Part shown: piece after piece, positions 1 through 64,000 of the stretch
Layout of the letters: every line of letters starts with the position of its first letter
Numbering within the stretch: the first letter of the stretch is position 1
Assembly: GCF_001949145.1 (NCBI RefSeq)
Contig: NW_019091361.1
Coordinates: 3,373,854 to 3,437,853 of the forward strand
DNA from: Acanthaster planci
Taxonomy: Eukaryota
Direction: 5' to 3'
Length of the DNA stretch: 64,000 nucleotides
The notes under the pieces: model-generated
Databases searched by the model: none
The model's input: the letters and a program-made list of their open reading frames with translations, nothing else
What the model was told of the DNA's origin: nothing
Translations under genes and position numbers: made by a program

Positions 1-2686
1 CAAACAACAATCACGTTTCATTCAAAGTGGTTGCGTTTAGTAACCCTCTTGAGGCTGCACACATGCATGACACATTTCTGGTAGCAGGTGATACAAGTAA
101 ATATATCTTTTCACACACAAAAAATTATCACCTCTTCTGGCAAATGTCAAATGCATGTACACGTGACTTGTCCACCATCCTCCTGTCAATTGCGGTCAAA
201 TCACATTGATGAAAACAAACAGAGGAAGTAATTATATCACCCTCAGTGATTTAAAAACAGGCTGGGCCTGAACATGAAAAAATGTATTCAATTTTTAATC
301 TTGTAACGTTACGCACATTCATTTATTTGAATGAAGAAAAATAATATTGACTGTCAGTGACAGCAAAAAGAAACCAGGATACAAATCATTCTCAAAATCA
401 GGGCCAAATTGAATTTATGTGTCACAATTTCGAATACACATTTTTCAAACTTCTCCGGGAAAACACACATTTTTGTACACATGCACTTTTCTACACATAT
501 CAGTGAGTTAAATCAATGCAGCAACTAACAGTGTAACTTATTTTCAGTCTTCTATTGGGCCTTACATTATTTTGGAGACATATTTTACTCCAGGCTGCTT
601 TCTCTTTTTATTTATTTTTTTTGTTCCTTCATTCTTGCATGGTAAGATTCGCTTTACAGAACTTTGATCTAGAAGAAGCTTTCTTCATACGTTAGCACAT
701 TAATTTGTTCATACATAATCAAAATGTTAGAAATTGTTAGAATATGCTCCAACTAGCCCCAATTAAAATTTTCCAACTAACCCAAGTGGCCCATGTGTCA
801 TTTGTAAACTTACGGTACAAAATAGGAACTATCATAACACATCTGTAACCTTATGCGGTAGCTCAGCACTACAGTCTAAAACACCCAGTACATGTATAGG
901 TGGGTAACAAGTCACTTTTACGAACATCAATCAGGCATACATTTTTGAATGCAGATGAAATATCATTAATGGATACTTGGACTTCTTCCCAAGTCAAATG
1001 TTCACTTGCTTTGGATAGTAAACTTAAAGTTTCTTCTTTGATAAAAAAAAATGTGTAAGTAAAAATGCTCGAAAAAAATACAGGGTGGGGGGGGAATGCA
1101 CACTGACTAATATGCATGGTAAGCTTTTAACAGCAGCAAGACTATGAATCAGACGAGCTACTGCAAATGCCATTCAAATCGAATATCTGGACAGTATCTT
1201 CATGCATGTATGTCCACATCATCTGCGAGCATCATCGTATGGTCACTGCAAGATTGCAGACCTATTTGTCCCATAATTTGACAAATATGTCAGCAGGTTA
1301 AGCATATAACTCTTACAACTAAATTTAGCAATGTTTGGCATTACAAATCTTGTTATTGTATCTTCCAGTCTGATGACATTCAGCTGTTCTCAGATGTGTA
1401 TTGTCTTCATGAAGTTTATCCTATCTACATGTATCAGTACCAATGTTCAAATGAGCAATTCACATTTTTTTATATTTTTCAATCTGCTGGTACATGTCTC
1501 GTAACACGAGAGTCCAATTTATGAAACACTATTAAAAGTAAGTCCAAATCTTCTACCAATTTCAAATAAAGTCACCCTTTGTTTTGACTAGAGTTAAGCA
1601 AGAGTGACGTGCTTTTGTACACAAAAAAATTGAAGATAACTAAATTCAATAAATTGCCCCAAAAAGCTGCATCATTTTTAAAACAGGCCAAGAGAATTAT
1701 TTCTGAAAAAAAGAAAAGAGGAAGTTGGACTGGTACAATTTCAAATACTTGATTGGCTCAAGCTCACCCAACAAAAATCAAGGTGCTAACTCCGACATGG
1801 CTAATTATGTTGCAGGATTTGGGACCTTGGGGTTAATGAACATCTGTCAAGTTCTCAGGTTTGTTGGTTTTCTTTCTCTAATTTGAATATCTTTGCGAAT
1901 CCTTGTCCAGGAAAAATGTCATCAGGAAGTTTCAATTTACATGCTATAGATCTACATTCAAACATTTTTTGGACAAAATGTGAAAAAGTTGTAACTCACC
2001 TATACCAACACTTGCATACATGTACCTTAACGATGTGTCCTCTGCATGGAAAGTGCCGAACCAGCAGGGTGAAAGTTTTGGTCTGCATTGATGTGCTACT
2101 CAAGATAAGCAATGACTGCAGGTTTTCCATCAAAGTTTTTGAATTTCTGGCATCTGGCAAAATTTGTTGAAGGGAAACTCTAGAAAGCTCCACACTTTAG
2201 CCTGATCAGTGCAACAACATTAACTTAAACTTGTTTCAAATCTGATCAGACTGAGACTTATTAAGGGCACCTTACAAGTAACTTAATCACATTTTGCATA
2301 ATGATCATCTGAAAAGATTCCAACTTAGGGACATGCTTGTTGGGCAAAATCTGGCTAACCAGGCTGAGTGTAAAAATGGCAAGAATTGGCTTCACAGGGC
2401 AACAGATATTTTGGGCTCAAAGGCAAAAGTGGAAACTGCTCTTCGTAGAAGGATGCCCAATGCTGGGTCACTTATTTTAAGGAAATAAAAGTACAGACCC
2501 ACATAGCTTCTTGTTTATAGAGTAACGAAGTGAAAATAATTCATGCGCATAATTGTGTGTGTAAAAGGCATTAGTGTGAGAGCAAACATTTGAACCAAAA
2601 CGTGCATATTCCATGCACAACAATTCCTGGTTCAAAATGTTGTCACTTCGGTACTCAATTGTGTCACCCATTCGAGTAGGACCCTG

Positions 2687-4799
2687 TATCTACCACAAGC
2701 TCCATGTTTATTCAGACTGATGCCAAGGTCCCTGTTCGTCTCCAAAAGCATAGGCCCACTACATTCACAGGTGATCTACCAAGTTCAGTCTTGGGATCTT
2801 GCATGCCCAGGATGTTGCAGAACTTGTCGGTGTGGAACACTGCCACCCAGGATGCACTGGAAATGACAAGAGCTCCCTGTGAAGGGAAATGTAGTAGACA
2901 AGGACAACCTGATGGGTAGACCTTGAGTGTACGAGACTCTTCAGCTGATGAAAGAGTCAGGATCTGTGTCTCAACTTGATGTGCCGTGAATCAGTTGTGC
3001 TGGAATGTTGCCCTGCCACAAAGAAGTTGCTACCAGAGAAAACCTTAGTCAATGATGCAGGCCCACGGAACACGGGTACCAATGACAGGTAAGTTGATCC
3101 CAAGGAACAGGATAGACTGGTCGTGGAGATGCCCACCTATGTATGTGGATCTCTGGCAAACAGAGAGACTGAGGGTGCCGCCAGACCATGTAAGGACCTT
3201 GACGTCTGGGAAGAAGATTCAACAATTCTGAAACTGATCCAAGGTGAGCCAGTTGCTGCTATGTTCCCAGCTAAAGTATCTTGGGAATTGCTGCAAATCT
3301 TGTGCCGTGTGATGAAGCAATGAAAATGTCATCCTTGTACCGAAAACAATCTGTTGCTCTCAAATCCACAACAGCAGTGATGACAAAAACACTACATGAT
3401 GATATCTGCTGGAACCGGGAGGGTGGTAACCCCGAGGAAAATCTAGACGTCGCCCAAAGAACTGGTTTGTCCATTAGATGAGGGACAGTAGGATTGGGGT
3501 TGGGTGGGAGGATCCAGTTCAGAGGGAAGGCTTCACATTCACAGAGAAAGTTGCCATCAAGTCTTCATCCCTTGGCGATGAAACAGGCCCCTCCTGTGAG
3601 GATATCGGTGAATACCGAGACTGCATTGAAATTGCTCCTGTTACTGTTGCGATACCGTGCCATGTTATTAATGCGAATGATGTCAGTAATGAGTGATGTC
3701 AGTGATGTGAATGATATGTTAGGGAGGAAAGGGATCCCATATTACTGTGTTAGTTTAGGAGGATGATGTTAGGATGATAATGTTAGACTATGATGGCACT
3801 CAAGCCCAATGAACCTCATCATCACACAATATCCCAACGGCACCACAACCAACTTCAATACAGTCTACAGGCTTATAAACAGCTGGTATTCACCGTCATC
3901 CCCATGAGCGAAGTCTGCCCCATATCCAAGGAAGATTACTAGACGACAACTCCCTTCATGAACATAGAACCTACCCTCGGGACTGGATTTACACATTAAC
4001 TCCTACCCACACCTGCCTCCTACTGTCCCCCTTCCAGTGGACAGATCGATTAATTGGGCGGCCTCTGGAATTTCTGCGGTTTTAGCGAACATCATCATGC
4101 AGGAGATCACTGCCTTTGTAGATCTGTGACCAAGAGGCTGTCTTCGGTAAAAGGATTCATTGCTTCATCACACAGCACAGAATCTCCAGTAGCTCCCAGG
4201 AGATTTCAACCAGGTCCAAAGCAGCATCTGATGCACCAAGGGTCAGGAACAGACCGTGAATCTTGTCCCCAGATGTCAAGGTCGCCCAACAGTGTAACGA
4301 TATCCTCAACCCCACTAAGTTTACCAAAGATTACCAACACACACAAATGGGTATCTCAACAACTCAATCCTTCCTGCACCCCAAGATCGCGTCACCTGCC
4401 ATCAGTAACCGAGTCCAGAAAGCCTGCATCAGGAAAGGTCTTCGCCAGTAACAAACTTCAATATGCCAAGACAGCATTACAGCACAAACAGATTCAGGAC
4501 ACATCAAGTCAAGACACAAGATCCATCGTCTTTCATCAACCAAAGGGCCCCTTACACCCAAGGTCGAACCCACCAGGCTCACCTCACCCACTACACGCCC
4601 CAACACAGGGTAGCTCTCATCATTTCCAGCACTTCCTGAATGGCAGCAGTCCACACCGACAGATCTACAACAGCCTAGGGCAATTCAGACCCCAAAACCT
4701 CGCCCAGTAGACCTCCCATAAATGCAACATGACCTACACTAAGGAGACAAACAGAAACTTCAACATCAGACCAATCAAACACAGAGTCCATGGCAGATA
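2687..4799 (-). ncRNA. Putative long hairpin RNA: ~980-nt imperfect inverted-repeat arms (2687-3664 / 3820-4799) with ~155-nt loop
   Basis: Reverse complement of the right arm aligns collinearly with the left arm along its length (2825-2874 vs 4612-4661, 40/50 identical; 3053-3112 vs 4372-4431, 40/60 identical). Transitions are mostly those giving G:U pairs on the minus strand (20 vs 1 in these two blocks). Transcription itself is inferred. Confidence 0.7.
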
Positions 4800-5246
4800 G
4801 AATGGGCCACCTAATAAAAACAAGCATCAAATAGTGTCCGTGTCCCTCCCTCATTCTACCAAGACCCAGGTAGGCCTACAAATTAACTTCAATCTTGATC
4901 GTCTTGACGTGAGTTCCCAACAATTTGCCTGTGAATGCTATTAGGCCTATGGCATTAATTACAGTCAGGCTTATAAATTATATAGGCGCCTAGCCAAACC
5001 TTCCATTTATTACCTTCACGATCATGTGTCTGTTGACATTCACTCAGCCCTGTCAGCCAGACGCACCTTTGTTCGCATTTTTCGACGTTAAAAAGATAAC
5101 ACTGTCCGCATTAAAAATAAATAAAAACGGATAAAAATGATCACACAACAAGAGCGCCGGCGCTGTCTCAAAAAATGCGTGTAAAATGATCGGTTCAAAA
5201 TTCCTGCGCGGTCACATGATTCAGACCGGCGGTTGTGCCCATCACT

Positions 5247-5604
5247 GGTGTGGCGGTCTCAACTGTCTCCCGGTCTCAGCGGTCCCCCTTACCAAATATG
5301 GTAAAAATACGTCATCCATCTCTGCTCACAACAACGGGAAAGTCGTCCGTTTAATTGGCATGCTGAGCAGTATGCTTCACGCTCTACGCGGGTTATATAC
5401 GCAACGTGGTACTGTACATCGCTGGGCCTACACCAAAGATAATAGCACGGGTTTGTAGCTCTATGATAGTACTGTGCGAGTTAGTCATGCAGACATCTCA
5501 GCACAGAAGACCAACGAGACCGTGCTTGTGTCGTGCTGAAATGTCCGGCTACGTCCGGGGGGGGGGGACCGCTGCGACCGGGGGACAGCTGAGACTGCCA
5601 CACC
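5247..5604. repeat. GC-rich 42-bp inverted repeat pair (MITE-like)
   Basis: 5247-5288 ggtgtggcggtctcaactgtctcccggtctcagcggtccccc is the reverse complement of 5563-5604 with 4 mismatches. Confidence 0.7.
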
Positions 5605-5824
5605 GCCGGGTAAGTGCCGCTCCGAAAGACGCAATTCGCCCTCCTATACAGAGCACGGCCCGTTGGCCCAGTATTGGGAACGAGCAAATACAATTGAAAG
5701 GGTTTTTTTACTTGTCCCCAGGACATAGATGTCCGTAACAAAAGTTGTTCTGAGTTTGACGTGAGACTGTCTATGAATAGGCCTACGGAGGGATAGGTGG
5801 TGTTCCGTCCTCCATGCTCTAGGG

Positions 5825-6022
5825 CAGTGGCGTAGCTAGGATTTTACTGGGGGGGGGGGCACAAAGGGACACCAGCATCTTAAGGAGGGGCCGCAGCTTT
5901 CAGTGGTGTGGTTTTTAGGCCAGTTTTGGTTAGCCTTGTTCAATATCCATTCATCCGTTTTGGGTTTTTTTCGGGGGGGGGGCACGTACCCCAGAGCCCC
6001 CCGGGCCCCCGGCTCCTCCACT
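5825..6022. mobile_element. Degenerate non-autonomous DNA-transposon (MITE-like) remnant
   Basis: Starts cagtggcgtagct and ends with an imperfect inverted copy (ggctcctccact), with internal G-runs; resembles common invertebrate MITE ends. Confidence 0.4.
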
Positions 6023-6718
6023 CCTCACTCCAAAGTTTGGCCCTGCATTCGCTCGCTGGTTAAAATGGTGTAATTAAATGGTGTGATTTTGACCTGTGAC
6101 TGCATTTTCCCTCTTAATTTGATTTGAAACAATCATAACGACAAACTACGAAAATTCTGCCAAGAGTAGAAAATTTTGTTTACCGATGTCAAAAAAGACT
6201 TTGAACTGATTTTTTTCTCTTAATGCGTTTTCGTAACAAAGGCCGAATGGTTGGCTCTGATCAACAACGCGCACCCATGGATGTTCACAATTAATGAGGC
6301 CCCTGCAACTCGATTTGTCGCCACCACATTTAATGGGGGGGGGGCAAAGATCCGAATTAAATTAATGTGGGTGGGACCATGGAGAGATAAAACATGGTGG
6401 GACACAGTTCTTGAGCAAAAGATTTGAGTGCATCTGTTGTGAATATAAAAGAGCTGAATCCCCTAGAAAAATCCCCGTGAAAACCAAAAAACATCAGACA
6501 GAAATATAGCCCTTTTGACTGGAAATTCACTGGAAAACTACTAGGGCAATTTTACGTTCAATATCCAAATGTTTCCCGATTGTTATTATTTTTTGTATCC
6601 TTCCCAAAAATTCCACATCACACATTGCTCGTTCCTTACGGCATTTACCCTGCCACTATTTTGAAAAGCGCCCCCTTTACGCCAAACATATTTGAGGGCG
6701 CCCTTGCGATGTTGTTTT

Positions 6719-6738
6719 GTTGCTAGGTACGACGTCAT
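6719..6738 (+). promoter_or_regulatory. Candidate RFX X-box plus CRE-like site, CFAP53 promoter
   Basis: GTTGCTAGGTAC followed by GACGTCA, ~460 bp upstream of the CFAP53 ATG. X-boxes are typical of ciliary gene promoters; the match is imperfect. Confidence 0.45.
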
Positions 6739-7188
6739 ATCAACTTGTGATCAGTGGTAAAGTTACCGGGTGTGCACGTACAGCGCAAGCAAAAGAGCAG
6801 TAGGCCTACATGTGAATCGTGCACCTTTGCCTGAAACCTTAGCTTCGATTGGCACAGTTCTTATACTAGATTTGTAGAATCTGCATTTTAAACAAATTCC
6901 ATGGATTTCAATGCAGAATGAGAAGTCTTTACAATTTGTCCATTTTTGTGTTTGCAAGGTAGCTAAGCTTGTTGCAGTAGGCTTAATTTGTTGAAGTTAA
7001 ATTTCCACTCTTCAGCGAGCGGTGACCGGTGATTTTGTTCTGCATATTCGAGCCCCGTCACGGTTTGGAAAATTCAGGGCTGGCGACGAATCGCCTAAAC
7101 TTTACAACTTCAACGAAGTTTCTGAAGGGTACGAATTCAGTGTCGACGAGTTATCCACTGGAATCAACTGTCAACTCAAGGAGCCATC

Positions 7189-7257
7189 ATGTTGGCAACA
7201 CAGAAACCCCGCAGAACGAGAGAGTACACTGGCCCAACTCCACACTCTGTGGCAATT
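7189..7257 (+). CDS. CFAP53: CFAP53 coding exon 1 (MLATQKPRRTREYTGPTPHSVAI)
   Basis: ATG at 7189; GTGAGT donor at 7258; phase 0; GPTP motif. Confidence 0.85.
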
Positions 7258-10200
7258 GTGAGTTTGTTTCATTATTACTAAATTAGGCTCAGCCCAAGGC
7301 CTATTTCCTCGATGGGAAACTTTGAGATGCTTGATCATGTTGATGGCGGCAAACATACATGTACCGGTCCTTTGTAGCAGTTCTGAGAATGTGCACATTT
7401 TTTGAGCGTGCATGGATAGGCCTAGTTCTGGGCACGCGTAATACTATGAAAATGGACAGGTAGGCCTTGGCCTATGTCTGCTGCCACCAGCCTCAAAAAC
7501 ATTGTGTTGGTGCAGCCTAACTAGATTTCCAACACATTCGACACCGGTGTTACCATAATTATTAGATAAATATAATGTAAAGGCTCCTGATAGGTAGGCC
7601 CTATCTTTTGCATACATGTAGCTCTTGTCACAAAAATAAAGAGAAAAACAGAATAAACCAATTAGGCCCTACTGTATAATGTCTTGTTTTATTTGTTGGT
7701 GTTTTTATTGTTCAGCTGTGGTAACCAACTCCATTCTGTAAACTCTCACATTTCAGAGAGCCAAGATGCCCAGCAAACTACCCCCAGACCATCTGATCTT
7801 GGAGAGAAGGCGCCATGACGACGCCCGAGAGGAGGCTGAGGCAGTGACAAAGTACAATGCCCTTTTCGACCTCAAGAATGACTGGGAGCGCATCACTGAC
7901 CGGCGGATCCAGTTGAACACAGTTCAGAGGAAGGTGCGAGGTCTGATGCTGGAGCAAGAATTCACTCTGGAAGACCGTAGAGAAAGGTAGGCAGATCTAG
8001 CCCATCGAAATGATTTTATCTTTACATCACTCAGATTGGAAAAGAAATTGGAGGAGGGAAGGGCCTTGAACATAGTTTATAAGAATTTGTCTTTGTTTAC
8101 ACTTTAAAATACATGGACAACTGTTTGTTACTGTTGGTATGGAGTTGACTGCTCTGGATCTTGAAACAGGTTTTTAAAATTTTTTTTTCGATTTAGTACG
8201 TAGGCCTACAGGACTCTTGTTCTGTGTTGAATTTAAAATAATTGCTCTGGTTTTATGCCGTCATACATACTCCTAGCATAACTGTACAGGTCATCTAAAG
8301 ATAATGAATGACCCACAGGGTGTATGAGGATGCCCAGGAACCCCTTTGGCAAAATCCTTGAAGTCTTGATAGATTGAACTGAATCCTTTCACAGTTTTGT
8401 TGGCCAGTGCAGCTCTGTATCAAAAAGACTCCTGAGAACGGTCTCCTGAAAATGTAGATTTTGTACCATTCACTGGTTTAATTCCTCCAAAAATTGTTTA
8501 AAGTACTTTTAAAAGATACGTTTATAGTCCTGTGGCCTCTGACCTTTCTGTTACCTGTTGCGGCTGCCAAATATCCCCTCCTCCCATTTCCAGACAAGCT
8601 CAGGTCTTGTAGTTAACTTGCCAGCATCGAATCGTTTCAGGCTGAGGCAGTTGCTGGCCGCAGAGGATGCCATGTACCTGGAGGAGATGGAGGCCAGCCA
8701 GGAGACCATGCTGGAGAGGCAGGCCAAGATGCGGGAGCGGGCCAAGTACCTGAAGGAGAAACGCGAGCAGGAGCGGCTGCAGATTGTCGCCGAGAAGCTG
8801 GACCAGAGATGGAGGTGAGGCTAGGTCCTTTTTCCTCAATGCATTTCTATAATGTGCACTGTCAGTGCCCCAGATACCAATTTATTTTTGCCAGTCCTGA
8901 AAACGACCTCTGGGAACAGCAACAATGAAAAGAGGCGAGGCTGATGTTTGAATGCTTGGGTGTGTCGAGCATGGCACGCATACAACACTCACCCCATGGG
9001 TGTATGGCTTGTGCACTCTCACACAACAGTGGAGGACCTGTTAGAGGTCAAACTGTGCTCAAAATCAATCTTTTCCACCTTCACTTGGCTAGTGTACCCG
9101 CCATGCCTGGTCAGTATCTGTTTTGACTCATAGGAAAATGTGAAGTTGCATATAAGAATTTGACACACGAGTGCAAGACAGACGCTGCTGTTTCAAATAC
9201 CAGTGTGTTTTTGATATATTGTTTTTGATATATAAATGATATTTTGGAGATTTATATTGTGTATTAATGTTTGAACTGAGACTGTTGAAATATCAAAAAT
9301 TAAAATTCCTTTAAAGTTAGAGTTTGGCAAAAGTATGTTTATTAATGAAATTTAAATTAATCTGTAATACATGTACATTTCAAACTGTACTGTCAGTTCT
9401 ATTCCTAACTTTCCAGAATCTCAAAATTGATGTAAATCACCCTGTGTCAGTTTTTCTCCATCGATAGGTGAAGAAATGTTGCCAGGCTGTGACATAACAC
9501 CACCACAAAATAATCACTCATCTTGATTTGTTTTCCAGGGAGGAATGCGAGGAGCTGCGGTCCACCATGACCCGCCGCCACATGGACGAAGTCTGCCTGG
9601 AACGGGGGGAGCAGCTGCGCATCAAGGCGGACATGGCCGAACAGAGCCGGACCGAGGAGGCCCTGTACGCCGACCTATGGCGGCAGGACATGCTGGCCAA
9701 GGCCGCCCGGGAGGAGCGGGAGGCCCAGGAGCGGCATGCCCGCAACCGAGAGACTCTGGAGACCCTGCAGAAGCAAAAGGCGGCCCTAGAAGCCAAGAAG
9801 CAGGACGCCAAGCGGCTCAAGGAGGAGGAAGGAAGACTTCTGGTAGGTTTCCTACCAACGCACCAAGAGAGTGCCAACCTCAAATACCTGAGAACAGAGG
9901 AGGTCCCTATAACGCGGGTTGTGCAACCTGTGTGGACTAAAGACCGGTCCACACAAGCATACTGATAAGAATATAATATAAAATCAGTGCTCTGCAATAT
10001 GTGATTGCCGAGCTTTCGGTAACTTGAGTACCTTCTTCAGGGCAAGCAGATTCAGTTCATTGACAAGAATATAATATAAAATCAGTGCACCGAATCCGCT
10101 TTACCGGAAAAATGGCTGCCATGCAGAACCTCCACTGATTGTGCTCTAACATTTGTTGACCCTTGTGCAGTGATGATGTCAGTGGGAATAGTTAACAAAT

Positions 10201-13027
10201 TTCGCCCCCCATGTTGGAAAAAATGGGCTTTCACAAGAACAGTGGCTCCAATTTTATAAAGTTGGTGTCAGACTGACCTTAGGATATGTACGTAGGAAAC
10301 TCTTGAAGGCCTGGCATGATAGGAGTATGTTTCCACAGTATCAGAAGAAATGCATCAGCTCAGTGAGGGTTAGGTAAAACATATGATGCAAGATATGGGG
10401 CGGAGAGAACCCCCCCCCACCTTTGTGTTGGTCATTGTTTGATCGGAATCTCAGGAATTCTTTACTGACTTCTGGGGGGGATGTGTTAGGTAACAATAGT
10501 CTAGAGTGTGTATAGGGATTGGACATGGGGATGGGTACCTATCGGCCCCATATCGTCCACGGTGTCAGGTAAAATACCACTTGGTGTTCTGCATTCAGTT
10601 TCCCCAGCGGCAGTGAAAAATGAACACACGAGGGAGAATCCAAAGACTATAAATTCGAATAAGTCAGGATTTTCTTTCAAAGTTGTCCCCAAAGATATCA
10701 CAACTTGATTGGCCTTGTTATTTGCTTTCAAATGAGGTATTTCATAATTATTTGGCAGGTGTTTTTGTGAGTTAATATTGCCTTCTTACTTGTTCCTCCT
10801 TAGGTAATGTATCCTCTTCTCTCGCTAAAATCCCTTAAATTAACGGCCATTCTTTTTCAAATTTGATGTTTTTGACGCTCGAAAAATCTGTTGGTCTAAC
10901 AGAGTTTTCCCCTCACCTTGACCTGATCTCTCCGCTCGTCACAGGCAGAGGAGCGGGAACTGCGCAAGATGGAGGAGCAGCGGGCCCAGCAGGAGAAACT
11001 GGCAAAGCAGCAGCAGGCCCGGGAGGACATCGCCACCAACATCCGGCTCAAGACCAGGCGCCACGCCAAAGAGATGCAGGAGGAACTGGCCCTGGACATG
11101 AACATCCTGGAGAAGCTGCTGAGCGACTCACGCAACGAGGCCATGGAGATTGCCCAGAGGAAGGTAAGGCCAAACTTAAGGTATTACTGCTGATTATTAT
11201 TATTGTTATGATTAGTATGTAATTTTTTTAGTAATGAAACCAAAGATTCCTGGCAAGCATCCTGGGCACTGTAACTTGAAGAAGCCTGAGGAAACCTGTT
11301 GAGAGGAGACAGTGAGGAGCAGTTACAGTTTTAGAGGCGGGAGGAAAGCCTCAGAAGAATGTTTCATGTGAAATCCACAGAATCAGGTGGGGACTAAAAA
11401 CCCAATCCACATGTAGACCAAGCTGGAAAATGAACCCAGGCTTTTGAGGTGAATAGCAAGGAAAGAACCACGCTACCAACCCAACCGTCCCATAACAATG
11501 AAGCATCAATGACGTGCACATCATTTGGCAATATTTGTCATTCAAAGGCACTGATTTAATATTGTTAGCCCTGCTTATCTCTGCAGCTCACAGCATCTGA
11601 ACATTCCTGAAATGATTGCAGCCCCCTCAGGAGTATGGTCAATGCTGCCAATTAAGCATCACGGCCCACACGAATACCTGTATATGTGATGCATTAATTG
11701 CAGGCCAGCTGTGCAGGAACTGCTCACCAGACAGGGTAATCATTGAAGAGGCAGTATAGATAAGGGGAAATGTTATCTTGTGTTATTGTAGAAAGAGCTT
11801 CGCGAAGAAGACCAGCGTTACCGCGCCTACCTCAAGCAGTCTGCTCTGGATGAGCAGGAGCGAGACCGCGAGATCGACAGGCTGGTGGACGCTGAGGTGC
11901 AGCGGCAGTGGCAGAAGAGGCTGGACGACTGGGCCAAGCAGCGGGAGGCTAGGAAACGGCTCATGGACAACGTGCTGGCCGTGCGCCGCCAACAGGTGGA
12001 GGAAAAATGTAAGACCCTCATTTGTGTAGTTGGTAAATTTCATCAGTGTCCATCCTGTGTAAGTGTGCAGTGGACGACGGAAAGGCTGGGCTGACTGCCT
12101 GGTTTTTGCCTTACATTAGGAATGTAGTGATGAAGATTTAAAACAGTTTTTTTTCTTGCCTTGGTGTACATATATTTATTAAATTTTGAACTGCTAATTT
12201 CAAGTCAAGCCAAGTCAGTTCACAAAGGATCTACAAGAGAGGATCGAAGGGAATTTTCCCTTGTCTTAATTAAATTTAAGTTGCTTGTGGCTTGGCTTGA
12301 TATTGGATGTGGTATCAACGTGATAACAACTCAAGCAACCAGTGCCCAATATCATGGCCCTGGTGGCAGTGATGTAGTCGAGACCTTAACCCTAACACTC
12401 TTCAGTCCTCCAACAGGTGAAGGATTGAGGAGTGTCAGGGTTAAAGCTTGAGACAGAGACCTGAGGACTGAGCCCGAGACCTCTGGGTCCAAAGTTGAGA
12501 CTGAGACCTTAGCTAGACGACGTAGAATAGATACTAATGAAAATATACATTTATTCCTCCCAAAACCTGGTGTGAACAGCTCAGTGAATTTGGCCCTTGG
12601 AGGTCTCTGAATCATACCTTACAGTAACTTATTAGCATAAATATGTATATTTTTAAAAAAACTTCCAGTGGCAGAAAATGCCAAGGCCCAGATCGAGCTC
12701 CAGAAAGAGCGGGAGTTGATGCAGGTGGCCATGGCTGAGCACCAGCGGCTGGAGGAGGAGAAGCTGGCCGCCATCCGGCGTGACAACCTGGCCTACCAGG
12801 ACCACCTCCTGGGCCAGATGGATTTCACCCGCCGCCAGCACGAGGCCGAGAAGGACGAGGAGCACCTGGAGTACCTCCGGGGGCTGGAAGCCGAGGCCGA
12901 GTACCAGGCCAAGCTCAAGGAGGCCCTGGCCCGCCCTGTCATTGACAAGATGCACCCCATGAGGCGGGCCTATATGGCTCAGAAGTCGGCTGGCGGGAGG
13001 TCACAGGAAGACGAGCTTCCAATGTGA
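7189..13027 (+). CDS. CFAP53: Cilia- and flagella-associated protein 53 (CCDC11), 7 coding exons: 7189-7257, 7757-7986, 8641-8814, 9539-9842, 10945-11163, 11792-12008, 12669-13027; 523 aa
   Basis: All introns GT-AG with consistent phases; total 1572 nt. E/R/K/Q-rich coiled coil with CFAP53-like motifs: REYTGPTP, LRQLLAAE, VAEKLDQRWREECEELR, C-terminal HPMRR. Confidence 0.9.
7757..7986 (+). CDS. CFAP53: CFAP53 coding exon 2
   Basis: tttcag acceptor; RAKMPSKLPPDH...EDRRE; GTAGGC donor. Confidence 0.9.
8641..8814 (+). CDS. CFAP53: CFAP53 coding exon 3
   Basis: tttcag acceptor; LRQLLAAE...EKLDQRW; GTGAGG donor. Confidence 0.9.
9539..9842 (+). CDS. CFAP53: CFAP53 coding exon 4
   Basis: ttccag acceptor; EECEELR...EEEGRLL; GTAGGT donor. 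Confidence 0.9.
10005..10045 (-). ncRNA. Minimal type-I hammerhead ribozyme-like motif (Penelope-like-element type) between 24-bp direct repeats
   Basis: Minus strand UUGCC-CUGAAGA-A-GGUA(CUCAAGU)UACC-GAAA-GCUC-GGCAA: stem I, core, stem II, GAAA, palindromic AGCU stem III, CUC triplet. Confidence 0.55.
10945..11163 (+). CDS. CFAP53: CFAP53 coding exon 5
   Basis: tcacag acceptor; AEERELRKM...IAQRK; GTAAGG donor. Confidence 0.9.
11792..12008 (+). CDS. CFAP53: CFAP53 coding exon 6
   Basis: ttgtag acceptor; KELREEDQRYRAYLK...QVEEK; GTAAGA donor. Confidence 0.9.
12386..12444. mobile_element. 59-bp palindromic TTAA-CCCT...AGGG-TTAA mini-element (piggyBac-like MITE)
   Basis: Self-complementary with TTAA ends; a second 59-bp copy in opposite orientation at 26849-26907. 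Confidence 0.55.
12669..13027 (+). CDS. CFAP53: CFAP53 last coding exon
   Basis: ttccag acceptor; AENAKAQ...HPMRRAY...ELPM, TGA stop. Confidence 0.9.
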
Positions 13028-15669
13028 ATATGTTGTTGATGCATGTACAAGCCTTGAATCCGCCCTCTTTTAAGAAAGTTTTAATACTGTATTTATGTAT
13101 GCTAAGAAATTTGTACAGAAAGACATTCCTTGCATACCAGAGATGCCAGTTTCAGGTATAAGGCTTGTTTTAAGCTTTTTCATTTAAAATGTTGGACTAC
13201 ATGTAATTTCAGGCCTGAACAAGGTATGCTTAGGCTTCTCTAGCCTTATTTTTAGGCCCTAGATAAGAACCTGACTGGTACTCCTCGCACACTTCTTTCA
13301 TTGTTCAGCATTCAAAAATGAATTTTTGGCTCTCTTCCCTGGGGACAGACTACTTCCAATTTGATAACCTGCCAGTTAGAAAAATATTTTGTAATTTTTT
13401 TTATCAAGTTTGCCTTCCAGATGGCCTCAGTTGCCATAATACCAATTGTGACTGCCATTCATGTGAAATCATTCTTTTAGGAATTGCAAGAGGGCACTTT
13501 TTACAATTTGCAATCTCCAGATGGAGAGTCCGTCCATAAATATCTTTTTTGACCGGTGATAATGACATCATGCACCACTGTGCTTTTCTTCTCATGCAAG
13601 TGGTCGGAACTGAACATTTTCAAATGTGTAAGGATGGAATTATTTATTAAGAGTCAAGTATAGTTCATGACAGAAGGACAAGCTTTATATGCTTCCCATG
13701 GAATGTGGTGCATTGTTACCGGAAATTAACATCCCACCAATGTCACATGATATACGTTCCCAGTAATAAATTGATGTATTTCTCATAAGTGCCTTTGGCA
13801 TAGAACCATGGTGCCTTGTACCTTGGGTCTTTTCTTAAAAAGCCAGAGCAAACAGAAAGATGAGCCTGTGAGGCCCACAACTGTTTTATGAACCCCTCCA
13901 AAAAATCAGAATTGAGACTAATAATTTGAACCAGGATCTGTGAGACAGGCAGCCTTGTACATTCATCCTGTCAGAGTTTGCTATGGCTTGTGTGTCTGTC
14001 AATATAGCTTATTTAGCACTAATTTGAAAAAAAAAATTGGGGGCTCACAGATTCTGGTTTCGAATGACACTATGAAATGTAACTATCAAATTGTAGTTCA
14101 TTTTGAAAAATCGTGCTTAGCTTTGAGAGGAAACAACAGATGCTAATATATCTAGAATTTATCTCAATGGTCACTTCCCATTTTAAAGTTGCTGACACCT
14201 TTGCTTTGAAGCCGGTTGCATATTACAGCTCAACAATCTTCATTTCAGGTTATACAAGAGTGTGTTTTTATTAGAAAGGAAGTGTGTGTGATATTTTTGT
14301 AACAGTTTGCTGAGATGGATGTGAAGTCAGGTTCTTACTTTCAAATTTACTAATTATTGTCTGCATTGCTTCGCATCTAGCTAGATCAAAGTGGGCTGAT
14401 GCACAGATGTCTGTCTTGTTCCCCTGAAAAATGAAATTTTTCAAAGAAGCAAAAGTAAATTGTCATTCTGGCCTGGTTAAGCTTAAGGATTCAAAAGGGG
14501 CATTTTCCTTTTTTTGTTAATAGATCCTTAGTTGTAAGGTTTTTGTAAATAAAAGTTTGTAAATAGCTGCAGTACTTGTCATGCACGACCTATATTCCAA
14601 AAGTTGTATCTCGCTTTAATCTCAATGTGATGTTTGTTTTGTTTTTCAAAAATGTTGTATGAGTTCCATCCAGAAATTCAGGTCACGGAATTAATTTCAG
14701 ATTTAATTAACAAGTGTCTCATTGTAAATACATTGGTGCTTTCAGTTCGGAATAAAAACCATGAAAACACAATGTCTCGCTCCTTTGTTTCATTTTGTTT
14801 CGTTTCAAATGAGAGCACATGTAAATAAGTACAGTATACCTGAGCCCTTAAGTATTACACCACTGCACTACTGACACAGATCTGGATCGATCTTAAAGAG
14901 TAACAGGCTTACAAGACATAACAGAAATTTACATATATTAAAAAACCAGCAAGACTACAAAACAGTCATATATATAAAGCTACCCCCAAATAGGTTATGA
15001 AAATACATGTACATAAAACCATGGAGGTAGAATCATAAAACAAACCAGAAAAGAACTTTAAAAGGAATCAAAATACAATAACCAAAAAACGAAAAATGAA
15101 TACGAACAAAACTGAGATAACAAAAATATTACAATGAAAAAGGATACAAATATAAACAAAACTGCTTAAAAAAATTAAGTACCCACAATAATTTCGAAAA
15201 TATAAACAGAACAGACCCATAAGAGAAGTTCCAGATACTTTAAACATGATTCTACCTCCATGCTTTAAACATGTGGTAGGAACAACCCGTAAATCGGAAA
15301 AACACTGAAAAGCAAATGAGAAACAGTGCGAATAATAGAAACAGCAATTAATATAAAGAAAACCATACAAAATAATTTTAAAAGTGCCGCAACACGTCTG
15401 AGACAATATAGAAAAACCGTTTAAAATAAATTATTGCTTTATGGCATCCTAGAATTCAAAGTGCCACAGCCAATGACAGCGCATGGTACATTATAGGTCG
15501 CTTTAAAGTTCTGATTGATTTTTCTTACTCCATGAAGCTCAGAAATGATAGATTACCAATTTGTTTATTTACACAGCTGTAAACAGCAACAAGATTCGAC
15601 GACTGAAGAAAATAACACAATCGATTATTAGGCCCACCATTCAGTACCCCTGCACTTTCGTTGCCGTTC

Positions 15670-15846
15670 ACCGACGTCACGCCCGTACCGTCCCAGCGCT
15701 TGCGACTCGCAGGGGCCAGGATCGTTTGACAACAAAACACAAAAGAGGGCTAGTGATTTAAATATTTAATGAATATGCACAAGTAGTTAAAATGGCGACT
15801 GTGGGTGTTGTCAATGATGCCTGTGCGGGTGCATGCCGCTGTGAGT
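15670..15846 (+). promoter_or_regulatory. Probable promoter and first (non-coding) exon of the P4-ATPase gene
   Basis: CpG-rich patch with GACGTCA (CRE-like), AAAATGGCG (YY1-like) at ~15789 and a GTGAGT donor at 15841. Link to the ATPase is inferred from position only. Confidence 0.4.
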
Positions 15847-18825
15847 ACTTAAGGTTGGCTTTGTAGTTCTGTTGTTTATCAGTTCCAGCGGCCTCCGAAG
15901 GTGTAATGACTTTGTTGATAGCGTGAAGATATTTCCGGTCAGATAGCCACAGATTATTGGGGTAAGTATTTGTCGATAAACTAAAGATCCAGGATTTTGC
16001 GCGGATTTGCTGGAAAGGTGGCAGTACTAACCATGCTAACCATGGAGGAAGGAAACGACTATGGTGTTCTGAAGCGGACAAGTTCATGTACACTGTACAT
16101 GCAGTATATGTAGGCCTAGTTCTACTACTTTGTGCAGAAGTTTGTCCGGCTGGTGCGCGTGCATGCAGTAGTGTAATATTCAGTTGAATCGTAAAGCTGA
16201 AATTATGTCTTGGAATTGCGATTCCAACCATGCCAACTGGCAGTGGGACTCTGTTTCCACTTTTTTCTTTTAAAATATCAAATAGGCCTAGGCCCTAGGC
16301 CTACCAAAAAAAAAAAAGGCTAGGAAGTTTTGCCGCTACTGAGCTAGGCCTAGCTAACGTTACACTGTGCATCTTTCCTTTTTCCTTGTTCTCTGAGCTA
16401 AGGTGGAAAAGGACAACACACATCTGCATGAGGTCTAATATTAGCACATTTTTAAGCCAAAAGTGTTGGTTTTCCCAAATTTACCAAAGAGGAAGTAACC
16501 ACGTTGATTGGTTTATTGAATGGCTACATCAAAATGTCAAAATGTGTTACTTTGAGAAACTGCAATTACAGGAGAATGCTAGGCCTACATATATATCAGC
16601 ACCCCTCCCCCTCAATCTATATAGTCCATTTTCTATGCATTCGTTTTTCAGTGAATGTTTTGCAGACGTGCACGCTATTGAACAGCCAGCGCTTGCTTGT
16701 ATCGTTTGTGTGTGTTCAGAAGTTTTGCAAAAGACCCCAAAATGTTGGAAATTAATCCTCTAATCTTAGGTTATGTGTACTCATTTTTGGTAAATTTGCC
16801 AAGACACAAATACTAGAATTTGTGTCGTGAGTCCCCATCAAAAATTCAGAAGTCTTCATGTCATCTAACAGTTCGCCCTGTATTGTCTAGTATGTACTTT
16901 TAATGTGTCACATGATGTCGTTAAAATTTGTTGACTCAGTGAAGCACTTCAGGGGTGCAAATATATGTAGGACCCTTCACTTATATTTGAAGTTTCAAGG
17001 TGTTAATTTTTGGTTTGCGTTGTCAAGAGAATGAATATGAATAAAGATTAGTGGTGGATCCATTTTAAGTGTTTGTTTCTCATATTTTTCCAGAAGAGAG
17101 CTAGATTGCTTGGGTTGACACTGGGTTGCCCATATTCATAAATAAATGTAATGGATGGGATATGCACCAACCTGATTAACGGGGAAGGGCATAGACATAA
17201 ACCCAAGGGTGTGGCAGGGGTGTGGATGGGGTGTTCACTAACTTGTGCTGGTTGTTGCTGAGCATACAAAGAACATGGCATTGGGAGGGCCTACCGACAG
17301 ATGTGCAGGACCCTGTGTATTCACACTCCATGAGTTAGACTTACACATAATATACCTTTCATAGGAATCTTGACAATCTTACTGTTAATATAATTCAGTG
17401 GACGAGTTGTGGGATAAAAAACCAGAGATCAAAACTCCCTTAGTGGAGAAATTACTCTGGAAAACCCTACAACTGAATTGTATTAAGCATAACATGCATA
17501 ACATGCATAACAAAAAGAGAATGTAATCATCTGTCGGTATGCGGATGGCAATTCATGCCTACAAGACGCCTTGTATATCCTGCATTTACCTCTCACCGCC
17601 ATAACTCTCTGCGCAGCGATATTCTTAAGAACTAACTTTCGTATTATTTCACTGCCCCGTTCAACCGAAAATACATGTCATGGGGTGTACAGAAGAGGGG
17701 CAGACCACTCAAGGATATGGGGTGCCATATTTAGTGTTTGGGCTAGTGAGGGCCGTCAAAACAAACAAGTAGATAAAAGGACACATTATGGATTTTACTC
17801 CTAATCAGTTATGCAAGGATGTTAAATAGTGACACACTGGGTAGCTTCATGTTATAAAAAGTAAAAATACTGTTCTTTCTTGAAATTTGTTTCCCTGTTG
17901 TTGATTTGAAAAAGTTATTCAAATGAACTGGAAATGACTACTGGAAGATTTGAAGTTTGAAGCTGTTTAAATTGCTTTAAAAATTCGAAGAATATGTGCT
18001 GTCACAATGCTTTTACTATGCCAAACACCAGATGGGTGTTCTAGGGTTGCGCTGAACCAAATAGAATCAAGAGCAACTCAGGTTGACCCATGGGTAAATG
18101 GTCCGTGGTTGTTGAGGGGTCTCCAACTGGTTAAATAGGAAACTGAACACAATAATTCTAAAAGTTGTAAATACAAAAACTTAAGAAATAAAACAATATG
18201 AATATAAAAACATAACATTACAATGTAACATTAATAAAATAATTTCAATTAGAAATGAATAAAATAATTTAAATTTGTAAAGCTACGTATGGAAAAAAAA
18301 ATTGAAAATAGACTGAATTGAGCATCTTAAATTACTTTGTACATGTACAAAGAAACAGGTTCTAGCAAGGCAATAGAAAACAATGGGAAACAAAATACAT
18401 ATACGTACAGTAGAACCTTAAAGAAATTTCACAAAATAAACATTTCCAAAAGGTGTTTGTAAAAGTTGAAGTTCAAGAAATAAAAGGTAAAAAAAAACTT
18501 TCTTTAGGTCAAACCTCCATCCTGTCTGTGGCATGGAGGTTTTAATCACATCGTCAAAATTCAGAATGAAAAAAGTTGGCAGTCATTGAACACAAAAGAG
18601 AAAAGCTGCTATTCCCCATTGGTCGATCCATGTTATTCAACACGAAACTCAACACATTTTGAGAGTACCGGGTGTTCGATTTTTTGGTAAGGCAAAATGT
18701 TTTGTAACTTTTGCTGATTCATGAAGTGTATTTTGCTAAGAAATAATCTAATAAGGTAAATAAAGCAATTTTTCACTGGAAGCTGGAATTTGATGTTAAC
18801 TGGGTAAATGCTTGCAACGTAGCTA

Positions 18826-19166
18826 ACACCCATTTCAGACAGGTGTTCTAGGGTCACGCCAAACCAAATAGAATCAAAAGCAACTCGGGTTGACCCAACT
18901 GAATTTTGGTTTCATACAGATGAACTTAATACATGTACATACATTTGCATTGGGTTCAGGCCATGAAAAGATTGAAGTCTGAAACCAAGTCGCTCTGGTG
19001 TCCTTCCGAGTGCCTTTTAGTGTCTATCTTTCACCCGGTAGCACGCCTGGTCACTCCTGCAGGTACATGTAATTGTTTCAGATGTTGAACTTTCGCCACA
19101 CTTAATTCAAAATTTGCTTTTAATTTGGTTTGGCGTAACTCTGGAACACCTGTCTGAAACGGGTGT
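18826..19166. mobile_element. MITE with ~45-bp terminal inverted repeats
   Basis: acacccatttcagacaggtgttctagggtcacgccaaaccaaat ... atttggtttggcgtaactctggaacacctgtctgaaacgggtgt; a partial related copy at ~18030-18091. Confidence 0.6.
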
Positions 19167-19200
19167 AACACTTTACAAAGGCTGCCACTGCCTCCCTACA

Positions 19201-19442
19201 AATTTAGGGGTCCATTTTCTTTCATGTCCCTGTCACATCTGACGCATGATTTTGTAAGTTCAGAACACATTTTTTTACATGTAATTTCCAAGAGTGATAA
19301 ATTTATGCAAATTACTTGCCAAACAAATAGTAATAGTTTGAAATCAATTCCGGTGATATTTCCATGTAAAATAATAAAGGTCAGATGTAACAGGGACACC
19401 AAAATGTCACACTTTTGGACCCCTAATTTCTGGAATTACCCA
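19201..19442. mobile_element. MITE family A, copy 1 (one end truncated)
   Basis: Reverse-complement homologue of 40456-40692; ends ...ggacccctaatttctggaattaccca. Confidence 0.65.
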
Positions 19443-20269
19443 CATGTACTGTATATGTACATGTACATCAACCGACAATGCACATTATGTGCATATATGT
19501 ATTTGCAAGATGTATGAATGCACTGAATCAATTATTCAGTTGGCAAAGAGATAATCATCACATTACTGTCATAGTCACAGTCAGTCACCAGCAGCATCTT
19601 CAAAGACCTATGGCCTGAGGCTTTAACCCAAGTACATAATTTGAGGAAGGACACAGAAGGAGTTACAACTCTGGTAAGTCAAAGTGCTCAATGATCATCG
19701 CCGCCCGGTCAGACGAACACTAGTAAATATTCCCCAAATGCCTGATTACTGCCTGCGGCTTAGCCGGACAAGTGGGGCCAGTAATACCTAGCAATAGTTG
19801 TGGTGTTTTCTTTGCAATTACATGTAACTACAACTTGTCGCAGTGTCCAGGAAATAGAAAGAAAAAATATCTAACATTAGATTTACTTTTGCTGTTGTGA
19901 ATATTTTTTTAAGAGTTTGATTGATTCCATTTCTTCACCCAGGGTATGCCCAAACAGTTTACAAACTGGTTTCCATTGAGGCCCTGCGATCATTACAAAT
20001 GAATAAAATTGTTAGAAACTCACGACGAAAAGTAAAATTGACAAATATGGCAAACATTAATATTTACAAATACAGACCACTAAAGTATCATACACATGTG
20101 AACATTTAAATAAGGCATTCATTGAATACTGATCACAGGATGGGCAAAAACCCTGCAAAAAAAAAATGGGAAAAAAGAACACAGGGAAATTCCTGATCCG
20201 GCTCCAATGAACATTGACAACCAAGTTAACAACTCCATAGATCAGCGTTTGGGACTACACGACACTGGT

Positions 20270-20546
20270 CATGGCTTTCCGTAGTTCTGATTTGATTGTC
20301 CCTAAGGAGTCTATACTTCTGAGTTGCTCTGGCAAATTGTTCCATATTTTGGCACCTTTCACCGCAAAACTTTGAGTGTAGCATTCTTTTTTTGGCTAAA
20401 GAGACTTTAAGTGCCTTGTTAACTGAGTACATGTATCTTGTTTCACGAATCTGTGTGAATGGCATAAACAGATTTGTCACATACATAGGAGCCAATTTGT
20501 TTAGACATTTAAAAACAAGAAAAGTCTTTTTTAACCTAACTCTCAC
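20270..20546 (-). mobile_element. 3' remnant of a CR1/L2-type LINE ORF2 (frameshifted)
   Basis: Minus-strand translation LVFKCLNKLAPMYVTNLF, then in a shifted frame SFAVKGAKIWNNLPEQLRSIDSL, typical of the C-terminus of CR1/L2-clade ORF2. Confidence 0.65.
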
Positions 20547-23500
20547 ATTTCCATTATCCGTGCAATTTTGTAATTTTATTTGTCACTCCAAAACATCAGT
20601 TTCTAAGTCTTTGTACCAATTTGACTAAGATTGCCTAACAACATGTTGGCCACCACAGGAAAGATAAGTTCACGAAAAACAAAATGCACTGTTTCATCAC
20701 AAGGAGTGATCATGAGATTTCATAAAGTACCTTTTGGTATCAATTCCGTAATAAAATTATTGAAAGAAAACAAATCTTATAGACAACTGGGTGTTTATTC
20801 CCAAAATAAGTCCTGAAGAAAGCATTTGTAATAACTGGACATGAACACTTCTGGTACACAGCCTAATGACAGCAACTGCGCAAGCATTAAATGTGATGTT
20901 GTCGGATCATACCAAGCACCAACGATGGCATGAATAGTCAACTTCCTATACTGCAGTACACAACATTTTAAGGATGCAGATTACCAGCGAAAAATTGCAG
21001 CGATGATCATGGGGTACAAAGGGGGTTTATGGTTCTGAAGAAGGTGGTGCATAGCAAGCAGTCGCTGCGCTGTGACTATGGAAATACCGGGCTTGCCAGA
21101 AAGCGGTAATTGGCCAGATGTTATAGCCCGGGCAGTTCAACTTCGAACTCCTTCTGTGTCCCTTCCTCCATGGTACATGTACATGTGGGTACTTTTTTGT
21201 GACACTTCAAGAGATGCATGGTGGTGCAGAACGATAGAGCTGGCAATCCCTCTCCAAAAAGGCTTTTCTGCTGAGCTGGCTTAGAAATTATGTACCAGTT
21301 CATCCGATCATTCGAATGATTCATTCGATCAGGGATTGCTTTGATTTATTTTTCAGACAGCGATGTGATGTTTAAAAAAAATGAGGTCAGCGAACTGACA
21401 AAATGAAATCGTATTTAGGATTCATGTACATGGATTTTGCATCCGCACTGTTTCTAATGGTGCCTGTGATACTCCTGGTGAAGAGAGGTGGTCTCGTGGA
21501 CATTATGGGAGGTAAAGTGACTTGCCCAAAGATTCAACATGTACCAGAAATCAAGCTGCTGGATTATAGCCCCTGACACTGGGATCACCTTATGAACCTT
21601 GATCACTAGACCACACCCCTCAGTATACATGTACATGTATGTAGGGACAGATGGGTCCTGCTAAACATCATTGGGGGGAGGGGCTTTCAAGTCAACAGGG
21701 CTGGGCATCACCTTATACCATGTTGTGCTGTTGACGGTGCATACAGTACATTGTACATGTACCTCAAATATGTCTGATTATAGAGTAGGGAAATGTTTCT
21801 GATGAAGCCTTTGCTGATTGGAAATATGCTTAGAGTAACTGTGAACTTGTTCAATATTATGAGTACGTACAATGTACGTTGATTTTGTATTATTTATGTC
21901 AAGATGATACATGTGCATTCATAGTGCCTGCACATGTTGAATGGGGCAGAAATTTATACACTGCACTGAAAATGAACTTTGAACCAAAGAATAGAAAAAC
22001 TCAGTGTTCCCAGTGTTTGAACAGTGCATTGAATCATCCACCTTACTTACTGTATTTGGCATTTGATTTTTTAGTGTAGTCACTGAGTCATTGGATGGTG
22101 TGGCCAGTGCACAGTGTGCTTTCCGGCTCATGTGTGAGAAATAAAGCTGGCGACTCGGGAAAGCGGACCTGTGCCATTACAATCATGTACATGATGTACA
22201 CTGCAACAGCAAACGTTTCTAATCATGATGGAATGCGCCCACATGCCTTACAGATTACATATAGTTTCTGAAATTACAGGGAAGTGCTCGCCTGAGACAG
22301 GGCGGTGAGGCAGCGTGCTCATCAGGGCCATCATTCGATCAAACGTAGCAGGTGCATTGGGACTGTTGATTGATTTTGCAGTTTAAAATGAATTGAATGT
22401 TATGATTGGATGTACACGTACACGTAGAGTGTTTTGAGTCATCTTGTAATTTTTGGAACTTTTGGCATATGCCCAGACTGTTTGGCCATATGGTTTATCA
22501 TCTACATGCAGGTGAACTGTCTTTTTTATTTAGTGAGGTTGACAGTAAGTAATACTATGTGCGTATACTAAAAGGTGTAGTCCATTTGTCCCTTGTGCAT
22601 TACGTTTTAGGCAACAAAAGTGCCAACAATCTTCCTACGAGTACATGCACTTTATGAAGTTTGAGCTCAGTCAATGCTGTATATGCATACTCTGAGAAAA
22701 ACAGTAGTCTAGGATTTCAGAGTCCAATCAGAAGTTGCAGAGTCATGTTTTGAATTGTGCCCAACTTAAGCGTCTCGGATCTGCTTTAATTCAGCCAATT
22801 ACAACTTAACGATGTTGTGCACTGAACAGCCAAATTACATGTACATGTATGTGTGCATTGTGTCAACACTTTGCTGAATTATTAAAGACAAACTACAATG
22901 GCATTTTGGTTGGAAATTGCCTTCTGTCATCGCTTTCTTCAAAATGACAGCTTGCAAGAAAGAATTATTCCACAGGGAGCTTAGTCCCATGACTATCTTT
23001 AATCCAAGTACATATGTACATGTACATATACATGTACTTTTCAGGTATATTTTCGTCAGTAAATGTGGGATACCTGCTGAATCTATATGCACATATGTTA
23101 ATAGTACAGTGTACATGTTCATGTACCGATACAACCTACTGGGTATAAATTCTCCATGTACATGTACATGTACAGTACTTTCATCACCTACGGTGACCTA
23201 AATAGTTGAGCAGTGGAGTGATGTCCGCAACCCTTCACCTTCACCCTTACACTGAACTCACTGGGCCATGAAATTGTTCAAGCTTACATTAAGCATGGGA
23301 TGGCATGGTTGGTCTGAGCAGTGCGATAGACAGCATCATGCTGGAGCAAATGGAAATTATCGCATTCAGCTGGATTTGTTTTGTTTTGAAATATTAAATT
23401 TACACGTTCATGTATGTTTGTTTCCATAAATGTAAGTCGTAGCTTTTAAACCCTGGTAAGGCTGGAAATGCCTTCCCTTTCCCCTTAAGTACTAACACCA

Positions 23501-23836
23501 CTCAAAAAAGTTGTGGACCACTTTTTACTTTGTGTATACTTTTTTATGTGAGATACATGTATTTTCCTGCTGAACATGTGCATTTGATGTTTTGAAACAT
23601 TTTTTAAACGTTTTTTTATTCCAATGAGAATACCATCTACACAAAAAAGGAAAAGATCTACACTCCACTTATTGCTTTGAAAAAACTTACAAGTTAAGAA
23701 AAAAGTGGTCCTTAACCTGTTTTGAGTAGTCGAATTATGTATGAACCACTGGAAAAAATGAACTGATTTCATTTTGAAATGAATAGAAAAAACCTTGTGG
23801 GTTTTGGTGAAATGCATGTACATGTACATCTAGGCT

Positions 23837-24722
23837 CAGGGCTCAACCTTAACGCTAGCCCGGCGTACAATGGCTAGTAAAAACGGCTGCGGGCTAGTAA
23901 AAACCCCTTCCCAACTTGCCCAGTGGGCTAGTTAAAATATGTACACGTTTACACCTTGAATCCTGTATTGTGTGCTGGAACAGTGTATGTGTACATTGTA
24001 CCTAGTACCTATCATCAATGCATCAACGATAGTTACTCCAGTAGTCAGTGACCCCTATACATGACCAATATAATTAACATACAATTTGTACTGGGAACCA
24101 GATACCAAGAACCGATACTGCATCCATAGCCTGATACAATCCGGTTCGTAAGTGACTTCGTTGTACCCCTGATTGAAGCCTCTCACTGGACAATCATGCC
24201 TGGTGAATGAGTAGGGAACAAGAACCAGTCTACCCACAAACCGCTATCTCTTTTTTTTTTTCATCTCCTTTATCATTTCTCAAGGCATAAACAAATACGG
24301 AACATGAGACAACAATACACAACTGCAATGGCAACAGCCTTGATGGATTACCAAATGCGAACTTAATCACAATCGAGTGGATCTTCAAATGTTACCATGT
24401 TACAAAAATGGTTTAAATATTGGATCTTTAAAAATATGTACAACTAAACCAACGTGATAGCGGTTGATAGAAACGTCTTGGTGGACCAAGACTAATGTTG
24501 TGACAGCGAAGAGGAAGAATATCCGGACTCCACTACCAGCGACGGTGATTTCTAGCCAACCATGAACAACAGTCAACAACGTTCTTAAGTCAGAAACCTG
24601 CTTTAACTGTTATTTTTTTTCCACACATTTCATGGGCTAGTAAAAATCTCTGCGGGCTAGTAAAAATCACAATTTACTAGCCCGGCGGGCTACTGTTGGG
24701 AAAAAATAAAGGGCAAGCCCTG
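23837..24722. mobile_element. Non-autonomous DNA transposon (hAT-like termini)
   Basis: CAGGGCT...AGCCCTG termini; subterminal GGGCTAGTAAAA repeats at both ends; atctagg on both flanks (imperfect TSD). Confidence 0.6.
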
Positions 24723-26374
24723 AATCTAGGACAGGGGTTAAAGATCTGCGTTTCTGAACAGGTGTGTTACTACAAGAACAACCTACACGTATGTATGTTT
24801 ACAATTGGGAAACACTGAATCATCTTTGTGCAAACATACACATGTATAGTTGTACTGGTACCTGTGTTCTCACACCTTTATCCATGAAAAATTGAGGTTA
24901 CTCTGGGTACAGTGCACTGCCTATATATTGGTGGTATTTTTGAGTTTTAGTGCACCATACCGCAGGTGCTATTTATTAGCCTTGGGGGAAGATCAGTGAA
25001 CCGTTGACAAGTTTGCCACAAACAGGTATCAATATTTGAAGTGGTTTGCCACCAGAGACACATGCGTGAAGTTTTGTGTCCATTTAACATGCCAGTTTGA
25101 ATCCAGTTTTAATTAAAAACCCCTACTACTGTGACCATTTTCCCTTCTCGTCAGTTTTAAATTCTAAGGGAGAATGTGGCATGGTTTGGGGCGAGGAGAT
25201 GTAAGAAAAAACAGGTTTTGGCAAGAATGAATTAACTACTAATTGAAAACTATTCAAATTGTGTTCAACAGACTTCACCGAACTATTCTGGGCCAAAATT
25301 CTGTGTGTATTTTCCCCAATAAAACAGTCAACAGTCTGCACATCAGTGTAATCGTTTTAGTAGCCCTGGTTTGAATGAAGCTATACAATGTATGTGAATA
25401 ATTAAATGCAAGTCAAAAGAAATCATGCATGAAAGATCGTCTGCTCAAGCAATATTCATTAGTATTTAAGTGTGTAGGAAGGGCCAATTAACTCCGCAGA
25501 GTGAAGTTACAAGTTACAGGTACGGTAGATGCATACAGTGAAGCACCCTGTCATACTCACTGGCGCAGGGAACAATTTTACCTTTATGGAGTATTGGCAT
25601 TTATCAACATGAAGACATACATGTAGAAGAATTGCGCCTGATTTATGGGAGATTTGTGCCATTGCAGTATGTACATTTGCAACTTGATATGATATGGCTC
25701 AGGCCACAGATGGTGTGAACTCCACAGCGTTTTCTTTGAAAGCAGTCCTGCTGGTACGTGTACATACGTACCTGTAGGTATAGTTACCGGTAAGATGCGA
25801 GGAGTGTGGGCGGAGTTTGAAGTGTAGCTGCTGTTAACTTTTCTTGGACACAATTTTTCTGCAACTTTGTACTCTCCTTCAGTGTGTGAAAACTCCTATA
25901 TGTTCCTGTTTGCATGCATTGAAATTGTGAAAAGTGCACTATTTCAAAGTTTTAAACTTATCCTTGCTTTCCTGAACAACTGAGGGCGCTGTTGCCAGCA
26001 CTGTGTGCATGTAGGTATGCCCTGCTGGTACATACCGTACACGCATGTACAAGTACTAGGTACCAGAGTCGACAAAAGTTAAAAATAAAGTGAACTGAGA
26101 CACAAAGGTCCATTTCAAGGGGTAGTATTAAGAACAAATTGATTGCAGCTAAAGCTCATCCACTTATCACTCGTCTTTGAGTATTTTCTACTTATTCTCT
26201 GTTGCAGAGTTCTCTGTGGATTTTTGCGTGGATGAAAGCCTCAGAGACTAGTTGATTTCATCTGGAGGTGGATGCTCAGTGTTGAACATTCGGTGGTTGC
26301 ATCTTTTTGACAGTGGAGTCTCTGCAGGTTTTTAGTTGATGGTGTACACCTGGTGAAGGGGCTTAACTGTCACC

Positions 26375-26390
26375 ATGGGACGTCCATTAG
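26375..26390 (+). CDS. ATP8B: ATP8B candidate first coding segment (MGRPL, in exon 26208-26390)
   Basis: ttgcag acceptor before 26208, Kozak caccATGG, GTATGT donor; phase 1 fits the next exon. Confidence 0.55.
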
Positions 26391-29300
26391 GTATGTAAAT
26401 TTGTCAGAATAAAATGTTCAGAAATGAGTACATGTGTAGTCAGTCCACATAAAAGAAAACCAAGGTTTGTTTTCCCATTATCATGGCCTTATAGCATTGT
26501 AATATGAAATGATATTAAAGTTTTTCTGTGTTATATTCTGTGAAATATTTTGGTTTGGCCATAGACTGTATTTGTCCTAATATAGCGAGGCGGCCTGGTA
26601 ACATTCATTTGTACCTGTGTACAGTACATTCGCCACTAGGAATTTGGCAAAGTAATTAATGCTACGGTACCTCTGTGAGAAAATTCCATTTAATGTTAAG
26701 TTCAAAACATTCAAATGTACGGTACTGAAGTGCAGTATATTCCATACATGTACATGTACTGGTACTATATATCTGGCCAAATATGAGTATTAGAATGACC
26801 ACTTCGGGAAATAGGACCACACTTTTCCTGATCAAGTGTGTGACATCTTTAACCCTAACAGCCCTCAATCCTTCACTTGCTGGAGGATTGAGGACTGTTA
26901 AGGTTAATCTTGATTTTTGCAACCAAACTCGTATGACGTTATGAGAGGCTTGGTTGCTGCTGATGAAGCTACTGCGTCCTGCTTGCTGGGTGGTTTACCG
27001 GAGTTGTTCAGATTTTGTTAGGATCCCGTCCACAGTTCTTTGGTTGTTTTTATGACCATTTGTAGCTCCGTCAGTCCAGGGCTATAGCACGCTTGAAGGA
27101 ATAAACAGCAGCGGTAAGTTGTGGGGACCGAGAACGTTTTGGAATCGCACTCACCTCCCATGAGCTGCTGTTTAGTGTGCCATCCTCCATCGCATTGATC
27201 ATGGCATTTGGCAAGATCAGTCCAACAATCCATTTCTTTTTAAGTTTTAATCAATCTTCTTAAAGTTGTATAAGTTTTGAAGAATAGGCCTCAGCCACTC
27301 TGTATGCCTTTCTTTTTCTTTGAGATCTGCCTTAAAGATCAGTCACATTGGTAATACACATTTCCACTTTTTATGAAATTGAGTTATATTTAAAACAATG
27401 TATAATGTAAAAAACTAAATAAAGATTGCTACTGATGTCAAAAGCACGAGTTGAAGTTCTCCTTCATACTAGGCAAAATGAAAACAAAACCATCCATACT
27501 TGTAGAAGCCTGTTGCGATGACATCACGCTACCGCTCTGCAATTATACGACTTTCATTATTTCGGGGCAAACGCACCTGTTAGCGCTGTTCTTGCTCGAA
27601 CTTAACTGTGAATTATAAGAAGTTAGACAATGAGAGTGACTTGGAATTATATGTACATTTACATAGACATTGTTGATTAGGCAAGTCAAGGTGATGTCAA
27701 CACTGGATCGTATGATACAGTTGAATCGTCCCAATTTGAACGGGAGTGAGGTCCCAGTGAAATTCAGACAGATGGCTGCTGTCATTTGCCGAAAATGACC
27801 GGCGAGGAAACAGACAACCTATTATGACCACAAGGTCAAGAAACTCTTGGGGAATGAGAGCTGCATTATGACATCAAGTCACTAGACTTGTTTGCCGCCC
27901 CCATCGATGCATTTTTTTTTTCTGAGCATTCTTGCGGTGGAACTGAACTCCCCAAATGACAATTTTTTTGTACATGCAAAGAGAACCTACCATGTTAGTC
28001 ATTATGTGGGTCATAATTCCCTGTTTAATAACCTCTTTCCCATAAAAACAATGTGACTGATCTGTAAGCCTAACCCTGCTTCCATTATAATTGCTTGCAG
28101 CCTTCTAAATTCTGTAGCAAATAAACAGGTGCATGAAGCACAGAAATTATTACTACTGACAGTGACAGAATCCGGAGGGGATTCCGATCAACCTTCATGA
28201 ATGTGCAACAGTGGATGTTATTGAAACAATACATGTACATACATTTACATGTACAGATATATGGATCCGTGCTTTTCTGCCAAGTTGGTACATGTACATG
28301 TACCTGTGCATAAGCCAAGTTGCCTGAGCGCTTTGCATTATGCTCATTACTACATGTAATTCAACTGCTGCCCTAGCTGTGGATGAGCATATGTGCACAT
28401 GAACTTGAAACTGTGTAACACCTTGCATCGAAATGCTGATATTTCTCAAAAAGAGTCTCTAGATTTTGCAAAATTGGGTTTAAAGTGTTCGAGGTACACC
28501 CACATGTATAAATTGCACGTGGATTTGGTTAATAAACATTATTGTACACGTATATGTATGTAGTTTGACACCTTGGATGCTCATTTGATGATGTACATTG
28601 TACTTGTGCACCAGGGCATTTACTAACGTTTTCTGCATGGACCTACCGTCTTACGTAGAATTTACCTAAAATTTGTGATGTATGTATACATGTACGTTAT
28701 GTACCTGTATCATCAGACATCAGTCCTTTGCATCCAGAATGCACTCATCGAAACAAAATTGTACGTCGCACTTTGAAAACAGAAGGCATGATTGTAAAAG
28801 TACCGGTACATGTAAACTTGCTGGAGAAAAAGTCACGCCGGTACACTGCACGCGTACTTGTATGTGACAGGAGTTGGATTATTATCCGCTCCGAGCAGGA
28901 ACAAAAGAGGGCATGTTTTGAAATGAAATTGACAGTCCTTTGGTACTCACGCACCGCATAGGTGCGCAAGTTTATGCACGTTTGACGCGGAGCATGCTGA
29001 GTACGCGCAACGATTTTAGTGCACGCTGAACGCATGCTAGAACCCGGTTGGAAAACATAGTTCCATCTGTCTTTCTCTCGCTGGTGAGGGTGCACTTCAG
29101 CTTAGGCTGGATAACATTCTGCTGATTGTATGTATGTAGAGGCAAAGTGCATAAGACTCTTCTATGGTCTATTTCAATGGTACACTAATGACTGGATTGT
29201 TTAATGTTCAGTGTGTCCCAAGCTGGGGGGGGGGGAGATTTTATTAGTACGAAAGAAATCTTCCCCACGTCCTGGGGGCACTTGGAACTTGTTGCAAACC

Positions 29301-32300
29301 AACATGCGTATTGTTTATATCCAATGTACTGTAGGATGCCACCCCTCGCCCTGTGTGTACAGATTACCAGGGTGTGTGCACATGTACTGTGCATGTCACT
29401 AGGTCCTCAAATGCAGAGTGGTCCACCGTACAGTCCGGAATCTGTCAACTTAAAAAACACATGTACATGTTGGAATCTGATGGGAGGGCGAGCCAGGTTA
29501 ACAGAGTGTTGGGCAGGCAGGGGGGACAAGCAAGGAGTGGGTTTGGAAACAAGACCTACCCTGAATACATGTATGTCTTGACCTTGTCTAATGTCCTTTC
29601 AACACACAGCCAATCAGATATTCAGGAGGAACGAAGAGAAAGGTGATGTACAAACATCTTTCAGTGTTCATATGAATTGGCATCAGTACCGGTAGCATCC
29701 ACCCCCTGATGATTTCAATGGCCTCATCCATGCTTTGCTTTGCTTTGCTTTTTTTGGTTGCTACCTTCCCCATTTTTTCAAGTTGACTAGAGTGCAGAGA
29801 GGAGTCACATGCATGTGAATGTTGTTGTCCCTGTTTATCTTGTCCTCAACTCCAGTGTTATCCTCGTGTGACACACTGACATCATTGCATGCTTAAGTTT
29901 CACGTCCGTGTCATGCGCTTGCTTTTGCATGGTGAACAGAGAAGGTCTTCAAATAATTACAAGACAAGGATATCATCATTCTCAGTGTACAGTACCTGTG
30001 CATGAAGTTAAAAGTGCTACACGTGTACAGGAAGTACATGTACAGTGTACTGTTTAGGGTATGTTGTTCATGCATGCCACATTATTACATTGTACATCAG
30101 TATGCCACATTATTACATTGCACATGGTATATGTACCATACTCTGTATTTAATTGTCCCGTGACAAAATAAAAGAACAGAAGGTGTTGAAGCCATTTAGC
30201 AAAACATGTACATGTACATGTATGCGGGCCACATAGACCTTACCATGATGCTGCCATGTTTGTCTTGTCCCCTTTAGCCCCGTTGGCAATACCGATAGTA
30301 ATACAACTTGATAAAAGCCAAAAGACTACGTTTTCTTTCAGCCTCCTTAGTTGAGTTACATTGCGTAGAATGGTAGAAAAGCAAGATGGCTGCCCCATGC
30401 CAGAGGTCTATATCGGGGTTATGAAATCTCTTGCTTTGTCATTCATGTCCTGCATACAGTGCATGTGTTATAGTTGACGGATGGAATCACAACATCAGTA
30501 GAAGCGTGTTAGTACACATTCAGAAATGATGTACATCTCATGAAACTGCTTTTCAGAGCCAGGCAAACACATCTGAAACAAGCTCTCATGGCGGGATGCA
30601 GTCTGGATCGAGTTGTATTTGTACAAATTGCCATGGCTTTGCTATCAAATTAGAGTTTCTGTTTTGATGAGGATGTATCTTACAAACATGGATGATGACG
30701 TTCATGTATATATTTTACACAAATTTCCACATTATTGCAGGCTTTGAGCTCAGTCAGTCATTTTTTGGTGCATGCATGTAGCCAGCATCCAACCTTTCTG
30801 CTTCTTTGTTTAAAATACTTAACGCTGATTTTCAAGCTATTTTTCAAATGTTCTTTATCTTTGTGATATTTAATGCGCACGGATGCAAGATGTTCATTTT
30901 AATTTTATTTCATTTCTCGGGAAAATCGAGTTACAATGAACAAATACAAACACAATAAGATGAGAAAATAATAATTACAAAGAATATTCCAATCAGCCCC
31001 CGAAGGATTGCCCAAAAGAAATAAATTCTGTCAAAGGGGCTCTCCAAACTACATGTAATTGAAATGAATACAAAAGGTATATACACCTATGATAAATAAT
31101 TATTCTCCGATAAAAGGAATTTAGAATAAAGAATAAAATAAAGAATACAGTTCTGCATAAAAAAAGTAAGTGTAATTCTGCAAGTAGTCAAGATGTCTGA
31201 AAAATCATTCTCAAAGTTATGTCCCCTGTCTTCTCAGAGAACCCTAATGTGATCTTTCTTGTCTGGAACTACCATACATGTACATGTACCGGTAACTGAT
31301 CATTTTTTGGTAATTGAGTGGTTCATTGTGACTGACCACCTTGTACGTACAGTTGAAGGGGGCTTCAGGCAGGAACTTGCACTAAATTAAAAGCTTACTT
31401 GTTCTGTCCTAAGTATCTCAGGCTTTTATCAGCCAGGTGTCATCAGGCAGAGAAAAAGTTACATTTGTTGCGTGTAAGGAACATGTAGCTTGTCGCATGG
31501 CCCCTGGCTTAAATACATGGTGATGCAATTAAAAATGTAATAGTCTAGTTGATTGAAGGAGACTTTATCAGTAAAAGGCTGATGTACAGCAATTGTACAT
31601 GTACATGCACTGGTACGTGTACATTGTGTGATCGCCACTGTGATTGATGCCCTGAATTCAGGATTTGATCATTGCATTTCATGCGTGCAGGTGTATTGTA
31701 TACATATGTGTACATGCACGTCTACATCGGTAAACATAAATGTGGAGTTTGGAAATTTACATGTAGTCCTGTGTGAAAGTCACTTCACCAAGTTGAATGT
31801 GATGATTCTCTACTTGTGCATACATGTAGGAAGGACTGTACACTTGCCATTTACATTTGTAGCTAGCTCTTGCATGATTTTTTGTTTTAGATTTGTGTAT
31901 GATACCACATGAGTTAACCTTCCTCTTGCATTTTTTTAACGACAGAAACGGAACGTTCCCTGAAGGCCAACAACCGGGAGTATAATTCCCAGTTCAGATA
32001 TGCTGTAAGTATCCAAATGTGTCCACGGTATTCTCTGCATGCCATCCAAATCACGAAAATCAGAATAATGCTGTTTTTGATTAAAACCAGAGAAAGAAAA
32101 AGAAACACTCCTACATCAGCAGCACAGCAAAGCAGTCCTAGATACACATGTAAAACTGTGCATAGCATGGACATTTCCATGCACATGTACATATAAAACG
32201 TGCACAGAAGTGAAATTAAATTGAGCTTTTGCAAGTTAAATCCAGAACCAGGGAGACGACTGCAATTTTTACTGCGTATTATGTTTTTGAATTTTTGTTA

Positions 32301-35300
32301 TCTGTTGCTGCGTTGGTAAAGACTACATGTACTGGCACACGATGTACCGGTATATGGACCACTACATGTGCATGTGTACATGTACATTGTATGTTGCTGT
32401 CATCACTTTGTGTACATGGACATGTACATGTATTCCATACATATATGTGCATTGTCTGTAGCTGATTATGGGTCAAGACATGCTAGCCATCCAGTTATGT
32501 AGGTGGCGTCAGTTTCCTTCTTGACGAGGTTTTTTTATTTTCACTGTCTGCGAAATGCAGAGTGGGTTGATAAGCCGTGTTTTCATTATTAAAGGTCGTC
32601 AACTCCCAGTAATTTGTGCAGGTTGCCATGGCAATGGAGAATGTGACCTGGTGATGAAGTGAGATGCTGCTTAGAACCTAACATGGGGGGAAAAGCATTA
32701 CCGTACTTGTGTTTGTGCAGGAAATGAAATTTAGCAGTGCATGTACGTTTACTGTTGCATGGACGCCAACTGGTTTAAATTGAAAAGCTGGGTATTTCAC
32801 TGACAACTCCACAGTATTATTTGATATGTACATGGAAGTAAAATGTGTCTACTTCCCAATGACTAGCGGTAATTCAAGCTTCTATAAACCACATGACACG
32901 GAGCCCTTTGAATTCATTCTAATTGATTTTTCTTCCCTTTTCCACTTTAACTTTTTCAGAACAATTACATCCGGACATCCAAGTACAACATCCTGACCTT
33001 CATTCCTGTCAATCTGTTTGAGCAATTCCTCCGCATTGCCAACTTTTATTTCCTGGTGTTGTTTATCATGCAGGTAAGAAACATGAAAATCAAACCAAAA
33101 TTGGCACAATATCGGTACCCCGCACACAGTACAATGTCTGTACATGTAAACAAATCCATTGACTATGGTAATGTTATCACTGATTCATTTGTGGTGGCCC
33201 CCGCCAATGGTGGTATGCATTTTGATCACTTCTGCACGGAGTCACTGTTCTGTGACAGTCGGTTCCTGTACAAAACCCCAACACACTGCTTTCTGCCAAT
33301 AAAGGGCCTGGCCTTTGAAACATAGCTGGACTGCTGTGTTGGGTTTTGTGCCTCTTTGACAGAATTAGGAGACATTCAACATATACATGTATGTAGTATT
33401 AGATACCGTCGCTCAGCAAGTGCCTGGGTTGAATTTCATGTGGCCAGCAGTACGTACATGTAAGCCCGGAAGTAAGCTAAGCGTGAAAAATATGTGTTTA
33501 ACGAAAGTAAGTTATCAGCGGAAACACCATACTCTTACTACTTCTTCAGACAGGTTCCCTGTTGCTCTCTGCTGAGCACATACAGGTAAACTTGCAAACC
33601 AGTATTTCTTGCTCAGCATCTCTGTGGAATTGGGCCCTGTTGGCCAAGAACTGCACCAGTGCGTGACGAAATCCCACTCCGGCCAAATTTGTTCATTTGT
33701 TCAAATTTGTTGACCAGCAAAGACCAAAGTACATGTACATCATACCAACCGTACATGCCATTTTGGTAGGAGACATGTTACAATTGCATCAATTGTACAG
33801 CCCTTGAATGAGAACCGTCTGTTCAGCATATAGTGCGGTTGGTTGCAGTAATGGCTGTGTGGAAAGAAGTAGAGGGCGCTCTTCAAACATCTTCAGAGTG
33901 CAAAACTTGCGCGAGGCAAACACCACCAGGCGTAGGCAAAGGGTAGTACTGGTGGAGTGCTCTCACCTTTTTGTTTTCTTGACCGAGGACATTTTGATCA
34001 TGTAGCACATCACCATATGTGGCCGAATTCCGGGCTTGCAGCTTTGAATAACGCTTACATACATGTACACTGTATGCCAGTGACAGATGACTGTAGCTTG
34101 GCAGTGACTTCCGTAAACTTTAAATGCCTCTTTAAACACACATGGTGTGGAATTTGCTTTTGACAAATAAAAACATTTTGGTTATCATTGTAGTGTTGAA
34201 AATGCTGCCATGTCGTAAAAAGCACAGCGATAGTGGTTGTCCTATTCAGGAGTTAATCGCATCAACTTGTTTTGGTTTCATTTAACAGCTCATAGGGCCG
34301 ATCTCTTCCTTGAATCCGGTCACCACTGGCCTGCCCCTTGTCTTCGTGTTGGCAGTCACAGCAACAAAAGATGGAGTGGATGACTTTGTGAGTAGTTGCG
34401 GCTTTTTATCAAGTCAATTCTCTCCCATTCCCTGCCCTTTGAGGAATTCTCGTGACATGTTACAGATTAGTAATCATTATTTCTCAGTTTAACCTTGTCA
34501 CATGTGTGTGCAATGGAAGTGATTTACAGTTAATCAGTAAAATTTGTCTTGCTGAGTGTGGACGCTAACCCAGTATACATTAGAAACTGAAGTGATTTCT
34601 TAAATTGCAAATGAAACTCTGCAATAAATGGAAAATGTGGAAGTGAAATAAAAAAGCTTTCATTTCCTGTAGTATCAAAAAGGAGAAAACTAACTTCTTA
34701 AGTGGTTAGCTACTTCCTTGATAGGGTGTACTGCCTTTTACTAGATAAAAGTCTCACAAAACCTTTCCATAATGTGTTGATGGGTCTGTCTTTCTTCCAC
34801 TTCCAATCTTATAGCAACGACACAGAAGTGACAGTTTAGTCAACAACAGGCAGACGGACATCTTGGTTGAAAACAAGTGAGTAAACAGTGACCCAAACTT
34901 AATAATCATACATGTACATGTACATGGGTCATGAGTATTTCAAAGTCTGTCAATCTCTTCCTGTTTCCAAATTCAAGTAGGGTGTCAAAATCATCTTTGA
35001 GTTTTCTGATGTTGTTTTTTCTCAGCTCACGGGCATGCAACTTTTCTTTGACTCAATTGATTTCTAGTGGTTAAAGCTTTCTCTCAATTTTTTTCTAACT
35101 CACAAGCCTAAATTAAACAACCACTTGGAGGGCCTTATTTTCCGTCCGAGTAGAATCTTTATCTTTAAGTTTGAGAAATATCCCACTAGAATTGAAACGT
35201 CGGGCTCTCTGATTTTTTTTCGAGTGGTGTATTCAGCAAGTTTTTAAGTTGAACATATTAAAAAGCAACTGGAACAAGACTTGTGTTTGTTAGGTAACAA

Positions 35301-38300
35301 ACACAGAGCTGTTTTGGTCACCCTTTTGGGGTGGAAACAAAATGAGGCTGAAATGGGTGGGAATCAAACCAAGGTCTCTAAGTACACATTTCTGCATTGA
35401 ACCATATGGGGACTTGGGTTTGCCGCAACGAGTTTGGTCCATTCCAAGAAGCCTTGGGATGATGAAGTTACAGAGTAATCTTGAGTAAATGCATGTACGT
35501 ACTCTATGCGCAAGCAACATAAAGAATACACAATGTTGCGCTAGGATTGAATTTTCGAGGGAAGGACTATTGTTAGGGTTCTCTTGTCCTCACTGGATCA
35601 TTCAGTGAACAATAAGACTAGTCAGACACCGTAGGTAATTGACTGCGCCCACTATCAAAGTCACATGACCTACTGGTACAGTGGGTATTACTCCCGTAAC
35701 AAAGTGTGTTTAAGTGTTGTGTATCAAAAATAAAGCCAATTCTCATTTTAGTACTCGGCATATCAGTAGTCTGAGTACTGTACTGACCAAAAGCTGTAAT
35801 TCTTTTCTGGTAAATGACACTTATGACAAACTTTGCTCTGAGGTGCACCTTGTTTGTTGATATCGTTGATATATAGCGGGCGCAATCTTCTAGTCAATCA
35901 TTATTGGACAGTTCGTGATTGTGGGAGGTTAGCCAACTTTCTTCTACTTTGCTTCCCAAACCTGTCAAGGAGGACTATTTTCTGCAACCAACAGGGGTTG
36001 TGATAATATACCACAGTGCAGGGATCTTCCTTGTGCCCTATGGTCTGTGCGTTGGAGAAGGCCAAAAGAGGACGTTGTGTGAAACAGAGTTAGTTGCTCA
36101 TGCATGCGGGTTTAACAAACCAAAATCATTCCTCTGAACACTTACAGTATACTTGTGTGTTTACTCACATAAATTATGCAGTACCCAGCGTAAATCCAAT
36201 TTAGGTCTACTTGGTAGGCGTGCCAAGTTTGAGAAGCTCGACAAGGCCCAGAGAGGGCGTTATGCAAAGTAAGTAACGGTTGCTCATAGACCCAGCCAAC
36301 ACTTATCTCCCAACAGTCTTTCCTCATTTGAATATACAATATGCAGCATAAATGCCATATACATGTAGGTCTATTTGGTAGGGGTGTCAAGTTTGAGAAA
36401 AGCAGCAAAGCCCAGAGAGGGCATTATGCAAAGAAAATAACGGTTGCTCATAGAACCTTACCAAGATATGCCTCGGAACAGTTGCAGTACACTTTTGTGT
36501 GCTTATCTTGCATAGTGTACAGTATTAAGGTTTTTTTTTATACATATTCAAATTTAATAACAATTCATGTGATGATTTTGTCATGATGTAATTTTATATG
36601 ATCTTTATTTGATGTTCTATCAAGCCTTTTGGGTTTATGTTGATTGTCATGATGTCATCGGGATCTCACAAAATTGCCCAGTAACATGGAAATCTACGTT
36701 CCCGAGCCAGAGGTTTTCCAAGAAGAATTTTGAAAAAAAAAAAATTTTGTTCAGGAGATACATTAAATAGAATGCTTAAATAAGGAAAATTAAAAAATTT
36801 ATTAAAAACAGCTGATGACTTCATCATGACATCCCAGGTTTCTCATATAACAGGTCTTGGTTTGTGTCCATACCATGTTTCATTGTGGTCATACCTTTAG
36901 TTCCGGAGATATTGGCGGCCAAAATGTTCAACTTTGCCTGTCATGCAACTCTTGATGTCATCATGATGATGTAAGGATTTGGCAAGTAGTAATCTAACTA
37001 TCTGCCAGGTTGGAAGGGAATTGGCCCCAAGACAAGGCCCAACATTGTGTGTATATGTACATGTAGAACAATCCTCTGTTATGTCAATGGGTAAAAGTGG
37101 AAAAGAAAAAAACAAAAACCAAAAAAACCAAGTAGATATTTTGGCCTTTGCCCAAAACATGTATTTAATGACTATTCTTGCTGTCCCCACTCCTGACCTT
37201 TGACCTTCAGGCTTACATCAACTCGGTGGCAGGACGTGCAGGTCGGGGACATCATCCGAATGGAGAACAATGAATTTGTTGCTGCTGACCTGCTGCTGTT
37301 ATCGTCCAGTGAACCGCACAGCCTGGTGTACATTGAGACAGCAGAATTGGATGGGTGAGTAAAGGAGACTGTTTTGGATACCCCAACAACTGGGAATGAC
37401 GTGAAACATTTTAGGCGGTAATAACTGTTAAATTCTTTAAAAGATCCCAACAGAACAAGTCGAGGGCCGGTTTTCACACGCTTTGTTTTACACACATTAC
37501 ATCTGAATCGGGGGGACAGAAGGGTGTTGTGCGACAAGCGCCCCCTATGTTCAAACTCTTCTCATTCAGTCTTGTGTGGCGATGGCGTGCACATCCTTTG
37601 TTTCTTAGCTGCGTGAAGATGGACCACGATGAGTCTTCGAAACCACGAACAGCTGGCAAAAATTGATAATTTCAAGTGTGACTCTAAGTATTGAATCAGT
37701 AGTATAATATTTTTCTTCTGCAGGACTTTCATTTGTCAGAAAAGGTAATTTTTGAGATGAAACCTGTTTTTAGGATAAACATTTTGTTTCAATTTGTTTA
37801 CCTGTTATTCCTTTTTGACCTTGCCTTTCCAACTTTCTTGCCCGAATTTCTGTGGTATCGGTTGGTTGTGCATCTACATCTCCACGCTCTGTAAGTTTTG
37901 ATCGAGCGTGCAGAATTTTTGACGCGTACGCGTACCAAACTCAATGGACAAACTTTGAATGGGACGCGTCACTCAGTTTTATAACGGTGCTGAAAAATGG
38001 TCATGTTGAAGGGAAGGATTTCCTTTAAACGACTACAGTCTGAAGGTGAGGCCTTTACACATAGTACATTTCAGAAAAAAACTCAGTGTTGAAGGTGGGA
38101 ATTTTACAAATTGAATCATCGTTATGCGTGGATTTTAGGGGTGTTAATTTGAGGAGATCACGGCGCAACGTGCGCATTATAAGCGTGTTAGCGTGCAGGA
38201 TTCACGGCAGGATCGAGAAGCAAACATGGGAATCCTTTTCTAGAATCTCCATGAAACAAAGGGCTGGTGTACGTATTGAAAATAGATCGAGTGCTCCAAT

Positions 38301-41300
38301 AATCCTAGTAAATAATAGAAACACTGGAGATTGAAGCAATAAATGATACAGTTCCTTATGAACAACCCCTTTTGATGAATGGAATAGGCTCACAGGCCGT
38401 TTTATGCACATCATGTGCAGACCCCTTCCGTCCCCCCCTGAATTGCGTATTTTTCAGCTCCTTATTTACGTTTCCGTGGTATGATGTTTTGATAAATATG
38501 GCCCATGTGGCTCGAGAATTTTGTTTTCAAGAATTTAAAAAGTCAGCTTGGAGAGCATGCAGAGAAGAGTTGCTCTTAATCAGTTATGTACTGTTACTGA
38601 TGGGCATTAAACACTTGGGGTCAGATATGTTTTTGTCTGAAGTGAAGGAACAGTTCCAGTTGGCTAGAGTTAACAATGTCAAGTTGTATCCATGGTGTCA
38701 AAAATACACCTTACAGGTAACATATTGCTTTTACTATGTGTATCTATCTAGGGAGACAAATCTCAAGGTGCGCCAAGCGTTGCCTGAGACAGCCTTGTTG
38801 GGTGAAGATCTAGACAGATTCAAAAATTTCAAAGGTAAGCAGAAACCAAGTAACAAAAGAAATAATCCACATTCTTGCAAGATTTATTCTAGTGACCAGT
38901 AATACTTCTGGATAGAGCCTGAAATGATACGGAAAATGAGCAAAAGAAGTAAATACAAAAATGAGTTCTCCTGTCCCATCATAAACTTTTAATAATTTCA
39001 CTAACAGAACCATACTTGCATACAGGTAAAGATCTTAATTTGAAGAACTTTTAAAAGCTGTTTTCAACCAGAAGCATCTCGATTTGACAGAACATACATC
39101 ATGCTTACATTTTGTCTACAGCGGAAGTGAAATGCGAACCGCCCAACAACAAGCTGGATCGCTTTGAGGGGACGCTGACATGGGAAGGCGACAGCTTCCC
39201 GCTGTCTAACGACCAGATCCTGCTGCGAGGCTGCCGACTGCGCAACACAAAGTGGTGCTACGGCATCGTCATCTTCGCCGGCCGCGACACCAAACTGATG
39301 CAGAACAGTGGCAAGTCTAAGTTCAAGAGGACCAGCATCGACCGCATGGTCAACAAGCTGGTGCTGGTGGTGAGTAGAGCAGCTGACAAGACCAGTGACA
39401 AGACCATACCAGTCCTTGTATAGGTCCCGTCACAAGACCAGTAACAAGACCATAAAAGTCCTCTTATGAGTCCAGTCACAAGACCAGTCACAGGTCCCCA
39501 CACAAGTCCTTTCACTCACCGAGTTACAGTTAGTTGTCAAGATAAACAGTGACGAAGGAATATTTTGCCACAGTTCATTTCAACAGCTTTTGAGTTGACT
39601 TGAAACTTGATATGAGTGTACAACAGTGAAATGTTGCAGAAGTGATGGCTTTTTCTTCCAGTTAAACAGTTTGGTCCTCGCCGGCCTTGGCCGTCTTTCT
39701 TGGTAGTTTTCTTTTCAAGACAAATTGCTGTTGTCAAATGGGGTTTTTAACCTGTCCAAATCTCTGAGTCCTGACCCTTGGGTGGAGTTTGGAGTGGAGT
39801 TCTTGACACAGGATTCTTATTCTTGCACTCGAATGGTGGGAACACGACCCAAGAACACTGTTCTCGGAACACAATCACACACCACCTCCTCGTGGGGGTT
39901 GCACAGGAATGTGCGGAAAAACTAGTGAGATTTGATTTTTGAACAGCCGCAAAAACTGGCGAGATGGCTTACAAAGCCAGAGACAATGGAAAGTTTTGCC
40001 AAATTAACATTGATAATTTTCCATAACACAGAAATGAATATTTCTTTTTAAATGGAAAAGAGTTTATCCCAGTTATCCAAACATTATCTCTAGAAGAATG
40101 TACATGGTCTCCGCCGTTGCATGTTGCTTGCCACTGACTCTGATCGATGACCGGTTGTACGTTCCTGGCAATCGAGCAGCCGACCCTTGCACAACAAATC
40201 GAATCTGTTGATGAACGACGAGAACAAGCCGCCCGAACTCAGCCTTGGTTTCTTGGGCTTTATTTTGTTTGACAGATTTTCTTGATTCTGTTTGTGTTGT
40301 GTCTCATCTGTTCCATCGCTTGCTCTGTCTGGGAAGCCAACTATGGCGATGTATTTCAGGTATGTTTTATAAATGTCGCACCCTGCAAGTATTTTTTAAC
40401 ATCTCAGTTGAATTAAATTCCATCCCATGAAAATCTGGAATATCGCAGCATACGTATGGGTAATTCTAGAAATTAGAGGTCCAAAAGTGTGACATTTTTG
40501 TGTCCCTGTTACATCTGCCCTTTGTTTTTTGACATGGAAATATCACCGGAATTGATTTAAACTATAACAATTTGTTTGGCTAGCAATTTGCATTAATTCA
40601 TCTCTCTTGGAAATTAGAAAATGTTCTGAACTTACAAAATCACATGTCAGACACAAAAAAAACATGGACCCCTAATTTCTGGAATTACCCATATTGCTTG
40701 TTGTGAGACAGTGTGTTTGTGACATGGAAATTCAGTAATGAGGCTTTGGGTTCAACTTGCAGATTTTGCCAGAGCGTGAGATGAGCCCAACAAATTCAGT
40801 AATGAGGCTTTGGGTTCAACTTGCAGATTTTGCCAGAGCCTGAGATGAGCCTGTGACTTCTGGATTATCAGTTGCTATTTAATGAGCCAGGGTTTCCCCC
40901 GGGGGTGGGGGGGAGAGTGAGCATTAGGTGGTGAAAACAAATTATGATACAATCAAAGTACCTGCATCGATGGCACTTATTGCTGACCATGGTAGCAGGC
41001 CTTCTCATAGTACACAGTACATTGTACATTTACAAATGTACTCTTAATCTGCTCCATCTTAGATAAACTACTCTTGCATTCCGTATCCTTCTTTGCCAGT
41101 GAGAACAATCTGAAACAGGAATAATTTTGCCCAAAGTTTTTGGATTTTATTTTTTGAAGGTTTTTTTGCTTTTCCACATTTTTTTTAGTGTGAGGTGGCA
41201 ATATTGGACCCAAAAAAGCTGAAGTGGTCACTACAATGAGTGGGGTGGGCCACCTTATGTTTGGAAGGGCAGGGGAACCTAGCAAAGAGCCATGTAGCTC

Positions 41301-44300
41301 TATTTTTAGGGTATAAGCTCTATTCTTGCAGTTGGTTAGATTGGTTATTAGAACTGGAATACAGAACTTTTCCAAGCAGAATGTACTCAGTGAATCAGGT
41401 TGTCAGTCAAAGTGAGATTTGTATTGCATTAGATTTGCTTTTGGCTGATTTTGTTGCGGAGTGAAATATTTACTGCACAGTGTTTTGTAAGACAGTGCTG
41501 TGGTGTTCCCAGGGTTGTCACCTGGCCAAACTTAGTGTCGGGTAACATTTTAGCAAAGCGCAGTGAGAGGAGCTCTCGTAGGTTACGGCCTGGGGTTTAG
41601 GGGCCCCTTCTAGGGCTCCTAGTGTGCTCCAGGGGCAATGCCTCAGTGGGGGTAGAGGAGGCGGAGCCCCCCTAAAGTTCCAAGATTCTGGGGTTTTCAG
41701 GGGGGAAAATCAGGTTTTTGAGGAATGTTGCAAATCGTAATTTGTGTTTGTAAAATTTGGAATTATTCTTGTCACATCCTGAGCTTGAATTTGATTTTTA
41801 CGATCAAGATTAGCTTCAACAGGTTCAGCTTCAGAGGCCATAGTGAGGGTAGCATCCCTGTCGTCATTATCCTCTCGTAATTGCTGCTTCCGAGAAATTT
41901 GTTTTCGAAGAAAAATTCCAACTTTTTTGCGCCTTAATTCTAGATTTCTTAATCTTTGTATGCTGTCTAGCTGTCAAAACACTGTGCTCTCAAAAACAAA
42001 AGGTGTTTCATGACCTTTCACCGGGCGAAGGCAGGTTCAATTATGAACAACATTTTGACAGTCGGTGCTAAAACATGACTGAGCACGCGCACGCATAATA
42101 TGACTACCATCGTTTTCCTCATACACAGACATCAATGTGAATTGTGTACCATGCATACAAGGTCCGAGAAAGCAAAAATCAGCTGATACTAAGCGTAAAA
42201 TCTGCGTAAAAACCTACTCCTGCTGGAATGCGACTACACAATAAATATTTATTTGTGCGGTGGGGCTGTCAATGCTTGAAGTATCGGTGCACTCTGGAGC
42301 TGAGCTGTTGTGTATGTGCATATCTGTACATGTACACACATCACATGCATCGTGCATGTGTACGTATGTGTGTAGTTCAGGGCATACTGCAAGTGAAGCT
42401 GGTCTCACGTGTTGGGATATGGGGTTATATGGCCATCGTTGTGCATTTGTCATGTTTGTGCGTAATTTTAAGCTTACTTTGGTGTTTTTGCAGTTTAAAA
42501 CAAGGAATTTGACACAGTAATATCTTAAAAATTGCTAAAGATGGGAACATGCGTGTACATGAGACATTTTTAGATATTTTAGAAATTTTACCAACTCGGG
42601 GAATGAAATATGTGCCGGGCGGTCAGGCTCAAAATTGCCCCAAGTGCCGGGTGGAGATTATGAGAGCTGGGCAGCGCAGCCCGCCGCCGCCTGGTGTACC
42701 TCCAACCTTTGATGTTCCCTCTATATTATCTTACTGTTTTTGTTTCCTTAGGCGTACCTTCCTTGGGAATATGATAGTCCAGCAATTATTGCAACGCTGG
42801 TGTTCTTTTCCTATGTCATTGTGCTGAATACACTGGTTCCCATCTCACTATATGTCACGTAAGTCTTTATTGAAAGGCCATTATTATAGAATTAGTTGTA
42901 ATGCAAGGTACCAGCTCTTGTGTGGGTTCACAAATTTGGGGAGGTTAGAAATGTTGTCTACCTGCATGTTTTACCATGATCATTGTCTTAGAATCATTGT
43001 AAATTTTTTTTCTCAATATTTTCAACGGTTATGAAGCTAAGATGCGAATTACATGTGTACATGTATATTATTGGATCATTTGTAATATCACAGACTTAAA
43101 CTGTTTCATTAAATGTTTGTATGTCCTCCCTTAACAGATGAAACCAGAATGTAATTATTCAGGACGTATTTGACCTTTTGACCTTTCTCTGTTCTCCCTC
43201 CTGCTATCCAGCGTGGAGTTGATTCGCATGTTTCAGAGTCTGTGGATTTCCTGGGACAAGGCTATGTACTATGCACCCAAGGACACGCCGGCAAAGGCAA
43301 GGTCCACCAATCTAAATGAGGAGCTGGGTCAAATACAGTACGTGTTCTCAGACAAGACTGGTACCCTGACTCAGGTAGGCAGCCCCAGTGATCATGTTGT
43401 GTTTGTGTTTTAAGTAAGATCGAAGTTTGCATTGTTTAGCACTGTAGTAAATTACGGTTCAGTTTGTTGTGTTAGGACGGATATGAAGCTCCTCAAAAAA
43501 AGTGCAATTTTTCGATTGCTCTGTGGTTTTTACCCGCTTACAAACCACAGAACATCATGACCTTCAACAAGGCGTCCATTGCTGGCAGGAAGTTTGGAGA
43601 GCTGAAGGATGAAAATGGTGACGTGATAGAGATCACTGACGTGAGTTACCTATCATTTTATGGAACTTCATTTGGGGCATTTTACATGGTCATACTTACA
43701 TGATGTAGCTGTATTCACTAGCTTGCCTGTGAATTATAAATGGCCTGTGATTTTAGTACCCTGTGCATTTTGTATTGTTTAATTAATTAAAGTTAATTAC
43801 TTCAAGTAAAACGTACCCAACTCCCTACCCTTAGCTGACCTTTGACCACCACCACATAACCCCTGACTTCTTCTTATTATTCCATTTATTATATGTACAT
43901 AACCTCTCTGGCTGTAAGTTAACCTTTATAGCCTTCCATCCCCCTGCAGCAAACCCCCTTGGTTGATTTTTCCAAGAACAACATGTACGAGCCCAGCTTC
44001 AAGTTCTACGACAAGAGTCTTCCGAATGCCATCGATAAAGGGGACCGGCACTGCTGGCTCTTCTTCCGCCTCTTGTCCCTGTGCCACACTGTCATGCCGG
44101 AGATCATTGAGGGTAAGACCATCTTGCACCGTGGAACCCGGAATTGGAACGCATCTCATTTCTGAATTTTTTATCCATTTTCCAGAGCTGCTAACATTTT
44201 GCAAAATGTTTGAGTTCACCTCCACGTCTTTTATCCCATGTAAATTCATTCACTTGAGGGAGATTTGAATATATTTACATGTGTTGGTGAAGAATGTTGC

Positions 44301-47300
44301 ATTGAATGATATTTGATAGAGCAGCAAAAGGTAAGAAACATCTAGGGGAACTCTTGTAGTCTTATGACTTCTCAAATTTAATTGGAGTGTAGTTATATGA
44401 AAGCTGAATCTTTGTGATATTAAACAAAATTCTCATGATGGTCTCACATAGTTTCTCTAGCCTAAGAATTGAAAGGGGCAGATTATTTTACCTATTTCAA
44501 ATCCTGGGCTTTGCTGTTTCGGATTTGGGTAAAAGTGTGAGATGGAAGCATCGTAGACATTGCATTTATTGATGGCCCTGCAGGCAAGCTGCAGTACCAG
44601 GCCCAGTCTCCCGACGAAGCTGCTCTGGTATCTGCTGCAAGAAACTTTGGATTTGTCTTCAAGGTAATAATTATTGCTGGATTTTTAAAAAGAATTTATT
44701 ACGTCAACTGCAAAGTGGAGATATCTGAAAACTGGTTGTATGGAAATAACGAACCACCATGAAAACAAATTATTGGAGAGCTCATATGTATTTGGCATTG
44801 CGTTTGTAAAAGTGAGTCACAAATGCACCAGATCTCTCGAAACGAGCCCTAGGACCATGTTGCCATTTATTTTGTTTTAGGAAGAGTAAACTTAGCTTTT
44901 TGATCTGATGTATTAAATGGACATTAGACAAGTGAAAAAAAAATGTAGATTTGCATCATTCAAGATTTTTTAAAGGCCTTTTTACTTGAAAGAGGCTTTG
45001 GCTCTGGTGATTCATTTTAGTTAGTTGGATCACAATTAGTCAGAATCAATTTATGCTGCCCGTGTCAAGTGGTAAGTCAGATCTCTTTACCGTAGCTCTA
45101 TTGTGTGGCCTGGTAGGCCAAGTTTACCTAAAGTCACAAGTTAGAAAACTCACTCTCTGTAGCACTATTGTTTTTTTTTTAATCAACAGTCGAGGACACC
45201 CACCACCATCACGCTTGAGGTACAAGGCGAGGTGGACAAGTACGAGCTGCTGCACATTCTGGACTTCAACAATGTCCGGAAGCGAATGTCGGTGGTGGTC
45301 CGGCAGGGTCGCAAGATCCGCCTTTACTGCAAAGGGGCGGATAACGTCATCCTGGCACGGCTTGGAGAGGGCAACGAGCAGCTGGTGGACATCACCAACC
45401 AGCACTTGCGGGTGAGCAAAGAAGTCATTTTCAATAGTATAGCTGTGAAAAGCCATTGTTTTTGTTCGGATTTTTCTCTTGTACTTCGTTTTCCTCTTCT
45501 ACCCAGCCAGTGTATGTATGAAGTAATAGTTTTTGTCCCGCATGCATCTTGCCTTGATTTACACAGACCTTTGTATTTTTACTTCTCATTATAGGAAGTG
45601 ATACAGTTTAGTATTATTATCAGTTTAAGCTTTAGTTTTGGTTTTATATGTACTGTTTTTCTCTCGAGCGTGTAACCATGTTGGGACAAACTGTTTTGGC
45701 CTCATCAGTTCCTATTCAAGTGCACAATAATGTTGACCAAAGAGTACATGTAGTTTTAGACCATTCCTTCCCACAGAGAATCATTTCATGCATTAATCAT
45801 TGGGACTTGGGCTTTTAATGTCCTCTAACACTGCAGGACTTTGCTGGGGAAGGTCTGAGGACACTCTGCCTGGCCATGAAAGATGTCGACGAAGCGTACT
45901 ACCAGGAATGGAAGAGAAAGCATCATGCTGCTGCGTGAGTACAAGCAATAGAGTACAGCCAATGATTTTCCGTTTCCGTTTTGCAAAATCCTGAATTTCG
46001 CTTCAGAAATCGAATTCCGTTTCATACCTTAGTAAGCATAAAAAGGAGATCAAGTTACAAACTGTGCATGCAAACCGTTTGCTCAACCTTACTCCCCTTC
46101 CCAAAAAAGAAAAGAAACAAATACCCTGTTTGGAAATACTCTGCAATATTATCAACATTTTTTACCAATTTTCTGTGTTGAAACTTAAAAGAAAATCTAC
46201 TCAATAATTACACCCCATCCCCTCGATTTCTCACCAGCAAGATCATCATAAACTTACTACAGTTAATCAACGGACAATTCATATATCACTCCTCGTGTGC
46301 AAAATCAAATTACATTTAATACATGTATGGTGCAGTCATAGAGTAGGTCCTGCATTCAACAGCAGTTGGACAATAAACCGCCATTTTTATTTGACAGTGG
46401 TGTGTCAAAATTCGGAAAGTTAACATCCAATCTGGGCCTTAAAATGCATGTTCGTGAATGAAACCTTTGCTCTTCATCGAATACTTCCAAGGGCCTATTC
46501 AACGATGGTACACCAAGTTCACTAGGTTTCATTTAATTCAAGAAAAATGTAATTTGTCTTCCATTTTGCTGCCATGGTTTGATCGTTTGATCGCAGTACT
46601 AGCCTCGTCTCAAGGCATTTATGCCCACTCACAGACTGAATTCCCCATGTACATGTATGTGCAATAAGCATACGTGTGAGTATGAACCTGTTTGCGCCTT
46701 GATTTCATTGCTAGTGTGGTGCACATGTGAGCGGCTGTGTGCACCGCACCACTGCTGACCATGCTGTGCCGCCCACCGCATCACGTGTGGGGCTCACGCA
46801 CGCTATAGCGTGTTCATGTACGTACACATGTATTTCAAGTATTGGCATTGGCCGACCTAGCCATAATTATGCTGGAGGGATGCAATTTAGCATGTTTCCA
46901 GCGTAAGTCGTTCATTTAATACAAGCATTTTATAAGAGTCGGGTAGGCCTTTATTTTTAGTACTGTGTGGAAAATTTTCTTTACTTTTTAAGCCGTGCTT
47001 ACTGGGGAATTTTGCAAATTCCGTTTCAAGCAGTGGATTCCATTTCAAAGTCTTGATTCTGCAAATTCCATCCGTTTTCTGCCACCGCGGAATATCATTG
47101 GCTCTAATAGAGTTGTTGAAGTGCGTGACTTGCCGTTAGATAGTCAAGAGATTCACATACCGACATTTAGGAAATTTAACTCCTGTGGAATGCACAGCTG
47201 GACAAAACATCTTATTTTCTGGCAGTGTGCAGGTGACCATAGAAACTGCTTTTAAGGACCCAGAAGAATGAGTACTTTTTTTGGTTTGTTTTTAAATTGT

Positions 47301-50300
47301 TATAGTCCTTTTTCAATTCTGTCAAAGATGAAATCACTGCATAGTCCTAATTTTTCAACTAATGGCCAGTTCAAGGATTGATTTGGAACAAATCGTCACA
47401 CTAGTCATCCGGTTGACTACTGCTCCTGAATATGCATGCAGTATCCTTGTGGTGCCTTATTGGTGAGCTTGTTTCTCATACATATTCATGCTGTGCCGTT
47501 TGCAGCACCTCATTGGATGACCGCGAAGCCAAGTTAGATGAACTGTATGAGGAAATAGAGACCAACTTGACCTTGTTGGGAGCCACGGCCATTGAAGACA
47601 AGCTGCAAGACGGAGTGCCCACTGCCATTGAGAACCTCCATAAGGTGAAGAAAGGCCAACCTTTAACTGCACCTACAGCTTAGAGACATTTGACGTTTGA
47701 TAGAGGGCTCAAGGAGGGAGGCCTTGCAGTGGTTTTATGCCAGTCTCTAAAATTGTCAAGTTTCTTAATTGACAGTGAAATAGCTGCTTCTAAACATGGC
47801 AAGAAGTAATGTGGATATTATCAAATAGAGACAAGCATGCAACTTTTCCTGGGATCAGCTGATTTCCTCGTTTTTCACTTCACACTCATGCCATTAAAAA
47901 TTGAAAAACACTGTGAGAGTGTTGTGAAGATCAGAATTTCCTCGTTTTTTCAAAATCCAAGTTGCATGCCTGTCTAAAAGAAATGAAACCGGAAAGATGC
48001 TCTATTATTTTCAGTCAGTACAGAGGCATATTTGCCATTTTCTCTATTTTTCTCTATTTTTGTAGGTTCTTTGTGAACATCATTAAAAAGTGTACCACAG
48101 TTTCAAACCTGAGACTAGATGGACAATGCAGGTTTATTTACAAATGTACTCATCATGATGAAAAACATGCCCCCACTTTGATATCTCCATAGTTTCACTA
48201 AACAGTAGGCAGCAGCACACAGTGCTTTCAACAAATATGATTTTTCAAAAAATTAGTTTTGAGGGAATTTCATCTGGTCTTTGTTTTGGTCTTTTGTTCA
48301 GGCTAACATCAAGTTGTGGGTGCTGACAGGCGACAAGCAAGAGACGGCCATCAACATCGGCTATTCCTGCAAGCTGCTGACCGATGAAATGAATGAAATG
48401 TTCATTGTCAACGCCACCGAGAAAGACTTGGCCGAGCAAGAGGTGAAAAGTAAACCACTAGGAAGAGATTGAAACTTGTAATGCAGTGTCTCACAGTGTC
48501 TTACCGTCTCGCAGCCCTTCCCCAGTATTTTCCTTAAGATCAGAGCTCATCAGCTGAGACACATGCTACAAATTAAGTTGAAATTGGAGGATACAGGGAC
48601 TGTTAGGGTTAATAGGTAGGGAAGACTTCTTTCAATAGCCTGATCATACATGATGAACCAGGTCAGTATTTCAACAACATATGCTCAAAATAAAGCATGT
48701 CGTAGAGCATTTAAGAACACTAAAAAGGCAGTCTTGATACTTGAGGGATGAAGGAAAATGTTGTGCAAATGGAAAGAACTGGATAAATGCCGACCTTCCT
48801 GTTGTCTTGATGTAACCACAGAATGAGAGTTCATGAACATATGCTCCTACTCACCCATAGGCTGTATCCTGCCCATCGCTCTCGTGTGTGTCACCAGTGT
48901 TAGCATGAGTAACACACTCAAACATGGCCATCAATACTCACATGAGGTTGGACCTATCAGAGGGGGATCATATGCCGAGCCATGCACTGACCACTTTCAG
49001 ACTGGAATGATGTCATGTGCTTTGTTCTTGAATGACCTTGCTCTTTAATATCCATTACCGGACTGGCTCAATTGAAGGCATTTCTGCTTGAAGCCCTCCT
49101 GATTCCTCAAACACCACCATACAAACAGAACATTCTTGCACTTTAAAATTCAAGGGTGCTATGCAGAGTACGATCAGTTGGTCTTTACCTTTCTCAACCC
49201 TTTAGAGATATCCAAACCTCCTGATAGATTTTGACAGCTTTGGGAGAATTAGAGTAATTGTAAACTTAATCCATGGGGTTTTAAATTTTTTTTATGAACT
49301 TAGAGCGGAAGTGTTGCTCTTTCATGTCAAGATGCTTTCATTTTCTGTACCTGTAGATTAAGAATTGCCTGGAGAAGATCCGAGATGTGATGGGTATCAA
49401 GGACAAGCAGGAACTCCAGGATGCCGCTGGGGACGGGGATGACATATCCTACCACAGCAAAGACGAGGATGAACTGAACGACGTCTACAGCTTTGCCTTA
49501 GTCATCACCGGAGCTGCCCTGGTACGGTTTGAACCAGCGACATCAGAATTTGTAGCGCTTGGCTTTTCACTAGGACAATTCCTCTCATAATTACTGGATT
49601 TGAGGAGAGTCCTGTTTTTTTAAGGTTTGCAGGGCAGTGAGCACCCTACACAAATGTTTGCATGCGATCTGGCGCCCTGGCCATATTTGTCAAATCCCAG
49701 TTATGTAAACCCCCTTTTTCAGATCTGGTTGGCTTTTAAAGCACTTGTTGTTTTTTGATTTGTTGATCTTCACTTGCTTTATATTTTGTAATGATCACCC
49801 CTGACATTTTAGTGAGCATTTTCAAGAAAACTCCCAAGCCCTGTGTGGCCCCAGTTTCAGAACAAAAATACTGCAGAACTAAGCGTTCAATGTTCACAAA
49901 CTAGACTAGTTAGGTTTGAAGTTCAAAGTCTTGTCTATTCATCCCCAAGATCCTTAGTTACAACCATTGAAGTCAGTAGATTTTTAGAATTATATGGCTG
50001 TACACTTCAACTTGTACTTATCTTTGTATCTCTCGGCTTGTGTTATTAAAAAAACCTCTAGAATGCTTCCCCCATTAAGGCATCAACTGAGGATATTCAG
50101 CTTAGCATTGAAAAATTCACACGCTGGTTGTCGTGTAATAATGTGGACAGTGCTGTTAAACATGACGCTGTCAATTTCTTGTCATTAAGCTAAGTTCTTC
50201 CACAGATTGTTGCTAATTCATTTTACCTGCACTTATGGACTAAATGTGAAGCTTTCTTCTGTTCTATACACTTTTCAAGCATACTGTTTAAAATTTGGCT

Positions 50301-53300
50301 CAGCGAATTATCCTGTCTTAACTCTTTTCTCTCCATCTTTAAAAAAGAAGTTAGGATTATCCAAATTGTTTTTAGATCTAGTGTTAAGATTTGAAGGTTT
50401 TCATGGTGAAAGAACTACATGAGTAAAACGATTGCAGTTACGCCATGGATCAACCATGGTTAACCACACATACTCAAGAAAGAGACTGGTCCATGGTGTA
50501 ACCGCAATCGTTTTACTCAGATAGATCTAGTGTGGTGCTTTGGAACCCTACAAAGAAAACAATTGCAGTGATCTTTAGGAACCTTTGAGTTTCGTGTTGG
50601 GCCTGTTCTTCAGCATCTTTCGCTTTAGAGGCAATCTGCAGTCCATATTTTTCTACTCCCCTCTAAGGCATTTGCGCTGGGCAGCAAAGATATTGAACAG
50701 GTATTCCTTGAGGCTGCCTGCTACTGCAAGACGGTCATCTGCTGCCGCGTCACTCCGTTGCAGAAGGCCCAGGTGGTTGACTTGGTCAAGCGGTACAAGA
50801 AGGCAGTCACACTGGCCATTGGAGATGGAGCCAATGACGTCAGTATGATCAAAAGTAAGCCCCACAGCGTCTCTGTATTTGTGTTGGAAACCTTGCCGAA
50901 TGTTGTTTGAAAAAAAAAAAAAGAAATCTGTCGTTGGAAACCAATGTCATATTCTGCAAACCTCACTCCCTCAAGATATAAATACCATCAAGACAACAAT
51001 TTAAAAATTAGAAAAAAAAATTGTGGACCTGACCTTTCGTAGTCCATCAGAATTATCCCAAACCACCAAGTTGTTTTTTCTCTCAGGTTTTGGGAGTATA
51101 GAGTACCAAAGTGAATACGTCATGGGCAAAATTAGTGGGTAAAAGGCATAAGCGCGAGAACTAGCGTGTGAACCAACATGCGCACGTACTCCATTCGTTT
51201 GCACTGCACTTTCTGGTTCACAGCGACGTCACACTCCGGTACTCCATAGGGGTAATTAATTTTTGTGGAATCGGATGTGCAGCCTTTGATAGGTATTTCT
51301 TGTAGCGGGAAGTAGATTTTATGCATGCTGTGGTGGACAGGCAGCTGTGTGCCATTTCCAGTTGAAATGAATCAGGAAACAGTTACTTGATGTGGGATCA
51401 GGTTTTGAAATCAAGTTTGAAGTTTGAATGTCTGTTGAATTCAATGTCTTTTAATGATTGTTGTATTCTTATCTTTGACATGCCCTTCTGTTATTTATTT
51501 TGATTTTGTTTTATATGTATATCTGTTTTCCTTCCAGCTGCACACATCGGAGTTGGCATCAGCGGCCAGGAAGGGATGCAAGCTGTGCTTTCCAGTGACT
51601 TCAGCTTTGCTCAGTTCAGATATCCATTTTCTCATGAATTCTTATGAGCTGTTTGCTTGTCTGTGCATGTATGTGTTGGTCTTTTGCTACGAGACATTTG
51701 CCTAATAACCCTGGTGTCTGATACACTGTGGTTTACTTTGGGGGATGAAACTTTAATTCTTTTTCAAGTGCCATGGCACTGTACCCTTTGTAGCCTGAAG
51801 AAGCCAAGATGGAAAATGCAAACAAGAAATTTTCAGTTTTAGAAGTGGAAGAAAAACTTAAGAACGATTTCCAGGGAAAGAAAAAAACGTAAAGCCAAGC
51901 GGCAACTGGAAACCTAGTCCACAGGTTGGCCTGTGCAAATATGCTTTGCTTGGGCATTTGCCCAAGGGATTTGTTTTTCAAGCGCTGGGCTTCTTGAAAG
52001 GCATTACTTTGAAATCAGCGATGAAGTATTGGGATGAGTAAGTTTTCTCTTGATATGAAGATTGACTCCTTAACGACCACGCACGTACCTGGAGCGGCTG
52101 CTTTTGGTACATGGCCGCTGGTCCTACTACCGAATGAGCAAGTTCCTCTCCTACTTCTTCTACAAGAACTTTGCCCAGACGGTGGGCCACTTCTGGTTTG
52201 CCTTCTTCTGCGGGTTTTCTGCCATGGTGAGTCTGCGTCAGATTTCATTGCATGAAACGGGGATCTCCGGGCTTTGAGAGGAGAATCGATCCGTTGGCCT
52301 CTCTTGCTGCATTTTCAGAGTTGATGTCTTCTGACAAATCTGCATCCAAGTGTGCAGATAGAGTTGGAAGGGGCTTTGAGGGGACAACTGTTTGTGGCTG
52401 AGGATTTTTTTAAAGACCTAATATTTCAAAAATTTGGGAATTTTTTTCCTCAATTCCAGAACTGTTTTAATCCTAACCCCCTACCCCGATAGTGTTGCCA
52501 TCCACTGACCCCAATGACCTCCAGCAGCTATAATGTGTGAATCATGCCGAGACCCAGCGTACAAGAGCAAGAGCAGTTGGACCCTTTTGGGTTTGGTGTG
52601 GTTCGGGTCGAAATTGACACAACTTGAAAAAATCCAGTGAAATGTTGTCTCTTTGTTCCGGAGGGCAGTGAGCAGGAACGTGTACGTGAAAGCCACGATC
52701 AAGTGTTTTTTACCCCATGTCTCTTGTTCTTCTTGCAGACTCTATATGATGAATGGTACATCAGTGCGTACAACATCATCTTCACCTCATTGCCTGTGAT
52801 AGCCCTGGGCATATTTGACCAGGTATAGTGCAACCATACTAAACATTTCTCTGACACCGATCCATTACCTCGCCCTCCGCATCCTTTAACTCCAAAGGAA
52901 AATTTGGATAAGTTGAAAGTGTCTTCTTGGCCGATTTGTCTCTCAGGATGTCAGCGACAAGAAGAGCATCGAATACCCGGAGCTGTACAAGCCAGGACAG
53001 AAGAGCCTGTTCTTCAACTACGTGGTCTTCGCCAAGAGTCTGCTGCAGGGCACCGTCACCTCGCTGGTCCTCTTCTTCATCACCTACGGTAATTGAAAGA
53101 ACGCCCCCACGCCCAAGCCGTCAGACCCCCTCTCTCTCTGACTCCACTTTGACGGTATCGTTGGGGATTCAGGTTGTCATTGTGGTTCGTTCCTTGTCTT
53201 TCGTCCTGCAGCTCGGCTTTGAATCTGGTGCAGTCCACGTGAGCGTTGGGTTTCAGCCCCTACCTAATGCTGTGGGTTTTAGCCCGAATATTCTTCAGAG

Positions 53301-55142
53301 ATTTGTTTCCTTTCTCTAGAACTGTAACAGTTTTTTATTGTGTTCTCCCTACTCCAGAAGGAAGGGGGGTGTGGGGGTGTGTGTGTCGCTGTTCACATAT
53401 TGGATACTCCATGCAAGTCAGTTACTGCTTTCACAATTGTTACAAATGCTTTGTCTACTCCAGGTGCCTTGAACGGTGACCTGTTTCCAGACGCTATACC
53501 GGCACATTCCCAGGCTCTGTTCGGTTGCATTATAGCGACCATGGTGGTCGTTGTGGTCAACTTAAAGGTTGGTAACAGACCTTCTTGCATAACTTCTTGT
53601 ACTTATTAGCTTTTTCAGCTGGTTTGTGTAGTGTTACGCAGGTGTTAGATTCCAACTTGTGAGTTTATTGATTCCAAGGTGACTGGATGTTTCAATGTTG
53701 GTTTAATGATAAGGAGCTGAGACCTCTTTAGGATATTCTGAATACCTGCGATTGGACTGCATGGCCCTTTGACTGTAGTGGGGGTCTGTCCGTCCCAAGT
53801 TTTTGGAAGTCCCTGTAAATCCATCACAAGCCACGCAGTCTCTAGCCAAGTCAAAGGCTATTCAAGTGAACTGTGACAAAAGCAGTTTGCTTTCGTCATT
53901 GGTCATCTTGTTAGTGGTCTTCCAATTGGACTTGGGAAAGGACTTGTGACTGAGCATGTGAAAGGACTTGTGGAGGGACTTTGGACCGTCTTGACTGCAG
54001 CCCTTATAGCCTCGTCCTCATTTCAGAGACCTGAGCAGATATTTCAGAGCAGAATCATGCACCAAGCAAAAAGAAGCTGAGAATTGGTTAAACGAGATAT
54101 ACATTGTATGACATCTTAGTGGTAACCTGTTTTTGCTAAGCAATCATTTTCCTCGCCTAGCGACTTCCTATCCTAATGACTACCGAGTAGTTCTGTGAAA
54201 ATGACTCCTAGGCCTTTTGTTTTCATGAGGAATGGCACCTTGATACGAGTACAGGTGTAGCTAACTTTTTGTCGGAGAGTTCACCAGGCAGTGCATGAAG
54301 TTAGTGTTACAACTAGGGACAATTTTGACTCGTGTTTGTGTATCAGGAGAAGGAAAAAAAATGGTGCTGGGTGCCCTGGTGTAATAAGAATTTCCAAAGA
54401 CTGTGTCCAGTGTCAGTCAGCATGGTTACTAGTTGAGGTGTCTAAGTCTCCATGCTAGAAGCCCGTCGAGATAACCATGCGCTGTGCACAGGAGTCTTAT
54501 CTTCACTTCAGGTACCAAGAAATGTGTGACGTGCACATGCTGCACTGGGCTGAACATGTTTTGTTACTTTTCCCTCCCCCCCGTTTCTTGTCACAGATTG
54601 CTCTAGACACCGCCTACTGGAACATCATCACCCATATTGTCATCTGGGGCAGCATCGTCTTCTACCTGATCTTCATCTTCATGTTCTACAGCCTCCCTTT
54701 CTATGCCACCTTCAGTGCCGTCTTCACCTACGTAGGGGTGCCAGTGATGATGTTCCGCCTGCCGTCCTTCTACTTCTCCCTCGTCCTGGTCTGCACCATC
54801 CTGCTGCTGCCGCTGATGGGCAAGCGGGCAGTGCAGGCCGACGTCCAGCCCATGCTGGTTGACAAGGTGCGGCTGGAGCAGCGCCGGGAACAGCAGGAGC
54901 TCAAGAAGGCCCGCAAGAAGTCGCTGGCGCTGCGGGGGTTCCGAACCCGGGGCTCGGTCAGGGACAGCATGCGGTCCTCAGCGGGCCTGCAGCATGGCGG
55001 CAGCAGTCTGCGGCGCCCGGCCAGCACCCGCTCCGGCTATGCCTTCAGCCACCAGGAGGGTTTCGGAGAGATCATCCAGAAGGGGGTGAACATGAGAGAC
55101 ATCAAGGAGGAGGAGCAGGAAACGGAGGCCAAAGTTTGCTAG
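26375..55142 (+). CDS. ATP8B: P4-type ATPase, ATP8B-class phospholipid flippase; 26 coding exons, ~1187 aa (N-terminal exon tentative)
   Basis: Phase-consistent exon chain (3564 nt) with [54 protein letters not shown], and C-terminal [11 protein letters not shown]. The paralog (8B1/2/4) cannot be assigned. Confidence 0.9.
26849..26907. mobile_element. 59-bp TTAA-flanked palindromic mini-element, second copy
   Basis: Reverse-orientation homologue of 12386-12444. Confidence 0.55.
31946..32004 (+). CDS. ATP8B: ATP8B exon ([20 protein letters not shown])
   Basis: AG/GT boundaries; conserved AN-REYN motif. Confidence 0.85.
32960..33073 (+). CDS. ATP8B: ATP8B exon ([10 protein letters not shown]...FIMQ)
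   Basis: AG/GT; TSKYN..NLFEQF..ANFYF. Confidence 0.9.
34289..34387 (+). CDS. ATP8B: ATP8B exon (LIGPISSL...DDF, TM2)
   Basis: [17 protein letters not shown]. Confidence 0.9.
34815..34876 (+). CDS. ATP8B: ATP8B exon ([12 protein letters not shown])
   Basis: AG/GT; RH-SD-VNNR motif. Confidence 0.88.
36200..36455. repeat. Diverged local tandem duplication (~165-bp period)
   Basis: caagtttgagaa...gcccagagaggg...ttatgcaaag...taacggttgctcataga occurs at ~36224 and ~36388. Confidence 0.6.
37211..37354 (+). CDS. ATP8B: ATP8B exon ([10 protein letters not shown]...ETAELD)
   Basis: AG/GT; actuator domain. Confidence 0.9.
38752..38834 (+). CDS. ATP8B: ATP8B exon (GETNLKVRQ)
   Basis: AG/GT; completes the DGET motif. 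Confidence 0.9.
39122..39369 (+). CDS. ATP8B: ATP8B exon ([13 protein letters not shown]...KLVLV)
   Basis: AG/GT; LLRGC-LRNT, DTKLMQN. Confidence 0.9.
39383..39515. repeat. Degenerate ~12-bp tandem repeat (acaagaccagt-like)
   Basis: Repeated acaagacca/acaagtcc units; related inverted units at ~53930-53985. Confidence 0.5.
40276..40359 (+). CDS. ATP8B: ATP8B exon (TM3, IFLILF...VFQ)
   Basis: AG/GT; hydrophobic; phase 0. Confidence 0.85.
40456..40692. mobile_element. MITE family A, full copy
   Basis: TIR atgggtaattctagaaattagaggtcca ... tggacccctaatttctggaattacccat. Confidence 0.7.
40728..40851. repeat. Near-perfect tandem duplication, 64-bp period, 2 copies
   Basis: aaattcagtaatgaggctttgggttcaacttgcagattttgccagagc at 40728 and 40792. 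Confidence 0.85.
42752..42858 (+). CDS. ATP8B: ATP8B exon (TM4, PISLYV)
   Basis: AG/GT; P4-specific PISL motif. Confidence 0.9.
43212..43374 (+). CDS. ATP8B: ATP8B exon (NEELGQ...DKTGTLTQ phosphorylation site)
   Basis: AG/GT; DKTGT. Confidence 0.92.
43551..43640 (+). CDS. ATP8B: ATP8B exon ([10 protein letters not shown])
   Basis: AG/GT; phase 0. Confidence 0.88.
43950..44112 (+). CDS. ATP8B: ATP8B exon ([14 protein letters not shown])
   Basis: AG/GT; LCHTV motif. Confidence 0.9.
44584..44663 (+). CDS. ATP8B: ATP8B exon ([20 protein letters not shown])
   Basis: AG/GT; SPDE motif. Confidence 0.9.
45190..45411 (+). CDS. ATP8B: ATP8B exon ([12 protein letters not shown]...CKGAD)
   Basis: AG/GT; N-domain motifs. 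Confidence 0.9.
45837..45934 (+). CDS. ATP8B: ATP8B exon ([12 protein letters not shown])
   Basis: AG/GT; GLRTL motif. Confidence 0.9.
45957..47103. mobile_element. ~1.15-kb non-autonomous DNA transposon
   Basis: TIR agccaatgattttccg ... cggaatatcattggct, with subterminal ttccgttt repeats at both ends. Confidence 0.55.
47506..47644 (+). CDS. ATP8B: ATP8B exon ([16 protein letters not shown])
   Basis: AG/GT. Confidence 0.9.
48302..48442 (+). CDS. ATP8B: ATP8B exon ([15 protein letters not shown])
   Basis: AG/GT; TGDK motif. Confidence 0.9.
49357..49521 (+). CDS. ATP8B: ATP8B exon (...[10 protein letters not shown])
   Basis: AG/GT; phase 0. Confidence 0.85.
50420..50519. mobile_element. 100-bp palindromic MITE
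   Basis: tgagtaaaacgattgcagttacgccatgga ... tccatggtgtaaccgcaatcgttttactca (~30-bp TIR). Confidence 0.6.
50668..50854 (+). CDS. ATP8B: ATP8B exon ([10 protein letters not shown]...[11 protein letters not shown])
   Basis: AG/GT; GDGAND motif. Confidence 0.92.
51538..51619 (+). CDS. ATP8B: ATP8B exon ([26 protein letters not shown])
   Basis: AG acceptor; ends at an AT-type donor ATATCCAT. Confidence 0.88.
51620..52084 (+). other. U12-type (minor spliceosome) AT-AC intron
   Basis: 5' ATATCCAT, branch site TCCTTAAC at 52067-52074, 3' CAC; removal restores conserved [14 protein letters not shown]. Confidence 0.88.
52085..52226 (+). CDS. ATP8B: ATP8B exon ([14 protein letters not shown]...GFSAM)
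   Basis: AC acceptor, GTGAGT donor; YFFYKNF. Confidence 0.88.
52739..52822 (+). CDS. ATP8B: ATP8B exon (YNIIFTSLP...FDQ)
   Basis: AG/GT. Confidence 0.9.
52947..53088 (+). CDS. ATP8B: ATP8B exon ([18 protein letters not shown])
   Basis: AG/GT. Confidence 0.9.
53464..53567 (+). CDS. ATP8B: ATP8B exon (GALNGD...VVVVNLK)
   Basis: AG/GT; transmembrane segment. Confidence 0.85.
54597..55142 (+). CDS. ATP8B: ATP8B last coding exon (IALDTAYW...[11 protein letters not shown]...AKVC*)
   Basis: tcacag acceptor; GYAFS motif; TAG stop. Confidence 0.9.
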   Translation: MALDTAYWNIITHIVIWGSIVFYLIFIFMFYSLPFYATFSAVFTYVGVPVMMFRLPSFYFSLVLVCTILLLPLMGKRAVQADVQPMLVDKVRLEQRREQQELKKARKKSLALRGFRTRGSVRDSMRSSAGLQHGGSSLRRPASTRSGYAFSHQEGFGEIIQKGVNMRDIKEEEQETEAKVC

Positions 55143-57715
55143 GAAATGTCTGCAGCTCCGGGGCAACCACTGTCCCCTTGGTCTTTAATACAAAGGTCCT
55201 GGAGGTCAGGGATGAATCACCTTGAGCTTCCTGGTAGTAGAACATACTATAAACTTCAAGTTTATAGTTTATTAAGTGTAAACCTTAATCTTTAAACCAA
55301 CACACCTATCCTCATTCATATCTTTGTGCCTCGTACCATCTGTCTTAGACGTAGAAATATTGGTAGTGTAAAACCAGGCATTCCTGAAAACGATGAATCA
55401 GGAGCAAATTTCTGGACTAACTATCTGTACAAGAAACAGTTGTAAAGGCTTCTATTTGTTCGAGAGAGTTACTGTGTACATTATTCATTCCCCAGAATCC
55501 CAGCATTCGTTTGTGCTGTGTCAGTATTTCTATGAAACTGGTGGAGGTGAGCTTGCATCTTTAAAACTGACAGAAAAAGGTTCATCTTACACGCTCAGAG
55601 AAATGAAGATAACTGAATGTACAGAGTCATTTTTTACATCTTTTTGTGGCTTCTTTGTTGTACTGAAGGCATGGTTTTGCACATTGAGTGCATTACGTGC
55701 TGTGTTGTGGGCATCGGCTACTTTTCTTTACCAAGAATTTGTGGATGCTATTTATGAACAAATTGTTATAATTTGGGGGTTTTTTTTCGCTTATGTGAGA
55801 AATTTATATTTTTCAGACTTCCTCTTTACATGTATCTGCGAAAATCAGGATGTATATGTTTTAAGTTGTAGTTTCTGGACATTTGTTAACCACTCGCTGC
55901 CAGGGTGTTTCATGGCTGGGGTGCTCGAAGTCGGAACTTTCTTTCCCAAAAGACAGAGCTTGCCAATCAAGGTTCATGTGCTGTCAGCGCTGAGTGATGG
56001 CATTATTGGAGGTAGTCCGTCATTGTTTTGAAACAGTACTATTGTTTGTTGTTGCCAGCGCAGCGGATTATCAGCGAGGACAAAAGCGCTCCAGTGATGA
56101 GCTATACAATACAGCTGCACGCTTGTGGAATCTGGCCGCATCGGCACCGACAATACTGCTGCACAGCATTCATTGAGCCGGTGTGCCTGATGAATGGCCT
56201 GGTTCACCCTCACGGCCAATGCGCTACTTTATCGTCAATCGCTCTACATAGCAACACTGCCATCCAGCATAGCAATGCACTGGGCCAATTCCTGGAACAA
56301 AGAGGAAATTATGCGACACCGCACAATGGGGGCTCTTTAATGGGTGGCAGGTGTGGCTGCAACACTCATGCGTCAGTGGAGGTTCCCCGTCAGATGGCCA
56401 GAAGACAGTCACTCGTTTGGGTGTACGCGTCCAGCAAATGAAGATAATAATTTTTTAAGAATTTTGGAACATTGGAAAAAAATGAAAAAGTGCCCGGCGG
56501 CAGGTGACGCTTGCTGCTACCGGTCACTCCACCCAGAATGAAGTGGTAATGCTTGTTTCTAAGTCTAACAATTCCAGTGTGTAAATTTTTGCTTGTATTG
56601 TTAGGAATGCTGTTGATAAGAGCTTGATAGGCTTTAAGACTCACTTCTCAGATTCAACACGTCATTCAACAGTTGGTTTTTACACCTTTGGGAGTCGCAC
56701 CGTGGTTTACACGCTCAAATTGAAGTAAAGATTCATCAAGGACTTGTCAGCAGTCACCTTGTACAATTTATTATTCAGTAACATTTTCATGTACAGTGTT
56801 GGCAAGCGAGACGTGCTTGCATTTGGGGGAAAGGCTTTTCTTTTTTTTAACTCCCTAAGGTTTTTCATAAAAAATTGTATGCATTGGTATTTTTCAGGTG
56901 ATAAAGCTAAAATGCCCTATATCAGTCAGAAATGTGAAACGTTCATTCTTGGGTTTGAGGGAAATATTTACATGTACTTCAGGTATCCATGCTGGTGAGG
57001 GCTAACCGTACAGTTTTAATGAAAAGTTTTTTTTTCACCCAGAAGTTTTCACTCCTCTTTCAAATGAAAGATTGAAGACTGTTGGGGTTAGTAGAGCCTG
57101 AATGTAGGTGGTCAGTGAGCTTCCGGAACCCTCGCGCTGTCCGCCTATGGGGATTTTACATGGAGTCGTCTGATCACGTTCGATAATTTGGGAAAGAATG
57201 ATTCCTAACTGAAACCATCCTAAGAAACACTAATGTTGGAATTTTAACCGTGTTTTCCTCAAGTAGGATGTTGGAAAAGTCACCTGGAGATGGGTAAAAA
57301 GCGAAGTTCATTAACAACCTTTCACTTACAGCAGTATCGTTCCCAGGGCTCCTTGTTTGTGCATGCTTGTTTCCCATTCGTAAGCTTACATGTATGTGCG
57401 AACGAGTTTGTACAATGTTTGTGAAGATTTTACTTGCAGTCGATGGCATCTAGATTCAGTTGAGTTGACCTGACCACTGAATTGCACTCTCTTCGTGTAT
57501 TTTAGATTTTTGGAAGTGAGAAGTAAAATTTTGGCAGGATATTTCTCTTTCAGGTCAGGTAAGTTTTCAGTTTTTATAAATTACATGCTAGCAAATATTT
57601 TACAAAGACCTTTTTCTGATGTGATATTTTTATGAAGTAAACAAACGGAAAAAAATTAGAAATTCTAAAATTGTTGGATTTTTTTTCCCTAAAGGTTGTA
57701 ACATGTCTAAGGGTT

Positions 57716-57948
57716 TATATAACTCAGACTGGCCAGCCGACCCCGGCAAGCTCGGTGGTTGAGTGGTTAAGACGTCTGCACTAGTAAGCAGGAGGTAGTG
57801 GGTTCGAGTCCCAACTGAGTAAGCTTGTGAATTTTTCACAAGTTCTCGGACAATCACTGAGCATACAGTGTTTATCAATATATGTTGGGTAAGGGCAAAA
57901 CCCGTTGTATAAATTAACATCTCCCCAATGCAAAAATACATCTTGAAA
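57716..57948 (+). mobile_element. tRNA-derived SINE with 13-bp target-site duplication
   Basis: A box TGGTTGAGTGG and B box GGTTCGAGTCC in a degenerate cloverleaf at 57749-57821; flanked by atgtctaagggtt at 57703-57715 and 57949-57961. Confidence 0.7.
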
Positions 57949-60900
57949 ATGTCTAAGGGTTCCTGCTGTACGCCACCAGGGGTCAACTTTAACTAATCAT
58001 GTGGAAGCAAAGGTTGACTACGTCAACCTTTCATTTCTTTATTACTTAATGAAATTTGGTATATTAGCAATTAATTTTTACATATTTTGAAATTGTATAT
58101 ATTTTGTTCTCAATGGAAAGAGTAGTGTGATTTTCTATTAGGTAGAGCACCATTATTGATTGACCTTTTAACAAAAAATGTTTGGGGATTGGGGCTTTCA
58201 TGTGCGTACTGAAGCATTTTAAATGTTTTTGCCACAATTTTCAGCTCAGGAGATACACAGTTGACTTGGGACAGAATGACATTGCACTGTGTTTGCAGCA
58301 TTCCATGTTCAGAGTTACCGTAGGTTGGGACAGGGATGTCAACAGGTAGCATCTCCCTGGCTCAGTGCTGTGAAAAGAGTCAAAGTCTAGGACGTATATA
58401 GCCTAGCAATCTGTTTGCAAGCGAACGCAGGACATTGCAGCGACCAACGTGTGACGTCATTAAGTCTGTTTCGGAGGACCTGAGTGTAGGGGTCCACAGC
58501 TGACTGAAAGAGCTCAAAGTAGATTTGGGGCAGTGTGGCGGTCGCGTTGAAGATATGATTAGGTGGTTGAATCTTGTGGGTCCTGAGACCGTCTCCGCCA
58601 CACTTCGGCAAGGAACATTGCTAAGGGAGTCTTTTCTCTTTTGTACTCGTTCCATGCTCATCCTATTGGATGCATTGCTGAGGCAACAAGAGCCAAAGGA
58701 GGATTTTTCCATTGCATCCAGGCTTCGTCTCCATTTTGGTTTTCATCTCAGTTTTTGCAGTGACCTTTAAACCCCTCGCGCGGCACGGGGGTTACCTTTC
58801 ACCAGGGCTCTATGTAAACTTTTGCCTCTTGACAATGCTTGAGTTTACATCTGTCCATGTGACACCCGTCGGAAACTCATGTACCAAACATTTGCCTTGT
58901 GTCAGCTTAATAGAGGTTTCCGAAACTGCCTCATGGTTGAGAAATGAAACTGTGCTTAGCTTAAACTCAGGTGTGCTAAATTCATAAACTGTCATCCGAA
59001 GTGACGAACACAGCTTAGATGGGAAAAACTCCCAGGACTGGCCCCTCAGACCTTACTATTGAATGCCAGCACCCCCAGGCAGGTGTGCATAGAACTTTAA
59101 GCATCATACTGTTTGTGGAAACGAACTAATGTATTTTAAGTATAACTGATTCTAAAGTTAAAATGGAATTTTTTTTCCTGTAATTGTAAGAAATAGATTG
59201 GTTAACTTTAACTGTTTTGTAAGAGAACTTGTACAAGATAAAAAAAACACCTTTTAAATTAGGCCATTTTTTGGGCAAATGAATTTTAAAGGAGTTGTTA
59301 CTTGTGTATGTATGTGGAGGGGTGTGTGCTTCCAACATATTAAAAAAAAATGACAATGTACATTAAAGAGTATCTACCTGGAGAAAAAAAAAGTAAAATC
59401 TATTGTGATTAAAGTTGTGGATGTCGGAATTTGTGCCCAAATATCAGGTGTTATACTCCACCAAACATTTGGGGCACAGGATTTTCTTGTTGCATTATAC
59501 ATGTATGTGCGTTTGTATATCGGAACATTATGGCATTGATTCATTGTGTGAATGCTCCTGAAATAGTGTTTATCCATTTCTCCTGATTCTTGTAAGAATC
59601 CTATGTTGCATTTTTCACTTTAATTTTAAAAAGCCTAATTTCACCTTTTTTTTATTTTATGGGGAGGTTTAATGGAAACGTTTGAAAGGTTTTCAAATTT
59701 GAGTGAAGTAGCTTTTTTGCATGGATTACTATTCAAGAGTTTTTCTTTTTTGGTCTTAACCCATTATGGTGAAGCATTTTGTCGTGAAGTAATAATTGAG
59801 GTCTCGGTGGTGAACACTGTAGCAGAAACATTGGTGCAGTTTCCTCTATGCACTTTTACAAAGGTCCACTTCATGAAAGAAGGACTTGTGGTGTTTGTCA
59901 GTCAAATACAGTTTGTACATCATGTCAGTGTCTGGGGTTTCAGTTGGCAATTCTATTTTCATATGCATATTCTGGTAATGTACAAACCGAAACCGAAGGC
60001 CATAGTGTGTACTTGTACTATTTTTCTATCTAAACCTCTGTTGGTGAAGTGTGTGGCAAGTCCATTTTTGTTCTGAAATAATAACTTTGTCGTCAGCTAC
60101 ATGGAAGTTTAATTTGGGTTAAATTCTGAAAACAATAGTTGACGTTAAAGTCGTGTATACGTAGTTTTGGTGTAATGGTGATATACGGAAAAGGTAGATT
60201 AAATCAATCACTGGAGTAATGTTTGTGTGTGCATTGTGAACTGTTGATTTCTGCACTCCTTGGAGGTTTCTCACACAATTTCCAGGCTGCTATTCAGGAC
60301 TGACATATTATTTTATTGATATCGCCCTCAGTGTGACTTAAAACATAAAATAGTACAAAAGATAAACACATAACATAATCACATAAACCACACAAACTAC
60401 TAACTTTCAATTAGATTTTTGCACATCCCTAAAGCCACAAATCCAAGGTTACAACATCTCCAAAGCCATCACAATGGGCAGTAGAGATGGTTCTGATAAC
60501 AGTATTTAAACTAAAAAAATAATAAATATCCCCACTTTCATAACAATGCAAACAGCAAAGACATTTCTAGCGGAGGGAGAGACAAAAATCTTGCAGTACA
60601 ATAAATTTAATAGAAATTCACAATGAAGTGCAATACTTGAAAATTCCATCTGTTTCTCTTGTACAGGTACATGCCAAATTCTTAGGTATGATTAAATTCC
60701 TTTTGAGAAAAAAACAATCACGAGGTTCAACATGTATGAATGCTCGAAGTCCTGTGGTGCCTACATGTACGTGTATATTGATGCACTGGAAGCGCTAAGG
60801 AGTGTTATGGTACGTGTACATTGAAGTACCCGTTTTATGGGCTCCATACAGAAATGACAAAGGACACCTTTTCGTACTTGGGGGGAAAAAGCATTCCTAA

Positions 60901-61560
60901 GGCTAGCATGCAGTGTGTAATCGTAGGATTCAGAATTTATTTCAGGATTTATTTATTCGGTACTTCATCACAAGTAAAACCAGGGATAGCCCATGAAAGT
61001 TTTGCGTACATGTACAATACATGTACATGCACTGTGCACAGGAATGTGTGGTGTATATTGAGGTTCAATTGGTACATAGGAAAAATTGTTAATACTTGCT
61101 GTACAAAGTTTAAAACAAAAAAGAGACAATTACAGGGTGCAGTAGGACCTAGACGAGGGAAATGTCCCACAAAACCAATGATCACTGAAAACTGACAAAA
61201 AGACTTTCAAATCCACCACAGGGAAATCTCAAGTCCATGGACTACAAACCTGCTTGTAACGGGCAGAACTGCATGTACATGTATGTGCATAATTATGACG
61301 AGAGAGTCTGCTCTCTATTGCAGTTCATTTTGAATAGCTAATTGCAACTCTATCAGTCCGGCTGAGTTCTGATTATCTTACAAATGACATTATTACTTGA
61401 TTATGACTTTGACAAAAAAAAAAACATTAAAAAAAATGAGGGAGGCGGAAGGGAAAACCCTATGACAAATTTGCAACAGTTTCAATGAGAACTCACACCC
61501 ATTTAAACAAGATACTTCAAATCGGTAGCAAGAAAACAAATCTGTCTGCCCAAATGATAC

Positions 61561-61814
61561 ATGGGTAGTTCCAGAAATCAGGGGTCCATTTTTTTCCAGG
61601 TCCCTGTTTCATCCGACATGATTTTGTGGTTCAGAACACATTTTAGGATTTCCATGAGTGACGAATCAAAGCAAATTATCTACCGAACAAATAACAATGG
61701 TTTGAAATCAGTTCTGGTTTATATTTCCATGTCAGATAACAAAGGTCAGATGTACATGTAACAAGGATACGAAAATGTCAAACTTTTGGACCCCTTATTT
61801 CTGGAATTACCCAT
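61561..61814. mobile_element. MITE family A, diverged copy 3
   Basis: atgggtagttccagaaatcaggggtcca ... tggaccccttatttctggaattacccat. Confidence 0.65.
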
Positions 61815-61920
61815 ATGACAGTTGCTTCCTGAAATTTGAACTAATCTACCGTACTGACATCTTGTGACAAGTTCAATAACGAGACTACTATTGCAAACAT
61901 TTCAATCACTGCTCTCACTA

Positions 61921-62260
61921 CACTGGTACAGGTGTAACACTGGTACAGGTGAAACACTGGTACAGGTGTAACACTGGTACAGGTGTAACACTGGTGCAGG
62001 TGTAACACTGGTGCAGGTGTAACACTGGTACAGGTGAAACACTGGTACAGGTGTAACACTGGTACAGGTGTAACACTGGTGCAGGTGTAACACTGGTACA
62101 GGTGAAACACTGGTGCAGGTGTAACACTGGTACAGGTGAAACACTGGTGCAGGTGTAACACTGGTACAGGTGAAACACTGGTACAGGTGTAACACTGGTA
62201 CAGGTGAAACACTGGTGCAGGTGTAACACTGGTACAAGTGTAACACTGGTACAGGTGTAA
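61921..62260. repeat. 17-bp minisatellite, 20 copies (CACTGGTRCAGGTGWAA)
   Basis: Directly visible tandem array; explains the three repetitive overlapping ORFs in the track. Confidence 0.95.
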
Positions 62261-64000
62261 CAGTCAGCTATGGTAATAAATATCAGTATATATAATATTT
62301 ACAAAGTACAAAGGCAACAGCTATGTATATGTATATTTGGTTTGATCTTAAGAAAAGTGTTAATTAAGCACTAACAGTTTTGGAAAAAGCCACATAAAGA
62401 CAGGCAAATGTTTAATTTAATAGATGCACTTGTCTAATGCTGAAGCACTGAATGCCATAACTTGTTCAAATCCATGCATTTTTTTACTATCAAAATATAC
62501 CTCTGTGTATAGATCCATGCTTCTACATGTAGCAAACACTGAAGAGAAATCCTCACTGGCATTTTTACAGGCCTGTGCCTATGGTCTCGTAGCAAGAAAC
62601 GTGCAGTGCTGCAGACAAACGTTTGACCGTGCAACGAGACAATCTCTGAGTGACTAAGCTGTGGCTTGAAATTACACATGACTCTATGGGTAAAGGCTGC
62701 AACCACTAGGTAGACTCATGTGCACTTTCAACCTGCAGCCAAGTAATTTGGACACAGCCTTGTTACTCGGCTTCTCCTGGACAGTACACAAGCACCAACG
62801 CAAGCCAGTGGCTACAGCTATTTGTCACAGCCCCGTGTTGTTGCTGTCCACATAGGATGCTGCCTCATGGGCATTCACCTGCTCTGTGAGATGGTATACC
62901 CACGGCGAATTGTCTTGAGAAGAATATGGAACATTCGGAAATGTTCCCTTTGAAAATACCACCTGTCCATATTAGACAGTGCACTTGTCCTACCTGCATA
63001 AACCTACGCACACTGTGAATGGCAGATAGCACACCAGTATCTATACAAAACATTCTGTCTGATCAGCTGCTGATCAGACAGCTGCTGGGCTTGGAAGTAT
63101 GAGTAGATAGCAACACCTCCCCCTAAAAGGAGAAATAAATGAAGACCCACTCTCTGTGATGGTACTGAGTACCAGTAGGTACATGATCATACTCTGGGCA
63201 GATACTAACACTCTGCCAATATGTGCTGTACATGTAGGTACTAAATCATAAGCTGTGAAATACATGTACATGTAATTCTGAGCAATTTATAAACATGATT
63301 ATGTGGAATTTGAGCTGCTGCATACATTAAGCCTGTATTAGCTACTTTTCTCTTTGCAGCTCGTAAAATTTACCTAAAAAACAGTGTAAGACCCAATATA
63401 CTAGTATCTTGATAATGTCTGTCACTGTTTTAAATTTGGTGTAAATGCACCACAAATAAACCATGGCCAGCCTCTTAGTTACACGACGCCACTTTCCAGA
63501 ATGCATCACTTGATCTACTGCTCCATGGATGCAGCCATCTTGGTACAAAGCACTGTGGTAATGCTTTTTAACGGGCGATGGGCGTCCCTTGTGCCCTGCC
63601 ACTAACATACATGTCCCACAATGCTTTCGCGCCAAGCAACATTTGGCAAAGATGGTGATAACTGAAGCAGCAGCTGAACTTTAAACGTCTATTCACAATT
63701 TAAAAAGGTTCAATATGTCTACCTTTCAGGTTGACTTCCAGAAGTCCAAACCTGCTTGGGTCTTTTGTTAATATTACCAGGGCTGAGTTGCAGTCACATC
63801 AATTATAAAACACTTGTTTTAGCATTACCTACAAACTGGGAAACATGCAAATCTTCATTGGAACAATTATTAAGAATGTGTTTGTCCAAAATGGTACATG
63901 TACATGTAGTTCCTCGACAAGCACCATAGCATATTCTAAAATTCCTGAAAAAAAATTACTTTTGCTGATGGTACATGAATAAATTAGGGAATTTCACATG

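Follow-up and report, generated by a model that had tools for sequence, protein, structure and literature searches.

A kilobase-armed inverted repeat of Acanthaster planci with strand-polarised G:U pairing, very probably a selected hairpin RNA

Within a 64,000-nt stretch of the Acanthaster planci genome (the whole stretch analysed, hereafter the window), an inverted repeat was found which very probably represents a selected hairpin RNA. Given such an RNA, an output of small RNAs would be somewhat favoured, and the reading preferred here, that of a selected long hairpin RNA gene whose transcript is probably diced into silencing RNAs, is held at a little short of an even chance. The suggestion of a preliminary description of the window, namely a selected, structured and probably minus-strand non-coding RNA, is supported by the direction of the wobble bias (145 vs 37), by control repeats, by CpG sites and by comparison of copies.

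Arms, fold and parts of the predicted gene

Local alignment of the left arm (2670–3666) with the reverse complement of 3818–4815 gave 957 columns, 672 of them identical, with the rest made up of 145 transitions giving G:U pairs on the minus strand (75 A/G and 70 C/T), 37 opposite transitions and 103 transversions. The inverted repeat and one-directional wobble bias that had been described were confirmed (binomial test, p = 2.6e-16), and the earlier counts for three blocks were matched exactly on recounting (identities, wobble-type transitions, transversions and opposite transitions of 40/8/2/0 and 40/12/7/1, and 8 vs 5 transitions in the central block). The insert noted in the right arm is present, with a length of 17 nt at 3868–3884 and not of about 18 nt at 3867–3884. 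The bias was strongest in the outer half and disappeared in the 100-nt bin 3400–3499 (5 vs 9). Eight other inverted-repeat pairs of the window, taken as a control, gave 36 vs 31 (Fisher p = 1e-4 against the hairpin). Tandem wobbles attributable to double CpG decay numbered 21 for the minus strand and 1 for the plus strand; a test of wobble polarity, chiefly through this tandem CpG count, could provide a cheap genome-wide screen for long hairpin RNAs.

Folding of 2650–4830 yielded −1174.7 kcal/mol with 822 pairs along the long axis for the minus strand and −895.1 kcal/mol with 685 such pairs for the plus strand. The minus-strand energy was lower in all four quarters, as the preliminary description had anticipated. 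By alignment and fold, the locus thus has the long inverted repeat and extended one-strand hairpin expected of an hpRNA. The longest uninterrupted helix of the predicted fold is 23 bp, or at most 17 bp without G:U pairs. As regards foldback or DNA-transposon features, identity between the arms is no higher than 70%, their differences are biased by strand, and the 64-kb window holds one copy of the hairpin.

Read evidence for the parts listed below came mainly from run X1, which is taken to be probable RNA by guess only, and from run X11, which is on record as RNA-seq.

3818..4815, minus strand: predicted hairpin 5′ arm, the right arm of the window (alignment and fold; X1 contigs at 87–95%, X11 reads)
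3868..3884, minus strand: 17-nt insert (bulge) inside the 5′ arm (alignment and fold)
3667..3817, minus strand: loop of about 150 nt, low complexity, weakly folded (alignment and fold)
2687..3666, minus strand: predicted hairpin 3′ arm, the left arm of the window (alignment and fold; covered by X1, X2 and X11)
2663..2686, minus strand: 13-nt bulge and 3′ side of a marginal basal helix (MFE fold, bulge list)
4816..5090, minus strand: likely transcript 5′ leader (similar sequence continuing in X1 contigs)
4000..5013, minus strand: possible alternative intron, which would drop most of the 5′ arm (X1 joint and splice letters)
5000..5800, no strand assigned: CpG-rich stretch, candidate promoter region (CpG count)

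The 5′ arm is G/U-rich on the minus strand, and its outer half holds most of the single-base bulges. The loop is partly exchanged in the X1 copy, where record 2 crosses it with 94 letters replacing 90. At the base, a 13-nt bulge (2674–2686) adjoins an 11-bp helix formed by 2663–2673 and 4800–4810, which is absent from the two-piece fold; a loose end of X1 matches the helix side at 10 of 11 letters, with the adjoining bulge altered. The leader was delimited by comparison by eye, in which the X1 loose ends that follow 4815 and 5057 look similar to 4835–4864 and about 5060–5090 of the window. The candidate intron rests on a joint from 3993 to 5011 in a single X1 contig (depth 6.55), with a good donor at 5013 and an AG at 4001–4000, but with an acceptor that is G-rich. 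The density of CpG is 12–14 per 200 nt within 5000–5800 vs 2–4 at 4600–4999. A small inverted-repeat element (5247–5604) also lies inside this stretch. A TATA-like motif at 4984 and an AATAAA at 2712 on the minus strand were set aside as transcript signals because X1 contigs extend beyond both and P0010, a homologue described below, does not retain the AATAAA.

Copies and transcripts

Contigs of X1, 87–95% alike, span both arms and the loop and cover 2702–4833, with no X1 contig on the unique flanks or on CFAP53. In X11, summed depth was 1.2–3.7 in all seven bins of 2701–4800, corresponding, by an estimate from the depths, to about 30 of 11 million reads. Depth at the hairpin was 0 in X7, and X2 gave one 331-nt contig only; expression is therefore low and patchy across the four runs. 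The X1 and X11 coverage is that of related copies, among which the window's own copy was not singled out, and the reads give no transcript strand because the libraries look unstranded at CFAP53. The idea that the arms are two independent transposon insertions is unlikely, as one X1 contig joins left arm, loop and right arm. No back-joint indicative of a circular form was detected among the 15 joints listed out of 21, where depth is low. Counted over 1–9000 in X1 and X11 with no matched DNA, A-to-I editing of the minus strand (T>C) was not in excess, with T>C vs A>G at 28 vs 32 in X1 and 29 vs 27 in X11.

At least three versions of the hairpin sequence, several of them 3–13% apart, were found together with a remoter homologue, and it is therefore likely that the hairpin belongs to a small family. 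Among the 38 arm differences to X1 that were listed, out of 173 differing places and with the partner base mostly assumed unchanged, 19 were swaps between Watson–Crick and G:U pairs and 3 between Watson–Crick and A:C (p = 9e-4). The remainder comprised 12 transversions and four changes in two compensatory pairs (2760/4726 and 2828/4658), which by themselves are within chance. Between copies, 8 of 276 Watson–Crick sites vs 10 of 67 G:U sites had changed; this was rejected as a sign of selection since neutrality predicts the same. In two right-arm contigs of X1, nine of the differences listed were shared in 4656–4726 and none fell in 4727–4815, so that conservation may be higher at the base of the 5′ arm, as judged from these differences. 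The 3′ side of the base is altered in P0010.

Coding potential and similarity searches

A Pfam search with 23 ORFs gave only a weak CN_hydrolase match (E = 0.16) at 2594–2863, and none of the 12 arm frames, with stops read through as X, had a match. A homologue search with 3274–3564 of the minus strand yielded none from 47 candidates. The best codon-usage score in the arms was 8.0 vs 46.6 for one exon of CFAP53, giving no host-like codon signal. The 1.8-billion library, searched with one of the 12 arm frames, returned four hits; P0010 is a diverged homologue of the arm over about 2676–2860, and P0008, P0009 and P0011 were rejected as arm relatives, being low-complexity repeats. Translated searches of some frames detected no source gene or target of the arms, and no complementary target transcript was found within the window. 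Rfam gave no match in the arms, with only two chance hits outside them, and metagenome scans for the hairpin had no matches.

Relationship to known systems and possible function

A pathway dedicated to endo-siRNAs is thought to have been lost in deuterostomes, and long dsRNA of an organism's own making usually comes at a cost. The hairpin resembles the Drosophila hpRNAs (hp-CG4068, hp-CG18854, Nmy, Tmy) in its long, imperfectly matched inverted repeat, which probably lies on a single non-coding transcript. Fly hpRNAs are spliced, tissue-restricted and often multicopy inverted-repeat transcripts (PMC10317233, PMC12697358), and the sea-star hairpin is likely to be spliced, multicopy and tissue-restricted as well. 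It differs in that fly hpRNAs turn over fast (PMC12697358), whereas the sea-star arms are about 30% diverged and the hairpin therefore looks old. Fly hpRNAs are also marked by abundant 21–22-nt reads from the arms, by dependence on Dicer-2 and AGO2 and by a target transcript of extensive complementarity, and the sea-star hairpin is known from sequence and unstranded RNA reads. For the sea star Asterias rubens, a single Dicer and a single Argonaute are reported, each of the miRNA type, with neither Dicer-2 nor a siRNA-class (AGO2-type) Argonaute (PMC6085071; 10.1101/2023.05.08.538551), and a sea cucumber is reported to show no siRNA signature (10.1101/2023.05.08.538551). The hairpin of this deuterostome host can therefore not be classed as a fly-type hpRNA, and the fly siRNA pathway is an unlikely route for it. 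Like the endo-siRNA loci of mouse oocytes and the long inverted repeats of plants (LIRBase, PMC8728187), it is an inverted repeat for which dicing would be conceivable with no Dicer-2 of the insect kind; in contrast to these, no pseudogene or gene source was found for the sea-star arms, and their wobble bias is strong and old.

In the preferred reading, an old inverted duplication would have given rise to the hairpin, with selection tolerating drift of G:C and A:U pairs to G:U and purging mismatches. Transcription of the minus strand by Pol II would start in the CpG-rich region near 5000–5250, and the transcript, from what are probably several copies per genome, would fold into a hairpin of roughly 950 bp. 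It is predicted that miRNA-type Drosha and Dicer cut this hairpin into small RNAs which, loaded into Argonaute, silence complementary transcripts, and a spliced form without most of one arm could turn the duplex off. A wider proposal is put forward more tentatively: a sea-star family of 2-kb rod RNA genes, long selected for pairing, might act in silencing that evolved without Dicer-2 or a siRNA Argonaute, or else remain uncut as rods constrained on one helical face, and alternative splicing of one arm would switch the duplex on or off. A selected and expressed genomic hairpin of about 950 bp would mean either that RNAi from long hairpins arose anew on the basis of the miRNA machinery or that RNA rods of kilobase length serve another purpose, and it offers a concrete sea-star locus for deciding between silencing and other roles.

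An uncut rod, that is, a long structured RNA which binds dsRNA-binding proteins, serving as a scaffold or decoy or adjusting the sensing of dsRNA, or which controls its own splicing by pairing, is unlikely but should be taken seriously. Full-length contigs survive in X1, the helices are short as given above, and the fly siRNA machinery is reported to be missing in the sea star Asterias rubens. The G:U pairs of the MFE structure also show a weak 11.0-bp recurrence (R = 0.24, shuffle p < 1/3000, scan-corrected 0.01), matching the A-form helical pitch of about 11 bp. However, this signal falls to R = 0.15–0.17 (p = 0.008–0.026) on three alignments and was one among seven features tested. No 21- or 22-bp periodicity was detected in the G:U pairs, mismatches or bulges of the hairpin, which counts against the diced reading, and bulge phasing at 11, 21 or 22 bp was not significant.

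Quite unlikely, too, is a selfish genetic element, either a mobile one without coding capacity or a viroid-like rod RNA that has integrated into the genome, with a fold that promotes copying of the element itself. Viroid-like rod RNAs include deltaviruses, obelisks and retrozymes, and the hairpin shares with them an unbranched rod of short helices; the several diverged versions, the more distant homologue and arms for which no source gene was found would also agree with such an element. Against this, no self-cleaving ribozyme was detected by an Rfam scan to E = 1 or by a scan for the hammerhead core motif, and no ORF has a family match. The sea-star hairpin is genomic, present once in the 64-kb window and with one polarity favoured in the fold, and the CpG loss in its arms suggests long residence in methylated DNA. 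Apparent matches to viral contigs were rejected, as the three loci share only a 19-nt motif at chance level.

A giant pri-miRNA, in which the basal duplex alone is the product and the remainder an extended paired loop, is improbable. Such precursors occur in invertebrates, with some in Lepidoptera over 1 kb, and lepidopteran mir-12 and Daphnia mir-375 likewise have a kilobase, well-paired stem within reach of the miRNA machinery (PMC12553114). The basal helix kept beside a changed bulge and the distribution of the right-arm differences listed for X1 would suit this reading. However, giant pri-miRNAs are not reported in deuterostomes, where loops are uniformly short, and their known extensions are poorly alike across species (PMC12553114), whereas here the stem of a hairpin of about 2.1 kb is conserved throughout. 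No Rfam miRNA family matched the hairpin, the 13-nt bulge occupies the expected site of Drosha cleavage, and the helix at the base is of marginal stability.

Selection or biased mutation

The preliminary description held that neutral decay of a DNA inverted repeat should not be polarised. This premise was corrected, as strand-biased mutation can polarise neutral decay, and a separate test of that explanation was therefore needed. A functionless inverted duplication decayed by minus-strand A>G and C>T mutation, for example through germline transcription, would be expected to show the same signature, and the minus-strand leader is indeed skewed towards G (0.16). Nevertheless, it would require a 4- to 5-fold bias, also at CpG, and the window's two transcribed genes are skewed by only 0.04–0.07 and the control repeats are unbiased. 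The wobble bias is 53:11 at CpG and 92:25 elsewhere, and its presence at CpG sites counts against mutation because decay of methyl-C should affect both strands equally. On the minus strand the loop is skewed in the opposite sense (−0.42, C-rich), with an unskewed downstream flank (−0.02), which is unlike a general strand bias. Biased mutation is accordingly judged a poor explanation. An ADAR-hyperedited, retro-integrated perfect hairpin, as had also been considered, is very improbable and already largely refuted: A>G editing of both arms would yield both transition classes, but ADAR disfavours a 5′ G and the rarest 5′ neighbour of the wobble sites is C (0.06) and not G (0.28), in 53 of 147 cases the U of a G:U pair has a G on its 3′ side, which is a CpG-decay pattern, and between copies swaps from G:C to G:U (10) exceed those from A:U to G:U (7).

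The hairpin and its one-directional G:U bias

The inverted repeat at ~2670–4815 of the window is a real feature, and its parts, read along the minus strand, are as follows.

4816–5090 (−): likely 5′ leader of the predicted transcript
3818–4815 (−): right arm, 5′ arm of the predicted RNA
3667–3817 (−): loop
2687–3666 (−): left arm, 3′ arm of the predicted RNA

Alignment of 2670–3666 with the reverse complement of 3818–4815 gave 957 columns, with 672 identities and 103 transversions. Among the transitions, 145 were wobble-type (still pairing as G:U in minus-strand RNA) against 37 opposite (A:C mismatches there; binomial p 2.6e-16), and the one-directional bias claimed in the preliminary description therefore holds over the full alignment; its counts for three arm blocks were reproduced exactly. 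Both classes of transition were polarised (wobble:opposite 75:18 for A/G, 70:19 for C/T), while eight other inverted-repeat pairs of the window, serving as control, gave 36 against 31. The predicted minus-strand fold was a single rod with 822 pairs along its long axis, including 147 G:U pairs, a longest uninterrupted helix of 23 bp and an energy of −1174.7 kcal/mol, lower, as had been anticipated, than the −895.1 kcal/mol of the plus strand. The locus very probably specifies a long hairpin RNA that is under selection and belongs to a small family in sea stars; any product cut from it is putative.

The G:U pairs showed a weak 11.0-bp recurrence (R 0.24, scan-corrected p 0.01; on alignments R 0.15–0.17, p 0.008–0.026) and no phasing at 21 or 22 bp. 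At the base of the hairpin, an 11-bp helix, marginal in folding, lies outside a 13-nt bulge; in sequencing run X1, taken by guess to be RNA, the helix side is retained and the bulge altered. Small bulges of the outer stem half (4298–4742) number 11 on the 5′ arm and 4 on the other, mostly U, with no significant periodicity of spacing in this interval. By eye, a 12-nt stretch of a 17-nt insert in the 5′ arm is repeated in the leader in the same orientation (3862–3887, 4962–4986).

Cause of the bias

G came next after the U of a G:U pair 53 times in 147, against 25 in 339 for the C of a G:C pair; many of the wobbles are thus CpGs that have decayed. Methyl-CpG decay strikes the two DNA strands about equally, yet tandem wobbles of double CpG decay numbered 21 on the minus strand against 1 on the plus. 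The wobble:opposite ratio was 53:11 at CpG and 92:25 at other sites. The skew check detected no general strand bias in the loop (minus-strand skew −0.42) or in the downstream flank (−0.02). We infer that the arms are under selection for pairing in minus-strand RNA. A strong local strand-biased mutation, with which the leader skew of 0.16 would agree, is a very improbable source of the polarity given these loop and flank values. A fossil of ADAR hyper-editing, offered as an alternative in the preliminary description, would be expected to contain both wobble classes but is extremely unlikely, being contradicted by the 5′ neighbours (the rarest is C at 0.06, not G at 0.28) and by the CpG-decay pattern.

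Copies in sequencing runs

Among 23 runs listed, four of unrecorded kind shared 43–53% of words (~97–98% identity if the whole stretch is present) and two probable RNA runs 8–12%; no run on record as RNA was indexed as sharing them. Four of the 23 (X1, X2, X7 and X11) were aligned to window 1–9000 at 85%. X1 gave contigs over 2702–4833 at 87–95% identity, including one spanning left arm, loop and right arm and two overlapping right-arm contigs, with a depth per contig of 13–17 on the left arm and 9–11 on the right; within 1–9000 it had none on the neighbouring CFAP53-like gene or most unique flanks. X11, recorded as RNA-seq, covered all seven bins of 2701–4800 at a summed depth of 1.2–3.7 (an estimated ~30 reads), with at least two hairpin versions, one carrying the letters of X1. 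X2, which bears the same species label as X11, gave one 331-nt hairpin contig with 11 differences, and its CFAP53 contig had 9 differences from the window over 907 letters. X7 had nothing on the hairpin in this alignment. First mates were split evenly over CFAP53, so the reads are uninformative on strand.

On the simplest reading of these sequences the versions would form a small gene family; they may instead come from divergent alleles, from animals that were pooled or from loosely applied species labels. Protein-library entry P0010, homologous to ~2676–2860, is an 89-residue ORF on a 1674-nt ENA contig. It aligns with the terminal part of the 3′ arm at 28 of 44 residues, and we read it as probably a chance ORF inside a more distant hairpin copy. 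It shares two forced changes with X1, and outside one apparently frame-shifted stretch most of its forced changes still pair with the other arm of the window.

Among 38 listed X1 arm differences (of 173 differing places, unlisted partners being taken as unchanged), swaps between Watson–Crick and G:U pairs numbered 19 and those between Watson–Crick and A:C 3 (p 9e-4), which indicates that the polarity is still acting in recent divergence. Four of the 38 make up two compensatory pairs, and eight transversions are paired in X1 and mismatched in the window against four the opposite way. Editing-type T>C changes showed no excess (X1 28 vs 32; X11 29 vs 27) in what is a weak test without matched DNA.

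Predicted transcript and its possible processing

One X1 contig (depth 6.55; joining letters not read) joins 3993 to 5011. The minus-strand donor at 5013 is good, and the AG at 4001–4000 lies in a poor, G-rich acceptor. A minus-strand intron is thus predicted at 5013–4000, in line with the greater depth of the left arm than of the right in X1; this putative intron is the only hint of strand in the RNA data, and the spliced form would retain just the inner ~180 bp of the stem. Positions 1201–2100, with low X11 read depth, a trace in X1 and donor-like minus-strand sites near 2000–2030, may represent downstream exons of the hairpin transcript.

The favoured, though tentative, proposal is that the hairpin is a non-coding gene which would be transcribed by Pol II, its transcript folding into the rod and being cut into small guide RNAs. 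Fly hpRNAs are G:U-rich. The sea star hairpin is similar to them in build (PMC10317233, PMC12697358), but they are defined by 21–22-nt arm reads and Dicer-2 dependence. The main difficulty for dicing is the host RNAi repertoire: Asterias rubens is described with one miRNA-type Dicer and one Argonaute, its viral inserts being targeted by piRNAs (PMC6085071), and Dicer-2 and a siRNA-class Argonaute were not found in deuterostomes (10.1101/2023.05.08.538551). Dicing would have to rely on the miRNA enzymes, the route described for mouse oocytes (10.1101/2023.05.08.538551, PMC8728187).

A structural rod that stays uncut is unlikely, and a mobile or viroid-like RNA quite improbable. A giant pri-miRNA is slightly more doubtful still; such hairpins are described in protostomes, deuterostome loops being uniform (PMC12553114). 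The LIRBase main text does not mention echinoderms (PMC8728187), PMC5398296 concerns mammalian inverted duplicates, and searches of the open-access literature gave no report of such an RNA in echinoderms.

Coding tests and neighbourhood

The arms had no match in Pfam (0 of 12 frames) or Rfam, a codon-usage scan detected no host-like codon signal in them, and their mismatches had no three-base periodicity. In the adjacent plus-strand gene, the final coding exon is similar to CFAP53 of Patiria miniata (83%) and Asterias amurensis (79%), which places the window in a sea star. Transcription of this gene and of the hairpin would diverge, ~1.5 kb apart. The repeat at 2516–2659 may be an insertion explaining the differing flank of X1 there. 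Other features of the window are as follows.

2516–2659 and 51097–51247: dispersed repeat, 71% alike, the first copy adjoining the hairpin base
5000–5800: CpG-rich stretch
5247–5604: small element within it, with 42-nt terminal inverted repeats and many similar reads in the runs
6756–13027 (+): CFAP53-like gene; a spliced X2 contig begins at 6756
19200–19460, 40440–40720 and 61540–61830: MITE-like repeat in both orientations, part of the wobble-bias control
~32950–55142 (+): exons of what we take, by eye from ORF translations, to be a P4-ATPase (ATP8B-like flippase)
61920–62262: tandem array of 20 copies of a 17-nt unit, 92% matches
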